This document shows, in pieces, positions 1 to 64,000 of a stretch of 64,000 nucleotides of DNA (positions are counted from its first letter, which is position 1; each line of letters begins with the position of its first letter). The translations under genes were made by a program, and so were the position numbers. The notes beneath the pieces are model-generated. The model saw only the letters and a list, made by a program, of their open reading frames with translations, did not search any database and had not been told where the DNA came from. This stretch comes from a virus. The stretch lies in the IMG/VR virus record IMGVR_UViG_3300047547_000161, positions 3,128-67,127 of that record. The stretch is one strand, 5' to 3'.

Positions 1-1
1 T

Positions 2-1249
2 CCAGAAAGACGTGTCTATAAAATCTACGTTGGTAACATTGACGATGCTGATGTACCAGCATATGTTGATGCTATTGCTGATAGATTTAAGCGTATACCA
101 GTAATTGACCCTCAAACTGGTCAAATGGATTTGAGGTTAAACCAATTGGCGAATGACCAAGACTATTTCATACCTGTTCGTACTGAAGATGCACCAAACC
201 CTATTGATACTTTACCAGGTGCTCAAAACCTTGACCAAATAGCCGATATCGAATATCTAAGAAGCAACTTGTTTACCGCTCTTAGGGTACCTAAACCATT
301 CTTAGGTTTTGATGAAACCAATGGTGAAGGTAAAAATTTAGCGCTTCAAGATATTCGTTTTTCAAGAACAATCAACCGTATCCAACAAGCAATTTTGCAA
401 GAACTAAATAAAATTGCAATCATACATTTATTCTTGTTAGGGTTTGAAGAGGATTTTGATAACTTCACACTTACTCTTAATAACCCATCAACTCAAGCCG
501 AAATGCTTAAGATTGAGCACTTGCAAAATAAGGTTACACTATTCAAAGACGCTGTTTCTGATGCTGGTAATGGTTTTGCTGCGATGTCAATGACCAAAGC
601 AAAACGAGAAATTTTGGGTATGTCTGATGATGAAATTAAACAAGATTTACTTGAGCAACGTATGGAAAAAGCAGCTGCTGCTGAGCTTGCTAGAACTGAA
701 GGTGTTATTAAACATACAGGTGTATTTGATGTTGTAGATAGGATTTATGGTGATATGAATGCGGCAATCAACGGTGGTGGTAACCCTGCTGGTGGTGAAG
801 AAGGTGAAGGTGGCGCTGGAGGCGGCGGTGGACTAGGTGGTTCATTTGGCGGCGGTGGCGTAGGTGGTGAAGACTTAAATTTTGGTGAAGAAGGTGAAGA
901 CGAAGCTTCAACAGAAGCTGGTGGTGAAACTGGCGCTGCTGATGACTTGGAAGGTGGTGCAGAAGCTGAAGCTGGCGCAGAAGACCAAGAATTAGCGGAC
1001 ACTGAAAATTTAGCCGAATCAATTAGAAAAACTGATAAATTATTGAAAGAGCAAAAATTAGCCCTAAACGAAAAACTAAAAAATAGAGCTAAAAAATACA
1101 AAGGCAGATTTGTTGATGTTTTGATTGAATCAATTAAGCCAGATGGGAAACCAACTGTTGAAAAGGTAAAGATTTACGATAAAAGTATGAAAATCAATAA
1201 TGATGTCAATGATATGATTAACGGTATCAATAAAATGTTAGGTGAATAA
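2..1249 (+). CDS. gp20: Portal protein, T4 gp20-like (5' end outside the window)
   Basis: The frame is open from base 2: PERRVYKIYVGN...DQDYFIPVR...IDTLPGAQNLDQIADIEYLRSNLFTALRVP...DIRFSRTINRIQ are gp20-family motifs. Upstream of protease, scaffold and capsid genes. Confidence 0.93.
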   Translation, partial: PERRVYKIYVGNIDDADVPAYVDAIADRFKRIPVIDPQTGQMDLRLNQLANDQDYFIPVRTEDAPNPIDTLPGAQNLDQIADIEYLRSNLFTALRVPKPFLGFDETNGEGKNLALQDIRFSRTINRIQQAILQELNKIAIIHLFLLGFEEDFDNFTLTLNNPSTQAEMLKIEHLQNKVTLFKDAVSDAGNGFAAMSMTKAKREILGMSDDEIKQDLLEQRMEKAAAAELARTEGVIKHTGVFDVVDRIYGDMNAAINGGGNPAGGEEGEGGAGGGGGLGGSFGGGGVGGEDLNFGEEGEDEASTEAGGETGAADDLEGGAEAEAGAEDQELADTENLAESIRKTDKLLKEQKLALNEKLKNRAKKYKGRFVDVLIESIKPDGKPTVEKVKIYDKSMKINNDVNDMINGINKMLGE

Positions 1250-1269
1250 GGCTTTTTAAGATATTATTC

Positions 1270-1277
1270 ATATTTAT
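1270..1277 (+). promoter_or_regulatory. Putative late promoter motif ATATTTAT
   Basis: 14 nt upstream of the ATG at 1292; the same 8-mer precedes 13 genes in the window. Confidence 0.7.
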
Positions 1278-1291
1278 TATTAAATTGAACA

Positions 1292-2071
1292 ATGGCAGAT
1301 ATCACAAACATATCAAAAAATTTTGGAATCATTAAAACAGCTTATAATAATTTGCTGTCAGAGGCTATTACTTCAAAAAATGACGCAAATAAAGGGTTAT
1401 TTAAGAAGTACGTTAAGTCTATAAAAGAAAATGAAATTCTAAAAACTCAGTTTTTGGTTTACACAAATATTGAGAATAAGGTTGAGTCAGATGTTGAGAA
1501 AGCAAGAATGTTTGTAAAAGAAAATATCGAACTTTTTAATAAGTTCGATAAAAATGAAATATTGGAGGCGAATGCCAAATTAGCCAAAGATATTTTATTT
1601 GAAGAAAATCCAGAAACCAATGAATTGTATGAAAATATAACAACATTGATTTTTACAGCTAAGCATCCTCTAACAGTTGACAAAATTGTTGAAGCTACTA
1701 GTAACGTGGTAAACTACATCATTAACAACAAACCTAAGGTTGTTAGTGAATCAATAGATTTACCACCTAGTTTGGTTTCAAGAATCCTTATTGATAAATT
1801 CAACGAAAGGTATTCAACATTAGACGAATCAGAAAGAAAAATGATTTCGGTAGTTATTGAATCTACAGATGTTGAGAAAGCTGAAGCGTATAATATGGTA
1901 TTAAGTGAGTGTTTGGGTTTAATAAATGAACAACTAAACACTAGTGACTTAGAATTGAAGGACAAGTTACTTAGAGTTAAAGAAAAACTTTTAAATGACA
2001 AGAAGGAAATCAACGAAGATTTTGTTAAGAATTTATCAAAATTGGTTGAGTTGAGGGACAACTTGAAATAA
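1292..2071 (+). CDS. Hypothetical protein, possibly prohead core component
   Basis: 259 aa helical K/E-rich ORF between portal and protease, where T4 has core genes 67/68; late motif upstream. Confidence 0.6.
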   Translation: MADITNISKNFGIIKTAYNNLLSEAITSKNDANKGLFKKYVKSIKENEILKTQFLVYTNIENKVESDVEKARMFVKENIELFNKFDKNEILEANAKLAKDILFEENPETNELYENITTLIFTAKHPLTVDKIVEATSNVVNYIINNKPKVVSESIDLPPSLVSRILIDKFNERYSTLDESERKMISVVIESTDVEKAEAYNMVLSECLGLINEQLNTSDLELKDKLLRVKEKLLNDKKEINEDFVKNLSKLVELRDNLK

Positions 2072-2165
2072 TTAAAGTTGGTGTTTTATGGTTAGTGTTG
2101 GTGCTAACCAAAAAGATTAGATTGGACAACCAATCATTATTTGACTATAAAAACTGTTACTGAAA

Positions 2166-2822
2166 ATGAAAGAAATTCTTGTTGCATTATCCCCAATATT
2201 GGTGGCTGTACTTACCGCTATTATTGGTCCATCAATATTAGAATGGGTAAAATCAAAGTTTGCAAAAAACAAAGAGAACAAAGTAAAAAAAGAAGAAAAA
2301 GATAGTGGATTGATGTTTTCATTGACCCTTAATAAGTTTAACATTTTAAAAGACACTATTGAAGAATTGTTTGCAAAAACCAAAGTTGATAGGTTTTTGA
2401 TTCTTGTTGCAAAAAATGGCAAGGAAGATTTTAAATTCGCCACGGCTATCTATGAACAACATGCTGACAATGATAAGGTAAAACTATCATTTGGTGCTGT
2501 TGGGAAATATGTTGATTTCCAGTTTGACGATAATTACCGTCAAATTTTAAAAGAAGCTGAGATTAAGGGATTATATCGTTTTGATGTTGACAAGGAGCCA
2601 GATTCAGACTTAAAAAATATCTACATATCCGAGGGGGTTAATTATTCAACAATTTACTTCCTTAAGAGAATTAAAAATTATGATGGTGAAGACAACGATT
2701 GTATACTATATTCATCATTTGCCACACACGATACTGAAGCTTTTTCACCTAATGACCACATAAATAAAAAATTGGTTGTTAATAAAATAAAGGCTGATGT
2801 TATTGACGAAATAGAGTTCTAA
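2166..2822 (+). CDS. Single-TM membrane protein, possible T4 T-like holin
   Basis: Hydrophobic N-terminus ILVALSPILVAVLTAIIGPSILEW, then a Lys-rich stretch and a soluble alpha/beta domain (IEELFAKTKVDRFLILVAKNG); 218 aa. Confidence 0.45.
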   Translation: MKEILVALSPILVAVLTAIIGPSILEWVKSKFAKNKENKVKKEEKDSGLMFSLTLNKFNILKDTIEELFAKTKVDRFLILVAKNGKEDFKFATAIYEQHADNDKVKLSFGAVGKYVDFQFDDNYRQILKEAEIKGLYRFDVDKEPDSDLKNIYISEGVNYSTIYFLKRIKNYDGEDNDCILYSSFATHDTEAFSPNDHINKKLVVNKIKADVIDEIEF

Positions 2823-2831
2823 CACACCAGG

Positions 2832-2861
2832 TTGACTTTTCCTTATAAATTCGTATATTTG
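2832..2861 (+). promoter_or_regulatory. Bacteroidota-type housekeeping promoter
   Basis: TTG(2832)-N19-TATATTTG(2854-2861), 14 nt before the ATG at 2876. Confidence 0.7.
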
Positions 2862-2875
2862 TAAAAAACAGTTAT

Positions 2876-3316
2876 ATGAAAACAGGAAAAGAAATGAAGA
2901 CCAACTCTTTTAAAGAGTTTAACGTGGTTTATGGCAGTGTGGATAATAAGAATCCTAAAGCTGTTTACATAAACATATCATCGTGGTTAGAACCGCTACA
3001 TGATGGCGATATAAACTATAATCGCGCTATACGAAACATCAACAAAAAACTTAAGCAATCATTATACGCATTTGATTCAAGTGGGTATTGTTGTTTTATA
3101 AAGGATAGAACTATAGTTGATTTAGACATCAGAGAATCAGGGATTAGGTTTGGAAAAAGAAGCTTTATGAATTGCGAAGTAACATTATTTTCAACCATAG
3201 AGATACCAGTCAATGATGATAGTATGAAAGAGACTATGATGACATTCATTGAACACATCATAGATGATGTTTTGAAGAAGAATGAATATTTTTCATTCAA
3301 CAAGAAAAAGAAATAA
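2876..3316 (+). CDS. Hypothetical protein
   Basis: 146 aa ORF with its own promoter and terminator. Confidence 0.75.
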   Translation: MKTGKEMKTNSFKEFNVVYGSVDNKNPKAVYINISSWLEPLHDGDINYNRAIRNINKKLKQSLYAFDSSGYCCFIKDRTIVDLDIRESGIRFGKRSFMNCEVTLFSTIEIPVNDDSMKETMMTFIEHIIDDVLKKNEYFSFNKKKK

Positions 3317-3318
3317 GA

Positions 3319-3352
3319 AAGGCCCCAATCACTGGATTGGGGCTTTTTCTTT
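3319..3352 (+). terminator. Rho-independent terminator
   Basis: GCCCCAATC-actg-GATTGGGGC hairpin followed by TTTTTCTTT. Confidence 0.85.
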
Positions 3353-3360
3353 ATATCCAT

Positions 3361-3368
3361 ATATTTAT
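3361..3368 (+). promoter_or_regulatory. Putative late promoter motif ATATTTAT
   Basis: Between the terminator and the protease ATG at 3390. Confidence 0.7.
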
Positions 3369-3389
3369 TTGTATACAAGCTAGCAAATT

Positions 3390-4112
3390 ATGGATATAAA
3401 CTATAACAACTTAAAAGTACTTAAGCGTGGCCAAACAGGTTTCGGTTATCTTATCGAACACGATGCTGGGTACATTAGTCCTGATGAACCAAGGAACCAG
3501 CCATTCATCAATGAGATAAAAAAATTGGACACTGGTAAAATGGTGTTGGCCGAGCCACTTATTGTTTACGTTATCCTTCAAAAGTATGGTGTCCTTAATC
3601 GTAATGGTCGTGTTTATTCTGAACAACTTTTAAAAAGACAAAACGAACTTTATCAAACAGCTATTAAAGAAAGAGCTGCAATAGGTGAATTGGACCACCC
3701 AGAATCAAGTATTATAGCTGGTGATAGAATTTCTCACAACATTATTGAAACATGGTGGGAAGGTAATACGCTTATGGGTAAGATGGAAATCTTAATGTCG
3801 CCAGGTTTTATCAATTACGGTATTGTATCAACAAAGGGTGATGAAGTCGCAAACCTTCTTAGACACAGAATTAAAATTGGTGTGTCATCACGTGGTGTTG
3901 GTTCATTAAAAGAAGGTCGTAATGGTGAACAAATCGTACAAGATGACTTTGAATTGATTTGTTGGGATATTGTTACAGCGCCATCAACACCAGATGCGTG
4001 GATATTTAAAAACCACGGAGAAGCTAGACATTTCGCTGAAAATATTGAAGAAAAGAAGAATATTGTTAGTGAATCATTGACTGACAAGTTGAGTAATTTT
4101 TTAAATGATTAA
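3390..4112 (+). CDS. gp21: Prohead core protease, T4 gp21-like
   Basis: NRNGRVY, GELDHP (catalytic His), GVSSRGVGSL (catalytic Ser), DDFELICWDIVTAPSTPDA. Confidence 0.95.
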   Translation: MDINYNNLKVLKRGQTGFGYLIEHDAGYISPDEPRNQPFINEIKKLDTGKMVLAEPLIVYVILQKYGVLNRNGRVYSEQLLKRQNELYQTAIKERAAIGELDHPESSIIAGDRISHNIIETWWEGNTLMGKMEILMSPGFINYGIVSTKGDEVANLLRHRIKIGVSSRGVGSLKEGRNGEQIVQDDFELICWDIVTAPSTPDAWIFKNHGEARHFAENIEEKKNIVSESLTDKLSNFLND

Positions 4113-4161
4113 AAAATTTTTTTGAAAAAGCCGTTTTTTATGTCTTTTCAAAATATACCAT

Positions 4162-4169
4162 ATATTTAT
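4162..4169 (+). promoter_or_regulatory. Putative late promoter motif ATATTTAT for the scaffold-capsid unit
   Basis: Intergenic; followed by a small hairpin AGGTAA-tatt-TTACCT (4179-4194). Confidence 0.65.
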
Positions 4170-4217
4170 TATCAAATAAGGTAATATTTTACCTATGTTT
4201 AACATTAACAAACAAAA

Positions 4218-5471
4218 ATGAATAACAAAAAAACATTGCTTGAGGAAGCGCTTTTAGATATCGAACATATCAAAAACGCACTCAATGCCAACACAAAAGA
4301 AATACTTCGTTCGGTTTCGAAAGAAGAAATTGATGCTGTTGTAAAAGAGTCTCTTGCTCAAGAGGCTTACACTGAAGAAACAATCCCAATGGATGAACCA
4401 GAAATGGAACCAGAAATGGGGGGTGATTCTTTAGAGATGACAGATGTTGAATCCCCAGAAGGTTTGGGTGGTGAAGAAGCCCCAGAAATGGATATGGCTC
4501 CAGTAGCTGGTACAGACGAATTAGGAATGGATGGTTTACCATCGGATGAAATGGATTTGACTGATGCGTCAGATGACGATGTTATCGCAGTTTACAAAAA
4601 ACTAAGCGGTGAAGATGAAATCGAAATCGTTGGTGATGAAATTCACTTAAATGTATCACAGCCAGGTGAGTACGTAATCAAAACATCAGATGTTGACACA
4701 ATGCCAACAGGTGACATGGCTCCAGAAATGGGTGGCGAAATGGAACCAGAAATGGGTGGTGAAGACGATGTAGATTACGAAATCGAAATGGATGATGACG
4801 CTGAAGGTTCTGAAGAAGCACCAGAAGGTGGTGAAGAAGAAGAAGCTGGTGAAGAATCAGCTGAAACTGAAACCCCAGAAGGTGGTGAAGAAGAATCAGG
4901 TGAAGAGGAAGAAGAAGAAACTATTGATGAAAAAATTGCTGTAGGTACAGGTATGAGTGTGGGTAACCACAGAAACCCAACTACTGCTGGTTCAATAGGT
5001 GCTGCTGAAAACCCTAAATCAATCATGAACGAATCAGTAGCTGCTAAGAAATTAGTTTCTGAAACAACAAAAAAATATAACGCTCTATTGACTGAAGCTA
5101 AAAAACTTAAAACTGAAAATGAAGAATTCAGAAAGGTTCTTAAGCAATTTAGAACACAGTTGGTTGAGACGGTAGTATTCAACAGCAATTTGAGTTACGT
5201 AACCAGATTGTTCACTGATTATTCTACAACAAAAGCTGAGAAGCAAAGCATTATCAAAAGATTTGACGAAGGTGTTTCAACACTTGCTGAATCTAAGAAA
5301 CTCTACAAGACAATTATTAACGAATTGGAATCTAGAAAGAGCATTGCTGAATCAGTTGAAAGCAAAATCGTTAAAGAGTCAACATCTAGTTCTTCAAAAC
5401 AATTAAATGAAACAACTGCATATGTTGACCCATCAACCAAGAGAATCTTGGAATTGATGAAAATAAAATAA
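4218..5471 (+). CDS. Prohead scaffold/core protein, gp22-like
   Basis: Very acidic low-complexity N-terminal half plus C-terminal coiled coil, many L/I/V-x-E sites; lies between protease and capsid genes. Confidence 0.8.
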   Translation: MNNKKTLLEEALLDIEHIKNALNANTKEILRSVSKEEIDAVVKESLAQEAYTEETIPMDEPEMEPEMGGDSLEMTDVESPEGLGGEEAPEMDMAPVAGTDELGMDGLPSDEMDLTDASDDDVIAVYKKLSGEDEIEIVGDEIHLNVSQPGEYVIKTSDVDTMPTGDMAPEMGGEMEPEMGGEDDVDYEIEMDDDAEGSEEAPEGGEEEEAGEESAETETPEGGEEESGEEEEEETIDEKIAVGTGMSVGNHRNPTTAGSIGAAENPKSIMNESVAAKKLVSETTKKYNALLTEAKKLKTENEEFRKVLKQFRTQLVETVVFNSNLSYVTRLFTDYSTTKAEKQSIIKRFDEGVSTLAESKKLYKTIINELESRKSIAESVESKIVKESTSSSSKQLNETTAYVDPSTKRILELMKIK

Positions 5472-5504
5472 AATAACCAAAACCAAACAAATAAACAGAA
5501 AATT

Positions 5505-7382
5505 ATGTCACATTTATTGACTTCTGGACAAGTAGGTAACATCGGATTGAATCACATGAAAGCAATCCGTCAAGAAACCCAAGCAAAATGGGATTCTTTA
5601 GGTTTCCTTGAGGGTCTTAAAGGCCACGTAAAAGAAAACATCGCACAGTTGTACGAAAACCAAGCTTCTAGCTTGTTGACTGAATCAACTACTGCGCAAT
5701 CATCAGGTTCTTTCGAAACTGTTGTATTCCCAATCGTAAGACGTGTGTTCTCTAAACTTTTAGCGAACGATATCGTATCAGTACAAGCTATGAACATGCC
5801 AATCGGTAAGTTGTTCTTCTTCGTACCACAAACTTCTAGCCGTGTTAACGGTTCAGGTGTTGCTGGTAACGACTACGCTACAACTAACTCATCTGATGTG
5901 TACGGTACTACTTACTCAGCTCACACTGGTCTTAACGGTATGCACGATGGTACCGCTACTTCAGCTGCATTGCCAGTTGCTGTAACTAAAGCATCTACTC
6001 CGTTGACACAATGGGCAGCTAAGAACCTTTACGATATATTCTATAACGATGGTTTGTTCGACAACTCAAAAGGTACTCTTACAATCGTTGCTATGAACGT
6101 ATCTGGTCTTAACGCTTACACATTGAACAGTTCAGGTGAATTCGTTGTATCAGCTCCAGCTTCTACTCAACCAACAGCTACTGATGGTTCTGTAAGAGAA
6201 ATCATCATCGGTCTTTCAGGTTTCACTGGCGGTGCAGGTTCTGCAAACGGTCGTGAAGTATTGACTGGTCCTGATGGTAACAACATGGACACTGAGTCAT
6301 TCTTGGCTTCATTGCACGTTGTAACAACTAACGCTATCCTTGACCGTGACGGTAACACAATTATCGCTGCTAACAAGGAAGTTCCTTTCCGTGTAGTTAC
6401 ACAAAAATACGGACAAGGTATTGTAACATCATCATCATATAGCCCAGCTAATGTAATGTATGTTGCTCTTGACCTTCGTCACCCAGTAGGTACTACCGCT
6501 TCAGGTACTGCTAACGCTGGTACATCAACTTACGATGGTTATATAGGTGCTTCTGCTACTACTACATCTGCTTTCACAACAACAGCTGGTCTTCAGTTCG
6601 CATGGGCTGAGTACGAGTCTCTTGAACTTGAAACTGAACTTGGTGAAGTTTCATTCAGATTGGACGAAGTTGTTGTATCTGTTGAAGAAAGAAAATTACG
6701 TGCAACATGGTCACCAGAATTGGCGCAAGACGTTAGTGCATTCCACAACATTGACGCTGAAGCTGAATTGACTGCGATGTTGTCTGAACAAGTTGCGGCA
6801 GAAATTGACCGTGAAATCTTGAGAGACCTTCGTAAAGCTGCTGCATGGCAATTGCGTTGGGACTATAACGGTTGGAGAAGAGCTTCTTCTGCTGCTAGCC
6901 CATACACTCAAAAAGACTGGAACCAAACTCTTATTACTAGAGTTAACCAATTGAGTGCTCAAATCCACAAATCAACCCTTCGTGGTGGTGCAAACTTCAT
7001 CGTTGTATCTTCAGAAATCTCTGCGATTTTCGATGACCTTGAATACTTCCACGTATCTGACGCGAACCCAGAACAAGACCAATACAACATGGGTATTGAA
7101 AGAATTGGTACATTAAGCGGTCGTTACCAAGTGTATCGTGACCCTTATGCACCAGCTTACTCTATCATCGTTGGTCACAAAGGTAAGTCATTGTTGGACA
7201 CAGGTTACATTTACGCACCTTACGTGCCATTGCAACTTACACCAACTATGTATAACCCATTCAACTTCGCTCCAGTGAAGGGTATCATGACCCGTTACGC
7301 TAAAAAAGTTGTTAACAACAGATTCTACGGCCACGTGCGTGTAGACGGTGTTCCAACATTTGACGTAAACGAATTGAGATAA
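5505..7382 (+). CDS. gp23: Major capsid protein, T4 gp23-like
   Basis: PIVRRVF...VSVQAMNMPIGKLF, RKLRATWSPELAQDVSAFHNIDAEAELTAMLSEQVAAEIDREI, GYIYAPYVPL, KGIMTRY; strongly biased codon use. Confidence 0.97.
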   Translation: MSHLLTSGQVGNIGLNHMKAIRQETQAKWDSLGFLEGLKGHVKENIAQLYENQASSLLTESTTAQSSGSFETVVFPIVRRVFSKLLANDIVSVQAMNMPIGKLFFFVPQTSSRVNGSGVAGNDYATTNSSDVYGTTYSAHTGLNGMHDGTATSAALPVAVTKASTPLTQWAAKNLYDIFYNDGLFDNSKGTLTIVAMNVSGLNAYTLNSSGEFVVSAPASTQPTATDGSVREIIIGLSGFTGGAGSANGREVLTGPDGNNMDTESFLASLHVVTTNAILDRDGNTIIAANKEVPFRVVTQKYGQGIVTSSSYSPANVMYVALDLRHPVGTTASGTANAGTSTYDGYIGASATTTSAFTTTAGLQFAWAEYESLELETELGEVSFRLDEVVVSVEERKLRATWSPELAQDVSAFHNIDAEAELTAMLSEQVAAEIDREILRDLRKAAAWQLRWDYNGWRRASSAASPYTQKDWNQTLITRVNQLSAQIHKSTLRGGANFIVVSSEISAIFDDLEYFHVSDANPEQDQYNMGIERIGTLSGRYQVYRDPYAPAYSIIVGHKGKSLLDTGYIYAPYVPLQLTPTMYNPFNFAPVKGIMTRYAKKVVNNRFYGHVRVDGVPTFDVNELR

Positions 7383-7402
7383 TCTATTTAACTCTATAAA
7401 CT

Positions 7403-7433
7403 AAAAAAGGTGAGGATTTTCCTCACCTTTTTT
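7403..7433 (+). terminator. Rho-independent terminator after the capsid gene
   Basis: AAAAAAGGTGAGG-atttt-CCTCACCTTTTTT. Confidence 0.9.
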
Positions 7434-7446
7434 GTTTTATATCAAG

Positions 7447-7454
7447 ATATTTAT
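7447..7454 (+). promoter_or_regulatory. Putative late promoter motif ATATTTAT
   Basis: Right after the terminator and 4 nt before the ATG at 7459. Confidence 0.55.
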
Positions 7455-7458
7455 GTAT

Positions 7459-8088
7459 ATGAAAGAGACGATAAAAAAGTTACTTAGGGAAAATCTAGAT
7501 TATCAAGGTGAACACCAAGCGCCAGATAAGGATGATATACCAATCTATGACATGACCAAAGGTTTTCCAGAAGACATTTATTCAAATGAGGCTGTAAGGA
7601 TGTACGGTGAACATAGTGATGAATACTCAGACCAATATTCTTTAAGTGTTATCAATTCTGTTAGAAATAAACCAAAAGCTAAAGTTAAAATATATCGAGC
7701 AGTACCAAATGCTAACCATGATGTTGCTAAACAAATTAAAGAGCTTAGCGATATTGTCAACTACTATTATAAGTTTGGCTTCTTTCCGATGAGAAATAAA
7801 ATTGTAAGTGACTTAGAAGATAAGTATTATAACAGTATTCCAGATTATGAACAACGACAAGCTAAAGTATTGGATGATATAAAATCAGAGATAACTTCGT
7901 TGGAATCTAGCAAAGTAAAAGGTTTAGGTATAAATAATGGTGATTGGGTGACGATAAATCCAGACTATGCTAAATCACACGGTAAAAATAATTTGAACAA
8001 TAAGTTTAAAGTTATTACAAAAACAGTTCCAGCCTCTACGTTATTTACTTACGGAGATAGCATACATGAATGGGGGTATAATTTATGA
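7459..8088 (+). CDS. Putative ADP-ribosyltransferase-fold internal head protein
   Basis: Start revised from the TTG at 7432 (inside the terminator) to the ATG at 7459 (MKETIKKLLRENL). IYRAVP...GDWVT...SIHEWGY resemble the R-S/T-E motifs of ART domains. Confidence 0.55.
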   Translation: MKETIKKLLRENLDYQGEHQAPDKDDIPIYDMTKGFPEDIYSNEAVRMYGEHSDEYSDQYSLSVINSVRNKPKAKVKIYRAVPNANHDVAKQIKELSDIVNYYYKFGFFPMRNKIVSDLEDKYYNSIPDYEQRQAKVLDDIKSEITSLESSKVKGLGINNGDWVTINPDYAKSHGKNNLNNKFKVITKTVPASTLFTYGDSIHEWGYNL

Positions 8089-8615
8089 AAAAAATAATCA
8101 GACAATTACTAAGAGAAAACCTAGCGGTTAACGATATGGCAATATTGGTAACCGATTCATACATTATCCTAACCGATAAAACAGGAACCAATTTTTATGC
8201 TGTTGCGACTTATGAGAAAATAGAAAATGGTTTATATCACATACCAGCCATGGGTGCTGAAAAAGGCTACGGGTTTTATTTATTCAATATCATACTAACG
8301 CTCATTTCGCCAGAATATTTAATTGCTGATAGAGATTCATCAACTAGCGCTCTAGCAGCTAAAATGCTTCAGAGAGCTTATCAGGACCCAAACATTGAGC
8401 ATGTGACCCTAAATCCAGATGATAAAAATTACATGAAATATGATAGGGAATCACCAGAATATAATGCTATTGTAAACACTAAGTTTAGGATAAAGAAACC
8501 AATGAATGTGGCAAAAATGTTAGCTGACGGTAAGACCATCATGACCAAAAAGAAGATACCAATGGATGTTTGGAATGATAAAGCATTTGATTACTTCAGT
8601 AACAAATTAGGATAA
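8085..8615 (+). CDS. Hypothetical protein with possible GNAT-like fold, putative internal head protein
   Basis: ATGA-coupled to the upstream gene; leader MKKIIRQLLRENL; MGAEKGYGFYLF resembles the GNAT acetyl-CoA loop. Confidence 0.45.
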   Translation: MKKIIRQLLRENLAVNDMAILVTDSYIILTDKTGTNFYAVATYEKIENGLYHIPAMGAEKGYGFYLFNIILTLISPEYLIADRDSSTSALAAKMLQRAYQDPNIEHVTLNPDDKNYMKYDRESPEYNAIVNTKFRIKKPMNVAKMLADGKTIMTKKKIPMDVWNDKAFDYFSNKLG

Positions 8616-8617
8616 AT

Positions 8618-8645
8618 AATAAAGGGACCCATGGGTCCCTTTATT
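8618..8645. terminator. Bidirectional terminator, perfect 28 bp palindrome
   Basis: AATAAAGGGACCCATGGGTCCCTTTATT between convergent genes. Confidence 0.75.
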
Positions 8646-8669
8646 TATGCGTTAACTTTATAGTTGTTT

Positions 8670-9608
8670 TTAGATTTTAGTTCCGCATTTTGAGCAGAAT
8701 TTATCGGTTTTGCCGACCTTACTACCACAGTTTGTACAGTATCTTTTTACCATAAGCTCATCAACACTAATCGTTTTTTGAGATACAGGAAGAAGCTTAT
8801 ACTCTACTGTGTGGAATGGGTAAGAATAGAAGTCCTTACTCACATATTTGAAACTTTGGTTAGAATGTGAACCTTGTTCTACTCTACCAGTTTCAATTGT
8901 TTTAGACAGCTTTCTACTTCTTATTGGAGACGATTTGCGACTTAATTCTTGTGGTGCAAAATCAATAGAACCAGATGTAAGGCTTGACATACCATTCGTT
9001 GTGTAAGTTATGTCGCTAGAATAATAACTAGCAGAACCAATACTATCAGTAGTGACAGAATTAGTGTTTGTCGGCACACTTTTTAAATCGGTTGTTGTAA
9101 CTGACCCGCCAGCGGTTCCACTTGAACCAATACCCAAACTAGATGGTGATGACATTGAGTTATAATACCAATATTGTTGCCAAGATGGTACTGATGGTGA
9201 TAACGGATAGTTGGTTATGACTGGATAAGACACTGGGATTTTAACTTCTTCATTATAGAAGTATACCTTGATGTCCCCATTGTTTTTAATGGCTTCTTTT
9301 ACCTCTTCAGATTTACCAACCTCATAGGTATCAAATAGAAACTTCTGAGCTACATCAATATAACGGTCTAGGAACACTCTCTCACCTGGGTTTAAGACCA
9401 GTCCTGATTGTGAAATCAATCGTCCATTTAATTCGATTTTAGCAAGTACAACGTTTGTTGTTGGGTTGAATAATTCAATCTGGAACTCTTGTCCTTTTTG
9501 AAGATAGCATGTTGGCATTTCGCCAGACTTGTTGTAGACCTTGATTCTACTTTTGTTCACAGCAATGTTTGCTGTAGGCACCTTTTGGGTGCTAGTTGTT
9601 TTGTTCAT
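8670..9608 (-). CDS. Hypothetical protein with C-terminal zinc ribbon
   Basis: Beta-rich N-terminal domain, Ser/Thr-rich linker, YCTNCG...KFCSKCGTKI at the end. Confidence 0.8.
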   Translation of the reverse strand: MNKTTSTQKVPTANIAVNKSRIKVYNKSGEMPTCYLQKGQEFQIELFNPTTNVVLAKIELNGRLISQSGLVLNPGERVFLDRYIDVAQKFLFDTYEVGKSEEVKEAIKNNGDIKVYFYNEEVKIPVSYPVITNYPLSPSVPSWQQYWYYNSMSSPSSLGIGSSGTAGGSVTTTDLKSVPTNTNSVTTDSIGSASYYSSDITYTTNGMSSLTSGSIDFAPQELSRKSSPIRSRKLSKTIETGRVEQGSHSNQSFKYVSKDFYSYPFHTVEYKLLPVSQKTISVDELMVKRYCTNCGSKVGKTDKFCSKCGTKI

Positions 9609-9639
9609 AATGTTTATTAACTTTTTAACATTGTTATTT

Positions 9640-9700
9640 GTACTGATATCTTCGTTGCCTTGACAACTCTAAACCTTTATTTCACGGTCGAGACCAATAC
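9640..9700 (-). ncRNA. Candidate structured leader RNA (three-way junction)
   Basis: Minus strand GUAUUGGUCU pairs with AGAU(AU)CAGUAC and encloses hairpins GACC/GGUU and GUUGU-caag-GCAAC; GC-richer than its flanks; lies between promoter and start codon. Confidence 0.4.
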
Positions 9701-9716
9701 GTTAGTTAACGCAATT

Positions 9717-9747
9717 ATAAATATACACCAAAATAAAAAAAGGTCAA
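9717..9747 (-). promoter_or_regulatory. Composite promoter: TTG-N19-TATATTTA overlapping the late motif ATATTTAT
   Basis: Minus strand TTGACC-tttttttattttggtg-TATATTTATAA. Confidence 0.6.
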
Positions 9748-9751
9748 GTAC

Positions 9752-11158
9752 TTATTGACCCCTTCTTAGTTCAGATTGGTTCACAATATCAAAAATTACA
9801 GCATCTTTAAGTGTTGTAACTTCTTGATTAGAAGTAGATTGGATGTCTAAATAGTAAGTATTTGGTATAAGACTTTGTGTGTCCAATAAAAAATAATAAT
9901 TGTTGTTTGACCTTTCAACTGGTTGCCAATCTATGACGGTGAGTTCTGATTTACCTTCTCTAACATATAGCCTATATTGAAGGTCATCTATGTATTGAGT
10001 TTGTTCTACGGTATACGGAATTCTAGCTGAAACAATAACTTTTCGGATATCACCTCGCTTGATTCTATCTTGGCTACGAATACCAGAGACAGTCACCGCC
10101 ACCTTCTTAGGTAGCATAGTATTGTCACCGATGTTGTAATAATCCATCGAATCTTTTGTTGCAAATTGCATTTCAATATTTGGTCGGCTAATACCGTTTA
10201 CGGTAATACCAGTCCAAGTATCATAATACATGACACCAACATTATCCCCATTTGATTCTATCGTCAAATCTATTGAATAAACACCCAATGTTACGTGATT
10301 AACATCTGAAGATGTATAAGCTGAAATAAGGGTATCTGAACTATCATAGATGTTTACACTTGGTGTTGAATCTAGATTGGTTGGGTTACCATTAAGGTTG
10401 ACGTATAGATAAAGCTTGTTAGGTTTATCCAAAAAGAAATTAGCTCTATCATCTACGATATGGTTATCGTAAATTGTTTCAACATATGGTTCGTAAAATG
10501 TTTGAGTATTATTTGTGAAGAAACCGACATATTGTAATTTTGTCGTATTCATTTCTTCATATGCTCTAGCGTATGCAATACCTAATCCGTAATTTGTAGC
10601 ACCAGTAAGCAAACCATTTACATAATCGGTTATGTCTATGTCAATATTTTCATTACCTTTATCAAAATGTTGTGTGTTTACTGTAATACCAGATGGTGAA
10701 CCAGAATATACACCAGTTCCGTTGGCCCATTCAACACCTGTTTGGGCTTCAACCCAGTTTGATGCTTCGTTTGAATAAGCTGAGTCACCAGCTACAATGA
10801 ATGGTACTTCATAATCATAACCAACACCGTTATCCCAATCTTGGTTTATTTTAAAGACAATTAAATCGAATGAGCTAGCTCTATCTTTCCCACCCATGGT
10901 ACCGTTTAGATATTGAGTGTCAAATGAGCCAGTATTGGTCATTTTAAGAGTGTGTGTAAGTTTGGATAGGTCTGTATATGTCCCACCAGTATAAAGCTCT
11001 CTTAATCTTGTCTCATCAAATTTGAATAAGAATCTACTGTATTTTTGTTCACCAATAGCACCACCATAAAATAACTCAGTAACTGGGTTTAATCCAGTAT
11101 TCACGTTTAAGTTACTTACAATAGTGTTATTTTTATCGAAATATGTGCGTACTACCAT
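9752..11158 (-). CDS. Putative virion structural protein (DNRLRE-like N-terminal beta domain plus Ig-like domains)
   Basis: N/T/G/Y-rich; SRFLFKFD, DWDNGVG, IDITDYVNG, NYGLGI; late motif at 11173-11180. Confidence 0.6.
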   Translation of the reverse strand: MVVRTYFDKNNTIVSNLNVNTGLNPVTELFYGGAIGEQKYSRFLFKFDETRLRELYTGGTYTDLSKLTHTLKMTNTGSFDTQYLNGTMGGKDRASSFDLIVFKINQDWDNGVGYDYEVPFIVAGDSAYSNEASNWVEAQTGVEWANGTGVYSGSPSGITVNTQHFDKGNENIDIDITDYVNGLLTGATNYGLGIAYARAYEEMNTTKLQYVGFFTNNTQTFYEPYVETIYDNHIVDDRANFFLDKPNKLYLYVNLNGNPTNLDSTPSVNIYDSSDTLISAYTSSDVNHVTLGVYSIDLTIESNGDNVGVMYYDTWTGITVNGISRPNIEMQFATKDSMDYYNIGDNTMLPKKVAVTVSGIRSQDRIKRGDIRKVIVSARIPYTVEQTQYIDDLQYRLYVREGKSELTVIDWQPVERSNNNYYFLLDTQSLIPNTYYLDIQSTSNQEVTTLKDAVIFDIVNQSELRRGQ

Positions 11159-11172
11159 GGTTTTGTTTTTTT

Positions 11173-11180
11173 ATAAATAT
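11173..11180 (-). promoter_or_regulatory. Putative late promoter motif ATATTTAT
   Basis: 14 nt upstream of the start at 11158. Confidence 0.7.
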
Positions 11181-11189
11181 CGTAAAACC

Positions 11190-12170
11190 TTAGTTAATAC
11201 GGATGTTTTTAGACAACATTCGTTTTTCCAAATCGTTGGCTTTTGCCTTAAGTTCGGCAATAGTTTGTTGGTTACCGCTAGTCGTCAAATCAGTGGCTGG
11301 GTTACCAGAACCGTTGTGGACGTGGTAAAGTATGGCGTTCTTCAAAAGTATCAAATATTCCAATAAGATATCACCAAAAGGTAGTTGATGGGCATCCTTT
11401 AAAATAAGTGCCAACGTTTCATCACTAATTAAGTCTTTTTGGTCCAATAGATTAAATCTTGGGTTACCGTCTTCGTGTGTTAAGAAGTTAATCTTGTTTG
11501 CAACAACATTTGTAACGGTACCTAATTTAGCCTCAGAATTCTCCGTTTTAGGCTTAATAATGACATCATTCTTCATTTGGATATAAGATTGTGTCTTATT
11601 GTTAAAAACGAAGCCATATGGCTTGCTAGATGGGTTTATTTCAAACTTACCAGCTCTAATTACAACTTGATTGTGTTTTTGGGTGATATCTGTATTATAT
11701 CGACCCTGAATACTGACATCGTTAACATCTGGATATACCCCATCAAGTTCAGGTATGCTATCAACGCTTGTATTTGGTTGAACACTGGCAAAAGTGAACC
11801 CCCTTAGCGCCGTATTGTAATATGGGTCGTTGTTTAGTTTATCTGGTTGGGATATAATTGGACCGATGTATAACCTATCAGCAAATTCTCGATATCTACT
11901 AAAAAACATCACAAAAACCGCTTCTTTAGGTTTAGGGGTTGTGGTAAATGTTTTTGGCAACAAAGGAAAACACCATGGTAAATCAGCATCAAGTGTACCA
12001 TCATCACCACCTGTTGATGCTGGACCCTTGATTCTAACCTTTATTCTACCCATATGGTACGGGTCATCTACTGAGATAACTTCTGCCACCTCTAAGTACC
12101 TGTGCCTTTCGAATAAATGGTCCATTGGGTTTTTATCCCCTCTAGCCGACCTTGATGTACCTTCGTTCAT
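11190..12170 (-). CDS. Baseplate hub/spike protein, gp5/VgrG OB-fold-like
   Basis: AEVISVDDPYHMGRIKVRI...LPWCFPLLP...PKPKEAVFVMF matches the gp5 N-terminal OB fold; C-terminal HVH resembles the metal-binding spike tip. Confidence 0.8.
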   Translation of the reverse strand: MNEGTSRSARGDKNPMDHLFERHRYLEVAEVISVDDPYHMGRIKVRIKGPASTGGDDGTLDADLPWCFPLLPKTFTTTPKPKEAVFVMFFSRYREFADRLYIGPIISQPDKLNNDPYYNTALRGFTFASVQPNTSVDSIPELDGVYPDVNDVSIQGRYNTDITQKHNQVVIRAGKFEINPSSKPYGFVFNNKTQSYIQMKNDVIIKPKTENSEAKLGTVTNVVANKINFLTHEDGNPRFNLLDQKDLISDETLALILKDAHQLPFGDILLEYLILLKNAILYHVHNGSGNPATDLTTSGNQQTIAELKAKANDLEKRMLSKNIRIN

Positions 12171-12343
12171 TATTTATTTAATCGTTTAATTAGTATTGAT
12201 TGGATTCTATCGAAACGTCTATCCATTTCATCCATCTTATCTAAATCTTGAAGCATCTTTATCTTAAGAGCTTCATAGTCCGCTTCCATTTGTTTAATTT
12301 CAAATAGAAGGTCATTGTTTGATTTGTTCTCTAAATCTTCCAT
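12170..12343 (-). CDS. Small coiled-coil hypothetical protein (57 aa, absent from the ORF track)
   Basis: MEDLENKSNNDLLFEIKQMEADYEALKIKMLQDLDKMDEMDRRFDRIQSILIKRLNK; TAATG-coupled at both ends. Confidence 0.8.
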   Translation of the reverse strand: MEDLENKSNNDLLFEIKQMEADYEALKIKMLQDLDKMDEMDRRFDRIQSILIKRLNK

Positions 12344-12777
12344 TATCTTATTATACCGTCACCGATACCCATTGCTGTTGTTGCGCCTTGAGAAACGACT
12401 GGTGCTCCTAAGTTACCAATACCTATGGTACTAACTGAAACACCTGGTGGAATAACGACATCCACTCTAGCATCGTTTAACAATGCACTTATTATTGCTT
12501 TTACTCTTATCACTTCCATAGCTTCCTCGACATTAGGACCATCAGCAAAAACATCACCGACAACTCTACCAGCGTCTGATTGTTGACTTATGATTTCAGC
12601 GGCAATACTCTCTGCTGATAATCCTGGCCTTAACTTAGCCCCAATCATAATCAATGGTGGTGGTAGTGGTTCTATTGGTGCTTCTGGTATTTTAAACGCA
12701 GATAAAACAGTATTAAGAACACCATTTAATGAGTATATGTTTACACCAGTACTTGGTATTGGTTTAGTATCTGCCAT
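12343..12777 (-). CDS. Hypothetical protein, probably virion/baseplate
   Basis: 144 aa, tightly coupled within the late operon that contains the gp5-like gene. Confidence 0.7.
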   Translation of the reverse strand: MADTKPIPSTGVNIYSLNGVLNTVLSAFKIPEAPIEPLPPPLIMIGAKLRPGLSAESIAAEIISQQSDAGRVVGDVFADGPNVEEAMEVIRVKAIISALLNDARVDVVIPPGVSVSTIGIGNLGAPVVSQGATTAMGIGDGIIR

Positions 12778-12778
12778 T

Positions 12779-14227
12779 TTATATGCTGTTTAGTAAACTA
12801 TTCACTTGTGATTTTGGAACCCCTAACAAAGTTTGCATTTGTGCTAATCTGTTTGTGGCTCTTTCTTTTTGTTTCTTGAGCATTGCTGCCGAAACAAGTG
12901 ATGAAATCTCTTTTAATGCAACCGCCAATAATATCTTTATTATTTCTTCCGAAATAGCTTTCATAATACTACTCATCAATTGCTTGTTCTTTTTAATAAA
13001 ATCTATTGCGCCATCAAAATCTGATGTTGGTCCATAGATTATCTTATAGTTGATAACAAAAGCCATCATCACCTTAGGTGATAAGAAAATACTAACAATA
13101 GCTTTGATAAATGTATCAAGAATGTTTTGGATAAAATTAAGCTTAACGTTTGGCTTATCAGTAAAATTGTTTATTGCTGAAGTTGTTGCATTTGCCATTG
13201 ATTCTAAAGCAGAATCAATCGTTTCTTTTCTATCTAAAGGTGTTGTTGACGCTGATAGACTGGTTGTGAACCCAGTTAATTGCTGTACAGGAACTGTTGA
13301 CACCATAGGTACCATTACACCACCAGTAGGATTGGCTGATGTTGGTAGAGATAGGTTTAGAGGTTTGTAACCTTTTTTTCTATGATAAGCGTTTAATTCA
13401 TTTTGTAACGTTTCTTCTTTACTAAAAGCAAACGCATCATCATTCATTGGGTCCTTATTTAAGTTATTGACCATCTTATCAATGATTGCGTTTATTTTAG
13501 CTTCTTCCTCTAATTGCTTTAACGATTTAGATGTTGATATGGTACCAAAGTTAAAGTCTATGGTTTTTGTCAAAACATTTTCTGTGTTTAAAAAAGTATT
13601 ACTATAAATGTAATCATTGTTTAAATCAGTTAATGTTTTAGTATTATACGATGGGTTAGCCTTTATTGTTATCGTATTATTTGGGGTTGAACCCACACCA
13701 ACGGAATTGAATGTAAAGTCTAATATGTTTTGCCACGTATGAGTAATACCATCATCTTGGATTACCCCATATAGGAACGTATTGAAATCTGAGCTATTGG
13801 TTAGCGTTGGTGTAATGTCGTTATAGATTAGGCTACCAGCTAAAGTATTTGGGTCTGTTCGTAACATATCCAAAAAATCAATCTTAGATACTGGTATAGT
13901 TATACCAGCACCTGTGGATTTCAACCAATCTGGTAGATGTGGGTCAACACCACAACTAACTAAACTCTTAAGGTCTGTTGCTAGAACGTGTTTAATGTTC
14001 TTTTCAATAGTCGGTAACGAGTTAGATAGTATTTCGCTGACAGAAGATTTCAACGCCTCATAACCAATAAGCGATTTAATTAAATCACTTAAAAAAGAAA
14101 TACTATCCCCACCGTTATTAATAGACGGTAGAGAAGATGTTTTCTTTAATTTTGGGAGACTTTCGGTAAGCGTTTTAAACGCCGCTATTTTACCAAAAAC
14201 TTGCTTCTTCTTATCAACGATAGCCAT
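12779..14227 (-). CDS. Hypothetical protein, probably virion
   Basis: 482 aa ORF in the late operon. Confidence 0.7.
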   Translation of the reverse strand: MAIVDKKKQVFGKIAAFKTLTESLPKLKKTSSLPSINNGGDSISFLSDLIKSLIGYEALKSSVSEILSNSLPTIEKNIKHVLATDLKSLVSCGVDPHLPDWLKSTGAGITIPVSKIDFLDMLRTDPNTLAGSLIYNDITPTLTNSSDFNTFLYGVIQDDGITHTWQNILDFTFNSVGVGSTPNNTITIKANPSYNTKTLTDLNNDYIYSNTFLNTENVLTKTIDFNFGTISTSKSLKQLEEEAKINAIIDKMVNNLNKDPMNDDAFAFSKEETLQNELNAYHRKKGYKPLNLSLPTSANPTGGVMVPMVSTVPVQQLTGFTTSLSASTTPLDRKETIDSALESMANATTSAINNFTDKPNVKLNFIQNILDTFIKAIVSIFLSPKVMMAFVINYKIIYGPTSDFDGAIDFIKKNKQLMSSIMKAISEEIIKILLAVALKEISSLVSAAMLKKQKERATNRLAQMQTLLGVPKSQVNSLLNSI

Positions 14228-14229
14228 AG

Positions 14230-14622
14230 TTACTCAATATCTAAATCACTATTATCACCAGATTTTTTCAACATATCTCTAATCGCTGAAAAATCATCAA
14301 AATTAGCCTCACCTTGTTGTTGTTGTTCGGTATTGGCTAATTGGTTAACCGCACCACTATTTTTAATCAAATCACTTTGAACCTTAGCTAATTCAAGTTT
14401 AATTCTAATAGCAGAGTCTTTAACCTTCAAAAAGTTGCTTTTTTCTTTGGCTATTTTTGTATAGTCGTCAACATCGTTTGGTGTTGCCGCATTTGCAAGT
14501 TCGTTAATACCGACCTGCGCTTCTGTGATTTGTAAACACGCATCGTTATATGTCTCTTGTAGAAGACCTTCCAACGATGCAGTACTGTTTACTTTAACCT
14601 CTTGTTTTTTCTTTCTTGGCAT
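14230..14622 (-). CDS. Hypothetical helical protein
   Basis: 130 aa; first gene after the late motif at 14639-14646. Confidence 0.7.
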   Translation of the reverse strand: MPRKKKQEVKVNSTASLEGLLQETYNDACLQITEAQVGINELANAATPNDVDDYTKIAKEKSNFLKVKDSAIRIKLELAKVQSDLIKNSGAVNQLANTEQQQQGEANFDDFSAIRDMLKKSGDNSDLDIE

Positions 14623-14638
14623 AGTATGTCCTTTGTAT

Positions 14639-14646
14639 ATAAATAT
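14639..14646 (-). promoter_or_regulatory. Putative late promoter motif ATATTTAT
   Basis: 16 nt upstream of the start at 14622. Confidence 0.7.
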
Positions 14647-14672
14647 TTGAAAAAGACATTTTTTACCATTTT

Positions 14673-15392
14673 TTATAACCCACGCTGCTTTATGAATTCA
14701 TACAGCACTTTATAGCGCTTCATGGCTAAACGTATGTCTTTTGTGGATAAATGGGTGTATTCCCTCATTGTTTCAAGAACTGAGTTCTTATTATACTTTG
14801 AACCGCCATCCATGGCGTCAAAAGCTGTTTCCCAATTTTCGAGTATCTCAACTAAAGCAAAACCTACTTTTTTCTCGTTTTCGGTTAGCTTCTTTTTTGG
14901 TAAGTGATTTTCATTATTAAGCTCATCTTTTATACCTTGGATGATGTTTAATATAAACTCATCTGAAGATATATTATCTGAATCAATACTATAAGATAAA
15001 TCCTCATCTTCTTCTAAATCCATCGAAACGTCTTCATATGAAGTGGTTTGTTTCATCATTTTCTCATCTTTCATTATGAGACCTAGGATGTAGTGTTTAG
15101 TTATTGTGCCAAAATATGAATATGCTTTTTTATTCTTACCCTTTTCAAACTTATGTACTTTTGTCATTAAGAAAGATATTGTGTCACCATGCAATTGCTC
15201 AAATGTATAACCTTTCCTAAATAATTTGTACCTTCTAATTATCGCCTCAACCATTTTAATGAGTGGTCCATTTAACCACTCATTAAAAATTTGATTCCTT
15301 TCTTTTTCGTCTTCCGATTCTAAAAACTTAATAACTGCTTCTTCTTCATTTGGACCAAAGTACGGTTCGTTCTTTTTGCGTCCTCTTTTCAC
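14673..15392 (-). CDS. Phage RNA polymerase sigma factor, gp55-like (late transcription)
   Basis: Region-2-like segment LIKMVEAIIRRY...DTISFLMTKVHKFEKGKNKKAYSYFGTITKHY parallels the gp55/sigma70 KFD..K..F.YF motif; GTG start. Confidence 0.7.
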   Translation of the reverse strand: MKRGRKKNEPYFGPNEEEAVIKFLESEDEKERNQIFNEWLNGPLIKMVEAIIRRYKLFRKGYTFEQLHGDTISFLMTKVHKFEKGKNKKAYSYFGTITKHYILGLIMKDEKMMKQTTSYEDVSMDLEEDEDLSYSIDSDNISSDEFILNIIQGIKDELNNENHLPKKKLTENEKKVGFALVEILENWETAFDAMDGGSKYNKNSVLETMREYTHLSTKDIRLAMKRYKVLYEFIKQRGL

Positions 15393-15394
15393 GA

Positions 15395-16195
15395 TTAAGA
15401 TATTTGTTCGGTATATGTTATTTCTCTATCTTTTGCGAAATAATGTTCTTTTTTAGCCTGTGCAATCCACCATCTGTTTTCATCTGGTTTCATTGTTTCT
15501 TTGTATTGCGCAAACAATGAATTCTTTCTTTGGTTGACGTGTTTATAACCAAATTTAGGGATTACCATAGTTTTAACTGACTTGAAAGTCATTCTAAGCA
15601 AAAACTCATAGATAAAGGTTAGTTTTACGTTTGATTTGAAGCCACCGAATTGGTCAAACAATTCTTTCTTCATTACGATTCCATCAATACCAAAGTTTTG
15701 ATAAGCTAATAGTGCATTGTAATCCAAAATACCTAATTCATCAGAAAAACTTTGCGCCCAAACAGCTTCATTGGTAAATCCTTGGAAGGTGTTGTCTTTA
15801 TCGACATCAACAATAAGTGGCATAAAGATTTCAACATCTTTATGTGCCGCTCTGTACTTGATTACATTGTCAAACCAGATTGATGCGTATTCATCATCAA
15901 ATTCTAGGAAGCTAACCCAATCTGATTTAGCATTAGCAACGCCCAAGTTTATTTGTGTTTGAACGTCTGTCTTACCTTCGTTATCAACGAATGTAATCAA
16001 TGATTTAATGTCACCAAAATCAAATTCGTTTTTAATGTACGACATTGTTGTACTACCTTTAGGTGCTACTATTACAACCTCATCAGGTCTTACTTTTTGA
16101 ACTCTAATGCTTTGAATAGCGTTAGCGAACATTGGTTTTGTTGTGTCATCTAATTCATGTACTGGTAAGATGACTGAAATATTTGTGTTACTCAT
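15395..16195 (-). CDS. Glycosyltransferase family 2
   Basis: ISVILPVH, INLGVANAKSDWVSFLEFDD (GT-A DxD region), LFDQFGGF. Confidence 0.85.
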   Translation of the reverse strand: MSNTNISVILPVHELDDTTKPMFANAIQSIRVQKVRPDEVVIVAPKGSTTMSYIKNEFDFGDIKSLITFVDNEGKTDVQTQINLGVANAKSDWVSFLEFDDEYASIWFDNVIKYRAAHKDVEIFMPLIVDVDKDNTFQGFTNEAVWAQSFSDELGILDYNALLAYQNFGIDGIVMKKELFDQFGGFKSNVKLTFIYEFLLRMTFKSVKTMVIPKFGYKHVNQRKNSLFAQYKETMKPDENRWWIAQAKKEHYFAKDREITYTEQIS

Positions 16196-16198
16196 ATT

Positions 16199-16369
16199 TT
16201 ATTTTTGTTTTTTGTATTCTTCTAATAATTGTCTATATAACAATGATACGGCATCAATCTCATGGAGAATTGATGTTTGTGAGATAACATCACTCGTTGC
16301 GGTTGCTATTACCTTTTCTTCGCCGTTCTCATCTAAGATTGACATCCTTAAAGTATATTTTTTATCCAT
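16199..16369 (-). CDS. Small hypothetical protein (56 aa, absent from the ORF track)
   Basis: MDKKYTLRMSILDENGEEKVIATATSDVISQTSILHEIDAVSLLYRQLLEEYKKQK fills the gap between two GT genes and overlaps the upstream stop. Confidence 0.7.
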   Translation of the reverse strand: MDKKYTLRMSILDENGEEKVIATATSDVISQTSILHEIDAVSLLYRQLLEEYKKQK

Positions 16370-17513
16370 TTACTGTTTCATTTTTTGACGCTTCAAGGTT
16401 AGCTATCAATTTAACAATTTCTTTTTTTCTGTTGTCAAAAATACCACCATAAACTTTTTCAATTTCAGCGGCTTGTCTTTCTGGGGTGTACTTACCACAG
16501 CTTTCTTCCATTGTTTTAAGAAGTTCTGTTGGGACTGAATCTTCCAACCAGTGTTTCAAGTAAGTTGCAATCAATTCTGGGATATTGATGGTTGTGTTTG
16601 TCCAGACACCATTAGATTTGATTGTAAGGTTACCTTCAGCATCTTTGCTCTCCATCCATTCTGGGATAAGGTTAGGCATCTTTCCGATTACAGGTGTCTT
16701 ACATTCCATGGCTTCAAGCGGGAATGTACCAAAACCAGCGGAGTCATCTATCCAAACAGCCAAACAACATTTACCCAATTCTGTAGCAAACTGTTCTCGT
16801 GACATACCTCTCATATCCTTAAATGTAATCCATTTGTATAGTGGATATTGAAGATAGAATGATTTAGCTATTTTAGCAGCGTCTGATTGATTTCTTGTTG
16901 ACAAAGCAACAACAGGTATTTTTGGTTTATCACTTTCCTTAAAGAATTTAGGGATGGATACTGGTACCACGTGAGTGTTGATGCTTGGGAATAGGTTACT
17001 AATGTAGATTGCTTGGTTTTCACTAGTTGTAATAACATCAGCAAAACCGTAATCAATATTCCAACGCTTACCTATAGGTAATAATTCCAATAGGTAATCG
17101 TAGCTTTGTGAAAAAACAATCTTCTTACATGGGAACCCTTTGATTTGGTCCATAATGTTTGAGAAGATTTCTGGTATAACAACAAAATCGTGTGGATTAA
17201 TGTTTAACTTACCGCTTTCAATTGAAACGTGTGGTAGTGCAGCATATTCTTCACCTAGCCAATCTGAGATACCATTACCTTCGGCGTTACCTCTAATTCT
17301 GTAGTCGTTTTTCTCGCACAAAATTGAGGCTTTATAGCCCAATTGGTTTAATACTTTGACGTGTTCGTAAATGTTTGCAACACCAGCTGTTGGGTTACCT
17401 TTTGTGTCAAGGGTAAAGAAATATAGTGTAAATTCATTACCGTTTAATTTGTTTAATACAGATTCAGCATTCTTAATTTGCTCATCTATTCTTTGCAATT
17501 GTTCTGTGTTCAT
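16362..17513 (-). CDS. Glycosyltransferase, GT-B/GT4-like
   Basis: AGVANIYEHVKVLNQLGY, VVIPE, AGFGTFPLEAMECKTPVIG (GT4 E-x7-E region with the first Glu replaced). Confidence 0.8.
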   Translation of the reverse strand: MNTEQLQRIDEQIKNAESVLNKLNGNEFTLYFFTLDTKGNPTAGVANIYEHVKVLNQLGYKASILCEKNDYRIRGNAEGNGISDWLGEEYAALPHVSIESGKLNINPHDFVVIPEIFSNIMDQIKGFPCKKIVFSQSYDYLLELLPIGKRWNIDYGFADVITTSENQAIYISNLFPSINTHVVPVSIPKFFKESDKPKIPVVALSTRNQSDAAKIAKSFYLQYPLYKWITFKDMRGMSREQFATELGKCCLAVWIDDSAGFGTFPLEAMECKTPVIGKMPNLIPEWMESKDAEGNLTIKSNGVWTNTTINIPELIATYLKHWLEDSVPTELLKTMEESCGKYTPERQAAEIEKVYGGIFDNRKKEIVKLIANLEASKNETVNG

Positions 17514-17514
17514 A

Positions 17515-17865
17515 TTAGTCTTGCTCTTTTATAATTTCGTATTTATATAAAGTATTAAAGGCCACTTTATAAGCCATAGGCATTTGTTCTAAAGCCGATT
17601 CCGCACCTAGGGCTGAATCACCTTGGTCATCTGAATCTAAAATGATATCAATACAATTTCTTATGATATCATACTTAGCAGCATCCAATTCTTTCATTTT
17701 TGGTAGGCTTGCTTGAACTGTAGTTGTCTCAATTGTGCCGTCTACAAAAGTTTTAGTTGTCGTTTCAATGCTAGTGTGATATTCACCTTCTTCAGGTTGA
17801 ATAGTGATGATTTTTTCTAGAGTATCTAGGTCTATGTAATAATAAATTCCACCAAATTCTATCAT
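17515..17865 (-). CDS. Hypothetical protein
   Basis: 116 aa, ATGA-coupled. Confidence 0.7.
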   Translation of the reverse strand: MIEFGGIYYYIDLDTLEKIITIQPEEGEYHTSIETTTKTFVDGTIETTTVQASLPKMKELDAAKYDIIRNCIDIILDSDDQGDSALGAESALEQMPMAYKVAFNTLYKYEIIKEQD

Positions 17866-18470
17866 GATAATTCTTCGTAAGTTGTTGTTATTGTTTTTGT
17901 TAATATTTTAGCTCTTAAATCAGAATCATTCATGAATTCTAAAATTGAGTCTAGTGTGTAATCAGCATCCGATTCTTTGTTATATGGAGCATTTATTTTT
18001 ACACTAACTTTGCCAGATGGTTTGGCAGCTAAAGCTACTGGATTAGCCGTAATTAAGACATCAAAATCTGACCATTCATCTTCGTTATTTTTAACGAATT
18101 TAATACTATTGATTCTGGCCCCAGTTTTAGATAAAAAGAAGAAGGTCGCTGGGATTGCTTTATTTACTTCTCTACTGACCAAACAGATTTCGTGGTCAGT
18201 GTCATCAGACATATCTGATAAAAACATATTGAACTTGTTTATTAAACCATCCACCATTTGGTCAGCATGACCAAATATTTCTAATGGGGATTCAAGATAC
18301 AAAAACGTGTTCATTCTCCCAACCGAATCAAAAGCATAGTGCTTTGTTAGGTCAAAAGACTCTATGTCGGAAATCTCAATTTCTGATTTTCCGATGTATT
18401 TGTTGTACGTGTAGTCAAATTGACTTAAAAAGTCTCGTAAAACTTCATTAATACTTATACCTATTTTCAT
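17862..18470 (-). CDS. HAD-fold 5'(3')-deoxyribonucleotidase-like protein with degenerate active site
   Basis: MKIGISINEVLRD in place of IGIDxDxVLRD; DVLITAN in place of DxLIDD; INAPYN near the C-terminus. Confidence 0.6.
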   Translation of the reverse strand: MKIGISINEVLRDFLSQFDYTYNKYIGKSEIEISDIESFDLTKHYAFDSVGRMNTFLYLESPLEIFGHADQMVDGLINKFNMFLSDMSDDTDHEICLVSREVNKAIPATFFFLSKTGARINSIKFVKNNEDEWSDFDVLITANPVALAAKPSGKVSVKINAPYNKESDADYTLDSILEFMNDSDLRAKILTKTITTTYEELS

Positions 18471-18519
18471 AAAACCAATCTAATGGCTAAATAGTGATAA
18501 GTAAATAAAAAATCAGAAT

Positions 18520-19347
18520 TTAACGAAAAAAATTCAAAATTTTAGTAAAAAAGTTTGGTGAGGCGTGTTTAACCACTTTAAACTTCCTAGTAGGTTTTTC
18601 CTCTTCGGTTTCTTTAAACATAGTAATGAAGTAACTGGTTAGCCTATGTCTAACAGTGTCTTTCTCACTAAATTCAACGACTTCAACACCTTCTACTGGA
18701 TTTGATTTAACTCTATTAGCCAAACGTTCCAAAGAACTTTCTTTTTTGTTCTTAAGGTCTATTTGCCCACTGTCACCTAAAACTATTACTTTGGTATTGT
18801 CGGAAAATCTGGTCAAAAATGTTTTAGCATTGTCGTGTGTAATATTTTGGAATTCATCAATAATGATAATCGCATTGGTAAAAGAGCGACCTCTTATTGC
18901 TCCAAATACTTCCATTTTGATAAGACCAGACTCAATTAGTTTGTTGGTGTTTGATTCACCGATTAGTTTATGAAAAGCATCTAAATATGACATCATGTGA
19001 AACTTAAGTTTATCCTTTTCATCACCTGGTAATGTGCCAAGTTCTTCATTCTTAAGTTGTGTGATAGATTTCACAAGTTTTATCTCTTTATACACCTCTG
19101 GGTTTTGTTTAAGTAATATAAGAGCCTCGAATACACTAAGAAGTGTTTTACCAGTACCAGCTGGGCCAGTACATATAGTTACATCATTCTTTTTGATTGC
19201 ATTGGTGAGTTTCTTTTGAACTTCGTTCTTGTGTTTGATATCTAGTTTGATATCGTTTAGAATTGACTGTTGATAACCAGTTTCAATTAAATTGAAATCT
19301 GTTTCTTTCTTTTTACGTTGTCTTGTTGCAGGTTGTTTTTTATTCAT
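18520..19347 (-). CDS. phoH: PhoH-family ATPase
   Basis: GPAGTGKT, LGTLPG, IRGRSF, IIIDEFQN, LGDSGQIDL, VRH. Confidence 0.95.
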   Translation of the reverse strand: MNKKQPATRQRKKKETDFNLIETGYQQSILNDIKLDIKHKNEVQKKLTNAIKKNDVTICTGPAGTGKTLLSVFEALILLKQNPEVYKEIKLVKSITQLKNEELGTLPGDEKDKLKFHMMSYLDAFHKLIGESNTNKLIESGLIKMEVFGAIRGRSFTNAIIIIDEFQNITHDNAKTFLTRFSDNTKVIVLGDSGQIDLKNKKESSLERLANRVKSNPVEGVEVVEFSEKDTVRHRLTSYFITMFKETEEEKPTRKFKVVKHASPNFFTKILNFFR

Positions 19348-19361
19348 GCATGACTTTTATT

Positions 19362-19369
19362 ATAAATAT
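19362..19369 (-). promoter_or_regulatory. Putative late promoter motif ATATTTAT
   Basis: 14 nt upstream of the phoH start. Confidence 0.65.
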
Positions 19370-20373
19370 CACCAAAAATTGAAGTTTGTCAATACATCAC
19401 AAATATATTCCGCTGAATGCCCGTTACCATATGGACAAGCTTGAAAATCGTGTTTTTTAGCCAAATTACGGTAAAATTCAGATTTTAGCATTCTTGGTGA
19501 CTCAACAAGGTGGCTAGTAAAACCAAGCGCTTCTGGTCTTTCAGTCACTTTTCTACACACTAGACACTGTTTGTTTAGAAACGAACATTCTTCTTGTAAA
19601 CCACCACTATCTGTTATGACCATTTTAGTTTTAACCAAAATCTCCAACAAATCTTCATGAGATAAAGGGTCTATAACTTTAACGTGTTTTAAAATGTGTT
19701 TTTTTGATTGAACGTTTGGATTAGGATGAATGGGTAAGATAAATTCATAGTTTGTGTGTTTTGCTAATTCATTTATTACTTCAAACCATTCGTCAATATT
19801 TTCATGGTTTTCGCGTCTATGTAACGTAACTAGAATTTGATTACCTTCTTCACATTTATCTTTATAAGATAGTAAGTTATCTAGAGCTGTGTTACCAACA
19901 ACGTATACATCATTAAAGATGTTTTCTTTTTTAAGGTTTTCAGCACTAACATTTGTAGGACATAGATGTATATCGGCGATGGTTGAAACTATTTTTCTGT
20001 TGTACTCTTCTGGATATGGGTTTTTTGTATCATAACTTCTTAACCCAGCTTCTAAGTGAATAACTGGTATTTGTCTGTGCATAGCAGCCATGGCCATACC
20101 AACAACAGATGTTGTATCACCTTGCACTATAACAGCTTTTACATCTTCAAAAACATGATAATTAAGAGTCATCAAATTAGCCATGATATTATCTAATCTA
20201 TTTTCGTGACTATATTCTTCGATATCCAAACGCATATCGTAGTAACCATTAACCAAAGTTTCGTGTTGACCAGTGAAGAATACCCTAAACGGTATTTCAC
20301 GTTTTCTCATTTCGTTAATGATGGGTTGTATCTTTATGTATTCTGGTCTAGTCCCGTATGTTAGTAGTATCAT
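19369..20373 (-). CDS. wecB: UDP-N-acetylglucosamine 2-epimerase (non-hydrolysing)
   Basis: GTRPEYIK, TGQH, VQGDTTS, HLEAGLRS, PYPEEYNR, TLHRREN, TDSGGLQEE, TERPE, PYGNG. Confidence 0.95.
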   Translation of the reverse strand: MILLTYGTRPEYIKIQPIINEMRKREIPFRVFFTGQHETLVNGYYDMRLDIEEYSHENRLDNIMANLMTLNYHVFEDVKAVIVQGDTTSVVGMAMAAMHRQIPVIHLEAGLRSYDTKNPYPEEYNRKIVSTIADIHLCPTNVSAENLKKENIFNDVYVVGNTALDNLLSYKDKCEEGNQILVTLHRRENHENIDEWFEVINELAKHTNYEFILPIHPNPNVQSKKHILKHVKVIDPLSHEDLLEILVKTKMVITDSGGLQEECSFLNKQCLVCRKVTERPEALGFTSHLVESPRMLKSEFYRNLAKKHDFQACPYGNGHSAEYICDVLTNFNFW

Positions 20374-20815
20374 CTGTTTTGTATTTTTCTATATAATCGC
20401 TGCAAACACCCACACATTTTGATACGTCAAAATTATGTTTTTCTGGCATCATAGCGATTGAACCCTCAATTGGTTCTTGGTCAACGTGTGATATAATATA
20501 AATTTTAGATGTTACTGTGGCTCTATCGTTTTCATGCCAAAAATAATTTATTTCATGTGTAAAATTTTTAAAATATTCCAACGCTTCTATATTTTTACAG
20601 TGTATCCAAAGTTTATTAGCCCGTTTTAAAAACCAGTTAATACTTAAACCACCATATAATGGTTTATCATGCCCTAACCAAATGATACCATCAACACACC
20701 AGACATCTATTTCAACATCATAACCTTTTTGAATCGCTAAATCAATATACGTTGGTTCATTTTCCCAAGATTCAAAACGACCATTAATGTTGCCCCTATG
20801 AGAAATTAGTATCAT
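20348..20815 (-). CDS. Small glycerophosphodiester-phosphodiesterase/PLC-like protein
   Basis: ISHRGN, ENEP, DVEIDVW, LGHD, WIHCKN, GVCSD. Confidence 0.75.
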   Translation of the reverse strand: MILISHRGNINGRFESWENEPTYIDLAIQKGYDVEIDVWCVDGIIWLGHDKPLYGGLSINWFLKRANKLWIHCKNIEALEYFKNFTHEINYFWHENDRATVTSKIYIISHVDQEPIEGSIAMMPEKHNFDVSKCVGVCSDYIEKYKTDDTTNIRD

Positions 20816-21465
20816 AAATTTTTGTTTGTTGCAATAATATCCCCTTCGTTAAATGGGTGATAAGCTTCGTTTATGAATATCAATTCAAAACCGTTTTCTT
20901 CTAAAAATTTAACTAGGTCTGTTTTAAGTAAATGACCCTCGTAGTATGGTAGCTCAGATGCCTCACAGTGTATAAATTTAACTTGTTTGATTTTATCACC
21001 CATACTTTTCAAAGCATCCAATTCAACACCTTGTGTATCTAACCACATAACATCAACAGTATCAATATTATTTTCATCTAACCATTCACCTAATCTAACT
21101 GATGGTACCGATATTTTGGTAAATGCTTGCGTTGACGCAAATGGTACATTCATAGGTTTTAATAATGATGAAGCACCAACATTACCGTGCGTCACATAGA
21201 AATCTAGTGTTCCGTTAGTATTACTAATTGCTAGTTGTGCGACTTCAATATTTGGGTATTGTTTTGACCTTTCAAAACAAATATCATATTGCGGTGGATT
21301 TGGTTCAAAGGCGAATATCTTTGCCTCACCAAACACAGAGTTAAACTCAATGCTTTGGTCCAAATCTCTAGAGCCAATATCTAGGATTACGTTAGGTACG
21401 TAATCTGGTTTTACTGTACGTATATGTGTTATGAATTTATCTATTAGCATTACTTTTTCCCCCAT
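20812..21465 (-). CDS. FkbM-family methyltransferase
   Basis: ILDIGS, FAFEPNP, ASSLL, MWLDTQGVELDAL. Confidence 0.9.
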   Translation of the reverse strand: MGEKVMLIDKFITHIRTVKPDYVPNVILDIGSRDLDQSIEFNSVFGEAKIFAFEPNPPQYDICFERSKQYPNIEVAQLAISNTNGTLDFYVTHGNVGASSLLKPMNVPFASTQAFTKISVPSVRLGEWLDENNIDTVDVMWLDTQGVELDALKSMGDKIKQVKFIHCEASELPYYEGHLLKTDLVKFLEENGFELIFINEAYHPFNEGDIIATNKNL

Positions 21466-22625
21466 TTTTCTATTGCCTTGTTATATTCTTCACCGTAGTT
21501 TTTATCTATCGCTTGACGCATAGCTAAACAACCGCCATATGTTCCGTCTGGGTGTCCATGAAGAGCGCCACCGACATTTGCCATATAATCAACACCTATG
21601 TTTTCATTTATGAAATCAATTAAACCTGGATGCATACCACAGCTAAGTGCTGGTGTTACGTCATGGTCTCTTAACACTTTAAGGACTTTTATCAACTCTT
21701 CTTTTTCATCATTTAGATAACCACCATACATACCAGCGTGTATTGAGTCAACACCCATGTACGCTGCTAGTTTACAGATAACATACCACTCAATTCTAAA
21801 GTCGTGAGTTTTGTTAGTTAAAATCTTATCACCACTTTTTTGAAAATGAATAAAGATTGGGAGATTCAAATCTCTGATAGATTTGTATACACCCATACCA
21901 GACCAAAAGTTTACGTGTACTGAGTTACCACCTAATTCATGTACTAATTTAACTCTATCTAAAATATATGCTGGGTCTGAGTTTATACATACAGAGTAAA
22001 TAACATTTTTACCTTTTAAGTATTCCATGATTTTAGGTACCCTATCTTCTATCTTACAAAAACTTGGGTTTGATAAGATTTCATCTTCTTTGATAAAATT
22101 GACACCACCTTCAACCATTTCTTTAACCATCTCTAGCAAAGTGTCGCTAGAGATACCTGTTTTAGGTTTAACAATACCACCAAAAAGAGGCTTGTCAAAT
22201 GTGTTGGTAAATTCTCTGAACCCACTTAACCCATATGAAGGTTTCTTAAACGTTTGTTTAATTGATTCAGGGAATTCAATATCCAATACGTGACATTTAG
22301 TTATGTTATCAATATCCAATTGACCACCCATGATAAAACATAAAAGTTGTGAGACACCATCTGTGTCCCAGTCGATGTTAATTTTAGGGAAGGCAATTTC
22401 TACGTTACCGTCTTTTTTGGTTTTGAGTTCTTCTTCATCACCAATAACCATGGCTGAATATTTTTCAAATAACTCGTCACTTTCCCATTTATTTCTAACG
22501 TTAGGATTACCAACGCTTTGACCTATTGCTAAGTTCCAAGCAGCGTCTCTTAAAGAGGTTACAGACTCAAGGTAGTATTTAACCATGATGTAATCTTCTC
22601 TGTTTATTTCTTGTTTAAATATCAT
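21450..22625 (-). CDS. RuBisCO-like protein (form IV-type, non-carboxylating)
   Basis: GIVKPKTG, GGVNFIKEDE, GVDSIHAG, PALSCGMHP, VGGALHGHPDG...AMRQA. Equivalents of E60, N123, H294 and K334 are substituted. Confidence 0.92.
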   Translation of the reverse strand: MIFKQEINREDYIMVKYYLESVTSLRDAAWNLAIGQSVGNPNVRNKWESDELFEKYSAMVIGDEEELKTKKDGNVEIAFPKINIDWDTDGVSQLLCFIMGGQLDIDNITKCHVLDIEFPESIKQTFKKPSYGLSGFREFTNTFDKPLFGGIVKPKTGISSDTLLEMVKEMVEGGVNFIKEDEILSNPSFCKIEDRVPKIMEYLKGKNVIYSVCINSDPAYILDRVKLVHELGGNSVHVNFWSGMGVYKSIRDLNLPIFIHFQKSGDKILTNKTHDFRIEWYVICKLAAYMGVDSIHAGMYGGYLNDEKEELIKVLKVLRDHDVTPALSCGMHPGLIDFINENIGVDYMANVGGALHGHPDGTYGGCLAMRQAIDKNYGEEYNKAIEKWGKK

Positions 22626-22945
22626 TTTACAATTACTTTATCATCAACAATTGATGGGGTTTTTATTATTACCAATTCACAATCTTCTAAGAATGTTGGT
22701 GCCGCCACAAACATTGGTTCTATTACGAAGATTTCACCTTCGTTAATTTCCGTGTCGTTAATCATCATCTTACCTTTAACTAGTAGATTTATTTCATGGA
22801 CATGTTCGTGATAATGGGTATCCCAAAATTCACCTTTTTTGTGTTTCTTATAACATACTTCAAAATCTTTAGAAGTAAATGCTGCTGGTTGGAAATTACC
22901 CACAAACCAGCCGCCAACCATATCTTTTAAATTATAGATTTGCAT
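22622..22945 (-). CDS. Cupin-domain protein
   Basis: GWFVGNF, HYHEHVHEINLLVKG metal-binding motif; 107 aa. Confidence 0.85.
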   Translation of the reverse strand: MQIYNLKDMVGGWFVGNFQPAAFTSKDFEVCYKKHKKGEFWDTHYHEHVHEINLLVKGKMMINDTEINEGEIFVIEPMFVAAPTFLEDCELVIIKTPSIVDDKVIVK

Positions 22946-23669
22946 GGTCTAAATATAGTTTTAAATCGCTGGGTGTACCTACAGCCCAGTGTTTATTTGT
23001 TGGTATTTCGTAAATTCCTATTTTCTTACCTAGTTCAATAAGTTCGTTATAGGTTTGTGAAACGTAAAATTCGTTATTGTAACGTATGTTTTTTTCAATC
23101 ATTTGCTTTGTTGATAAGACAAAATCTGAACCTTTCTTCCAGAAGTGGATTCCATTTAGTGAATGCTCACTTATTATTTGTTTTTCAGCAAACATTACGG
23201 CGTTACCGTTTTCGTCTATTTTCACGTAACTATTTTTTTCGGTAACTACATTATAAGTAACAACCAAACCATCTTTATCTGTGTTGAAGATGGCATCACT
23301 AAATTCATTTTCACCCCACTCCATGATTTGGTCACAATTTGCTATTACTAGAGGTGTGTCATTATCAATGTATTCAGAAGCCAATAAAGCAGTACTAGCT
23401 GGTCCTTCTGTCAAATAATCAATTTCGATAATTATTGCATCAGGAACTACTCTTTTTATTTCTGATACAAGCTCTTCCAATTGACCGTTACCCTTATTAA
23501 CCACGAAAATAAATTGACCAGATAGCTGTAAAGAATTTATGGCTAGTTCAATCATTGTCTTATCACCTATCTTAATCATTGGTTTGATATCTGTGTAACC
23601 GTCAATTTTAAATCTAGAGCCAGTACCAGCTGCTGGTATTAAAATGTTTAACTTATTTGTCATATTCAA
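22932..23669 (-). CDS. Sugar-phosphate nucleotidyltransferase (NTP-transferase, GT-A fold)
   Basis: LIPAAGTGSRF...KPMI, TEGPAST, IANCDQ, SYVK, AEK, NNEFYV, VGTPSDL. Confidence 0.88.
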   Translation of the reverse strand: MNMTNKLNILIPAAGTGSRFKIDGYTDIKPMIKIGDKTMIELAINSLQLSGQFIFVVNKGNGQLEELVSEIKRVVPDAIIIEIDYLTEGPASTALLASEYIDNDTPLVIANCDQIMEWGENEFSDAIFNTDKDGLVVTYNVVTEKNSYVKIDENGNAVMFAEKQIISEHSLNGIHFWKKGSDFVLSTKQMIEKNIRYNNEFYVSQTYNELIELGKKIGIYEIPTNKHWAVGTPSDLKLYLDHANL

Positions 23670-24240
23670 ATGCTGGGTATTTTTTGTAATCTTTGATACT
23701 TATATTCTTTTTTAACCATAAGATATCATTATCGTTGTTTAATTTTCCACCAAACAAACTTACCTTTTTACCTTGTTGGTTTATGTATTCCGTAATAATT
23801 GCTTCGGCATGTGTTGGGTATATATTTGTGAAGCTCCAGATGTTAATCATTGTATCTGTTTCCGATTCCATGACGTAATCAACAAAGTAGTCACTCCTAT
23901 CTGGCATTACATGATGGTAAAACAAGATGTTTATGTCTTCAGATAATGAACCCAACAAAGCCTCTGCATTCGTTGGTATCATATCGCTTCTCCATTTAAA
24001 CACCCTGTCATACCCTAATTCTTTGGCCTTTAAAACACCGTTATATGTGCTTACTTTTTGTAAGTTAACATTGCCAAAACCAGTCTCGTTTGGTTTCGGC
24101 GAATAAACCACAATATCATCTTCTTGATAGTGCGAATCTTCTCCGCTCCAAGTAGACCAAATTAAATCATAACCATCCCAAGCCCTTTTTAATTCATTAA
24201 CATGTGTTGATGGACCTTGAATCACTATTGCACGTTTCAT
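23653..24240 (-). CDS. WavE-like protein (putative transferase)
   Basis: AIVIQGP, IWSTW, NVNLQKVSTYNG, KWRSD match the WavE LPS-synthesis family pattern. Confidence 0.65.
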   Translation of the reverse strand: MKRAIVIQGPSTHVNELKRAWDGYDLIWSTWSGEDSHYQEDDIVVYSPKPNETGFGNVNLQKVSTYNGVLKAKELGYDRVFKWRSDMIPTNAEALLGSLSEDINILFYHHVMPDRSDYFVDYVMESETDTMINIWSFTNIYPTHAEAIITEYINQQGKKVSLFGGKLNNDNDILWLKKNISIKDYKKYPAFEYDK

Positions 24241-25268
24241 TTGCTGACTTGTTCTTCAATCCATTCATAGGTTTCCATTAAACCATTAAACAATGGCTCG
24301 GAAACAACCCAACCAACTTTTTCTTTATAGAGATTGTTATCTGAATTTCTACCTTTAACACCAATAGGACATTTGTGTCCGTATTTTATAAGGAATTCAT
24401 CACCATAAATGTTTTTTATTTTTATATTTTTTCTTGATAGGATAATAGCCATTCTAGCTAATTCGTTTATTGTAACCATTTCCTCAGAACCAATATTAAC
24501 TGGTCCCATGAAGCCAGAATCCATTAATCTTAAAATGGCTTCAACACATTCATCAATGTATAAGAATGAACGAGTCTGTGTACCATCTCCCCAAACCTCA
24601 AGTATTCCACCATCTGGTGTTTCAGCAGCCTTTCTACACATAGCAGCTGGTGCTTTTTCTTTGCCACCTTTCCAAGTACCTTGTGGTCCAAATATGTTGT
24701 GAAATCTAGCTATTCTAACGTTTAATCCGTGATTTCTGTGATAAGCCATGTATAGGCGCTCACTAAACAATTTTTCCCAACCATATTCAGAATCTGGGTT
24801 TGCTGGGTACGCTGAAGATTCTTCACAATTAGGGTTTTCTGGGTCTAGTTGATTATGTTCTGGATACATACAAGCTGATGAAGAATAGAACAGTTTCTTA
24901 ACATTTTTATCAGTGGCTTCTTTAGCAACATTTAAGTTGATTAATGCTGAATTATGCATAACATCTGAATCGTGTTCACCAGTAAAAATATATCCAGCAC
25001 CACCCATGTCAGCGGCTAATTGATATACTTCATCAAATGAATTTACATTATCTTTTGGTGACATTTGTTGTGGCGCATACATAACGACAGAAACCAACGA
25101 TGGGTCTCTTAAATCACCGACTATGAATTCGTCACATATTTCTTTTTCGTCAAAATATTCGTGTCTTTTAATATCAACGATTCTCACCCAATGCCCTTCT
25201 TGTTTTAATCTTTTAGCTAGATGACCACCAATGAAGCCGCCACCACCTAAAATCAATATTGTTTTCAT
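24237..25268 (-). CDS. NAD-dependent epimerase, GDP-mannose 3',5'-epimerase-like
   Basis: GGGGFIG, QLAADMGGAGYI, YSSSACMYP, YGWEK, RFHNIFGP, GGKEKAPAAMCRK, GVKGRNSDN. Confidence 0.9.
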   Translation of the reverse strand: MKTILILGGGGFIGGHLAKRLKQEGHWVRIVDIKRHEYFDEKEICDEFIVGDLRDPSLVSVVMYAPQQMSPKDNVNSFDEVYQLAADMGGAGYIFTGEHDSDVMHNSALINLNVAKEATDKNVKKLFYSSSACMYPEHNQLDPENPNCEESSAYPANPDSEYGWEKLFSERLYMAYHRNHGLNVRIARFHNIFGPQGTWKGGKEKAPAAMCRKAAETPDGGILEVWGDGTQTRSFLYIDECVEAILRLMDSGFMGPVNIGSEEMVTINELARMAIILSRKNIKIKNIYGDEFLIKYGHKCPIGVKGRNSDNNLYKEKVGWVVSEPLFNGLMETYEWIEEQVSK

Positions 25269-25846
25269 AAATTTTTAAGTATCTCAGTATATTCTTTGTT
25301 TTCACAAATTATGTGTTTGTATAAGGTCTCATCAATATAGTTAGGGTTAATCCACCAATCTTCAAAAGGATTCCCACTACATTTAACGTTTTTACAAACT
25401 AAAACGTATCCTAATTTTTCCAATAATTCTCTTTGTGGTTTTGCTTCAGTTAATTCATACCCCCTATATGAATCATGTTCAACTGTAATGACTTTAAATG
25501 TTCTATTGGATTCTAAAACTTTTTTTAAAGCTTTAAAACGGTGACCGTCACCTTCAATGTCTACTGTTAAATAATCAATAACCATTGGCATTTCATTTTC
25601 ATCGAACAACGAAGTGTAATCGGTTAATAAAGCATCGCCTTGTACAAATTTTGTTTTTCTAATCGCCCATTCTTCTGACATATCCAATATGTCTAATGAT
25701 AAACCATTCCAACCCATTTGTTCAAACATCAAAGTATTATTTAGTTCTTCTGGCATCCAACAACCAACGTCAACAAAAGTTCCGTTATTTATTGGCAACA
25801 TCTTCTTTATGAAAACATCTTGTCCCGATTGTGAGTGTGTGTTCAT
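25265..25846 (-). CDS. FkbM-like SAM-dependent methyltransferase
   Basis: SQSGQD, FVDVG, NNT, IDYLTVDIEG, ITVEH, EDWW. Confidence 0.8.
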   Translation of the reverse strand: MNTHSQSGQDVFIKKMLPINNGTFVDVGCWMPEELNNTLMFEQMGWNGLSLDILDMSEEWAIRKTKFVQGDALLTDYTSLFDENEMPMVIDYLTVDIEGDGHRFKALKKVLESNRTFKVITVEHDSYRGYELTEAKPQRELLEKLGYVLVCKNVKCSGNPFEDWWINPNYIDETLYKHIICENKEYTEILKNL

Positions 25847-26598
25847 TTTAATAGGTATTTAGCTCTTTCAATACAAGCTTGTTTGTTATCGTATAAATGG
25901 TCAACTATATCGTGTGTCTGAATGATTTTATAGCCATTGGTTTTGAATATCCAGTTATTGGCCGTTTGTTCGCAACAATGCCAAATTTTAACACCCAAAT
26001 CACTAACATCGCTGATATCAACATCAACCATTTTATCACAAATGGTTTTTAGTTCGGTTTCTGGGTAATTAGCTGGTATACCTAACACACCCAAATTATA
26101 GATTGGTAGTGACAAATCTTTGACCGTTTCTTGCACCACTTTTATCTCACCCATTCTTGGGTCTCCCTCACCAACCAATCGTTCGTATTTCCAAACAAAA
26201 ACAGCGTTGTCTTCTGGAGATGGTAATTGACCAGTAAAGACCAAATCATTATCTATTTTTACTGTAAAATCATCATTGCTTTTGGCACAATAAATAAAAT
26301 GGGTTAACATATCAAAGCTGTATCTAGACTCCCTTAATTTATTAATGTCTTCACTAAAATCAACATACACAACATTTTGAGGAACGCTGTATTTTTCCAT
26401 TTTTGATTTTAAAAAATCAACGTCATCGGTGTAAATGTGTAATGTTTGTTCCCTATGTTTATCCAAAAATGTCGCATATGACGCCGCTGAATATTCAAAT
26501 ATGAAATCTTTATCGCCATAGACACTTGGTGCCCATTTTCTACCAATATCAATTAATTTTGGTAGACTATAGTTGTATGTTAATGCTATTACTTTCAT
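25843..26598 (-). CDS. Putative GT-A-fold glycosyltransferase
   Basis: HIYTDD, KIDND (DxD), YNLGVLG, CEQ; lies in the glycan operon. Confidence 0.6.
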   Translation of the reverse strand: MKVIALTYNYSLPKLIDIGRKWAPSVYGDKDFIFEYSAASYATFLDKHREQTLHIYTDDVDFLKSKMEKYSVPQNVVYVDFSEDINKLRESRYSFDMLTHFIYCAKSNDDFTVKIDNDLVFTGQLPSPEDNAVFVWKYERLVGEGDPRMGEIKVVQETVKDLSLPIYNLGVLGIPANYPETELKTICDKMVDVDISDVSDLGVKIWHCCEQTANNWIFKTNGYKIIQTHDIVDHLYDNKQACIERAKYLLK

Positions 26599-26615
26599 CG
26601 GTAAAATTTAACAGT

Positions 26616-27377
26616 TTAAACGGATTTGTCAAGTTTTTTTGCTGAAAAATAGTACATTCCTTGTCCGTGTTCTATCTTTATAATCCTACACTCATAACCT
26701 TTCTTTTCAAGTTGTGGTATTATTGTTTCAGTTAACCAACCCATATTATTCTCGTTATAAAAATAATCACCCATCGCTATAAAAATGTTATCATGTTCTA
26801 ACATTTTAAGATTATTGACGTAGTAATCCCTAGTATTTATTGGTGTCTCGGAAATAGACCATAAGGCTAAGAATAATGACCCAGTTTTAACATCAGTGAT
26901 TTTATCCTCACCAGAAAGTAATGAAATATCTGTGATAGAATTTTGTTTTAAATAATAGTCTTGTATTCTACAAAGTTCTGGTATGTCATAGATAATGAAA
27001 TCACCACTGAAACCAGCTTTTCTAAAAAGTCTAGCGGTATTACCGTAACCACCACCAAATTCTGTTACCATAGAAAAATCAGACAGCTGAATGCCGATAT
27101 TATCCATCATTATTTGTAGTGAATAGGCGTGATGTAAATTATTGGTTGACGACATTGAGTAGATTGGGTGGGAGTTTGGTTGTAATACCGACTCACCTAT
27201 TTTATCACTCCAATAACCCCAATTATTCCTCAAATAATCAACTTCAACTGAATCTACCCCAGCTATCATTGTATTAATTAAAACATCCCACGTCATAAAC
27301 GTAGAAATATCTTTTGTGTCTAAGTAATTTTTTATTCTGTTTGTGAATGATTCCCACTCACCTAAATTTATGCTCAT
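26616..27377 (-). CDS. Putative sugar O-methyltransferase
   Basis: EFGGGYG SAM motif, YDIPE...QDYYL, ALWSISE. Confidence 0.8.
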   Translation of the reverse strand: MSINLGEWESFTNRIKNYLDTKDISTFMTWDVLINTMIAGVDSVEVDYLRNNWGYWSDKIGESVLQPNSHPIYSMSSTNNLHHAYSLQIMMDNIGIQLSDFSMVTEFGGGYGNTARLFRKAGFSGDFIIYDIPELCRIQDYYLKQNSITDISLLSGEDKITDVKTGSLFLALWSISETPINTRDYYVNNLKMLEHDNIFIAMGDYFYNENNMGWLTETIIPQLEKKGYECRIIKIEHGQGMYYFSAKKLDKSV

Positions 27378-28066
27378 ATTGTTCCTCTATTGTTTATATC
27401 TATGTGATATTGGTTTGTTAACCTAGTTAGTTCTTCAGCGTATTCAGATGTTATCCACTTACCCTTAACCAAAGCTGTTGCTATGTATGGGTAAACATTG
27501 CTATCATGGTGATTACCACCTCTTTTGGGTTCGTTATCAAAATGACACAAACCCTTTATGTTATTGGCTTTCATGAAGTCTTTATACCTATGTGTTTCTA
27601 ACCATTTTGATTCATGAACATTTTTTAAAATGTTGATGTAGTCTTTGGTTTTCCATATGGTAGCTTGCATTGCAAAGATGTAATCATTATCTGATGAAAT
27701 TTCATAAAGTGTGTCGGTTATTTGTTGGTTTATTTCACCTGATTTAATCAACCTAACAAATGAATAATCACTGTTTTTCAAAAACATAGAATATTCGTTT
27801 AGTTTGTGTTCTTTTACTCTATCGTATAAAATAAAGTCTTCTTGTAGGTACATAAACTGCTCTACATTCAATTTCTCCAATGCATTTATCCAGACATCAG
27901 AATAGTTATCAGACTCTGAATACAGGTATTGTTTATCTTCTGGCCAATATGGTATCAGTTTATCAGTTATAAAAATAATTGGCCAACTAAGCTTTTTAGT
28001 TTGTTCACCTATGAACATAGGCCATATATCACTACATTTGCTATTTGTGTATACAACTTGTACCAT
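27374..28066 (-). CDS. Putative GT-A-fold glycosyltransferase
   Basis: MYLQEDF, QATIW, TALVKGKW; lies in the glycan operon. Confidence 0.55.
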   Translation of the reverse strand: MVQVVYTNSKCSDIWPMFIGEQTKKLSWPIIFITDKLIPYWPEDKQYLYSESDNYSDVWINALEKLNVEQFMYLQEDFILYDRVKEHKLNEYSMFLKNSDYSFVRLIKSGEINQQITDTLYEISSDNDYIFAMQATIWKTKDYINILKNVHESKWLETHRYKDFMKANNIKGLCHFDNEPKRGGNHHDSNVYPYIATALVKGKWITSEYAEELTRLTNQYHIDINNRGTI

Positions 28067-28785
28067 TAAAATCTTGAGACCATTTGTCCGTATTGGCTGG
28101 TTGGTTCCATGTATGGTCTAGTTTTTCTACCATGGATAAACTCATCTATAGATGAGCCAACGTCAACGTAAGTGTTATAAGGATTGAATTCGTAAAGTTT
28201 GTGGATGATTATTTCCGAAACTGGACCACAAGAAACGAAGAATAATTCATTTTCTTTTGTGCCAACCATTTCTTTCATACCTTCAATGAACAAGTCACCA
28301 GATATAGCCCAAAAACTTATGCAGTTGTCTGGGAATAAAATCAAATTTTGAACCTTGAATGGGAAATTTTCCTTTTTAGCTCTATAGTTACATATCAAAT
28401 TAACTGGTCTATCTAACGATTTATAATTTTCAAGACTTCTTTGATAGTTGCTATTAATCCAAAGGTTTACAAAGGTTAAATTTTCTTCGCTGGTCTTTAA
28501 AGCATTTTTCAAATAATTGTAATCGCTTAAATTATCAGTGGGTGCTGATATAGCATAATAGTAATTAGGTTCAGTGTGGTTAATTGTCTCTAACAAATCA
28601 GTACCCACTTTTGTCATACCTAACGGAGCTGTCCATTTATCAACTAGCGCCGCTTGTGTTAAGTGATTGACAGCGTTACCGTTCATTAACATAACTTCAC
28701 CATCAGCATATCTAGCAAAAGCGAAGTTTTCGCCTTTATTAATCATTGACCAGAATTTATCAAAATCAGTATTAAATCTTTCCAT
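28066..28785 (-). CDS. Putative GT-D-fold (DUF1792-like) glycosyltransferase
   Basis: FAFARYADGE, SCGP and VDVGS resemble the R(F/Y)GDGE, LGP and DIG motifs of GT-D. Confidence 0.55.
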   Translation of the reverse strand: MERFNTDFDKFWSMINKGENFAFARYADGEVMLMNGNAVNHLTQAALVDKWTAPLGMTKVGTDLLETINHTEPNYYYAISAPTDNLSDYNYLKNALKTSEENLTFVNLWINSNYQRSLENYKSLDRPVNLICNYRAKKENFPFKVQNLILFPDNCISFWAISGDLFIEGMKEMVGTKENELFFVSCGPVSEIIIHKLYEFNPYNTYVDVGSSIDEFIHGRKTRPYMEPTSQYGQMVSRF

Positions 28786-29503
28786 GTCTTACAAGTTTAA
28801 AACCATCGTTAATCAATTGCTTATGATACCAATCCATGTAACGTATGTTATCTTCATTCAATGACAGCCCGTTTTTTTCGGTACCCATTTCCCAACCTTT
28901 TATACTACCCCAAAGTCTTTTATTATCTTCAGGGTGTGGGGGGACAAAAGTGTTTAACCCCAAATATTTTTGAAGCATGTATGAAAAGTGCATATCTTCA
29001 CCAACGGTTGTTAACCCTATTGGTGGGAGTTCTCTCCAATAAGCAGATAACCACTCTCGTTTGAAGAACCATGCGTGTCCAACAATATCTACTTCGATAG
29101 TTTCTGGGTTATTGATGTCAGCCCAACCAAAACGTTTGTTTGGTCTGTATTGATTTGGTGTGTCATAGATTAAACCAACAGTTCCCAATAATCCCTCATG
29201 TGTTTTCATTGTTTCTAGACAATTTTCAAACCACATATCCCCAGGTATTGTATCATCATCAAAAATGCATATGTATTCAGTTTTAGCATTGAGAGCGTAG
29301 GCAAATCTAGCCCAAACACCTAAATTTTTATTGCAAGATGCGGTAGTTAATGAAGCAATAAGCTCTGGGTCAAAACCTTCAGTGTGGTTTTGCCAGAGCA
29401 TAATTTCAGTTGGCGGTATTGTTTGATTTCTTATTGCGTCAACTTGTTCTTTTAAAAATTGTGGTCGTTTATAACCATTTAGTATGGCTGTTATTTGACT
29501 CAT
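28772..29503 (-). CDS. Glycosyltransferase family 2
   Basis: LNGYKRP, NLGVWARF, ICIFDDDTIPG, GEDMHFS. Confidence 0.85.
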   Translation of the reverse strand: MSQITAILNGYKRPQFLKEQVDAIRNQTIPPTEIMLWQNHTEGFDPELIASLTTASCNKNLGVWARFAYALNAKTEYICIFDDDTIPGDMWFENCLETMKTHEGLLGTVGLIYDTPNQYRPNKRFGWADINNPETIEVDIVGHAWFFKREWLSAYWRELPPIGLTTVGEDMHFSYMLQKYLGLNTFVPPHPEDNKRLWGSIKGWEMGTEKNGLSLNEDNIRYMDWYHKQLINDGFKLVRHGKI

Positions 29504-30416
29504 TTTTTCTTTCTTTATTTTTGTATTTGTTATCTAACTCTTCTTCTCTATATTTTTCAAAAATGCTTTCACCATCAATGGTTTCATCACAATAGAATTT
29601 AATCACGTAATAACCATTAAATTCGGTAACTTTATGTATAACCAAATTTTCGTATTTAAACTTTAAATGGTCTGGCTTACCCAAACAATTTTGTGTTATA
29701 AACTCAACGCTATCAATGTTGATAATGTTTGATGATATTGGGTTTACGATTAATTTTTGAACCTCTTTGATGAACATATATGTTTTTCTATCTTCTTCAA
29801 CGGGGTATTTGCTTACATAAAACTCCAACAATTTTTTATCTGTATCGGTTGATTTTACGTGAAGCATTTTTGTGTAGTTTTCAATATTAAATTTTGGATA
29901 TGAATTCCTATGTACAGTAATTCGTTTATCAGGTTTAACAAACGAATGATAATTATTACCATCAATAACTCCATGTGAAGCAACTACTGTCTTCTCATTA
30001 TCAATAACCCTAATATCAATGGTTGGTGTAGCGGTTGAATTTAAACCATAAATGGCCATGGCTTCTGTTGTGCTCAAATATTCTGTTGTGTTATCAACAA
30101 CGATTTCTAAAACAGCGTTTTCATCAGTTAAATCCGTCTTATGTTTTTTAAGAGCATTCACATCTAATACAAGATTTTCAGTTGCAGCCATAACCTTATA
30201 AGTTCTCCATCTTAAATCTTGAACTTCTTGTGTTACTCTACCGTTGATTAAATCATCCATTACATCCCCTTGGTTGTGTCTTTGGACTTCACCAACATTA
30301 TCTGATAACATTTGGCCATTCTGACCAAATGCATTCTTTTCAACATTTGACATTGAAAGGGACAACATAGCCGCTTTTCTTTTAAACCAATTTGTTATTC
30401 TACTCATAATCCACAT
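29469..30416 (-). CDS. Hypothetical protein
   Basis: 315 aa ORF overlapping both neighbours; no motif recognised. Confidence 0.7.
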   Translation of the reverse strand: MWIMSRITNWFKRKAAMLSLSMSNVEKNAFGQNGQMLSDNVGEVQRHNQGDVMDDLINGRVTQEVQDLRWRTYKVMAATENLVLDVNALKKHKTDLTDENAVLEIVVDNTTEYLSTTEAMAIYGLNSTATPTIDIRVIDNEKTVVASHGVIDGNNYHSFVKPDKRITVHRNSYPKFNIENYTKMLHVKSTDTDKKLLEFYVSKYPVEEDRKTYMFIKEVQKLIVNPISSNIINIDSVEFITQNCLGKPDHLKFKYENLVIHKVTEFNGYYVIKFYCDETIDGESIFEKYREEELDNKYKNKERKNESNNSHTKWL

Positions 30417-31228
30417 ATTTGTTTTATCTTATTTAAGTTATCTTCGCTTTGCATTCTAAGGAAGTCTATTAAGTCTTGTCCAGACAAATCAAACCAGCCC
30501 TCTAAAGAAGCCCCATAGTTTTTTGTTGTTATAACATCAATACCCATGCATTTAGCCTCAACAACCAATCTACAAAAAGTTTCTCTTGCGATTGGAAAAA
30601 ATACAAGGTGTGAACATTGTGCCAATAAGCTCAAGAAATCTTCTCTCTTTTCTTGGTTTGGTATCAACTCATATTGTAAGTTGTTTTCAGAACAGTATCT
30701 GATTGCACCTTCAGTATTTTTAATCCAGTTGTTTGTAGCATAAATACCGTATTTACCATTTTTTGTCTCGTGGGTTTTTAACATATTTTCCAGTAAATTC
30801 AAATCATCATCTGCCCATATTGATGAATGCAGACTGATAAAATTACCTTTAACGTCATTGTTTTTATAAACCCTTAAATGGTCGTTGGTTTGTACAAAAA
30901 TAGCTTTAGCTTTTTCATATAAATCATAGTTGATTCTCTCATTTTTTGGAACGATTGAATCTGGCCATCTCCACGGATGCCTAGAAGCACAAATTTTATA
31001 ATCATGCTCCATTATAACGTAGTTCAACGATGGTATCTGTCTAACAACAGATGGGTGCATCAAAGAAATGTTAGATATGATGTAAAAAGCGTCTTTATCA
31101 AATTCAACAATTTGGTTTGAATACCAAAACTCACAACCAAACTTATCAATTAAAACTTGATTAACCCATTCTGAACCACCATGCGGTACTTCTTTTATCG
31201 TAAAATCAGAAACAATTATTGTTCTCAT
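30404..31228 (-). CDS. Glycosyltransferase, GT-B-like
   Basis: GGSE, EHDYK, WIKN, ETFCRLVVEAKCMG (E-x7-E). Confidence 0.75.
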   Translation of the reverse strand: MRTIIVSDFTIKEVPHGGSEWVNQVLIDKFGCEFWYSNQIVEFDKDAFYIISNISLMHPSVVRQIPSLNYVIMEHDYKICASRHPWRWPDSIVPKNERINYDLYEKAKAIFVQTNDHLRVYKNNDVKGNFISLHSSIWADDDLNLLENMLKTHETKNGKYGIYATNNWIKNTEGAIRYCSENNLQYELIPNQEKREDFLSLLAQCSHLVFFPIARETFCRLVVEAKCMGIDVITTKNYGASLEGWFDLSGQDLIDFLRMQSEDNLNKIKQICGL

Positions 31229-31962
31229 ATAACTTCTATTTGCTCACTTAAGAGTTTATTCATATAATCGTATGGTACGTTAAAGTAGTGCTCACCAAAT
31301 TTATTGGCTTTGTTAAACTCACTTAATCTTTCGGCCCTAGCTTTGTATATGTTCTCAACATACTCCACCCCTAAAAATTTATAATGTAGAAGTTTTAATT
31401 CAGCACTGTTAGAGTAGACAGCACCGTTTGCGTTAAACGAGTGACCACCAATGCCGTACTGGACATCTAATTTTGGGTTGAAAACAATATTTTTACAAAA
31501 TGGTGGGTAAACCTCAGAACCAACCTTTATCTTGTCGGTTATAGGTTTTCCGTCATATTCTGGGAAACTTTCGCTTACCATATCATGTCCATTTATTTTA
31601 GGTACCGTTATACCATTATCCTTATAATACTGAAGTTTTTCCAAAAGTCTAGGGTGATATAAAAATTCATCACAATCACACACAATTACCCAATCAGCAC
31701 CTCTACTTTCTTGTTTATATCCGTTAGATTTGATGTTGATGTAATTCATTTCATTTATCTCGTCATTGCTGGACCATTTTATAACTTTTACCTTAGGGTA
31801 TTTAGCGTATATCTCGTCCGAACTATCAGTAGACATGTTATCATATATGAATATCTTTTCGCAGATATTTGAATAATAATCTAGCGTAAATGGTAGTATT
31901 TTTTCTTCATTAAACGCTAATATGTGTGCATGTATTATCATATCTCTAAAACTCTTTTCCAC
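31225..31962 (-). CDS. Glycosyltransferase family 2-like
   Basis: AFNEEKILP, YDNMSTDSS, DWVIVCDCDEF, LLHYK; the true start may be the ATG at 31941. Confidence 0.85.
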   Translation of the reverse strand: MEKSFRDMIIHAHILAFNEEKILPFTLDYYSNICEKIFIYDNMSTDSSDEIYAKYPKVKVIKWSSNDEINEMNYINIKSNGYKQESRGADWVIVCDCDEFLYHPRLLEKLQYYKDNGITVPKINGHDMVSESFPEYDGKPITDKIKVGSEVYPPFCKNIVFNPKLDVQYGIGGHSFNANGAVYSNSAELKLLHYKFLGVEYVENIYKARAERLSEFNKANKFGEHYFNVPYDYMNKLLSEQIEVI

Positions 31963-32723
31963 TCTTGAAAAATCTCATCATTGGTTAATGGTGAGACAAT
32001 GTTATTTGTTTCTTCATTTCCGAAGAATTCAGTGTTGGTTAACCAACATTCATCTTTGACCAAACAAGCTACTTCACCTTTAGAAGAGTGGTAAACCCTA
32101 CCTATTGAATCATACATAACTTGTTTGTTGGTTGAAAATCCGACTATCTCAATATCGCTATTAAGAAGTGGGCTAACGTACTTATCAAAGTAATTCTGGT
32201 CATTTATATGGCCAAATATTTTTATTTTGGTACATCCATCAGCCAAAGCTCTTTGAATTGAAATATGGGTCTGTTTTCGGTCTTCTATAGCACCAATAAT
32301 ACCTGCTACCATTTCAAGCCCTTCTTTAGAATTAGGTTTAAGGTCTGGCTTTAGATTAGGTATGATTTCAAATGGACCTTGATACCTTCCATGGTATTCT
32401 CTATGAGCATCGTGTAAGAAAACAACAGTATCCCAATACTGTTTAACATCGGCAACTTCAAACCACCATTTTTCGTGACAATGAAGTATAACTTTTTTGG
32501 CGTTTGGTCTGCTTGGTAGTTTTAGAAAATGACATATCAAAATATCGTCTTTATTGATGATAAGACTGTCATTTAATAAACCAGATTGGCACTTATCTAA
32601 GTGCCAATTGTGGGGACCATAAAAAGTAGTGTCAACTCCACGTTTATTGAATTCATTTGTTAAATCAATAAATGCAGATGTTGACCCACCCTTTTCTGAC
32701 CACCCAGAAATTATTTTTATCAT
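31938..32723 (-). CDS. Glycosyltransferase, GT-B-like
   Basis: GGST, IIPN, IIGAIEDRK, HSSKGEVACLVKDEC (E-x7-E). Confidence 0.7.
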   Translation of the reverse strand: MIKIISGWSEKGGSTSAFIDLTNEFNKRGVDTTFYGPHNWHLDKCQSGLLNDSLIINKDDILICHFLKLPSRPNAKKVILHCHEKWWFEVADVKQYWDTVVFLHDAHREYHGRYQGPFEIIPNLKPDLKPNSKEGLEMVAGIIGAIEDRKQTHISIQRALADGCTKIKIFGHINDQNYFDKYVSPLLNSDIEIVGFSTNKQVMYDSIGRVYHSSKGEVACLVKDECWLTNTEFFGNEETNNIVSPLTNDEIFQEWKRVLEI

Positions 32724-33910
32724 TAAATTACGTCCACATAATTGCTTACGATGGTGTTGATATCCATTGATTTGATTTCAGACAAATCTGTTGACATCTC
32801 TATCGTTTTCTTAACCATTGGGTTTGTTTCCGTAGACACAAACAATCCGTTATTAAATCTAGAATTTACAATATTGAAGCCACCGTATAATTTGTTCATG
32901 TGTTCGATAATGTCATCATCAAACGCATGGATAATATCGAATTTAACGTCTTTAACCTTGTATAAGGTTTTAGGCGCTGATGGTTTAGGACCTTCTGGTG
33001 TTGGTATTTGCCATCTTCCGTCACCTAATGCAAAACCTGGTGGTTGTTGTATTGGTGCTAAATTAATTCCGCTTTGTTTAGCCAACATAGGCAGTTTTCC
33101 GCTCATGTTAGAACAAATCGTAACGTTATGTTTTAAAGCTTTCAAACGTTTAGCAATGTCGAAAACTATTTTGGCCTTGTTAGAGCTATCATCAAAAGCT
33201 AAGCTTGTCAACATGATATTAAGGCTTTCACCTTTTCTAAGTACTTTTTTTACATTAGCTGGTAAAAACGGTTTGTAATCATGAGCAAATTTTTCTCTGT
33301 TTTCTTCCCATTGTTCGTTAACTTGACCGATAGATTGGTGATTGATTCTTATGACGGTTGTTACACCGTTTTTAACACCACCCAAGAAGTTTTCAAAGCA
33401 AAAAGTTACATCATAGAAGTGATACCCAACAACGTTTTCGTTAAACTTTTGAACAATTTTTGTTTTGTCAACAGCAAAGAAAACACCATCGACAATAACT
33501 GTTTCTTCTATGTCTTGGTTTTGGTCTTTTGAATATTCAGATAACCAAGTTTTTCCTTCATGTGTATGAGCTACACGACCATACATTTTGGTTCTGTCTT
33601 CCCACCATTTACCAGTTGTTGGTAGAGATTTCGTACCAGCAACACCTAGAATACCATATTCTGGGTTTCTCTTAAAAAGCTTTAAAAGTTTGTTACCCCA
33701 TTGTTTTGTTTCAATGGTAATATCATCGTGACAAAACACAACAATATCGTTTTTGGCTTGTGATAAACCTCGGTTATATGATACGGTCAACGATTCTCCG
33801 TTATTGATAATTTCAATAACTTCTAATTTATTATGAAGACCTGAAGACTTTATCAAGTGTTCTGTATGTTCTGGCTTTGGTGCCCTAGTGCAGTATACTA
33901 CTGAAATCAT
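32723..33910 (-). CDS. Glycosyltransferase family 2-like with extra C-terminal domain
   Basis: SYNRGL, VFCHDD, GILGVAG, VDGVFFA, HFYD, HQSIG. Confidence 0.85.
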   Translation of the reverse strand: MISVVYCTRAPKPEHTEHLIKSSGLHNKLEVIEIINNGESLTVSYNRGLSQAKNDIVVFCHDDITIETKQWGNKLLKLFKRNPEYGILGVAGTKSLPTTGKWWEDRTKMYGRVAHTHEGKTWLSEYSKDQNQDIEETVIVDGVFFAVDKTKIVQKFNENVVGYHFYDVTFCFENFLGGVKNGVTTVIRINHQSIGQVNEQWEENREKFAHDYKPFLPANVKKVLRKGESLNIMLTSLAFDDSSNKAKIVFDIAKRLKALKHNVTICSNMSGKLPMLAKQSGINLAPIQQPPGFALGDGRWQIPTPEGPKPSAPKTLYKVKDVKFDIIHAFDDDIIEHMNKLYGGFNIVNSRFNNGLFVSTETNPMVKKTIEMSTDLSEIKSMDINTIVSNYVDVI

Positions 33911-34899
33911 TTTTTAAATCTGTTATATGCGTTATCTGTTATTTGTATTGTGTTTGCTTTACCTATAAAATCATTGAGTGTCTTGGCGTTGCAATAACTC
34001 ATAGCTGACCTTAAATAATCCTCAAAATTTTCAACCCATCCGCTAAGCGTATATTCAACTTTGCGTTTTCTAACAACACCCTCAGATGTTTTAACGGTTT
34101 CTCTACCCCACTTCATTTGTACTTCTTTGGTTGACATACCTCTGAACTTCTTATAAATTGGTAAGCCCCAATCGTAAAAAATTTCAGCATCTGTTTGATT
34201 GATTTTGATACCATAAAGGTAGTTATCACCACACGATTCAATAGCTTTATTAAAAAGACTACCAACCATAACGAAATCGGCACCTAACGCTAAAGCTTTT
34301 ATGATGTCACTATAATCCTTCATGCCGCCATCAGCAACGATTTTAGCTGGTTTTTGTAACGTGCAAGAAATGTCGTAACATTCTTTAATCAAAGAAGCCA
34401 TAGGGAAGCCGACACCAGTATGTACCGTTGTACTACAAGCGTTTCCGTTTCCAATACCAACCCTTACCATATCGGCACCAGCTTCAGATAACATTGCATA
34501 TGTTTCTGGGTTGGCTACGTTACCAACCATAAGCGTCATTTTCGGATAGGCTTCTTTAACAACCCTAGTTGTTTCAATCAAATTCTCCATATGCCCATTT
34601 GCAATATCTATCAAATACTTTCCTCTAGGTTTTAAATCACTGGACAAATATTTTGAGAAAAATTCGCTCAATGAATATGATGTAAACCCATCAATAGTGT
34701 GTTCACCCCTTGGTAAGCAAGTATTGATACGTAAATTGGTGAAGATTTTTTCGTTATCACTAGAAATTACAGTATCCATAGGTGCTGTTATAATTGGTAA
34801 TCTACCGTCAACATATGGGTTTATTTGACCCCTAGATTCAATTGTTGACACAGCAGCTGGCATCAACAGAATATCGTTAAAATCTAACTTTACGCTCAT
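33907..34899 (-). CDS. guaC: GMP reductase / IMP dehydrogenase family protein
   Basis: FNDILLMP, APMDTV, IDIANGH, VGNVA, RVGIGNGNACST (catalytic Cys), ADGG, FRGMS, SEG, LRSAMSY; no CBS domains. GuaC versus GuaB is not resolved. Confidence 0.8.
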   Translation of the reverse strand: MSVKLDFNDILLMPAAVSTIESRGQINPYVDGRLPIITAPMDTVISSDNEKIFTNLRINTCLPRGEHTIDGFTSYSLSEFFSKYLSSDLKPRGKYLIDIANGHMENLIETTRVVKEAYPKMTLMVGNVANPETYAMLSEAGADMVRVGIGNGNACSTTVHTGVGFPMASLIKECYDISCTLQKPAKIVADGGMKDYSDIIKALALGADFVMVGSLFNKAIESCGDNYLYGIKINQTDAEIFYDWGLPIYKKFRGMSTKEVQMKWGRETVKTSEGVVRKRKVEYTLSGWVENFEDYLRSAMSYCNAKTLNDFIGKANTIQITDNAYNRFKK

Positions 34900-34904
34900 G
34901 TTTT

Positions 34905-35480
34905 TTAGTTACTTCCAGTTGAACCAAAACCACCTTCACCTCTTTGAGTTTCGTCTAAAGACTCAACCTTTTCAAACTTCATAACGTGACCAGACATTAC
35001 AGGTGCAACAACACCTTGAGCAATTCTGTCTCCGTGATTTATTTTGAACGATTCGTTACCCAAATTAATAAGGATAACTTTAACCTCACCGCGATAATCT
35101 GAATCAACAGTACCTGGTGTGTTTAGTACAGTGATACCGTTTTTAGCAGCAAGACCGCTTCTTGGTCTTACTTGTAATTCAAGTGTTTCTGGGATAGCAA
35201 AGTATAAACCAGTAGGTACTACAGCACGTTCGCCAGCCATGAGAATTATTGGTTCATCAATATTAGCCCTAATGTCAAAACCAGACGAGCCACTTGTCGC
35301 AAAACTAGGGTCTTCGTTGTTTGATTTATTAATTAGTTTTATAGAAACTCTTGGGTCGGTTATTTGACCAGTTAAGTGTTCGAATTCTTTGTTAAAGTCA
35401 TCTACACTATATGAGTTATTAGGGTCGTTAGCTTCGTCATATTTTTGACGAATGTATTCTAATTCTTCAGTTGAAAACAT
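34905..35480 (-). CDS. dut: dUTPase (trimeric)
   Basis: [37 protein letters not shown]. Confidence 0.97.
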
Positions 35481-35481
35481 A

Positions 35482-36045
35482 TTAGTTGTTGTTTTGTTCG
35501 TGTTTGATTGCTAGTGTAATTCCCATTTTCAAAAGCTCACCCAACATTGAATTGTGGTGTTGTGACATTTTATCGTCAGCTTTATCATAGAAAAGGATTG
35601 CCGTATATTCCTCTTCAGTAAATTGAATACCATGGCTCATAGCGTAGTATATGCTGCGTTCAGATACCCTCATAGACACAATATCCTCGTTGAATTCGTA
35701 CATTTTACCTTGGTTTTTGCGGTGCCATTCTGATGTACAAGGTACATACAACTTAGCTTTACCGATACCATGCAAAAGACAAACTTTCAACAAGGATGCT
35801 TGGTCAACTCTTTCTTCTTCAGGAAGTGAATTGTTTATTCTTACAGCATAATTAGCAACACGAAGCAAATGGTCAATAAGACCACCTTCAAATGCGTTGT
35901 TATAGTCAGCCATGCTACTAGCAGGTGCTTTGATGAAGTCATCACCCAAAAAGGTCATAAGTTCATCGTTCATGAAACCATTTTTGGCAGCTGTTTCAAA
36001 AAATTTTTTTGTGTTTGAAACAACCCTCGTTTGTTCTAAGGTCAT
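35482..36045 (-). CDS. HD-domain-like protein with degenerate motif
   Basis: APAS...[13 protein letters not shown]...LLHGIGK (HD changed to HG). Confidence 0.65.
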
Positions 36046-36078
36046 TAAGTATAAATCTAAAAAACTCGTTATTTTTTA

Positions 36079-36109
36079 CAAATATACTACATTTTTTCCA
36101 AACTTACAA
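36079..36109 (-). promoter_or_regulatory. Bacteroidota-type promoter heading the nucleotide/glycan operon
   Basis: Minus strand TTG-N20-TATATTTG; a second TAAGTTTG lies inside the spacer. Confidence 0.7.
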
Positions 36110-36113
36110 GTTT

Positions 36114-36737
36114 TTAATCGTTTAATGATGCATCTACGAAAAAATTTCCGTAATCATCAGTTTTTTTAACAACTGATTGGTCTTCATATACGTACTTTAA
36201 CTCACCATTAACAACTTCAATCCCTTTAACCTTTCTATCTGGTTCATTATTAGGTATTTCTGTATTACCTTCATTAAGTGGGCTGAATCTATTGAACTCG
36301 GTTTTATTACCAGTCTTATTATCCATAAACTCAGTTGTGTCGAACAATCCGTTATGGTAACCATGACCTAACGTTTCTTCTGCGCCACGATGGGCGGTTC
36401 TCATTCTATCAACCAAACCACTTGCTTTCATAGATAAGTCTCTATGCGTGTTTAGTTCTTTAAGTCTTTTGATTTCTTTTCTTAGTTCAAGTATTTCTAC
36501 ATCCTTAAGTCTTGAAACGTTTTTGAGTTGTACTCCGTCATCAACATTTTTCATCAAATTACGAATGTGGTCCAAATCCAAATTATGTTTTTTAGATAGC
36601 TTATCTATTGAACTGGTTGGTTCTGGTTCAATTTCGGTTTCTATTTGTACCGTATTTTTTTGCTCTGACATATCTGAGTCATCATCTAACATTGTAGATA
36701 TGAACTCAAAAACTTTTTTTAATTGTTTGTTATCCAT
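36114..36737 (-). CDS. Hypothetical protein
   Basis: 207 aa, TAATG-coupled to the upstream GT gene. Confidence 0.7.
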   Translation of the reverse strand: MDNKQLKKVFEFISTMLDDDSDMSEQKNTVQIETEIEPEPTSSIDKLSKKHNLDLDHIRNLMKNVDDGVQLKNVSRLKDVEILELRKEIKRLKELNTHRDLSMKASGLVDRMRTAHRGAEETLGHGYHNGLFDTTEFMDNKTGNKTEFNRFSPLNEGNTEIPNNEPDRKVKGIEVVNGELKYVYEDQSVVKKTDDYGNFFVDASLND

Positions 36738-37990
36738 TATACCGTTTCTATTAATACTGGGTTATTTTCTTTTACCAACGAGTGATAAAGTTCTCTTCTG
36801 GTTTTGGTTGTTGTTTCTAGCGAATAAGTATCCTTAACCGTTTCGAACAAGTTGTTTTGTAGAGTTGTGATTAACTCTGGGTTTTGAATTAGTTTTTTGA
36901 TTGCACCATACCAATCTTTATGGTTTTTAACTGAATCAACCAAGATACCGTTAGCGGTGGTATCAAAACCACCACCATATACCAAAGCATTCTTAAGGTC
37001 AATTTTGTAAGGTCCAAAATTTTGTGCTACGATAGCTTTCTTATGGAACCCAGCTTCAATAACTTTCAATTGGCTCTTTACCTTATTGAAAATGTTCTCT
37101 TGTAGTGGAGCTAAAGAAATATCAAATAAGTTATAGTTTGACGCATAAGATGAAATTGGTTTGGTCCAAACTCGTCTGTATGGTTCGTTTTCTACATTAG
37201 GGTATTCTTCGTTAACGAATTTCAACAAAAATTCTTTATACTCAGGGCTAACACTTCTGTAATCATCAGTGAAGATTCTTTCATACTGATACCAAACACT
37301 TTCTTTAGGTTGAATTGGTCTGGTGGTTTGTTCTTTGGTTACTGGGTCAATGATAGTGTGGTTACCTCTGAGGTCAAAACCACAAAGAACAAACTGAACT
37401 TTGTTTAATAATTTATCACCACTAAGCTTGCTTACCACACCTTCTAAAATTTTCAAGTCGTGTAAGTGTGATGAACCACCTAACCAACCAATTCTTAACC
37501 TATCAGATTTTGTTGGTTTTGGTTTAAATTGATATTCTTCTGGGTCAACAGCATTAGGTATAACAAAAACATTTTTGTTTAGCTTCTTAATTTCATCGGC
37601 GAATAACGTTGTTGTCGTTGTAACGTATTGCGCCATCTTTAAATTGTTCGCTATCTTTTTATCCAAATCATTGTTTTTGATAATGTGATAAGCTGGGTGG
37701 TGTTGACCTGGTGCCCAGTAATCATCTATATCCATAATTGATACAATGCCCATATTTCTAAGTTTATCATTCAATAAGCTCATATATTCATAAGAACCTA
37801 GTGTTCTATGATAATGGATAATATCATATTGTTTTAACCATTCATCATTTTGTAATTGTGGTTCGTAATCAATATCAACGTGAAATTCGTCTGGATACAT
37901 GCTCTCTAGCATAAGGTGTGGGTTTGTACTCCTAAAATAGGATACACCTGTTCTGTCACTTGGGACAACTAAAACTTTAAGTTTCTTCAT
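36737..37990 (-). CDS. Glycosyltransferase, GT-B/GT4-like
   Basis: GVSYFRS, MDIDDYW, VIPNA, IGWLGGSSHLHDL, DISLAPL...FNKVKSQLKVIEAG. Start revised to the ATG at 37990 because the TTG at 38011 lies inside the promoter. Confidence 0.85.
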   Translation of the reverse strand: MKKLKVLVVPSDRTGVSYFRSTNPHLMLESMYPDEFHVDIDYEPQLQNDEWLKQYDIIHYHRTLGSYEYMSLLNDKLRNMGIVSIMDIDDYWAPGQHHPAYHIIKNNDLDKKIANNLKMAQYVTTTTTLFADEIKKLNKNVFVIPNAVDPEEYQFKPKPTKSDRLRIGWLGGSSHLHDLKILEGVVSKLSGDKLLNKVQFVLCGFDLRGNHTIIDPVTKEQTTRPIQPKESVWYQYERIFTDDYRSVSPEYKEFLLKFVNEEYPNVENEPYRRVWTKPISSYASNYNLFDISLAPLQENIFNKVKSQLKVIEAGFHKKAIVAQNFGPYKIDLKNALVYGGGFDTTANGILVDSVKNHKDWYGAIKKLIQNPELITTLQNNLFETVKDTYSLETTTKTRRELYHSLVKENNPVLIETV

Positions 37991-38007
37991 AAATTGTAAC
38001 TTTGCGA

Positions 38008-38037
38008 CCAATATATACCATTAAAAATATTAGTCAA
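38008..38037 (-). promoter_or_regulatory. Bacteroidota-type promoter variant
   Basis: Minus strand TTG-N19-TATATTGG. Confidence 0.55.
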
Positions 38038-38039
38038 TG

Positions 38040-38068
38040 AAAAAAGGGGAAAAATCCCCTTTTTTTTT
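38040..38068 (-). terminator. Rho-independent terminator
   Basis: AAAAAAGGGGA-aaaa-TCCCCTTTTTT downstream of the gene ending at 38084. Confidence 0.8.
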
Positions 38069-38083
38069 ATGTTTTTCTTGAAA

Positions 38084-38698
38084 TTACTTCTTGGTTGTGA
38101 TTTTACCTTCTTTAATCAAAGTGTTAATGGTTTTTTTTATTGTTTGCTCACTAACAGTTTTTGTAAACATTTCAGCAAGAATCTTATTGACTCTATTATC
38201 AATCATTTCATTTAACTGAGACATACTTATGGTCACCATTTGTTCTGTTGAATTGTGATTAACCGATTCTCTAATTGGACCTCTTTGCGGTGCTGGAGCT
38301 CCTTGTCGTCTAATTGGTTTTTCAATCAAATCTTCAAGTCCCTCTAAACCAAAGGAAGATGTTACCGCACCATAACTTAATTTAGGTATAGGTTTATTTA
38401 ACATAGCTTGTTTAACGTTATCTGGCATTTTAGACCTCATCACGTCTTCGGCTGTGTAATCTCTAACTTCAACCTGCGCTTCAGTTTGAGGGATATAGTT
38501 TTCATAGACTGGTTCTCTTTCATCCATTTCATTGTAATAAGGTGTCTGAGGTGCGTAGTTATCATAACCACCATAACCTTCATCCATTCTATTTTTAGAT
38601 TTGGTAGGTGATTTCTCTTCTACTGCTTTCATAACCTTTTTTGCGTTACCTAGAATGTTTTTTAATCTATTAACGTCTACTGGTGTTGGTGTTTCCAT
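38084..38698 (-). CDS. Hypothetical protein
   Basis: 204 aa; last gene of a late operon. Confidence 0.7.
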   Translation of the reverse strand: METPTPVDVNRLKNILGNAKKVMKAVEEKSPTKSKNRMDEGYGGYDNYAPQTPYYNEMDEREPVYENYIPQTEAQVEVRDYTAEDVMRSKMPDNVKQAMLNKPIPKLSYGAVTSSFGLEGLEDLIEKPIRRQGAPAPQRGPIRESVNHNSTEQMVTISMSQLNEMIDNRVNKILAEMFTKTVSEQTIKKTINTLIKEGKITTKK

Positions 38699-39170
38699 TT
38701 GTTTGTTGTGTTTGTTGCGGTTGCGCTTGTTGTGTTTGTTGGGGTTGATTCAAATTTACTTTGTACATAATTGATGACATTGTTGCGTCACCATTAGGGT
38801 TATAGCTAGGTATGCTTGAATCATAGTCAGAGATAGGTTTGGACCATTTTACTTTCGTAGGGTACCAACCAACTATTCTGTCTAACCTAAACGTTTTCCA
38901 AAAACCGTTTTTATTTCCTGTTTTAGAGGCACCAACAATTTGATACGCTCTAATTATATCGTTTCCACTTTTAGATTTACCCAAAACATAAACTTGAATG
39001 TATCGTTTACTAGGTACTGTTTGACCTTCATCCATATATTCAATGTTTACGTTATACTTACCATCTATACAAGCTTTAACGTCATCAATAGACACAGCTT
39101 CGGTTAACAACCGTCTGTATTCATTGATACTTTCTAATATAACTTCTTGATATAGATTGTAAAGCTTCAT
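38670..39170 (-). CDS. WYL-like (SH3-fold) domain protein
   Basis: VNIEY...RYIQVYVLG...IRAYQ...WKTFRLDRI is the WYL-type signature; N-terminal ILE/INE/LTE sites; Gln-rich tail. Confidence 0.65.
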   Translation of the reverse strand: MKLYNLYQEVILESINEYRRLLTEAVSIDDVKACIDGKYNVNIEYMDEGQTVPSKRYIQVYVLGKSKSGNDIIRAYQIVGASKTGNKNGFWKTFRLDRIVGWYPTKVKWSKPISDYDSSIPSYNPNGDATMSSIMYKVNLNQPQQTQQAQPQQTQQTNGNTNTSRR

Positions 39171-39177
39171 AAAAAAA

Positions 39178-39561
39178 TTAGATAATTACTTGACCGATAT
39201 TTGCTGATGTATCTGGGTGTGTATAGTTTTGTAAACCTAAACCTACTGGACCATAACCCCACATACCGCTATTCATAGCAAATGCTGGTACACGACCAGA
39301 ACCTATATAAAGGCTTTGGTTACCATAAATGTCGTATGAACCACCGACACCACCATAGTTGTCGATATCTAAGTATTGACCAGAACCCTTACCATAAACT
39401 GGTGTGGTTTGGTCAGATACAGCTCTAGTGTGTGTTGCACTATATTCGTTAGCTGGGTTAGCATTGTTGTAAGTGTTGATTGGCAACAATGTGTTTCTTG
39501 CAGCAATTGCTGCGGCTTCAAGTGGTGATTGACCACCGTTGTATGGGCTACCTACTGGCAT
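39178..39561 (-). CDS. Hypothetical G/N/Y-rich protein, probably virion
   Basis: 127 aa in a late operon. Confidence 0.7.
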   Translation of the reverse strand: MPVGSPYNGGQSPLEAAAIAARNTLLPINTYNNANPANEYSATHTRAVSDQTTPVYGKGSGQYLDIDNYGGVGGSYDIYGNQSLYIGSGRVPAFAMNSGMWGYGPVGLGLQNYTHPDTSANIGQVII

Positions 39562-39565
39562 GTTT

Positions 39566-40015
39566 TTAAATTTTTAATTTTTTGTTGTTATCCATATACT
39601 CTATTAAATATCTAATTTCTGAGATTTCTTTCTGAATTGATTCATTATAAACTTCTTTGTTAGACATTATTTTTCGACTCATATCACCTTTTGTAACTTT
39701 TGGTGTACCACCTACGGCTGTTGGATTGGCATTGTCTCTATCTTTATTGTGAGCTTTGATGAATTGGTTTTCTCTACCAGCATCCATACCAACTTTTTTC
39801 TCATTGTAATTGGCGTCTTTGGCTGTTTTCACCAAACCGTTAACTTCATTAAACCTAGCTTCACCACCCATTCTTTGATATTCAGAGCAATTTTGACGAT
39901 TTTCACAATCATCTTTTGCTTGTCTTAATCTTGACAATTCCATAGCAAAGGCTTGGTGATTTTTAGTGTGACCATCCTGTGTAGCGTGTATGTCGTTGCT
40001 TATTTGTGAGTTCAT
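39566..40015 (-). CDS. Hypothetical protein
   Basis: 149 aa in a late operon. Confidence 0.7.
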   Translation of the reverse strand: MNSQISNDIHATQDGHTKNHQAFAMELSRLRQAKDDCENRQNCSEYQRMGGEARFNEVNGLVKTAKDANYNEKKVGMDAGRENQFIKAHNKDRDNANPTAVGGTPKVTKGDMSRKIMSNKEVYNESIQKEISEIRYLIEYMDNNKKLKI

Positions 40016-40016
40016 T

Positions 40017-40481
40017 TTACAGGTTTTTTGAGCTTATTTTGTTTGCAATAGCTTTTTTAAGGTCTTCTAATTGTTTTTCTGTTAATTCAGCATCTTCTAT
40101 TGTGTCAACAAGATTCGCAACTTTAGGGTTGTAATCTTTATCTGTAACGTCAAATGAGTTGCTTTTTTTAACCAAATCGCTTATTTTTTCTTCAACTGAT
40201 GTTTTTGTAACAACAGCTTTGCTTTCAAAAGTCCTAAGTCTACCTTCTCTTGAGCTACCGTATGAGTACACAGCAAACCATGGGATGTTTTGTCTATAAC
40301 GAGAAGTTGTTTTATCCATTGTTGTTGGTGTACCTTTTTCGTAACTAGACATATCATCTGGTGTTTTAGTAATTGGTCCTGTTTCAATTTCACTATCTCC
40401 ATTTATTGGTTTATTACCACCAATAGAGTTGAAATCACCACCTACCAATTCTTGTATGTTGCTTTTTTTAATGGTTTTCAT
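40017..40481 (-). CDS. Hypothetical protein
   Basis: 154 aa; first gene after the late motif at 40497-40504. Confidence 0.7.
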   Translation of the reverse strand: MKTIKKSNIQELVGGDFNSIGGNKPINGDSEIETGPITKTPDDMSSYEKGTPTTMDKTTSRYRQNIPWFAVYSYGSSREGRLRTFESKAVVTKTSVEEKISDLVKKSNSFDVTDKDYNPKVANLVDTIEDAELTEKQLEDLKKAIANKISSKNL

Positions 40482-40496
40482 AAATTAGCTTTTATT

Positions 40497-40526
40497 ATAA
40501 ATATATTGGAAGTCTTGAATATTTAT
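40497..40526. promoter_or_regulatory. Back-to-back divergent late promoter motifs
   Basis: ATATTTAT on minus (40497-40504) and plus (40519-40526), 15 and 17 nt from the respective starts. Confidence 0.7.
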
Positions 40527-40543
40527 AAGAAAACCTTTAAAAC

Positions 40544-42328
40544 ATGGGATTTCTCACTAAAATTGATACATCAGATAACAGACAAGCCAGACAACGAATA
40601 GAAACATCAACACATTATTCTGGTGCAACTGTACTAGGTGTTACTTTTGATATGTTACCTACTGGGCCTAGCACGACTGATTCTGGGGTTACATCAACAA
40701 TAACTGGCGCTACAGCCACTTTTTCTGGTAATAGTGGGACAACTAATTTTTCTTGGTATGACCCAAGGATGAATCTAGCTACTGGTTTTTCAGCTATCAC
40801 ACCAACCAATACTGGTGAAACACAAAGCACTGGTTTTTTATTTGCACCTAATTTAACTGGTACTAGTTTAGATGGTTATCCAATTACACTAACTTATAGT
40901 GGTGTTAGTTTTGATATGTCACCAACAACGTTCATAAATTTAGGTGGTGGTAATTATAGTGGGACTGTGTTTACTTACGATATAGATTTCTTGTCGGCAG
41001 GTACTATTGATTTCACTGGTTCAACTATTTGGTTAGATGTTTCTGGTATTACAAGAACAAACGGTTTAATTTTTACTGATAATCCAGTTGTTGGTTACGT
41101 TGTAACATGTATTGATACAGATGGGACGCTATCTTTGCAACCATCCTCTGGTTCAAGTGCAACAACTGTAACAACTTATTGGTCTGCTGGTACTGGTACC
41201 AAATCAATAGTTGTTAAAGGTTTTCAATCAACTGCTGGTGGAGATTACGCTGTTGCTGAAGGGTTTCAAACATCTTCAGACGGTAATTACTCAATAACTA
41301 AAGGCTATCGAACTTGGACAAAAGCTGACTACGGTTATGCTGAAGGTTATACTAGCACTGCTGGTGGTACAGCAGCCCATGCTGAAGGTTATTTGACTAG
41401 CGCATCAGGTAACTATTCACACTCTGAGGGTTCTGGTACAACCGCTATAGGTAGTGCATCACATTCAGAGGGTGGTTTAACTACCGCTACTGGTGCTTAT
41501 TCACACGCTGGTGGTAATTCATCAGCAGCAACTGGTGCTACATCATTTGTTCACGGTTCCAATTCTAGGGCACACGGTAGTTCAACGATAGTTTTAGGTA
41601 GTAATATAACGGGTACAACAGCTGATACAACCTATGTTGACAACTTAAACATAAAAACTGTGGGTGTAGGGCCAGGTGTAACTGATATCGGTGTTGATGC
41701 CAATGGTTTTGTAGTTAACCAAGCGTCAGATTTACGCATGAAGAAGAATATTTCAACTATTGAAAACGCTTTGGATAAGGTAAAACAACTTAGGGGTGTC
41801 AAATATCAGTGGAACGATGAAGAAAAAGGTGGTTCTGAATACCGTTTAGGTTTTATAGCACAGGAAGTTTATGAAGTTGAACCGCTTTTAAGCTTTGTAA
41901 ACACATCAACAAGCGAAAATTACATGGGTGTTCTTTATAAAGATGTCCCAGCGCTGCTTGTTGAAGCGATAAAAGAGTTGGTTTCCGATGAAGTGGTGAT
42001 AAATAAAACGTATTTGGAGACTCAAAGTATCATTGCTGAGGATAATAACATTGATTTAAACTATGGTGGTACTAAAGAAACCGCTATAAATGGTGGTATT
42101 AGGGTAATAAACGGTCTTGGTGATGAAAACGCAGAATTTATTTTAAATGAAGACGGTAATTGGGTAACAAATAATGGTTTTAAACCTAAAAATTTAACCC
42201 TACCTACTGGTACCCCATCATCAACCAATGATGTTATGGGTAATATTGGTGATGTTTTAGCTGATGAAAATTACATATACGTAAAAACACAAACAGGTTG
42301 GAAGAGGTCTTCTTTGACTAATTTCTAA
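40544..42328 (+). CDS. Tail fibre/spike protein with SHAEG repeats and peptidase S74 chaperone domain
   Basis: T/G/S-rich, 14-aa (S/A)H(A/S)EG repeats, SDLRMKKNI...LRGVKYQW...GFIAQEV...LLVEAIKEL. Confidence 0.85.
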   Translation: MGFLTKIDTSDNRQARQRIETSTHYSGATVLGVTFDMLPTGPSTTDSGVTSTITGATATFSGNSGTTNFSWYDPRMNLATGFSAITPTNTGETQSTGFLFAPNLTGTSLDGYPITLTYSGVSFDMSPTTFINLGGGNYSGTVFTYDIDFLSAGTIDFTGSTIWLDVSGITRTNGLIFTDNPVVGYVVTCIDTDGTLSLQPSSGSSATTVTTYWSAGTGTKSIVVKGFQSTAGGDYAVAEGFQTSSDGNYSITKGYRTWTKADYGYAEGYTSTAGGTAAHAEGYLTSASGNYSHSEGSGTTAIGSASHSEGGLTTATGAYSHAGGNSSAATGATSFVHGSNSRAHGSSTIVLGSNITGTTADTTYVDNLNIKTVGVGPGVTDIGVDANGFVVNQASDLRMKKNISTIENALDKVKQLRGVKYQWNDEEKGGSEYRLGFIAQEVYEVEPLLSFVNTSTSENYMGVLYKDVPALLVEAIKELVSDEVVINKTYLETQSIIAEDNNIDLNYGGTKETAINGGIRVINGLGDENAEFILNEDGNWVTNNGFKPKNLTLPTGTPSSTNDVMGNIGDVLADENYIYVKTQTGWKRSSLTNF

Positions 42329-42343
42329 GTTGAATAAATAAAA

Positions 42344-44224
42344 ATGGGAAATATAAATAATCAAACATACAGAGCATTAGACTTTCAATTATCGAATAAC
42401 GGATATTGGGATATGTACCTTGCTGCCGATTCATTAAGTTCTGGCGGCGATATAAATCCAGTATTGACTGGTGAATGTTTTGTTGTATGGTATGACTTTA
42501 ATAATCCAGAAACCTTTGGTACTGGAGGAACTGAGGATACAATTTATAGTTTGGTAAGTTGGACTGGTGCAACAAACACTGGTTATACCTTAAACACAGT
42601 TGGTTTGACTGGTTTGGATAATGGTTTAGTCACTTATGAAAGAGATGTGTTGGACCCAACCAACGCAGCTTTGGTATCAGCATTGACCGAATCTGTTCTT
42701 ATTGTACCATCAGGTGACACAAGATTAACGTTACACGCCGTAACTGGTTTCTCTGGAAACTATAGTTACCCTATGGAATTAATATATGCACCAGATACTG
42801 GTAACTATATGCAACTATGTGGTGGTTTTTATCAAGGTTTTTATAAACTAGATGGAACCGACTACGAAGTTTTACCTAACAGGGTTAATCAAGCTTGGGT
42901 TAGCGAATTGTGGTTAAACCCACAAGTTGACTATTGTGACACATCAGTTATTACTTTAAATGATGCTTATCCAGATAACTATGGGTTTTTCTTGTATTTT
43001 GGTACAAGAGCTGAAAACAAATATTGGGACCAATTTTTTGGTAATAACACTGGGTGTACTAGCGCATGTACAGTTCCAGATACTGCATGTACGGATACGG
43101 TAACAGCGTTTTGTACAGTACCAAAAGAATCAGATATTACAATTATTGATGAAAACGGTTTCGGTATACCTTTGATTCCACCTCAAGTTAAGGTTGATTT
43201 AATTACCAATCAATTTTTGATTTATGGTAGAGCTAGAGATGTTTCTAGCGAAAGATTGACTGGTGAAACAGGAACAATAATTTTATCAGCAATTACAAAT
43301 GCGACAAGTGGTGACACTGGTTGTCATTTTAACTATGGTAGTTATGATGGTTTAGGTACCAAAACTGTTTACACATACGATGGTGAAGGTATTGCTGTTG
43401 CTAGAATAAGTGAAAGAAACGCTTCAGATACCAACCCATTCTTAATTTATGGTAGAAGTGCTGGTTACAATACTGGTGCAACATGCGGTTGTTCAGCTGC
43501 TGATGATAGCGGTTATGGTACACAAACGACTTCTGAATACAATAGATATGAACCAATAACCCAATTAGACTATAATTTAGACATTATTGATAACGCTTTA
43601 GGTTTTAGAATCAAACCTGACGGTAGTATAGGTTATAGATTAATGACTGTAACTGGAAGTTGTGTTACAAATGATGTTGGTGAGAGAATTTATCAATCAG
43701 GTGTGACAATTCAAGAAGAATATTCAGCTTCTGGTATGGTTAAAACCGATGAGTGGTCATATGTTGTTGTGAAATTTGTAACAAACTACGAAGAAATTTG
43801 TGACGATTTAATACCAAAACAACGAACAGGTAAGTTAATGTTCTACGTAAATGCCAGATTAAAGTTTGTTGTTAACGATTTTCCTGAATTTATAGCTAGA
43901 AGATTAGATGAACATAGGTTAAAACAAGTTGGTGTGCCTTTTAACATAAGTTTAGGTGGTGGAACACAAGGTTTAGCTGATTCAATGACATTTGATGGAC
44001 CAGATGATTCAGACATTGCTCTACCACTAGAACAAAATTTTGGTGGTTCATTCATTGGATACATATCTCAATTCAAATTTAATATTTGTAATTTGAGTTT
44101 TAACGATATTTATAGAAACTACTTACTTGACGCTAATAGATACAACATTGTAGGGGCTGATTTCATGCTTACTGAAGAAGGTTTTTACTTAGTTCAAGAA
44201 AATGGTGACGCAATCATATTATGA
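42344..44224 (+). CDS. Putative virion protein with LamG/ConA-like beta-sandwich
   Basis: T/G/D/C-rich; WSYVVVKF...KLMFYVNARL...FIGYISQFKF; lies between fibre genes. Confidence 0.6.
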   Translation: MGNINNQTYRALDFQLSNNGYWDMYLAADSLSSGGDINPVLTGECFVVWYDFNNPETFGTGGTEDTIYSLVSWTGATNTGYTLNTVGLTGLDNGLVTYERDVLDPTNAALVSALTESVLIVPSGDTRLTLHAVTGFSGNYSYPMELIYAPDTGNYMQLCGGFYQGFYKLDGTDYEVLPNRVNQAWVSELWLNPQVDYCDTSVITLNDAYPDNYGFFLYFGTRAENKYWDQFFGNNTGCTSACTVPDTACTDTVTAFCTVPKESDITIIDENGFGIPLIPPQVKVDLITNQFLIYGRARDVSSERLTGETGTIILSAITNATSGDTGCHFNYGSYDGLGTKTVYTYDGEGIAVARISERNASDTNPFLIYGRSAGYNTGATCGCSAADDSGYGTQTTSEYNRYEPITQLDYNLDIIDNALGFRIKPDGSIGYRLMTVTGSCVTNDVGERIYQSGVTIQEEYSASGMVKTDEWSYVVVKFVTNYEEICDDLIPKQRTGKLMFYVNARLKFVVNDFPEFIARRLDEHRLKQVGVPFNISLGGGTQGLADSMTFDGPDDSDIALPLEQNFGGSFIGYISQFKFNICNLSFNDIYRNYLLDANRYNIVGADFMLTEEGFYLVQENGDAIIL

Positions 44225-44245
44225 TTATTTTAAACACAAAAAACG

Positions 44246-47200
44246 ATGCCAAATCAAAAAATTAGTCAATTTAACATTAACACAAACATTGGTGGTGATA
44301 ACTTAATCCCAATGGCAGCATCTGGTACAACGTATGCCGCGACTGTTAGTGGTTTGACAGAATATTTTACAACATTTGTTAGCGGTTATTCAGGGACTGA
44401 TATATACGTAACAGGTGGTACATACTCAAACGGAACTGCCGTATTTACAAATAATACTGGTGGTACATTTACCGTATCTGGTTTTTTGACTGGCGGCACC
44501 TCTGGTACTGAAGTGTTCGTAACTGGCGGTACATATTCAAATGGTACCGCTATCTTTACTAACAATACAGGTGGTACATTTACCGTTACAGGTTTCTATA
44601 CTGGCGGTACAATAACCAACGACACATTTGTAACTGGTGGTACATATACCAACGGTACAGCTACTTTCACCAATAATACTGGTGGTACGTTCAATGTTAG
44701 CGGATTTTACACTGGTTCAACTGAACTTTATTTAACAGGCGGTACATATTCAGATGGTACAGCCACCTTTACAAATAACACAGGTGGTACATTTAATGTT
44801 AATGGGTTTTATACTCAAAATATGAAAAATTATGTCACAGTTGGTGTTAGCGGTAATACGGATTTTACCTCTATTAAAGCCGCTGTTGACTCAATAACTG
44901 ACGCATCAACGTTTAACCCGTATGCGGTGGTCATTTTCCCAGGTGTTTATTTTGAGGATAGTATTACCATGAAAAGTGGTATTCACCTATTCTCATTTAG
45001 TTTGGGTGAAGTTTTATTGATACCTAATAGCACAACACAAACAATTTTTGTTGGTGCTGATGGTTCCTCTATAACCAATATAATCATGAACGGTGCTAGC
45101 GGTACTGGTGGTAGAGCTATCTATCACGTTGGTACAGGTGGTACTGGTTTTTTGGTTAAAGACTGTAACTTTAATAATAACTATATCAACGTAGAATGTT
45201 ATGGCGCTAGCTCTACATCAACTGTTTATGTTGACAGATGTAGCGTCACTGGTAATAATACATATGGTTTTATAGCAAACAATAGTGGTACAACCGCATC
45301 TCAAATTATTTTTGTTAATTCAACTTATCGTGATACTACTTTACCAGTTACTGAAACATTTTTGAGTGTTTCAGGTACAAATTCGGTTATAACATTAACC
45401 AACACCACACTTAGAACAACATCACAAAGTGGTTCTACATGTATAAAAGCGTATGATGGTGGTGAAATAAGAGTAGTTGGTAGTACAATTAGAGGTTTTG
45501 AAACAGCTATTAAATCGGTTGCTGGTGGTGCCGCTCCAAAAATGTTATTTGATAGCGTAGCTATTGACGAGACGACTAATCATTTAGTTATCGAACATAC
45601 TGGAACTACTGGTTATTACAACGGTGTTGTTGATTTAAACAAAGTCACTTTAGATAACACTACACCGTTTTATATTTATAGTTCAGACTTAAGAGAAATA
45701 CACGTTGCAAAAAAAGGTGAACAATTCACTTCAATTGCCGATGCCGTTAATTTTATTACCGACTCGTCAGAAACCAATAGATATGTTATTAAAGTTGGGG
45801 CTGGTGAATATACTGAGCCACTAATTGATTTAACTGATAAACCATATATTTCTATTGTTGGTTCATCAATTGCGTCAGTATTGGTACAACCAGACTCTGA
45901 TTCACATCACGTTTTTAAAATAGCTGCTACTAATGAAATTTCTTTCTTGACAATTAAAAATGCTGGTTTAGGATATGCTGGTATCTATATGTTAGATGGT
46001 GGTGATTACGCTCAAGCGCACAAAATTTCATTCATAGATTGTGATACAGGTATCTATATTGAATCTGATGCTGCTGATTCAATATTCTATGGTGAATATA
46101 TTGACTACAACGGAACTTATAGCTACGGTACAAAAGTTTATTCAGCAAACGGTAATGTTGCTTTTGCTAATTTGGAAAACTATTACAACTTACCAACTGG
46201 TACTGGAACAACAATAGGTAACTATATCGAAGGTACTGGAGCGACCATAACCGTATTAAGTTCGTCAAATAATGGTGTGGACACAAGTGGTTCAACATGT
46301 TTTGAAGTAAGAGATGGTGGTGAAGTAAACGGTAGCGCTATTAGGATAACAAACTACGATTATGGTATTAGAGTTTTAAACATAGGTTTGCCTAGTACAG
46401 TTAATGTAGCTGGTACACTTATTAAAGATTCTGGTGTTTATGATATGTCATTTGAACACGCTCAAGGTAGAGCAACATATGTTGGTTCAGCTAGTCACAC
46501 TAAAATAAATAACCAATCACCATATAGTTCTTGGATATTCTTGGATATTGACGATAGTGAATTTGAAATAAGAAACAAACTTTCTATAACATATAATAAC
46601 GGTACACATACCGATTTGTCAACACTTATTACAGAAACATCAACAATGGGTGTTTTCCATGGTGGTGTTATTTCTATCGTAAGTGGATTAACCGTAAACG
46701 TATCTAGTGGTTTTGGTTATTTTGAAGACGCTGTAAACGACACATATAACAGAAATGATTGGAATAGTCAGAATCTAACTTTACCTGATAACCAAGCTAA
46801 CTACGTATACTTTAACGAGAATCAAATTTTATCATATAGTACGAGCGAACCTGATACAGTAACAAATATTTTGTTGGGTAGAGTTGTAACACATAGTGGT
46901 AATACTGAAATTATAAACGCGACTCCACTAAGGGCAGAACACACATCAAATAATTTTGCACAATTATTTAGAAACGCGATTGGTCCAGTATATGCATCTG
47001 GTTCAATAGTGAATGAAAACACAACACCGTTTAAGCTAGATGTTACTAGTGGTACGTATTATTTCTCAACAAATGAGTTCACACCTTCTGGTGGTACAGC
47101 CATAACTTTCACATCAATCTACAGAAATGGTTTGGGTGGTCATGTGTTTACTACGACAGATACTGTTGATGCATCTTATTTTGATAACAATAACGGTACC

Positions 47201-49198
47201 TTATCTGCTTTAACTACAAACTACTACACCAAACACTCTTTGTACGTTGTTGGTGAAGGGGATGACGAAAAATACTTTTTAGTTTATGGTCAATCGCAAC
47301 ATGACACATTACTAGGTGCAGAAAACGTTGGTTTAAATTTACCACCTAGTTATTTTAATTCATCAGTTGCTTTAATCGCTACAATTATTGTACAACAAGG
47401 TAATTCAAACATTATTGAAATATTGGATAACAGACCAATTATTGGTTTTAGAAGCCAAGGTGTTAGCACAGCTGCTAGTACACATGGTGAATTGTTTGGG
47501 TTGTCAGCGGATGACCATACACAATATTTGAGAGTTGATGGTGCTAGACAATTAAGTGGTAACTTAGGTTTAGGTGGGAATAATATCTATAGTGCTGGTA
47601 CTATAAACAACGTTACGATTGAATCTCACGCTTCTAGACATCAACATGGTGGTGCTGATGAAGTTGGTGTTGAAACACCAGCGCCTAACGCAATACCTAA
47701 AGCAAACACAAATAGTAAACTTGATGCGTGGATTTCAACAGCTACAACAACTACATTAGGTTTAGTTAAATTAAGTCAAGCACCTGTTAATTCTGCAAGT
47801 CCTGTTGTGTTGACACAATCTGATACTAGATTCCAAAACGCAATTACTGGTGTTACATCTATTAATAATGTTTTAACTGTTACCAACGTAAGTGGTGGTA
47901 CTAGTAGCTACATTATATCTGATGTTTATGTAACTGGAGGTACATACTCTAATGGTACCGCTATATTTACAAACTCAACAGGTGGAACATTCAATGTAAG
48001 TGGGTTTAAGACAACCGATACATTTGTAACTGGTGGTACGTATTCTAACGGAGCAACTACTTTTACAAACAATAGTGGTGGTACCTTTACTGTAAACGGT
48101 TATTATACTGGTTCAACTGATGTGTTTACTACAGGTGGTACATATACCAATGGTATAGCTACCTTTATGAATAATACAGGTGGTACATTTAGTGTATCTG
48201 GATTTTACACTGGTTCAACTGATGTATATGTAACTGGTGGTACATATACTAACGGTACTACTACATTTATAAATTCAACAGGTGGAACATTTAACGTTAA
48301 CGGTTATTATACTGGTTCAACTGATGTATATGTAACTGGTGGTACATATACCAACGGTACAGCTACTTTTACTAATAGCACTGGTGGAACGTTTAACGTA
48401 TCTGGATTCTTAACACAAGCTGGTGATAATACATTCATTACTGGTGGTACGTATTCAAATGGTACAACTACGTTTACTAATAACACGGGTGGTACCTTTA
48501 CAGTAACAGGTTATTATACTGGAAACACAGATACATACGTAACTGGTGGTACGTATTCAAATGGTACCGCTATATTTACAAACTCAACAGGTGGTACGTT
48601 TAACGTAAGTGGATTTAAGACAAATGATTTATATGTAACTGGTGGTACGTATACCAATGGTACAGCTACATTTACGAACAATACAGGTGGTACGTTTAAT
48701 ATAAGTGGGTTTAGTACAGCAACTACATTTACTGGTGGCGTTGTTGTTAATGACACCAAATTTAATAATGGTATATCCGCAACTACAATATCCGCAACTA
48801 CATACGTTAACCTACCTTTAAGTCATACTGCTGGTGTTGGGGCGACACCTACGGCTTCTTCAACATCAACAATTACTCACAATTTGGGTAGAGTGCCAAC
48901 AACAATACGACTAAACGGTAAAGGTAGTTTTACAGCTAACGCTTCAGCCACACCTACACCTAGTTCTGAGGGTGTTTGGTGTTCTAGCGGTAATTTCTGT
49001 ATTTACCAAGGATATGGTGCGGCTGTCACAACAGGTGTAGCCGCTGCTACATCAAACACATTTGCAATTGCTGTATATACAGGACCAGGTAACTTTGTGA
49101 CTGGTGTTGTACAAAACGTAACTTCAACATCGTTTGATATTGTTTGGACAGAAACTGGTACTGCAACCGCACAAGTATTTATGTGGGAAGCACAATGA
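44246..49198 (+). CDS. Large tail fibre/spike with TGGTY repeats and two pectin-lyase-like beta-helix regions
   Basis: 1650 aa; 12 TGGTY repeats; DFTSIKAAVDSI...PGVYFE and QFTSIADAVNFI...AGEYTE beta-helix caps; ATTTTLGLVKLS fibre motif. Confidence 0.8.
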   Translation: MPNQKISQFNINTNIGGDNLIPMAASGTTYAATVSGLTEYFTTFVSGYSGTDIYVTGGTYSNGTAVFTNNTGGTFTVSGFLTGGTSGTEVFVTGGTYSNGTAIFTNNTGGTFTVTGFYTGGTITNDTFVTGGTYTNGTATFTNNTGGTFNVSGFYTGSTELYLTGGTYSDGTATFTNNTGGTFNVNGFYTQNMKNYVTVGVSGNTDFTSIKAAVDSITDASTFNPYAVVIFPGVYFEDSITMKSGIHLFSFSLGEVLLIPNSTTQTIFVGADGSSITNIIMNGASGTGGRAIYHVGTGGTGFLVKDCNFNNNYINVECYGASSTSTVYVDRCSVTGNNTYGFIANNSGTTASQIIFVNSTYRDTTLPVTETFLSVSGTNSVITLTNTTLRTTSQSGSTCIKAYDGGEIRVVGSTIRGFETAIKSVAGGAAPKMLFDSVAIDETTNHLVIEHTGTTGYYNGVVDLNKVTLDNTTPFYIYSSDLREIHVAKKGEQFTSIADAVNFITDSSETNRYVIKVGAGEYTEPLIDLTDKPYISIVGSSIASVLVQPDSDSHHVFKIAATNEISFLTIKNAGLGYAGIYMLDGGDYAQAHKISFIDCDTGIYIESDAADSIFYGEYIDYNGTYSYGTKVYSANGNVAFANLENYYNLPTGTGTTIGNYIEGTGATITVLSSSNNGVDTSGSTCFEVRDGGEVNGSAIRITNYDYGIRVLNIGLPSTVNVAGTLIKDSGVYDMSFEHAQGRATYVGSASHTKINNQSPYSSWIFLDIDDSEFEIRNKLSITYNNGTHTDLSTLITETSTMGVFHGGVISIVSGLTVNVSSGFGYFEDAVNDTYNRNDWNSQNLTLPDNQANYVYFNENQILSYSTSEPDTVTNILLGRVVTHSGNTEIINATPLRAEHTSNNFAQLFRNAIGPVYASGSIVNENTTPFKLDVTSGTYYFSTNEFTPSGGTAITFTSIYRNGLGGHVFTTTDTVDASYFDNNNGTLSALTTNYYTKHSLYVVGEGDDEKYFLVYGQSQHDTLLGAENVGLNLPPSYFNSSVALIATIIVQQGNSNIIEILDNRPIIGFRSQGVSTAASTHGELFGLSADDHTQYLRVDGARQLSGNLGLGGNNIYSAGTINNVTIESHASRHQHGGADEVGVETPAPNAIPKANTNSKLDAWISTATTTTLGLVKLSQAPVNSASPVVLTQSDTRFQNAITGVTSINNVLTVTNVSGGTSSYIISDVYVTGGTYSNGTAIFTNSTGGTFNVSGFKTTDTFVTGGTYSNGATTFTNNSGGTFTVNGYYTGSTDVFTTGGTYTNGIATFMNNTGGTFSVSGFYTGSTDVYVTGGTYTNGTTTFINSTGGTFNVNGYYTGSTDVYVTGGTYTNGTATFTNSTGGTFNVSGFLTQAGDNTFITGGTYSNGTTTFTNNTGGTFTVTGYYTGNTDTYVTGGTYSNGTAIFTNSTGGTFNVSGFKTNDLYVTGGTYTNGTATFTNNTGGTFNISGFSTATTFTGGVVVNDTKFNNGISATTISATTYVNLPLSHTAGVGATPTASSTSTITHNLGRVPTTIRLNGKGSFTANASATPTPSSEGVWCSSGNFCIYQGYGAAVTTGVAAATSNTFAIAVYTGPGNFVTGVVQNVTSTSFDIVWTETGTATAQVFMWEAQ
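44399..44815 (+). repeat. Four ~34-aa coding repeats D-x-(Y/F)-VTGGTY-x-NGT-x-x-FTNNTGGTF-x-V-x-GF
   Basis: Read from the translation; boundaries approximate. Confidence 0.9.
47921..48715 (+). repeat. Eight TGGTY coding repeats (~100 nt period)
   Basis: Exact 41 nt copy at 48209 and 48311; exact 35 nt copy at 47951 and 48560. Confidence 0.9.
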
Positions 49199-49200
49199 TG

Positions 49201-49208
49201 ATATTTAT
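49201..49208 (+). promoter_or_regulatory. Putative late promoter motif ATATTTAT
   Basis: 14 nt upstream of the ATG at 49223. Confidence 0.7.
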
Positions 49209-49222
49209 TAAAAAACTTTAAA

Positions 49223-51790
49223 ATGAGCAATATTTTAACCTTAAGAAGTACTAGCAGCCCTTACGGAGATACCGTTAAGGGTTCTGTACTTTCACATACA
49301 GAAGTTGATACCAATTTTATACGATTAAAAGGTATGTCAATTTACAGCGCCCAAACAATCGGTGATACTGTAAATTTATTGGCATATAATGGTGATAGTT
49401 TTTCTTTTACCGTAGGTTCAACACAAACTGGTTCTACAACGGATTCATATTGGACATCTGGTTCAACGTGGAGCGGTACAAACTATCCTATTAAGGCTAA
49501 CAATGATTCAGGGTTAGATGCTCAAGGTATTTATGCAGTTGCTGAAGGTAGAGCAACTTTAGCAAAAGGTAATTATTCCCATGCTGAGGGTTGGTTGACG
49601 ACAACCAACGGTGATGCAAGTCACTCTGAAGGTTTAAGCACTAAAGCTAATGGTACCGCATCACATGCTGAGGGTTCAAGTACAACAGCATCAGGTGCTT
49701 CAGCACACGCTGAAGGTAATTTAACTATAGCTAATGGTGCATACTCACACTCTGAAGGTTTTACAACAACAGCACAGGGTCAGGCAGCACACGCTGAAGG
49801 TAGAAGTACAACAGCTATTGGGACAGGTTCTCATGCTGAAGGTATTTCAACCGTAACAAACGGTAATTATTCACATGCTGGTGGGTCAGGTTCATCCACT
49901 ACAAATGCATATTCATTTGCTAATGGTTATGGTGTTAGAGCCATAGGGACTGCTTCACATGCTGAAGGTGGTATAACTTCAGCGATTGGTAATTATTCAC
50001 ACGCTGAAGGTTGGGCCACTTCTGCCAATGGTGCTTATTCACATGCTGAAGGTTATGAAACAAGTGCTAATGGTGATTACTCACATGCTGAAGGTTTTCA
50101 AAATAACGCTGGCGGTGATTTCGCACACGCTGAAGGTTATTTAACGACTGCTAATAATGTAGCAACACATGCTGAAGGTAACTCTACAACAGCAAGTGGT
50201 AACAATTCACATGCCGAAGGTAATTTAACCATAGCATCTGGCGATACTTCACATGCTGAGGGTAATCAGACAACAGCAAGTGATTTTTCACATGCCGAAG
50301 GTATCTTTACTTTTGCTAGCGGAGTTAATTCACATGCAGAAGGTCACCAAACAACTTCTGAGGGTCTATATTCGCACGCTGAAGGTGACCAAACAACAGC
50401 GTTAGGTGAAATATCACACGCTGAAGGTAAAAATACTACAGCTATTGGTGATGCTGGGGCACACGCTGAAGGTTATTACACCATAGCAAGTGGTGGGACA
50501 TCACACTCTGAAGGACAAAATACTATTGCTGGTGGTGAAGCTTCACATGCTGAAGGTATATATAGCATTGCTAGTGGGGTTGTATCACACGCTGAAGGTT
50601 CTGGTACCACAGCAAGTGGTTATGCTTCGCACTCTGAAGGTTCTGGTACCACAGCTAGCGGAATAGGTTCACATGCTGAAGGTGCTTTTACGACAGCAAG
50701 TGGTTTATATTCACATTCTAGTGGTTATCAAACCATGGCTTATGGTAGATACTCACATACTGAGGGTACATTAACTAGGGCTAACGAAGCATCACATGCT
50801 GAAGGTTGGGGTACGACTGCGACTGGTGTTTATGCTCACTCTGAAGGTTTAACAACAACTGCGTCTGGTGATTATTCACACTCAGAAGGTGGTACAACAA
50901 CAGCGACTGGTCTTGGTGGTCACTCTGAGGGTTATCAAACAAAATCTTTAGGTTTAGGTTCACACAGTGAAGGTAGAATTACAACCGCTACTGGTGAGGC
51001 ATCACATGCTGAAGGTTATGGTTCAGTAGCAGCAGGTATAGCGTCACACTCTGAAGGTTCTAATACAACAGCAAGTGGTGTTGGTTCACATGCTGAAGGT
51101 GATGGTGTAATAGCTAATGGTGATTATTCACACGCTGAAGGTTTTCAAACTTATTCATATGGGACCCAATCGCACGCTGAAGGTTATTTAACAACAGCAC
51201 AGGGTAATGTTTCACACGCTGAGGGTGAATCTACTACCGCTATTGGGGTTGATTCACACGCTGAGGGTTATACTTCAACAGCATTAAATGATTACTCACA
51301 CGCAGAGGGTTATGCTTCAATAGCATCTGGTATCACTAGTCACGCCCAAGGTTATCAAGCTATAGCTGGTGGTGATAACTCACACGCTGAAGGTAAAGGT
51401 ACAATAGCTAGCGGTGCTCAATCTCATGCTCAAGGTAGAGGCACTTTAGCAAGTGGTGACCAATCTATGGCAAGTGGTGATTTAAGTGTTGCTTATGGTT
51501 CGAACTCATTTGCTGGTGGTTATAACACTACAGCTAGTGGTGAGACTTCTTTTGCAATAACACAAAACTCAATCGCTGGTGGTAGTGCATCAGTAGTTTT
51601 AGGTAAAAACATAACAGGAACAACTGATAATACAGTATATGTTAGGGATTTTGTTATAACAAAATCAGCAACTGTACCAACAGCGACTGGTGATGCTATT
51701 GGTGAGCCTGGTTCAATTACTTGGGACGATACATATATTTATTGGAAAACAAATAGTGGTTGGTTAAGAGTAGCTGGTAGCACATTCTAA
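49223..51790 (+). CDS. Fibre/adhesin-like protein with a long YadA-head-like SHAEG repeat array
   Basis: 855 aa; N-terminal KGSVLSHTEVDTNF fibre-type motif; roughly 45 repeats of 14 aa. Confidence 0.8.
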   Translation: MSNILTLRSTSSPYGDTVKGSVLSHTEVDTNFIRLKGMSIYSAQTIGDTVNLLAYNGDSFSFTVGSTQTGSTTDSYWTSGSTWSGTNYPIKANNDSGLDAQGIYAVAEGRATLAKGNYSHAEGWLTTTNGDASHSEGLSTKANGTASHAEGSSTTASGASAHAEGNLTIANGAYSHSEGFTTTAQGQAAHAEGRSTTAIGTGSHAEGISTVTNGNYSHAGGSGSSTTNAYSFANGYGVRAIGTASHAEGGITSAIGNYSHAEGWATSANGAYSHAEGYETSANGDYSHAEGFQNNAGGDFAHAEGYLTTANNVATHAEGNSTTASGNNSHAEGNLTIASGDTSHAEGNQTTASDFSHAEGIFTFASGVNSHAEGHQTTSEGLYSHAEGDQTTALGEISHAEGKNTTAIGDAGAHAEGYYTIASGGTSHSEGQNTIAGGEASHAEGIYSIASGVVSHAEGSGTTASGYASHSEGSGTTASGIGSHAEGAFTTASGLYSHSSGYQTMAYGRYSHTEGTLTRANEASHAEGWGTTATGVYAHSEGLTTTASGDYSHSEGGTTTATGLGGHSEGYQTKSLGLGSHSEGRITTATGEASHAEGYGSVAAGIASHSEGSNTTASGVGSHAEGDGVIANGDYSHAEGFQTYSYGTQSHAEGYLTTAQGNVSHAEGESTTAIGVDSHAEGYTSTALNDYSHAEGYASIASGITSHAQGYQAIAGGDNSHAEGKGTIASGAQSHAQGRGTLASGDQSMASGDLSVAYGSNSFAGGYNTTASGETSFAITQNSIAGGSASVVLGKNITGTTDNTVYVRDFVITKSATVPTATGDAIGEPGSITWDDTYIYWKTNSGWLRVAGSTF
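49530..51610 (+). repeat. 42-nt-period coding repeat (T-x-A-x-G-x-x-SHAEG)
   Basis: Recurrent tcacatgctgaaggt/tcacacgctgaaggt; boundaries approximate. Confidence 0.9.
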
Positions 51791-51804
51791 AAAAAAAATG
51801 AACA

Positions 51805-52179
51805 ATGGAATTTAGTATAAATAAAAACGCAACATTGCCAGTTTTGAAAATGGAATTAGTGAATGACGGAAGAAACGATTTCTCCGAATTCCATGAAAAA
51901 ATTCAAAACGCTGATATAACTTTTACAATGACAGATGTTGTAACTGGTGTTAAGCGCATTGCAAAAAAAGCCACTGGTATTGAACAGATATTGCCTGAAA
52001 ATGATTGTGTTGGTGAGGAATTTTACGTGATATACCAATTCACTTCTAGGGATACATCACAAGCTGGCAGATATGTTGGACAGTTTACCATAGATTTTTT
52101 GGATGGTTCTGGAACTCTTGTTGTACCTATAGTTGAGGAATTGTTTATCAACGTTTTGGATGGTTCTATAAAAAAATAA
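51805..52179 (+). CDS. Small beta-sandwich virion protein (BppU N-terminal-like)
   Basis: FSINKNATLPVLKMEL...ITFTM...YQFTSRDTSQAGRYVGQFTIDF. Confidence 0.6.
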   Translation: MEFSINKNATLPVLKMELVNDGRNDFSEFHEKIQNADITFTMTDVVTGVKRIAKKATGIEQILPENDCVGEEFYVIYQFTSRDTSQAGRYVGQFTIDFLDGSGTLVVPIVEELFINVLDGSIKK

Positions 52180-52191
52180 TTCACATTTTAC

Positions 52192-52290
52192 TTGCATAAA
52201 TGGAATTTTTTTCGTAAGTTTGTAATGTACAAACTTAAAAATTTTTTTGCTTAAAACACTTGTCAGGCTATAAAGTTTGTAGTATATTTG
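52192..52290 (+). promoter_or_regulatory. Two tandem Bacteroidota-type promoters for the DNA polymerase gene
   Basis: TTG(52192)-N20-TAAGTTTG(52215) and TTG(52260)-N20-TATATTTG(52283). Confidence 0.75.
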
Positions 52291-52304
52291 CTAAAAATTC
52301 ATAG

Positions 52305-55300
52305 ATGAGTGAAGCAAAACAAGTTTTAAGCAACGAAACAATTGAAAAGTTTTTGCAAGGTTCTGACCCGCAAAAATACATCGTTGCAGTTGAAGCTGAA
52401 TATGACAAACCATTCGTTAAACTAGTTATCAACGACCCAGAACTAGGTAAACGAATTGAAGAGCATAAGGTTCAGCCTTTTCTTTGGTTCAAGGAAGAAG
52501 TCAAAGATATTCTATATGGTGGTAAAAGAATGGCAATTCTTGAAGCCTGTCAAAAGTTTGATGTTAAGATAACCGCACTACGCACATGGAATGATGAAGG
52601 TCATTCACCTAAACGTATGGAAAACGGTTATAAGTTTTTAGCTAAGACAAAGCGAAGTTACAACGACCTAATTTTATTTTTTAAACATGGTGGTATTGAT
52701 GTCTTCAGTAAAGAACACCAAAAACTTTTTGTAATGTTCAGCCCAACTGAACAATTTCTAATACAATCTGGTAAGCGTTTATTTAAAGGTATGGATGATT
52801 ACGATGATGTTCATCGTCTTCAGTTTGACTTAGAAACAGAAGGGCTTTTACCTTCAAAGGACGCTATTTTCCAAATTGGTGTTAGGGATAATAAAGGCAA
52901 TGAAATAGTATTGGATGCTGATGGTGATACGCCACAGAAGAAAAGAAATGCTGAACGTGAAATGCTTGAAAAATTTTTCAAGATTATTGATATCGTGAAA
53001 CCAGACATTATCACTGGTTATAACTCAGAAAGTTTTGACTGGAACTTTATATTTGAACGTGCAGAACGTTTAGGTATGGATGTAACGGAACTGGCTATTA
53101 CTTTAAATCGTTTGAGTAAAATCAAACGTAAAGAATCAACACTTAAACTAGGTGGTGAGACTGAATCATACAAACAAACACACATGTATGGTTACAATAT
53201 CTTGGACGTGGCTCATGCTGTTAGAAGAGCAATGGCTATTAACTCTGAGATTAAGGGTTGGGGGTTGAAGTATATCACACAATATAGCGGTATCGCTAAA
53301 CCTAATCGTGTTTACATACCAGGTGATAAAATCAACACAATGTGGGCCGATAAGGTAAACACATTTGCATTTAACGATACAAATGGTGAATGGTATCGCA
53401 TAACTGAAAAAAACCCATTAAAAGAAGGTTTTAGGATTGAAACTGGTAAGTATTTGGTTGAACGATATCTTCAAGATGACTTATGGGAAACAGAACAAGT
53501 TGATTACATCTTTAATCAAGCATCATTTCTTATTGCTAAAATTCTACCAACATCCTTCATGCGTTCTTCAACCATGGGTACCGCTGGTCAGTGGAAACTT
53601 ATTATGTCTGCATGGTCGTATGAAAATGGTCTAGCGATTCCAGAAACACAAACCAAACGAGATTTCGTTGGTGGTCTTTCAAGATTGTTGCAAGTAGGTT
53701 TTGCTAGAAATGTTGTTAAGCTTGACTTCGCAGCTCTTTATCCTAAAACGCAATTGACTTGGTTGATTTTCCCTGACTTAGATATTACTGGTGTAATGAA
53801 AGGGTTATTGACTTATGTGGTTGACACACGTGACCATTTCAAATTCTTAACTGGTATTGAAAAGAAAAAGGCTAAAAAGCTTCAAGCAAAATTAGATGAA
53901 CTAAAAGACACCTTGTCTGACAGTGAAATCAAAGAATTGAAAGAGCAAATAGCTGAGCATAAGCGTTTATCTAACCTTTACGATAAAAAGCAATTGCCGC
54001 TTAAGATTCTTGCTAACTCATGGTTTGGTTCTTACGGTGCCCCTTATATTTTTAACTGGGGTGATACCGATTCTGCGGAAGAAACAACATGCCGTGGTCG
54101 TCAATCTTTACGTCTTATGGTTCGTCACTTTAGTGGTAAGTATGGTTTCATACCTCTTGTGGGTGACACGGATGGTTTTAACTTTGCGTTCCCTGACAAT
54201 GTTAATGAAATAAAATACATTGCTAAGGGTAACCACTGGAAAACCAAAGACGATGCTGGTAAAGAACTTGTAGGCTTGGATGCAGTGTTGGCTGAATTTA
54301 ATGAGAATTATATGGAAGGTCGTATGGGTCTAGATATTGACGATATTTGTGATTCTACAATCAACTTTGCTCGTAAAAATTACGCAAACCTTATTGACGG
54401 TAAAATAAAATTGGTTGGTAACTCAATCAAGTCAAAAAAGATGTCTGTGTTCATTGAAGAGTTTTTGAATAAAGCTATTAAATTACTCTTGAACGGTGAT
54501 GGTTACGGTTTTATTCAAGAATACCAAGCTTACGTTGATAAGATTTACAATTATCAAATACCGCTAGTTAAAATCGCTTCAAAAGCTAAAGTTAAGTCTA
54601 GTATCGCGGATTACAAAAAGAAGTCTCAGATGAAGAATAAAGCAGGTAATCCAATGCCTAAACAAGCACACATGGAACTTGCCATACAAAATGGGATGGA
54701 GATTAGTCTTGGTGACACTTTGTATTACGTAAACACAGGTACATCTAAGTCAACTGGTGATTTAAAAACCGTTGATAAAAACAAGATGAAAAAGAAAGAC
54801 CGTGAAATTTATTTTGCTCAACACGGAGAATACCCAAAGGTTAACAAGGTGACTGAATTGAATTGTCGCCTTATCGACCCACTTATTGTTGAACGAGATT
54901 TTGAGGCGCTTAAAGAATTGGAGATGCTTAAGAAGAGTCTTGTTGATTTGGAAGATGTTCAAGACCCAGAATACATTCAAGAGATTGAGGCTAGGATAGA
55001 AGAAATCAATGAATCATTGTTTGTTGAGGACTACAATGTGGCTAGATATTTAGATGCCTTTAACAAAAAGGTTAAACCACTCCTAGTTTGCTTTAAACCA
55101 GAGGTTAGAGATAAAATTTTATTGGATATCGTTAAGGTTAAAAACAAAGAGACAAAAACAACTACCGAAAAACTTAAAGACAGAACAGTTTTCTTGAAGG
55201 GAGAATGTGAATTATGTTCTGGTGTACCATACAAAGATGTAGACCAAGACTCTTACGAAGAACTTATGACGATGGAAGACAAAGAAATTAAGTTCTGGGT

Positions 55301-56030
55301 TAAGGTTAATAAAATACCTAACTATATGGAACCAGAAGAGTGGGAGCGTATCAAAATAGATTACGAAGAGAGAATGATTAAGATGAAAGAAGAAGGCGTT
55401 GCTAATGAAAAAGCCTTGATGGACGAATACATTAGAAGACTTGAAATATCTGATTTGAACCTTATTATTGAAAAATCTATTTTACCAACAAACATCTTTA
55501 TTTTAGCTGATGTTCTAACCGACACCGAAGGTAATGGATGGTTTCTATCAAGAAAATGGGGTGAAATCCTATGTCCTATTACCGACCTATTAAAATACGA
55601 AGAAGAGGCTATTGAAAGAGATGCATACTATAAAGCGATAGCTCCTGATTTTACAGAAGAACAAATGGAAGAAAAATATCAGATTTGGTTGGATTACATT
55701 GCTGAGAGAAAAGTTCTAATGGGTGACGGTGTTGAAGTTGAGGTTGAATCGGTGTCTGATTTGGATAGCGGAAAAATTGTTGATGCGGTTAAAACTAGTT
55801 TTGACAATGCTATACGTGAAACAAAAATCAACCAAGAAAAGAAAAAACGTATTTGGTTAGAAGACGAGGACACTGACACTGAGTTAGAGATGGAAGAAGA
55901 TGAAGACGGTAATTTAACTAGAGTAGATGAAATACTAAAACTAGATGATGAGGTTGATGATACATTACCAGAAAAACCAGAAGAGTTTTATGACGATACA
56001 CCACCAAGTGATGACGGATGGTTATTCTAA
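52305..56030 (+). CDS. polB: DNA polymerase family B with 3'-5' exonuclease
   Basis: ExoI FDLETEG, ExoII GYNSESFD, ExoIII YLQDD; motif A DFAALYP, motif B KILANSWFG, motif C GDTDG; RKNYA; acidic C-terminal extension. Confidence 0.95.
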   Translation: MSEAKQVLSNETIEKFLQGSDPQKYIVAVEAEYDKPFVKLVINDPELGKRIEEHKVQPFLWFKEEVKDILYGGKRMAILEACQKFDVKITALRTWNDEGHSPKRMENGYKFLAKTKRSYNDLILFFKHGGIDVFSKEHQKLFVMFSPTEQFLIQSGKRLFKGMDDYDDVHRLQFDLETEGLLPSKDAIFQIGVRDNKGNEIVLDADGDTPQKKRNAEREMLEKFFKIIDIVKPDIITGYNSESFDWNFIFERAERLGMDVTELAITLNRLSKIKRKESTLKLGGETESYKQTHMYGYNILDVAHAVRRAMAINSEIKGWGLKYITQYSGIAKPNRVYIPGDKINTMWADKVNTFAFNDTNGEWYRITEKNPLKEGFRIETGKYLVERYLQDDLWETEQVDYIFNQASFLIAKILPTSFMRSSTMGTAGQWKLIMSAWSYENGLAIPETQTKRDFVGGLSRLLQVGFARNVVKLDFAALYPKTQLTWLIFPDLDITGVMKGLLTYVVDTRDHFKFLTGIEKKKAKKLQAKLDELKDTLSDSEIKELKEQIAEHKRLSNLYDKKQLPLKILANSWFGSYGAPYIFNWGDTDSAEETTCRGRQSLRLMVRHFSGKYGFIPLVGDTDGFNFAFPDNVNEIKYIAKGNHWKTKDDAGKELVGLDAVLAEFNENYMEGRMGLDIDDICDSTINFARKNYANLIDGKIKLVGNSIKSKKMSVFIEEFLNKAIKLLLNGDGYGFIQEYQAYVDKIYNYQIPLVKIASKAKVKSSIADYKKKSQMKNKAGNPMPKQAHMELAIQNGMEISLGDTLYYVNTGTSKSTGDLKTVDKNKMKKKDREIYFAQHGEYPKVNKVTELNCRLIDPLIVERDFEALKELEMLKKSLVDLEDVQDPEYIQEIEARIEEINESLFVEDYNVARYLDAFNKKVKPLLVCFKPEVRDKILLDIVKVKNKETKTTTEKLKDRTVFLKGECELCSGVPYKDVDQDSYEELMTMEDKEIKFWVKVNKIPNYMEPEEWERIKIDYEERMIKMKEEGVANEKALMDEYIRRLEISDLNLIIEKSILPTNIFILADVLTDTEGNGWFLSRKWGEILCPITDLLKYEEEAIERDAYYKAIAPDFTEEQMEEKYQIWLDYIAERKVLMGDGVEVEVESVSDLDSGKIVDAVKTSFDNAIRETKINQEKKKRIWLEDEDTDTELEMEEDEDGNLTRVDEILKLDDEVDDTLPEKPEEFYDDTPPSDDGWLF

Positions 56031-56035
56031 AAATA

Positions 56036-56060
56036 AAAAGGGGCTTGAGCCCCTTTTTTT
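56036..56060. terminator. Bidirectional Rho-independent terminator
   Basis: AAAAGGGGC-ttga-GCCCCTTTTTTT between convergent genes. Confidence 0.85.
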
Positions 56061-57201
56061 ATTTTACATAGAAACCTAGCGGTGTATGTTTTAATGCTAC
56101 GTTTAAATCTTGCGCTTCCTTCGCACTTCTTTCTAATTGTGATGTGGTCGATAACCTTATTAATCTAGCCTCTAATCTTTCTAGAACAGCTTTTCTTTCT
56201 TCATTACCTTCAGCCAATAAACTTTCATAGTCCATTGTTCTTTCAGCTTCTGGCGGTCCTACAACACCACTAAACTTACCTCTGACTCTACCCAACGCTC
56301 TTTTAGCTTCAGCTATGAATAATTGACGGACTAGAGTTTTTGTTGGTTCGTTAAAATCAGAATAATCTAATTTTGATAGCGGAACTTGGTTTGGCATTTT
56401 GATAATGTCTGGGTTATCCAAAAGGCATTGGTTTTCATTGTCTGGATTTGTATCGTAGTAAAAATACCAAACGTGGCAACCTCTTAGACCTATTGCACCA
56501 CCAGCGGTACCTAAACCAGTACCTAAGGTATATCTAGAACCTGGAGTAGAAATAAGATGTAATAATCTCGTACCATCTGGACCAGCGGTGATTTTATAAA
56601 CCAAATCACTTCTAAGCATTCTATTTTTTAGGTTCATATCAGCAGCTGTCAATAATACATCAAACGCTGGTGCTATGTAATAACCCATACGAGATGAACC
56701 TGGACCGCCAGTTCCAACACCACCACCAACTTGTGAATACCCACCACCAAAACCGTAGTCTATACCACCGTAATTAGCTAATAACGCTTGATTGGTTGCT
56801 GGTGGTGTTATCCAAAGAACTTCATTAACTTGTCTACCAGCTGGGATAGTATAAACTTGTCTACCAGCTTCTAATTCGATGTAATCTTTTTTAAGCTCCC
56901 ACGGACCATTGGTTTGTAAACCGACTTGTTTAGAGTAAGCATATGATGCTTGGTGAACGTAATCTAAACTACGCACACTCAAAGCAAAAGCCATATCCAT
57001 GGTTGTAATATTACCACCCAACAATGATTGCCATTGGTGTTCTATCAACCATTCTTGAACATATTGGGCGTAGTCCTCTATGGCCATTTCTAATAGAGTG
57101 CAAAGCATTTCATCTTTCATCTCAACCTTAACCAATGGAGCGCCTACCGATGTTCTAAACTGGTTAAATAATTTTTCTTTTTCTGTATCGCTTATAGGCA
57201 T
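56059..57201 (-). CDS. Neck/head-tail adaptor protein, T4 gp13-like
   Basis: VGAPLVKVEM and LFIAEAKRALGRVRGKFSGV...LLAEGNEE match the gp13 pattern; late motif upstream. Confidence 0.8.
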   Translation of the reverse strand: MPISDTEKEKLFNQFRTSVGAPLVKVEMKDEMLCTLLEMAIEDYAQYVQEWLIEHQWQSLLGGNITTMDMAFALSVRSLDYVHQASYAYSKQVGLQTNGPWELKKDYIELEAGRQVYTIPAGRQVNEVLWITPPATNQALLANYGGIDYGFGGGYSQVGGGVGTGGPGSSRMGYYIAPAFDVLLTAADMNLKNRMLRSDLVYKITAGPDGTRLLHLISTPGSRYTLGTGLGTAGGAIGLRGCHVWYFYYDTNPDNENQCLLDNPDIIKMPNQVPLSKLDYSDFNEPTKTLVRQLFIAEAKRALGRVRGKFSGVVGPPEAERTMDYESLLAEGNEERKAVLERLEARLIRLSTTSQLERSAKEAQDLNVALKHTPLGFYVK

Positions 57202-57216
57202 AATGTTTTCTTTCTT

Positions 57217-57224
57217 ATAAATAT
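57217..57224 (-). promoter_or_regulatory. Putative late promoter motif ATATTTAT
   Basis: 15 nt upstream of the start at 57201. Confidence 0.7.
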
Positions 57225-57239
57225 AAGAAATCTAAGCAT

Positions 57240-57494
57240 TTAGCCTAAAAATTTCTTAGTGATATCAGCACATTCTCGTATGGTCTTAAAACTGACGTTT
57301 GGGACCAGAATTTGTTTTTCAACTAGAACAATTGGAACCATGTCTGACTTTGTTACCTCATGTAGTTTATTCCATTCTTCTTCGTTTTCTGGTAAATTAA
57401 CGTCAATTTCTTTATATTCTACCCCTTCATTGGTTAGGATATCTTTTAACTCATTACAATATGGGCAATTTGGTATTGTGTAAATTTTTATCAT
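57240..57494 (-). CDS. Glutaredoxin/NrdH-like redoxin
   Basis: IYTIPNCPYC, MVP; 84 aa. Confidence 0.92.
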   Translation of the reverse strand: MIKIYTIPNCPYCNELKDILTNEGVEYKEIDVNLPENEEEWNKLHEVTKSDMVPIVLVEKQILVPNVSFKTIRECADITKKFLG

Positions 57495-59338
57495 AATATT
57501 TCGTTTAATAATTCTTCAGTCATTAAAGCTAACAATTCTTCTTCATCCATCTTTTTATCCCCCATAATGGTGGCAATAATGTCTTTCTTATTTTGCAATA
57601 TATTCCACATCCTGATAGATATAGTATCTAAAAACAACTGATAATACACTGTTACATCATTTTTTTGTCCTATACGAAAGGCCCTATCCTCGGCTTGTTC
57701 ATTATCACCTGGAACCCATGAGAAGGAATTAAAGATAACCACTGTTGCTTCAGTCAATGTAATCGCTACACCAGCTGATTTTATGTTACCAATAAATACC
57801 TTAACCTTCGGATTTGTTTGAAATTCATCAACAGAGCGTTGTTTTGCTTTGGTTGACATGGGTCCGTTATGTGATACAGCTATTTTACCGAAATGGTTTT
57901 GAAGGATTTGTAATTCTTCAGTGAAAGATGTGAACACAATTACTTTCCTACCCATCTCAATAGCGTTTTCAACCATTTCTATGGTATGTGGTATGGCTGC
58001 GGCGGCAATAAATTGCCTTAAAAGAATCAATTCAACCAAATCTTTTTGTAGATTTCCATTCTTTTTACCCATTTCAGCTCGTTTTATCAAGAATTCTTCC
58101 CATAAATTATCATACTGCTTCCATTCTTTATCACTTAATTCATGATAACTTGGTATTATAACCTTATCTGGCATATCCAACACATCTTTTTTCAACCTTC
58201 TAATGATTGAATCCTTAGTTTTAGATGCTAATTCATCTAAGTTGGATGCACCATCGGTTAACCATATCTGTTTTCTTTGCCCATTTTTAAGTGTTTTAAA
58301 GAATCTTTTCGCATCACAATATCTTTGTGCATAGTATTTCCAGTTTTTTGCTAAAGGGGATTTGATTATGGTCAACAAATTGAAGAAGTCCATGGGTCTA
58401 TTTGCCACTGGGGTACCAGTAAGTAACCATACTTTTGGTATATGGGCACTTAGTTCTACCATAATTTTACCACGTATACTATCATTATTCTTTAGGTTGT
58501 GGGCCTCATCTATGATTGCTAAATCAAAACCAGCTTCTTGTAATTGACGATTAATCACTTCATCAACTTCTGGTTCACCTTTTTTCTTAACCTTAGCTTT
58601 TGGTAATGTATGGAAATTTTTCAATATATCAAAATTGATTATTGTGAATTTAGCTTCAGACCATTTCTTACCGTCAATGATTACCGTATCATCACAGAAT
58701 ACGTTTATTTCGCGTTCCCAGTTGATTTTAGCCGATGAAGGGGCCACAACTAGTATTTTCTTAGCCCCGCTTTCTAAAGCGGCTATAATTGATTGTATTG
58801 ACTTACCTAGACCCATATCGTCAGCCAAGATACAACCATTTCTGGATAATAAAAATCTGATACCTTCTTTTTGGTGGTTGTATAGCTGTTTACCATATTT
58901 AGACAGTATTTCGTTATATTTGGTGAAATCAACTTCCACTGTTATTGGTGTAAAATAAGGGTCTTCCAATACTTGAGTTTTTGGTACCCAGTACATTTTA
59001 GACTCTTTTTGTTTTGTTGTTAATTTACCATAAACATGATAACTTTTATCGGTTTCTGCTAATATAAATTCGAATAGCATACGTTCTGGTACAAAACTCA
59101 AATCTTCACTTTTCTTTAATTCTTCACCAAAATACGGTGTTATCGCTATTACTCTGTTTATAAAAGATGGTTCACGATTATAGTTATCTTTGATATATTT
59201 GGTTTGTGTTTCGGTTAATGCAAGTCCAGCTTTTGATTTTAAAGCTATTTTAAGTTTTAAAAGATACGGGTTTATACCTTCATACCCTTCCAGAAGTGTC
59301 ATGGCAGCACGCCCTTTTATGTCGTCTAAGTTTATCAA
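57491..59338 (-). CDS. SNF2-family (SMARCAL1/HARP-like) helicase/ATPase
   Basis: LADDMGLGKS, IIDEAH, LTGTPVANRP, RRLKKDVL, GVAITLT, QAEDRAFRIGQ. Confidence 0.93.
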   Translation of the reverse strand: MINLDDIKGRAAMTLLEGYEGINPYLLKLKIALKSKAGLALTETQTKYIKDNYNREPSFINRVIAITPYFGEELKKSEDLSFVPERMLFEFILAETDKSYHVYGKLTTKQKESKMYWVPKTQVLEDPYFTPITVEVDFTKYNEILSKYGKQLYNHQKEGIRFLLSRNGCILADDMGLGKSIQSIIAALESGAKKILVVAPSSAKINWEREINVFCDDTVIIDGKKWSEAKFTIINFDILKNFHTLPKAKVKKKGEPEVDEVINRQLQEAGFDLAIIDEAHNLKNNDSIRGKIMVELSAHIPKVWLLTGTPVANRPMDFFNLLTIIKSPLAKNWKYYAQRYCDAKRFFKTLKNGQRKQIWLTDGASNLDELASKTKDSIIRRLKKDVLDMPDKVIIPSYHELSDKEWKQYDNLWEEFLIKRAEMGKKNGNLQKDLVELILLRQFIAAAAIPHTIEMVENAIEMGRKVIVFTSFTEELQILQNHFGKIAVSHNGPMSTKAKQRSVDEFQTNPKVKVFIGNIKSAGVAITLTEATVVIFNSFSWVPGDNEQAEDRAFRIGQKNDVTVYYQLFLDTISIRMWNILQNKKDIIATIMGDKKMDEEELLALMTEELLNEIL

Positions 59339-59372
59339 TGGTTTTCTTGTTTTAAATCCAGGTAATTATTAA

Positions 59373-59402
59373 CAAATATACGAAAAAATCATAGAAAATC
59401 AA
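59373..59402 (-). promoter_or_regulatory. Bacteroidota-type promoter for helicase-glutaredoxin
   Basis: Minus strand TTG-N19-TATATTTG. Confidence 0.7.
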
Positions 59403-59431
59403 TAGTTCTCAAACCAATAAACGAAACCTTT

Positions 59432-59439
59432 ATATTTAT
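59432..59439 (+). promoter_or_regulatory. Putative late promoter motif ATATTTAT
   Basis: 13 nt upstream of the ATG at 59453. Confidence 0.7.
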
Positions 59440-59452
59440 AGTAAAACACGAC

Positions 59453-59974
59453 ATGGATAACAAGAAAATCACACCAATTAATAGGGTCAACAAGTTCTTC
59501 TCAGAAGAAGATTATGAGTTACAAATAGCCATGGGTAGAGAAGCAATCGAAGACCAAGGTAACTTTGTCTTAATTCTATACAAGGTTGATAGAGAAATGA
59601 CACAATCCGATGAATTATACGGTGAAGCTGTTGTAGACGGTATTAGATTTTTTCCACCAGTTGAATTGAGGGTTGTTCCAATTATTGAAAAGGCTGAGAA
59701 CAAATCTTATAACCCAGAAGGTACTCTTAGATACATACAAGATGGTAAATTAACATTTGGTATTTATCAAGAACAATTGGTTGAATTTAAAACCGATATC
59801 AATTATGGTGACTATATTGGTTATCCTATAAATGAAACTGAAATTAGATATTATTCTGTTGTTGATGACGGGATTAAAAATTTTGACAATCAACACACTA
59901 TTTTAGGTTATAAATCTGCTTTCAGAACCGTAATATGTGCTCCTGTTGACTCAACAGAATTTAGAGGTGCTTAA
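59453..59974 (+). CDS. Neck/head-closure protein, gp14-like
   Basis: DELYGEA...F.PPVEL, GDYI; lies next to gp13-like and gp15-like genes. Confidence 0.6.
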   Translation: MDNKKITPINRVNKFFSEEDYELQIAMGREAIEDQGNFVLILYKVDREMTQSDELYGEAVVDGIRFFPPVELRVVPIIEKAENKSYNPEGTLRYIQDGKLTFGIYQEQLVEFKTDINYGDYIGYPINETEIRYYSVVDDGIKNFDNQHTILGYKSAFRTVICAPVDSTEFRGA

Positions 59975-59985
59975 TATTTAGTAAC

Positions 59986-61047
59986 ATGAAATTACCAAAA
60001 GGATTTAGAAATAACATAAACATTGTACAAGGTAAAATTGGTCCAGAAAAGCGTCAAGAATTACTTGACAACATAGCCAATCAGGGGACTTTTTTGCCTA
60101 GAGGTGTTATGGAAGAAGATATGGACCAAGCCTTTATTGACTTTGTTGGTGGTAAAGATGGGTTAAGTGTTACCATAAATGGTAAAAAAGTACCTGTTTT
60201 TTTCTTGACTATTCAAAGATGGTCAGAATTTTCAAAAACGTGGCAATTTACCGATGAAAATCGAAACGTTGATATGCCATTCATTACTGTTGTTAGGAAA
60301 CCAGATATTCAACAAGGTAACAACCAAGCTGGATTGTGGAATATTCCAGGTAATAGAACTTACACATACATGAAAGTCCCAACTTTTGATGGTGAAAGAA
60401 GGGGTATGGATTTATATAAAATTCCGCAACCAACTTCAGTAGATATTACATATGAAGTTAGATTGTTTACCAATAGAATGAGGGATTTGAATAAGCTTAA
60501 TCGCAAAATTCAAAGGGCTTTCCAATCAAGACAACATTACATAAACGTAAATGGTCATCCTATGCCTTTGTATTTAGAAACTATAGGTGATGAGAGTAAT
60601 ATTGATGATTTTGAAAACAAGCGTTTTTATGTCTCTCTATTTGAGATTAAAATGGAGGGTTATATTTTAGATGAAGAAGAATTTGAAATTATACCGACCA
60701 TCAATAGAGTTATGACAACATTAGAAATTGAAGAGGTTAGGATTCTAAACCAAGTTATTTTCGAACCTTATAAACGAGGCCATGAGTTGACTTGGACATT
60801 TGTGTGGAAACCTAACTCTCAAGCAACATTTAATTTCAATGCACAATATGATACACAAATAACTCAATTGACAGCGATTGAAAACATAACTAGAATAACA
60901 ATTTGGATTAATAGTTCTGTTGTATTTGATGGAACAACACTAAACACACCAATCAATATTTCAGCAAATGATTCAATACAAATAAAAGTATATAAATCAG
61001 CGCTAACACTAGGTAGATTTATTTTAATAGGTAACACAACATCATGA
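59986..61047 (+). CDS. Tail terminator/sheath stabiliser, gp15-like
   Basis: KVPVFF, MPFITVVR, PTSVDITYEVRLFT...DLNKL, IKMEGYI. Confidence 0.6.
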   Translation: MKLPKGFRNNINIVQGKIGPEKRQELLDNIANQGTFLPRGVMEEDMDQAFIDFVGGKDGLSVTINGKKVPVFFLTIQRWSEFSKTWQFTDENRNVDMPFITVVRKPDIQQGNNQAGLWNIPGNRTYTYMKVPTFDGERRGMDLYKIPQPTSVDITYEVRLFTNRMRDLNKLNRKIQRAFQSRQHYINVNGHPMPLYLETIGDESNIDDFENKRFYVSLFEIKMEGYILDEEEFEIIPTINRVMTTLEIEEVRILNQVIFEPYKRGHELTWTFVWKPNSQATFNFNAQYDTQITQLTAIENITRITIWINSSVVFDGTTLNTPINISANDSIQIKVYKSALTLGRFILIGNTTS

Positions 61048-64000
61048 GCCACATAGGAAAAGGATACGATATAAATCAAACATTTGTTATTGAAACAGCA
61101 GATGGTGCTGCACCTATAATAAGCGGTTGTACTGGTGTTTACACTAATGAAATTATTTCATGTAGTGGTGACACATATATTGAATTGGGTACAAGTGTTA
61201 TTAGATTTGTTGGTGACGCATCATTTACTGGTGCTTTATCTGCCACTACCTATTATGGTGATGGTAGCAATCTAACAGGTATTTCTTTTCAAGATGTGTA
61301 TGTAACAGGTGGTACGTATAATACAAATACTGGTATAGCTACTTTCACCAACAATACTGGTGGAACCTTTACCATTTCTGGTTTCAGCACATCAACAGCT
61401 ACTTCATTTACAGGTGGCACAGTAACAGGTGCTACACAATTTACTAATGGTGTAAGTGCTAACACATTTAGTGCGACAACTTATTTAGGTTTGCCGATTG
61501 ATGTGTTTACGACTGGAGGTACGTATAATCAAACATCTGGTTTAGCAACGTTTACAAACAATACAGGTGGTACGTTTAGTGTGTCTGGTTTCTATACTGG
61601 CTATACATTAACTAGTAGTGAAATAATTTCTGTTTTAGGTTATACACCATTATCTGCTTATACTGATACATTTGTAACTGGAGGTACGTATTCAAATGGT
61701 ACCGCAACATTTACGAACAATACAGGTGGTACATTTAGTGTTAGTGGGTTTGGTACTGGAGATACTTATTGGGCTAGTGGTTCAACTGGTATTTATTCAA
61801 TTAAAGCTAATAACAACTCTGGTTTAGATGCAACTGGTAGTTATGCGCTTGCTCAAGGTAATAATACAAAAGCAATTGGTCAAGCTTCTCACGCTGAAGG
61901 TATATCTTCAACAGCATTAGGTGATTTTTCACACGCAGAAGGTGAAACTACATTAGCATCTGGTTATGCTTCACATTCAGAGGGGTCTAACACAACTGCC
62001 AGTGATTTGTATTCACACGCTGAAGGTGAGCTTACTATTGCTTCAGGTAATACAGCACACGCAGAAGGTTATTTGAGTATAGCTGGTGGTAATTATTCGC
62101 ACGCTGAAGGTTCTGGTACAACAGCTAGCGGTGTTGGTTCACACGCTGAAGGTGGTACTAGCAAGGCAACTGGTTTATATTCACATGCAGAAGGTAACAC
62201 AACAACAGCAAGTGGTGTTTACTCACATACAGAAGGTTGGTTTACCATGGCCTCTGGTCAATCTGCTCACGCAGAAGGTACTGGTACTTCTGCTGGTGCA
62301 ACAAATGCTCACGCAGAAGGTGGTGCGACTACAGCGACTGGTATTAGCTCACACTCTGAAGGTTCTAATACTAGAGCTACTGGTATTTCAGCTCACGCTG
62401 AAGGTACTTCAACATCAGCGTCTGGTAACTATTCACACTCTGAAGGTTCTGGTACTACAGCATCAGGGGTAGCATCACACTCTGAGGGTTCTGGTACAAC
62501 CGCTAGTGGTATAGCGTCACACGCTGGTGGTTTCAATTCTGTTGCATCTGGTAACACATCATTCGTACATGGACATAATGCATATGCATCTGGTAATTTT
62601 GTTACAGTATTTGGACAAGGTGTTAGCGGTACTACTGATAATACAGTATTTGTACCAAGACTTAACGTTAAATTTCTTAGTGGTGGTACTAGTGTTAGTA
62701 ATGTAGGTATTGATATTAATGGTTTCTTAGTTACTGGAAGTGGGTCATCAGGTACCGATATTTATACAACTGGTGGTACTTATAATAATTCAACGGGTAC
62801 CGCTACATTTACAAATAATTCAGGTGGTACATTTAATGTAAATGGTTTCTATACTGGTGACACAACACAATATGTAAAAATTACTGGTGATACAATGACT
62901 GGTGGTTTATTTTCACCTTCATTTACTGGTGATTCGTTCACTTTCTCAACAGGTGCAACAGTTACTGGACAAGTTGGTAGACTTAAATGGAACGATACTG
63001 ATGGTACACTAGATTTAGGTTTGAAGGGTGGTGCTGTTACATTACAAATAGGGCAAGAACAAGTTGCTAGAGTTGTAAATAAAACAAGTATTGATTTATT
63101 AGAATCGGCTTATGATGTTGTCAGAATTACTGGTGCAACAGGACAAAGATTATCTGTTGCATTAGCGCAAGCTAATAATGCAACAAATTCAAATACAACT
63201 TTTGCTGTTGTTACAGAAACAATACTTAAAAATCAAGAAGGTTTTGTAACAACTTTTGGTAGAGTTAATGAAATAAATACAACTGGTTCATTACAAGGTG
63301 AAACTTGGGTTGATGGTGATACATTGTATTTAAGCCCAACTTCGGCTGGTAAATTAACCAACGTTAAACCAACGGCACCTAACCACAGTGTTATTGTTGG
63401 TTTTGTAGAATATGCACACGCTATACATGGTAAAATTTTCGTTAGTGTAAATAATTGTTACGAATTGGGTGATTTACATAATGTAAGATTAAGTGGTTTA
63501 TCTAATAATGACGTTTTAACTTACAATTCTGCGTCTCAAATATGGGTGAATAGACCAGCTAGTTTTGACGTGTTTGTAACTGGAGGCACTGTTACAAACA
63601 ATATTGCAACCTTTACAAACAATACAGGTGGTACATTTAATTTAATAAGTTTTGTAAATGGAAACACATATTGGACTTCTGGTTCAACTGGTAGTTATTC
63701 TATTAAAACTAATAATGACTCAACAACAGACGCACAAGGAGATTATTCAGTTGCCGAAGGTTATAATAACACAGCCATAGGTTTTTATTCACACGCTGAA
63801 GGTTCAAGAAATACGGCTATTGGTGAAGCATCACACGTAGAAGGTGATAATAATACGGCTGAGGGTACAAACTCACACGCTGAAGGTGCTCAGAGTATAG
63901 CACAAGGTGCTTATTCACACGCCGAAGGACAACTAAACATAGCTGTTGGGGCTTCTACTCACGTAGAAGGTTATTCATCAACAGCATTAGGTGATTTTTC
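61044..64000 (+). CDS. Large fibre/adhesin-like protein (3' end outside the window; absent from the ORF track)
   Basis: ATGA-coupled start MSHIGKGYDINQTFVIE...; I saw no in-frame stop to the window end; five TGGT(Y/V) repeats and two SHAEG arrays. Confidence 0.85.
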   Translation, partial: MSHIGKGYDINQTFVIETADGAAPIISGCTGVYTNEIISCSGDTYIELGTSVIRFVGDASFTGALSATTYYGDGSNLTGISFQDVYVTGGTYNTNTGIATFTNNTGGTFTISGFSTSTATSFTGGTVTGATQFTNGVSANTFSATTYLGLPIDVFTTGGTYNQTSGLATFTNNTGGTFSVSGFYTGYTLTSSEIISVLGYTPLSAYTDTFVTGGTYSNGTATFTNNTGGTFSVSGFGTGDTYWASGSTGIYSIKANNNSGLDATGSYALAQGNNTKAIGQASHAEGISSTALGDFSHAEGETTLASGYASHSEGSNTTASDLYSHAEGELTIASGNTAHAEGYLSIAGGNYSHAEGSGTTASGVGSHAEGGTSKATGLYSHAEGNTTTASGVYSHTEGWFTMASGQSAHAEGTGTSAGATNAHAEGGATTATGISSHSEGSNTRATGISAHAEGTSTSASGNYSHSEGSGTTASGVASHSEGSGTTASGIASHAGGFNSVASGNTSFVHGHNAYASGNFVTVFGQGVSGTTDNTVFVPRLNVKFLSGGTSVSNVGIDINGFLVTGSGSSGTDIYTTGGTYNNSTGTATFTNNSGGTFNVNGFYTGDTTQYVKITGDTMTGGLFSPSFTGDSFTFSTGATVTGQVGRLKWNDTDGTLDLGLKGGAVTLQIGQEQVARVVNKTSIDLLESAYDVVRITGATGQRLSVALAQANNATNSNTTFAVVTETILKNQEGFVTTFGRVNEINTTGSLQGETWVDGDTLYLSPTSAGKLTNVKPTAPNHSVIVGFVEYAHAIHGKIFVSVNNCYELGDLHNVRLSGLSNNDVLTYNSASQIWVNRPASFDVFVTGGTVTNNIATFTNNTGGTFNLISFVNGNTYWTSGSTGSYSIKTNNDSTTDAQGDYSVAEGYNNTAIGFYSHAEGSRNTAIGEASHVEGDNNTAEGTNSHAEGAQSIAQGAYSHAEGQLNIAVGASTHVEGYSSTALGDF

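What the first reader, a model, noticed from the sequence alone, without database searches (positions are those of the whole stretch)
20348..24240. Phage RuBisCO-like protein in a coupled sugar-activation module (WavE-like, nucleotidyltransferase, cupin, RLP, FkbM, mini phosphodiesterase)
Seen: six overlapping genes inside a glycan operon. By eye (spinach numbering) the RLP keeps K175/K177 (KPK), the carbamate/Mg site K201-x-D203-E204 (KEDE), H327, S379 and G403/G404. It has E60 to G, N123 to G, H294 to Q, R295 to K and K334 to Y. Established: loss of K334/E60/N123 rules out RuBP carboxylation, and characterised RLPs run enolate chemistry in methionine salvage, sulfur metabolism or sugar-acid catabolism. 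Inference: this context is biosynthetic. The RLP and cupin may make an unusual phosphorylated sugar or small acid, the nucleotidyltransferase may activate it, and the WavE-like protein may transfer it to a glycan. That would be a RuBisCO-fold role in donor synthesis that I do not know to be described.
Basis: partly seen in the sequence, partly recalled or inferred. Interest (0 to 1): 0.88.

Follow-up and report, generated by a model that had tools for sequence, protein, structure and literature searches.

The report
Phage RuBisCO-like sugar-activation gene cassette
A large uncultured tailed phage carries an intact relative of the CO2-fixing enzyme RuBisCO that cannot fix CO2 and travels, in viruses, bacteria and archaea alike, with a sugar-activating enzyme, a small isomerase-like cupin and a miniature phosphodiesterase, so it probably helps build an unusual activated sugar unit, a job never tested for this enzyme family.

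Summary
Six overlapping minus-strand genes lie at 20348-24240 inside a glycosyltransferase-rich array of a T4-like phage contig. [quoted passage not shown]

The RLP belongs to a separate RLP clade (SH-aLRT 99). Its 16-residue active-site signature is identical in 125 of 140 rows from phages, giant viruses, bacteria and archaea. It reaches no NCBIfam cut-off for RuBisCO, MtnW or OiaX.

The conserved unit has four genes, not six:
- Nucleotidyltransferase (NTase): 79 of 80 viral loci and 44 of 49 cellular loci.
- Mini phosphodiesterase: 73 of 80 viral loci.
- Cupin: 72 of 80 viral loci.
- FkbM and the WavE-like gene: 6 of 80 each.

RLP and NTase are fused in both orders.

Phage RLPs of this kind were reported in 2019 as "Form IV-like", with function unclear (PMC6389311). 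My searches found the gene linkage nowhere in print. This scan noted the cassette before on other DNA (140 findings).

Best reading: an enolising, non-carboxylating RLP feeds a donor-synthesis pathway. The chemistry is untested. Interest 0.7; new variant of a known kind.

The parts
21450..22625 (-). RuBisCO-like protein, 391 aa, 'Form IV-like' clade. Keeps the enolisation and Mg/carbamate residues and lacks the carboxylation residues.
   Evidence: Pfam PF00016 and PF02788. Below all NCBIfam cut-offs. Residue map. Clade support 99. Signature identical in 125 of 140 rows.
22932..23669 (-). Nucleotidyltransferase, 245 aa, TTG start. Core partner of the RLP.
   Evidence: PF00483 and PF12804 above cut-off. 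phrog_3980 E 5.7e-63. Nearest solved structure is 4evw, of unassigned function, at E 8.7e-10. Next to the RLP in 79 of 80 viral and 44 of 49 cellular loci. Fused to the RLP in P0055 and P0253.
22622..22945 (-). Minimal cupin, 107 aa, with an H-x-H...E motif; phosphomannose-isomerase-like fold. Core member.
   Evidence: phrog_24762. Alignment A3 has invariant H44 and E51 and near-invariant H46. Profile against the PDB E 2.6e-6. Model pLDDT 97. Foldseek best hits 7zvy and 7zvm at E 1e-5, TM 0.67. Present in 72 of 80 viral and 15 of 49 cellular loci.
20348..20815 (-). Miniature GDPD-type phosphodiesterase, 155 aa, with intact catalytic-type residues on a shortened barrel. Core member.
   Evidence: phrog_34507. 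5595 relatives. Invariant H6 R7 G8 N9 E18 N19 E20 E35 D37 H49 D50. Foldseek best hits are GDPDs at E 9.4e-4. An NTase fusion in a Micrarchaeota locus hits PF03009 at E 4.9e-7. Present in 73 of 80 viral and 21 of 49 cellular loci.
20812..21465 (-). FkbM-family methyltransferase, 217 aa. Lineage-specific accessory inserted between the RLP and the phosphodiesterase.
   Evidence: PF05050 E 2.8e-19. TIGR01444. Present in 6 of 80 viral and 1 of 49 cellular loci.
23653..24240 (-). Shortened WavE-related protein, 195 aa. Candidate transferase; lineage-specific accessory.
   Evidence: PF07507 E 1.3e-3, below cut-off. hhalign 97.1% to true WavE proteins that flank the cassette in three cellular loci. 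Present in 6 of 80 viral loci.
24237..25268 (-). NAD-dependent sugar epimerase/dehydratase (SDR), 343 aa. Frequent neighbour, not core.
   Evidence: PF01370 E 2.8e-40. An SDR homologue lies within 4 kb in 13 of 80 viral loci.
19369..20373 (-). UDP-GlcNAc 2-epimerase (WecB type), 334 aa. Downstream neighbour, not core.
   Evidence: PF02350 E 5.9e-73. TIGR00236 243.6 bits, above cut-off. Present in 6 of 80 viral loci.

Best explanation
The RLP, cupin, NTase and mini phosphodiesterase form one donor-synthesis cassette inside the phage's glycan gene array.

Shown:
- The four genes are co-inherited, shuffled in order and sometimes fused, across phages, giant viruses, bacteria and archaea.
- The RLP keeps the residues RuBisCO uses to bind Mg2+ and pull the C3 proton: the carbamate lysine, D203, E204, K175 and K177. 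It also keeps the backbone phosphate site (G381, G403, G404).
- It has lost the residues used after enolisation, in CO2 addition and cleavage (K334, E60, N123, H294).

Inferred:
1. The RLP enolises a host keto-sugar phosphate and re-protonates it to an epimer or positional isomer. Authentic RuBisCO does this as a side reaction, and characterised RLPs do it as their main reaction (established knowledge, recalled).
2. The phosphomannose-isomerase-like cupin interconverts the ketose and aldose forms.
3. The NTase couples the resulting phosphate ester to a nucleotide.
4. Glycosyltransferases or phosphotransferases encoded nearby add the unit to a glycan. In this phage the WavE-related protein is one candidate.

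The FkbM enzyme would methylate the unit in this lineage only. The role of the mini phosphodiesterase is not explained. It is tied to the NTase rather than to the RLP.
For: Linkage:
- In the best 80 of at least 397 viral contigs, the NTase is present in 79, the phosphodiesterase in 73 and the cupin in 72. At least 20 gene orders occur.
- In 49 cellular loci the NTase is present in 44. These include a complete Pelagibacter chromosome, SAR11 single cells, Beckwithbacteria, Saccharibacteria, Woese-, Nano- and Micrarchaeota, three Legionella species, Nonomuraea rosea and Azospirillum oleiclasticum. Four of the five misses are short or cut contigs.

Fusions:
- NTase-RLP (P0055, 637 aa) and RLP-NTase (P0253, 667 aa).
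- NTase-GDPD (L030).
- HAD-NTase (L007, S-CAM9 gp067, Pelagibacter L015).
- NTase-DHBP synthase (S-SKS1).

Active site: the 16-residue signature is identical in 125 of 140 rows at 34-79% overall identity.

Cupin: best structural matches are the minimal phosphomannose isomerases 7zvy and 7zvm.

Context:
- GT2 and GT1/GT4-like genes and epimerases in the window.
- GT2, GT17, GT61, WavE and LicD genes beside the cassette in cells.

Cultured Synechococcus phages keep the NTase and mini phosphodiesterase but have HAD or DHBP-synthase enzymes where the RLP sits. No RLP was found among 50,697 phage records.
Against: - No substrate, product or activity was measured, here or in any paper I found.
- The core holds no kinase or phosphomutase to make a sugar 1-phosphate. 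Only some variants carry a HAD domain that could do so.
- The NTase's nearest solved relative has no assigned function.
- The phosphodiesterase has no place in the scheme.
- Two loci with ample flanks have the RLP without an NTase: L014, and L071.
- The cupin is absent from 34 of 49 cellular loci, so it is not essential to the RLP-NTase pair.
- Gene linkage alone cannot say whether the RLP acts before or after nucleotide activation.
Confidence: 0.6

Rival explanations
1. CDP-alcohol route. The RLP makes a small ketol or polyol phosphate with a primary phosphate ester, as DHBP synthase does from ribulose 5-phosphate. The NTase makes CDP-X. The unit is added to the glycan as a phosphodiester-linked decoration by a LicD-type or other phosphotransferase. 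The GDPD-type enzyme handles that phosphodiester chemistry.
For: - A LicD-family gene (PF04991, E 1e-42) sits divergently beside RLP-NTase in Legionella nautarum. Homologues are present in all four Legionellaceae loci.
- An NTase homologue is fused to DHBP synthase (PF00926, E 5.4e-65) in phage S-SKS1.
- The core has no mutase or kinase.
- An NTase is fused to a GDPD domain in L030.
- The NTase also hits the MobA-like NTP_transf_3 family.
Against: - LicD was found only in the four Legionellaceae loci. It was not found in the phage record or in the other loci.
- The NTase's best named relatives are sugar-1-phosphate enzymes such as RmlA and GlmU.
- The cupin resembles a hexose-phosphate isomerase.
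- HAD-NTase fusions fit a sugar 1-phosphate route as well.
Confidence: 0.22
2. The RLP acts after activation. It enolises a nucleotide-linked keto-sugar made by the neighbouring SDR dehydratase or epimerase. The nucleotide's phosphate occupies the retained backbone phosphate site.
For: - SDR genes are frequent neighbours: 13 of 80 viral loci, and 18 of 60 sources in the cluster count.
- The anomeric phosphate next to a 2- or 3-keto group would mimic the C1-phosphate and C2-carbonyl arrangement of RuBP (inference).
- RLP-NTase fusions are compatible with either order of action.
Against: - SDRs are absent from most loci, so the core cannot make a keto-sugar nucleotide by itself.
- No known RLP uses a nucleotide-linked substrate (recalled).
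- The conserved basic residue at the R295 position and H327 suggest a second small anionic group rather than a bulky nucleotide (inference).
Confidence: 0.1
3. Salvage or catabolic RLP. The enzyme works in methionine salvage, nucleotide (AMP pathway) salvage or sugar-acid breakdown, as characterised RLPs and form III RuBisCO do, and the glycan neighbours are coincidental.
For: All characterised RLPs are catabolic or salvage enzymes (recalled). Weak NCBIfam similarity to form III (180 bits) and MtnW (157 bits).
Against: - All scores are far below the cut-offs.
- The clade is separate from the MtnW, OiaX-like and form-III-like rows.
- The residue at the N123 position is glycine, not the lysine seen in the rows NCBIfam labels MtnW.
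- No salvage genes were seen among the neighbours clustered over 60 sources.
- Linkage is to an NTase in 79 of 80 and 44 of 49 loci.
Confidence: 0.04
4. A true CO2-fixing RuBisCO carried as an auxiliary metabolic gene.
For: RuBisCO large-subunit fold. The carbamate lysine, Mg ligands and K175/K177 are kept.
Against: - K334, E60, N123 and H294 are all replaced, and invariably so across the clade. K334 is needed for carboxylation (established knowledge, recalled).
- No small subunit and no phosphoribulokinase appeared in the Pfam, PHROG or NCBIfam scans of about 45 of the window's ORFs of 100 aa or more. About 20 such ORFs were not scanned, and no targeted search for these two genes was run.
Confidence: 0.01

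Closest known systems
'Form IV-like' RuBisCO-related proteins of phages and Beckwithbacteria (Jaffe, Castelle, Dupont and Banfield 2019, PMC6389311; passages read)
   Same: Encoded on large myovirus-type contigs. Highly divergent from other RLPs and placed outside them. Key residues differ from known form IV. Groups with Beckwithbacteria: a Beckwithbacteria MAG carries a 55%-identical homologue with the same signature and cassette.
   Different: The paper leaves function 'unclear'. Its main text never mentions nucleotidyltransferase, cupin, glycosyl or phosphodiesterase. Here the clade also reaches SAR11, Legionella, actinomycetes, DPANN archaea and giant-virus contigs.
MtnW/YkrW 2,3-diketo-5-methylthiopentyl-1-phosphate enolase (methionine salvage)
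   Same: RuBisCO fold, the K-x-D-E Mg/carbamate site, and enolisation chemistry without CO2 fixation. PDB 2oek aligns over residues 13-375 at E 2.1e-35.
   Different: NCBIfam scores are 157 and 135.5 bits against cut-offs of 409 and 513.6. Glycine replaces the lysine at the N123 position. It falls in a different clade. Neighbours are glycan genes, not salvage genes.
Rhodospirillum rubrum DeepYkrW RLP (5-methylthio-D-ribulose-1-phosphate 1,3-isomerase) and the apiose-pathway RLPs such as OiaX (recalled; the OiaX name comes from NCBIfam)
   Same: These are models for what a carboxylation-dead RuBisCO fold can do to a keto-sugar phosphate: proton shifts and decarboxylation through an enediolate.
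   Different: OiaX scores 126.7 bits against a cut-off of 700. The OiaX-like and MtnW-like rows lie elsewhere in the tree. Those enzymes are catabolic or salvage enzymes.
Type II phosphomannose isomerase/GDP-mannose pyrophosphorylase (NTase domain plus cupin domain) and the minimal Thermococcus phosphomannose isomerases (PDB 7zvy, 7zvm)
   Same: An NTase paired with a small metal-site cupin. The cupin model's best matches are 7zvy and 7zvm at 24-25% identity, rmsd 2.0.
   Different: Here the two are separate genes with an RLP between them. No Pfam MannoseP_isomer hit. The substrate is unknown. The bifunctional architecture is recalled, not tested here.
NDP-sugar cassettes of cultured Synechococcus myoviruses (S-CAM9, S-PRM1, B3/B23, S-SM2, Bellamy, S-SKS1)
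   Same: Homologous NTase (30-44% identity) and mini phosphodiesterase (36-44% identity), in glycosyltransferase-rich regions.
   Different: No RLP in any of 50,697 phage records. The feeder enzymes there are HAD hydrolases or a fused DHBP synthase.
Glycerophosphodiester phosphodiesterases (GDPD, PF03009)
   Same: The H-R-G, E-N-x, E-x-D and H-D pattern. GDPD structures are the best fold matches.
   Different: Only 155 aa against about 220-250. No Pfam hit for the window's protein. The profile against the PDB reaches only E 0.17. It is cytoplasmic and paired with an NTase, and its substrate is unknown.

Membership tests
RuBisCO large-subunit superfamily | Catalytic TIM-barrel domain (PF00016) plus N-terminal domain (PF02788) | tested here: met
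   118.9 bits against 30.1, and 24.0 bits against 20.7. 99 PDB chains at E <= 1e-3.
Authentic RuBisCO (forms I-III) | Full carboxylase residue set including K334, E60, N123 and H294 | tested here: not met
   Y303, G35, G101 and Q262 stand at these positions.
Authentic RuBisCO (forms I-III) | NCBIfam equivalog cut-offs (TIGR03326, NF003252, NF010002) | tested here: not met
   180.4 against 497.45, 168.6 against 438, and 98.1 against 489 bits.
MtnW/YkrW enolase | NCBIfam cut-offs NF007095 and TIGR03332 | tested here: not met
   157.1 against 409, and 135.5 against 513.6 bits. A true MtnW row (P0337) scores 652 and 641.
MtnW/YkrW enolase | Lysine at the N123-equivalent position; methionine-salvage neighbours | tested here: not met
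   Glycine here, lysine in the MtnW rows. Neighbours are the NTase, cupin, GDPD and GT genes.
OiaX-type apiose-pathway RLP | NCBIfam cut-off NF042437 | tested here: not met
   126.7 against 700 bits.
'Form IV-like' phage/Beckwithbacteria clade (Jaffe et al. 2019) | Phage-borne on myovirus-type contigs; groups with Beckwithbacteria sequences; lies outside all other RLP groups | tested here: inconclusive
   T4-type head protein. Beckwithbacteria homologue at 55% identity with the same signature. The clade is one branch at support 99.
IV-GOS RLP clade (Tabita et al. 2007; recalled, paper not held) | Ocean-metagenome RLP group of unknown function | not testable with these tools
   Only Yooseph et al. 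2007 (PMC1821046) could be read. It reports 65 GOS RuBisCO homologues in new groups. No sequences to compare.
Sugar-phosphate nucleotidyltransferase (PF00483 / PF12804) | Pfam gathering scores; N-terminal G-x-G-x-R loop | tested here: met
   28.3 against 21.2, and 30.9 against 27 bits. Invariant P12 G15 G17 R19 in alignment A4. No NCBIfam equivalog cut-off is reached, so specificity is unknown.
Cupin (Cupin_2 / minimal phosphomannose isomerase type) | Double-stranded beta-helix with an H-x-H...E metal motif | tested here: met
   Invariant H44 and E51, near-invariant H46. All-beta model, pLDDT 97. 133 PDB matches at E <= 1e-3, best 7zvy and 7zvm. Isomerase activity itself was not tested.
GDPD phosphodiesterase (PF03009) | Pfam gathering score; full (beta/alpha)8 barrel of about 220-250 aa | tested here: not met
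   No Pfam hit. 155 aa. TM 0.50 to 1v8e.
GDPD phosphodiesterase (PF03009) | Catalytic H-R-G, metal E-x-D and second His | tested here: met
   Invariant H6 R7 G8, E35 D37 and H49 D50 in 30 rows. The GDPD domain of the L030 NTase-GDPD fusion passes PF03009 (30.5 against 23.6 bits), but it did not match the window's phosphodiesterase at my tblastn threshold.
FkbM methyltransferase | PF05050 and TIGR01444 cut-offs | tested here: met
   70.3 against 22.7, and 77.5 against 37.7 bits.
WavE (PF07507) | Pfam gathering score | tested here: not met
   18.5 against 27 bits, covering profile positions 25-110 of 305. Related by profile-profile comparison (97.1%, E 6.7e-11, 134 columns). It is therefore a shortened relative, not a filed member.

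The most novel reading that the evidence does not exclude
The NTase and mini-GDPD pair is a general activation platform with interchangeable feeder enzymes: RLP plus cupin, HAD, or DHBP synthase. This RLP clade would catalyse a reaction not yet known for any enzyme. One example is rearranging a common ketose mono- or bisphosphate straight into the phosphate ester that the NTase activates, which would make a kinase and a mutase unnecessary. The product would be a new nucleotide-linked building block, used from phages and giant viruses to SAR11, Legionella and DPANN archaea.
Probability: 0.25. Interest if true: 0.88.

Novelty: new variant of a known kind. Interest (0 to 1): 0.7.

Why it matters
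RuBisCO-like proteins are a standard case of an old fold taking on new chemistry, yet every assigned function so far is salvage or catabolism (recalled). This clade is large. It has 2535 database relatives and is found on at least 397 viral contigs. It also occurs in abundant or cultivable cells, and its active site is nearly invariant.

The clade has been orphan since metagenomics first turned up unclassified RuBisCO homologues. The conserved and sometimes fused NTase partner makes the question testable. It gives a defined four-gene set to express and a clear read-out: a new nucleotide-linked compound.

If confirmed, the result would add a biosynthetic role to the RuBisCO superfamily. It would also point to an unrecognised sugar or phospho-substituent on the surfaces of phages or their hosts. 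Finally, it would caution against counting viral "rbcL" hits as carbon-fixation genes.

Tried and rejected
- RLP against the 50,697 GenBank phage records by tblastn: no match. Cultured phages therefore give no RLP example.
- First genome-contig scan with the single protein: nothing. The second scan, with alignment A2, gave 49 loci.
I could not see the contigs that carry the fusions P0055 and P0253, nor the contexts of the weakly attached sister group (P0319, P0294, P0336, P0338).
- Mini phosphodiesterase against PDB sequences: the single sequence gave only chance-level kinase hits, and the profile gave one GDPD at E 0.17. The assignment rests on motifs and fold.
- WavE-like protein against PDB sequences: nothing. 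BLASTP against the 260-aa neighbour family: nothing. hhalign between these two families: 29% only.
- LicD in the phage's own record: none. A LicD profile over all loci found only the four Legionellaceae copies.
- Complex prediction of RLP with NTase: no verdict, score 0.00. It says nothing either way.
- The look-up of sequencing runs: 9 DNA holders and no RNA holder listed, so there is no information on expression. The two full holders may be the source sample and are labelled freshwater. I had assumed a marine origin and dropped that.
- Tabita et al. 2007 is not held, so the IV-GOS comparison stays a recollection.
- The literature search for WavE function returned the everyday word "wave". 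I make no claim about WavE's activity.
- Searches for the RLP-NTase link in print found only Jaffe et al. 2019 and Yooseph et al. 2007, and neither names the link. Subscription journals are mostly not covered. The supplementary gene maps of Jaffe et al., which might show the neighbours, were closed.
- Considered and rejected: a cyanophage assignment. The head protein's nearest relatives are Microcystis and Flavobacterium phages at 35-38% identity, so the host is unknown.
- The count of about 37 of 80 viral and 12 of 49 cellular loci with the 260-aa family was made by eye from the listing.
- The 140 rows are not de-duplicated. The window is counted twice, and at least eight of the contigs recur among the 80.

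Full report
**What is there**

The window is an IMG/VR virus record of 67127 bases that CheckV estimates at 19% complete. It encodes a T4-type major head protein (phrog_138, E 1.3e-68) and tail-fibre proteins. The head protein's nearest cultured relatives are Microcystis and Flavobacterium myoviruses, at only 35-38% identity. This is therefore a large, distantly T4-like phage of unknown host. The only full holders among public runs are labelled freshwater and may be the source sample.

Minus-strand genes run almost without gaps from about 15395 to 38011. They include:
- GT2 genes at 15395, 28772, 31225 and 32723.
- GT1/GT4-like genes at 16362, 30404 and 36737.
- An SDR epimerase and a WecB epimerase.

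The six genes of the finding sit in this array exactly as described and overlap by 4-17 nt.

**The RLP**

The 391-aa protein is a full-length RuBisCO large-subunit homologue (PF00016 E 3.4e-34; PF02788 E 4.7e-5). I mapped residues through the HMMER alignment to PDB 8dht and a 114-row alignment with authentic RuBisCOs. The spinach numbers are recalled.

- Kept: K175, K177, K201, D203, E204, H327, S379, G381, G403 and G404.
- Changed: E60 to G, T65 to N, N123 to G, H294 to Q, R295 to K, K334 to Y.

The kept residues are those RuBisCO needs to bind Mg2+ through the carbamate and to enolise its substrate, plus the backbone phosphate site. The lost residues act later, in CO2 addition and cleavage (established knowledge, recalled).

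NCBIfam scores are far below every cut-off:

| Model | Score (bits) | Cut-off (bits) |
|---|---|---|
| Form III | 180 | 497 |
| MtnW (NF007095) | 157 | 409 |
| MtnW (TIGR03332) | 135.5 | 513.6 |
| OiaX | 127 | 700 |

**Its family**

- The word-indexed search found 2535 relatives. The best 120 are all 65-92% identical.
- The exhaustive search of 50%-identity representatives found 1200 proteins at E <= 1e-3 and 74 at E <= 1e-30.
- In a FastTree of the 114 full-length rows, the window's protein sits in a 29-row clade with support 99.
- An IQ-TREE quick run on 56 rows (15 clade rows and 41 others that I picked to span the tree) again puts the clade on one branch, SH-aLRT 99.
- Rows outside were labelled by NCBIfam: a true MtnW (P0337, above cut-off), an MtnW-like row, an OiaX-like row and a near-form-III row.
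- A four-row group of unknown function attaches as sister only weakly (support 88).
- The 16-position signature G-N-G-K-K-K-D-E-Q-K-H-Y-S-G-G-G is identical in 125 of 140 rows drawn from all fetched loci. Twelve rows differ only at the R295, H327 or G404 positions, and three are cut short (rows not de-duplicated).

Such constancy at 34-79% overall identity points to one conserved reaction.

**Linkage**

A pattern scan of viral contigs with alignment A2 found at least 397 contigs encoding a relative. A genome scan gave 49 cellular loci: a complete Pelagibacter chromosome, many SAR11 single-cell genomes, Beckwithbacteria, Saccharibacteria, Patescibacteria, Woese-, Nano-, Pace- and Micrarchaeota, Legionella nautarum, L. 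maceachernii and L. drozanskii, Nonomuraea rosea, Azospirillum oleiclasticum and others. Some MAG contigs could themselves be viral.

| Gene | Viral loci, within 4 kb (n = 80) | Cellular loci (n = 49) |
|---|---|---|
| NTase | 79 | 44 |
| Mini phosphodiesterase | 73 | 21 |
| Cupin | 72 | 15 |
| SDR | 13 | 5 |
| FkbM | 6 | 1 |
| WavE-like | 6 | 0 |
| WecB | 6 | 0 |

- The commonest viral order is NTase, cupin, RLP, phosphodiesterase (32 loci), with some twenty other arrangements.
- Four of the five cellular misses for the NTase are short or cut loci. L014 is a real exception, as is viral L071.
- The conserved unit is therefore four genes. The FkbM and WavE-like genes belong to this phage's sub-lineage.

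**Fusions**

- P0055 (637 aa, four cluster members) is NTase-RLP. P0253 (667 aa) is RLP-NTase.
- Homologues of the NTase are also fused to:
  - a HAD domain, in viral L007, S-CAM9 gp067 and Pelagibacter L015;
  - DHBP synthase, in phage S-SKS1 (PF00926, E 5.4e-65);
  - a GDPD domain, in Micrarchaeota L030 (PF03009, E 4.9e-7).
- Cultured Synechococcus myoviruses carry the NTase (30-44% identity) and the mini phosphodiesterase (36-44%) in glycosyltransferase-rich regions, with no RLP.

The NTase and phosphodiesterase thus look like a common platform that different sugar-phosphate enzymes feed. The RLP with its cupin is one such feeder.

**The small partners**

- Cupin. It has invariant H44 and E51 and near-invariant H46. 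Its profile hits cupin domains at E 2.6e-6. Its model (pLDDT 97) matches the roughly 110-aa Thermococcus phosphomannose isomerases best (E 1e-5, TM 0.67, rmsd 2.0, 24-25% identity). That suggests an aldose-ketose isomerase of a sugar phosphate.
- Mini phosphodiesterase. Its family is larger than the RLP's (5595 relatives). It keeps an invariant GDPD-type catalytic pattern on a shortened barrel. GDPDs are the best but modest fold matches (E 9.4e-4, TM 0.50). Its role is unexplained.
- WavE-like protein. It is a shortened but genuine WavE relative (97.1% by hhalign). Full WavE genes (PF07507, E 1.2e-46) flank the cassette in three cellular loci.
- A further family of about 260 aa has no Pfam match. 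It follows the cassette in roughly 37 of 80 viral and 12 of 49 cellular loci, but it is not in this window (counted by eye).
- In the four Legionellaceae loci a LicD-family gene (E 1e-42) faces the RLP-NTase pair.

**How it most likely works**

Shown: co-inheritance, fusions, an invariant enolisation-competent but carboxylation-dead site, an isomerase-like cupin, and a glycan-gene setting.

Inferred:
1. The RLP enolises a host keto-sugar phosphate and re-protonates it to an epimer or isomer.
2. The cupin shifts the ketose and aldose forms.
3. The NTase activates the product.
4. Nearby transferases use it.

I put this at 0.6. The main rival, at 0.22, is a CDP-alcohol route in which the unit is added as a phosphodiester-linked decoration. 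LicD in Legionella, the DHBP-synthase fusion and the absence of a mutase or kinase support that rival. Action on an already nucleotide-linked keto-sugar (0.1), a salvage role (0.04) and true CO2 fixation (0.01) are less likely.

Against all of these readings: nothing has been assayed, the core lacks a step that would make a sugar 1-phosphate, and the phosphodiesterase has no assigned task.

**What is known**

Jaffe et al. 2019 reported about 80 phage RLP sequences and two Beckwithbacteria ones as a divergent "Form IV-like" clade of unclear function (PMC6389311; passages read). Yooseph et al. 2007 saw 65 ocean RuBisCO homologues in unclassified groups (PMC1821046; passages read).

Eight full-text searches found no paper linking an RLP to a nucleotidyltransferase or to glycan synthesis. 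Most subscription journals are not covered.

This scan has already noted the same cassette on other DNA: 140 findings in at least 92 genomes. Those notes led me to the Jaffe paper, and my own counts agree with them.

**Verdict**

This is a new functional variant of a known enzyme kind, not a new kind. The existence of phage RLPs is already published. The biosynthetic cassette is not, as far as I could search. Interest 0.7.

Noticed in passing
P0358 (583 aa; representative hit): A TIR domain (PF13676, E 3.3e-13) is fused to a full RuBisCO-like protein. It lies outside the clade studied here, and the row's signature lacks the carbamate lysine. It may be a defence-type protein built on the RuBisCO fold.
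   Followed up: no
P0290 and P0298 (726 and 742 aa): An IF-2B-family isomerase domain (PF01008) is fused to a RuBisCO with the full carboxylase signature. This looks like two consecutive steps of a ribose-bisphosphate pathway in one chain.
   Followed up: no
L013:6001-7425 (Synechococcus phage S-SKS1, SWZG_00042): One protein joins an NTase homologous to the window's with a DHBP synthase (PF00926, E 5.4e-65). It is annotated only as the synthase. The adjacent 118-aa 'phosphoheptose isomerase' scores as a HAD/NT5C-type hydrolase instead.
   Followed up: partly
L030:9013-10527 (Micrarchaeota MAG contig): A 505-aa protein combines an NTase with a GDPD domain (PF03009, E 4.9e-7), two genes away from the RLP.
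   Followed up: partly
L056:5639-6490 and homologues in L057, L059, L060: A LicD-family phosphotransferase gene lies divergently beside the RLP-NTase pair in all four Legionellaceae loci. A CMD-family gene and a weakly Wzy-like gene lie further upstream.
   Followed up: partly
L008:7614-8399 and relatives: A family of about 260 aa with no Pfam match follows the cassette in roughly 37 of 80 viral and 12 of 49 cellular loci, but it is absent from this window. It may be the cassette's usual transferase.
   Followed up: partly
L014 (15 kb, uncultured bacterium MAG) and L071 (viral): These carry RLPs of the same clade (63% and 68% identity) with no NTase, cupin or phosphodiesterase within the fetched flanks.
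   Followed up: no
window 33907-36045, minus strand: Nucleotide-metabolism genes sit inside the glycosyltransferase array: an IMPDH/GMP-reductase-like gene (PF00478, E 5.1e-45), a dUTPase/dCTP-deaminase-like gene (PF00692, E 7.9e-31) and an HD-domain gene.
   Followed up: no
window 49223-51790, plus strand: An 855-aa protein holds nine repeats matching phrog_25468 (E 2.7e-126). It lies next to a 1650-aa ORF at 44246-49198 and a tail-fibre-like gene at 40544-42328.
   Followed up: no
window 25265-28785, minus strand: Five consecutive genes of 193-253 aa in the glycan array have no Pfam hit. The first two also have no NCBIfam or PHROG hit. Homologues of some accompany the cassette in a few related viral loci.
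   Followed up: no
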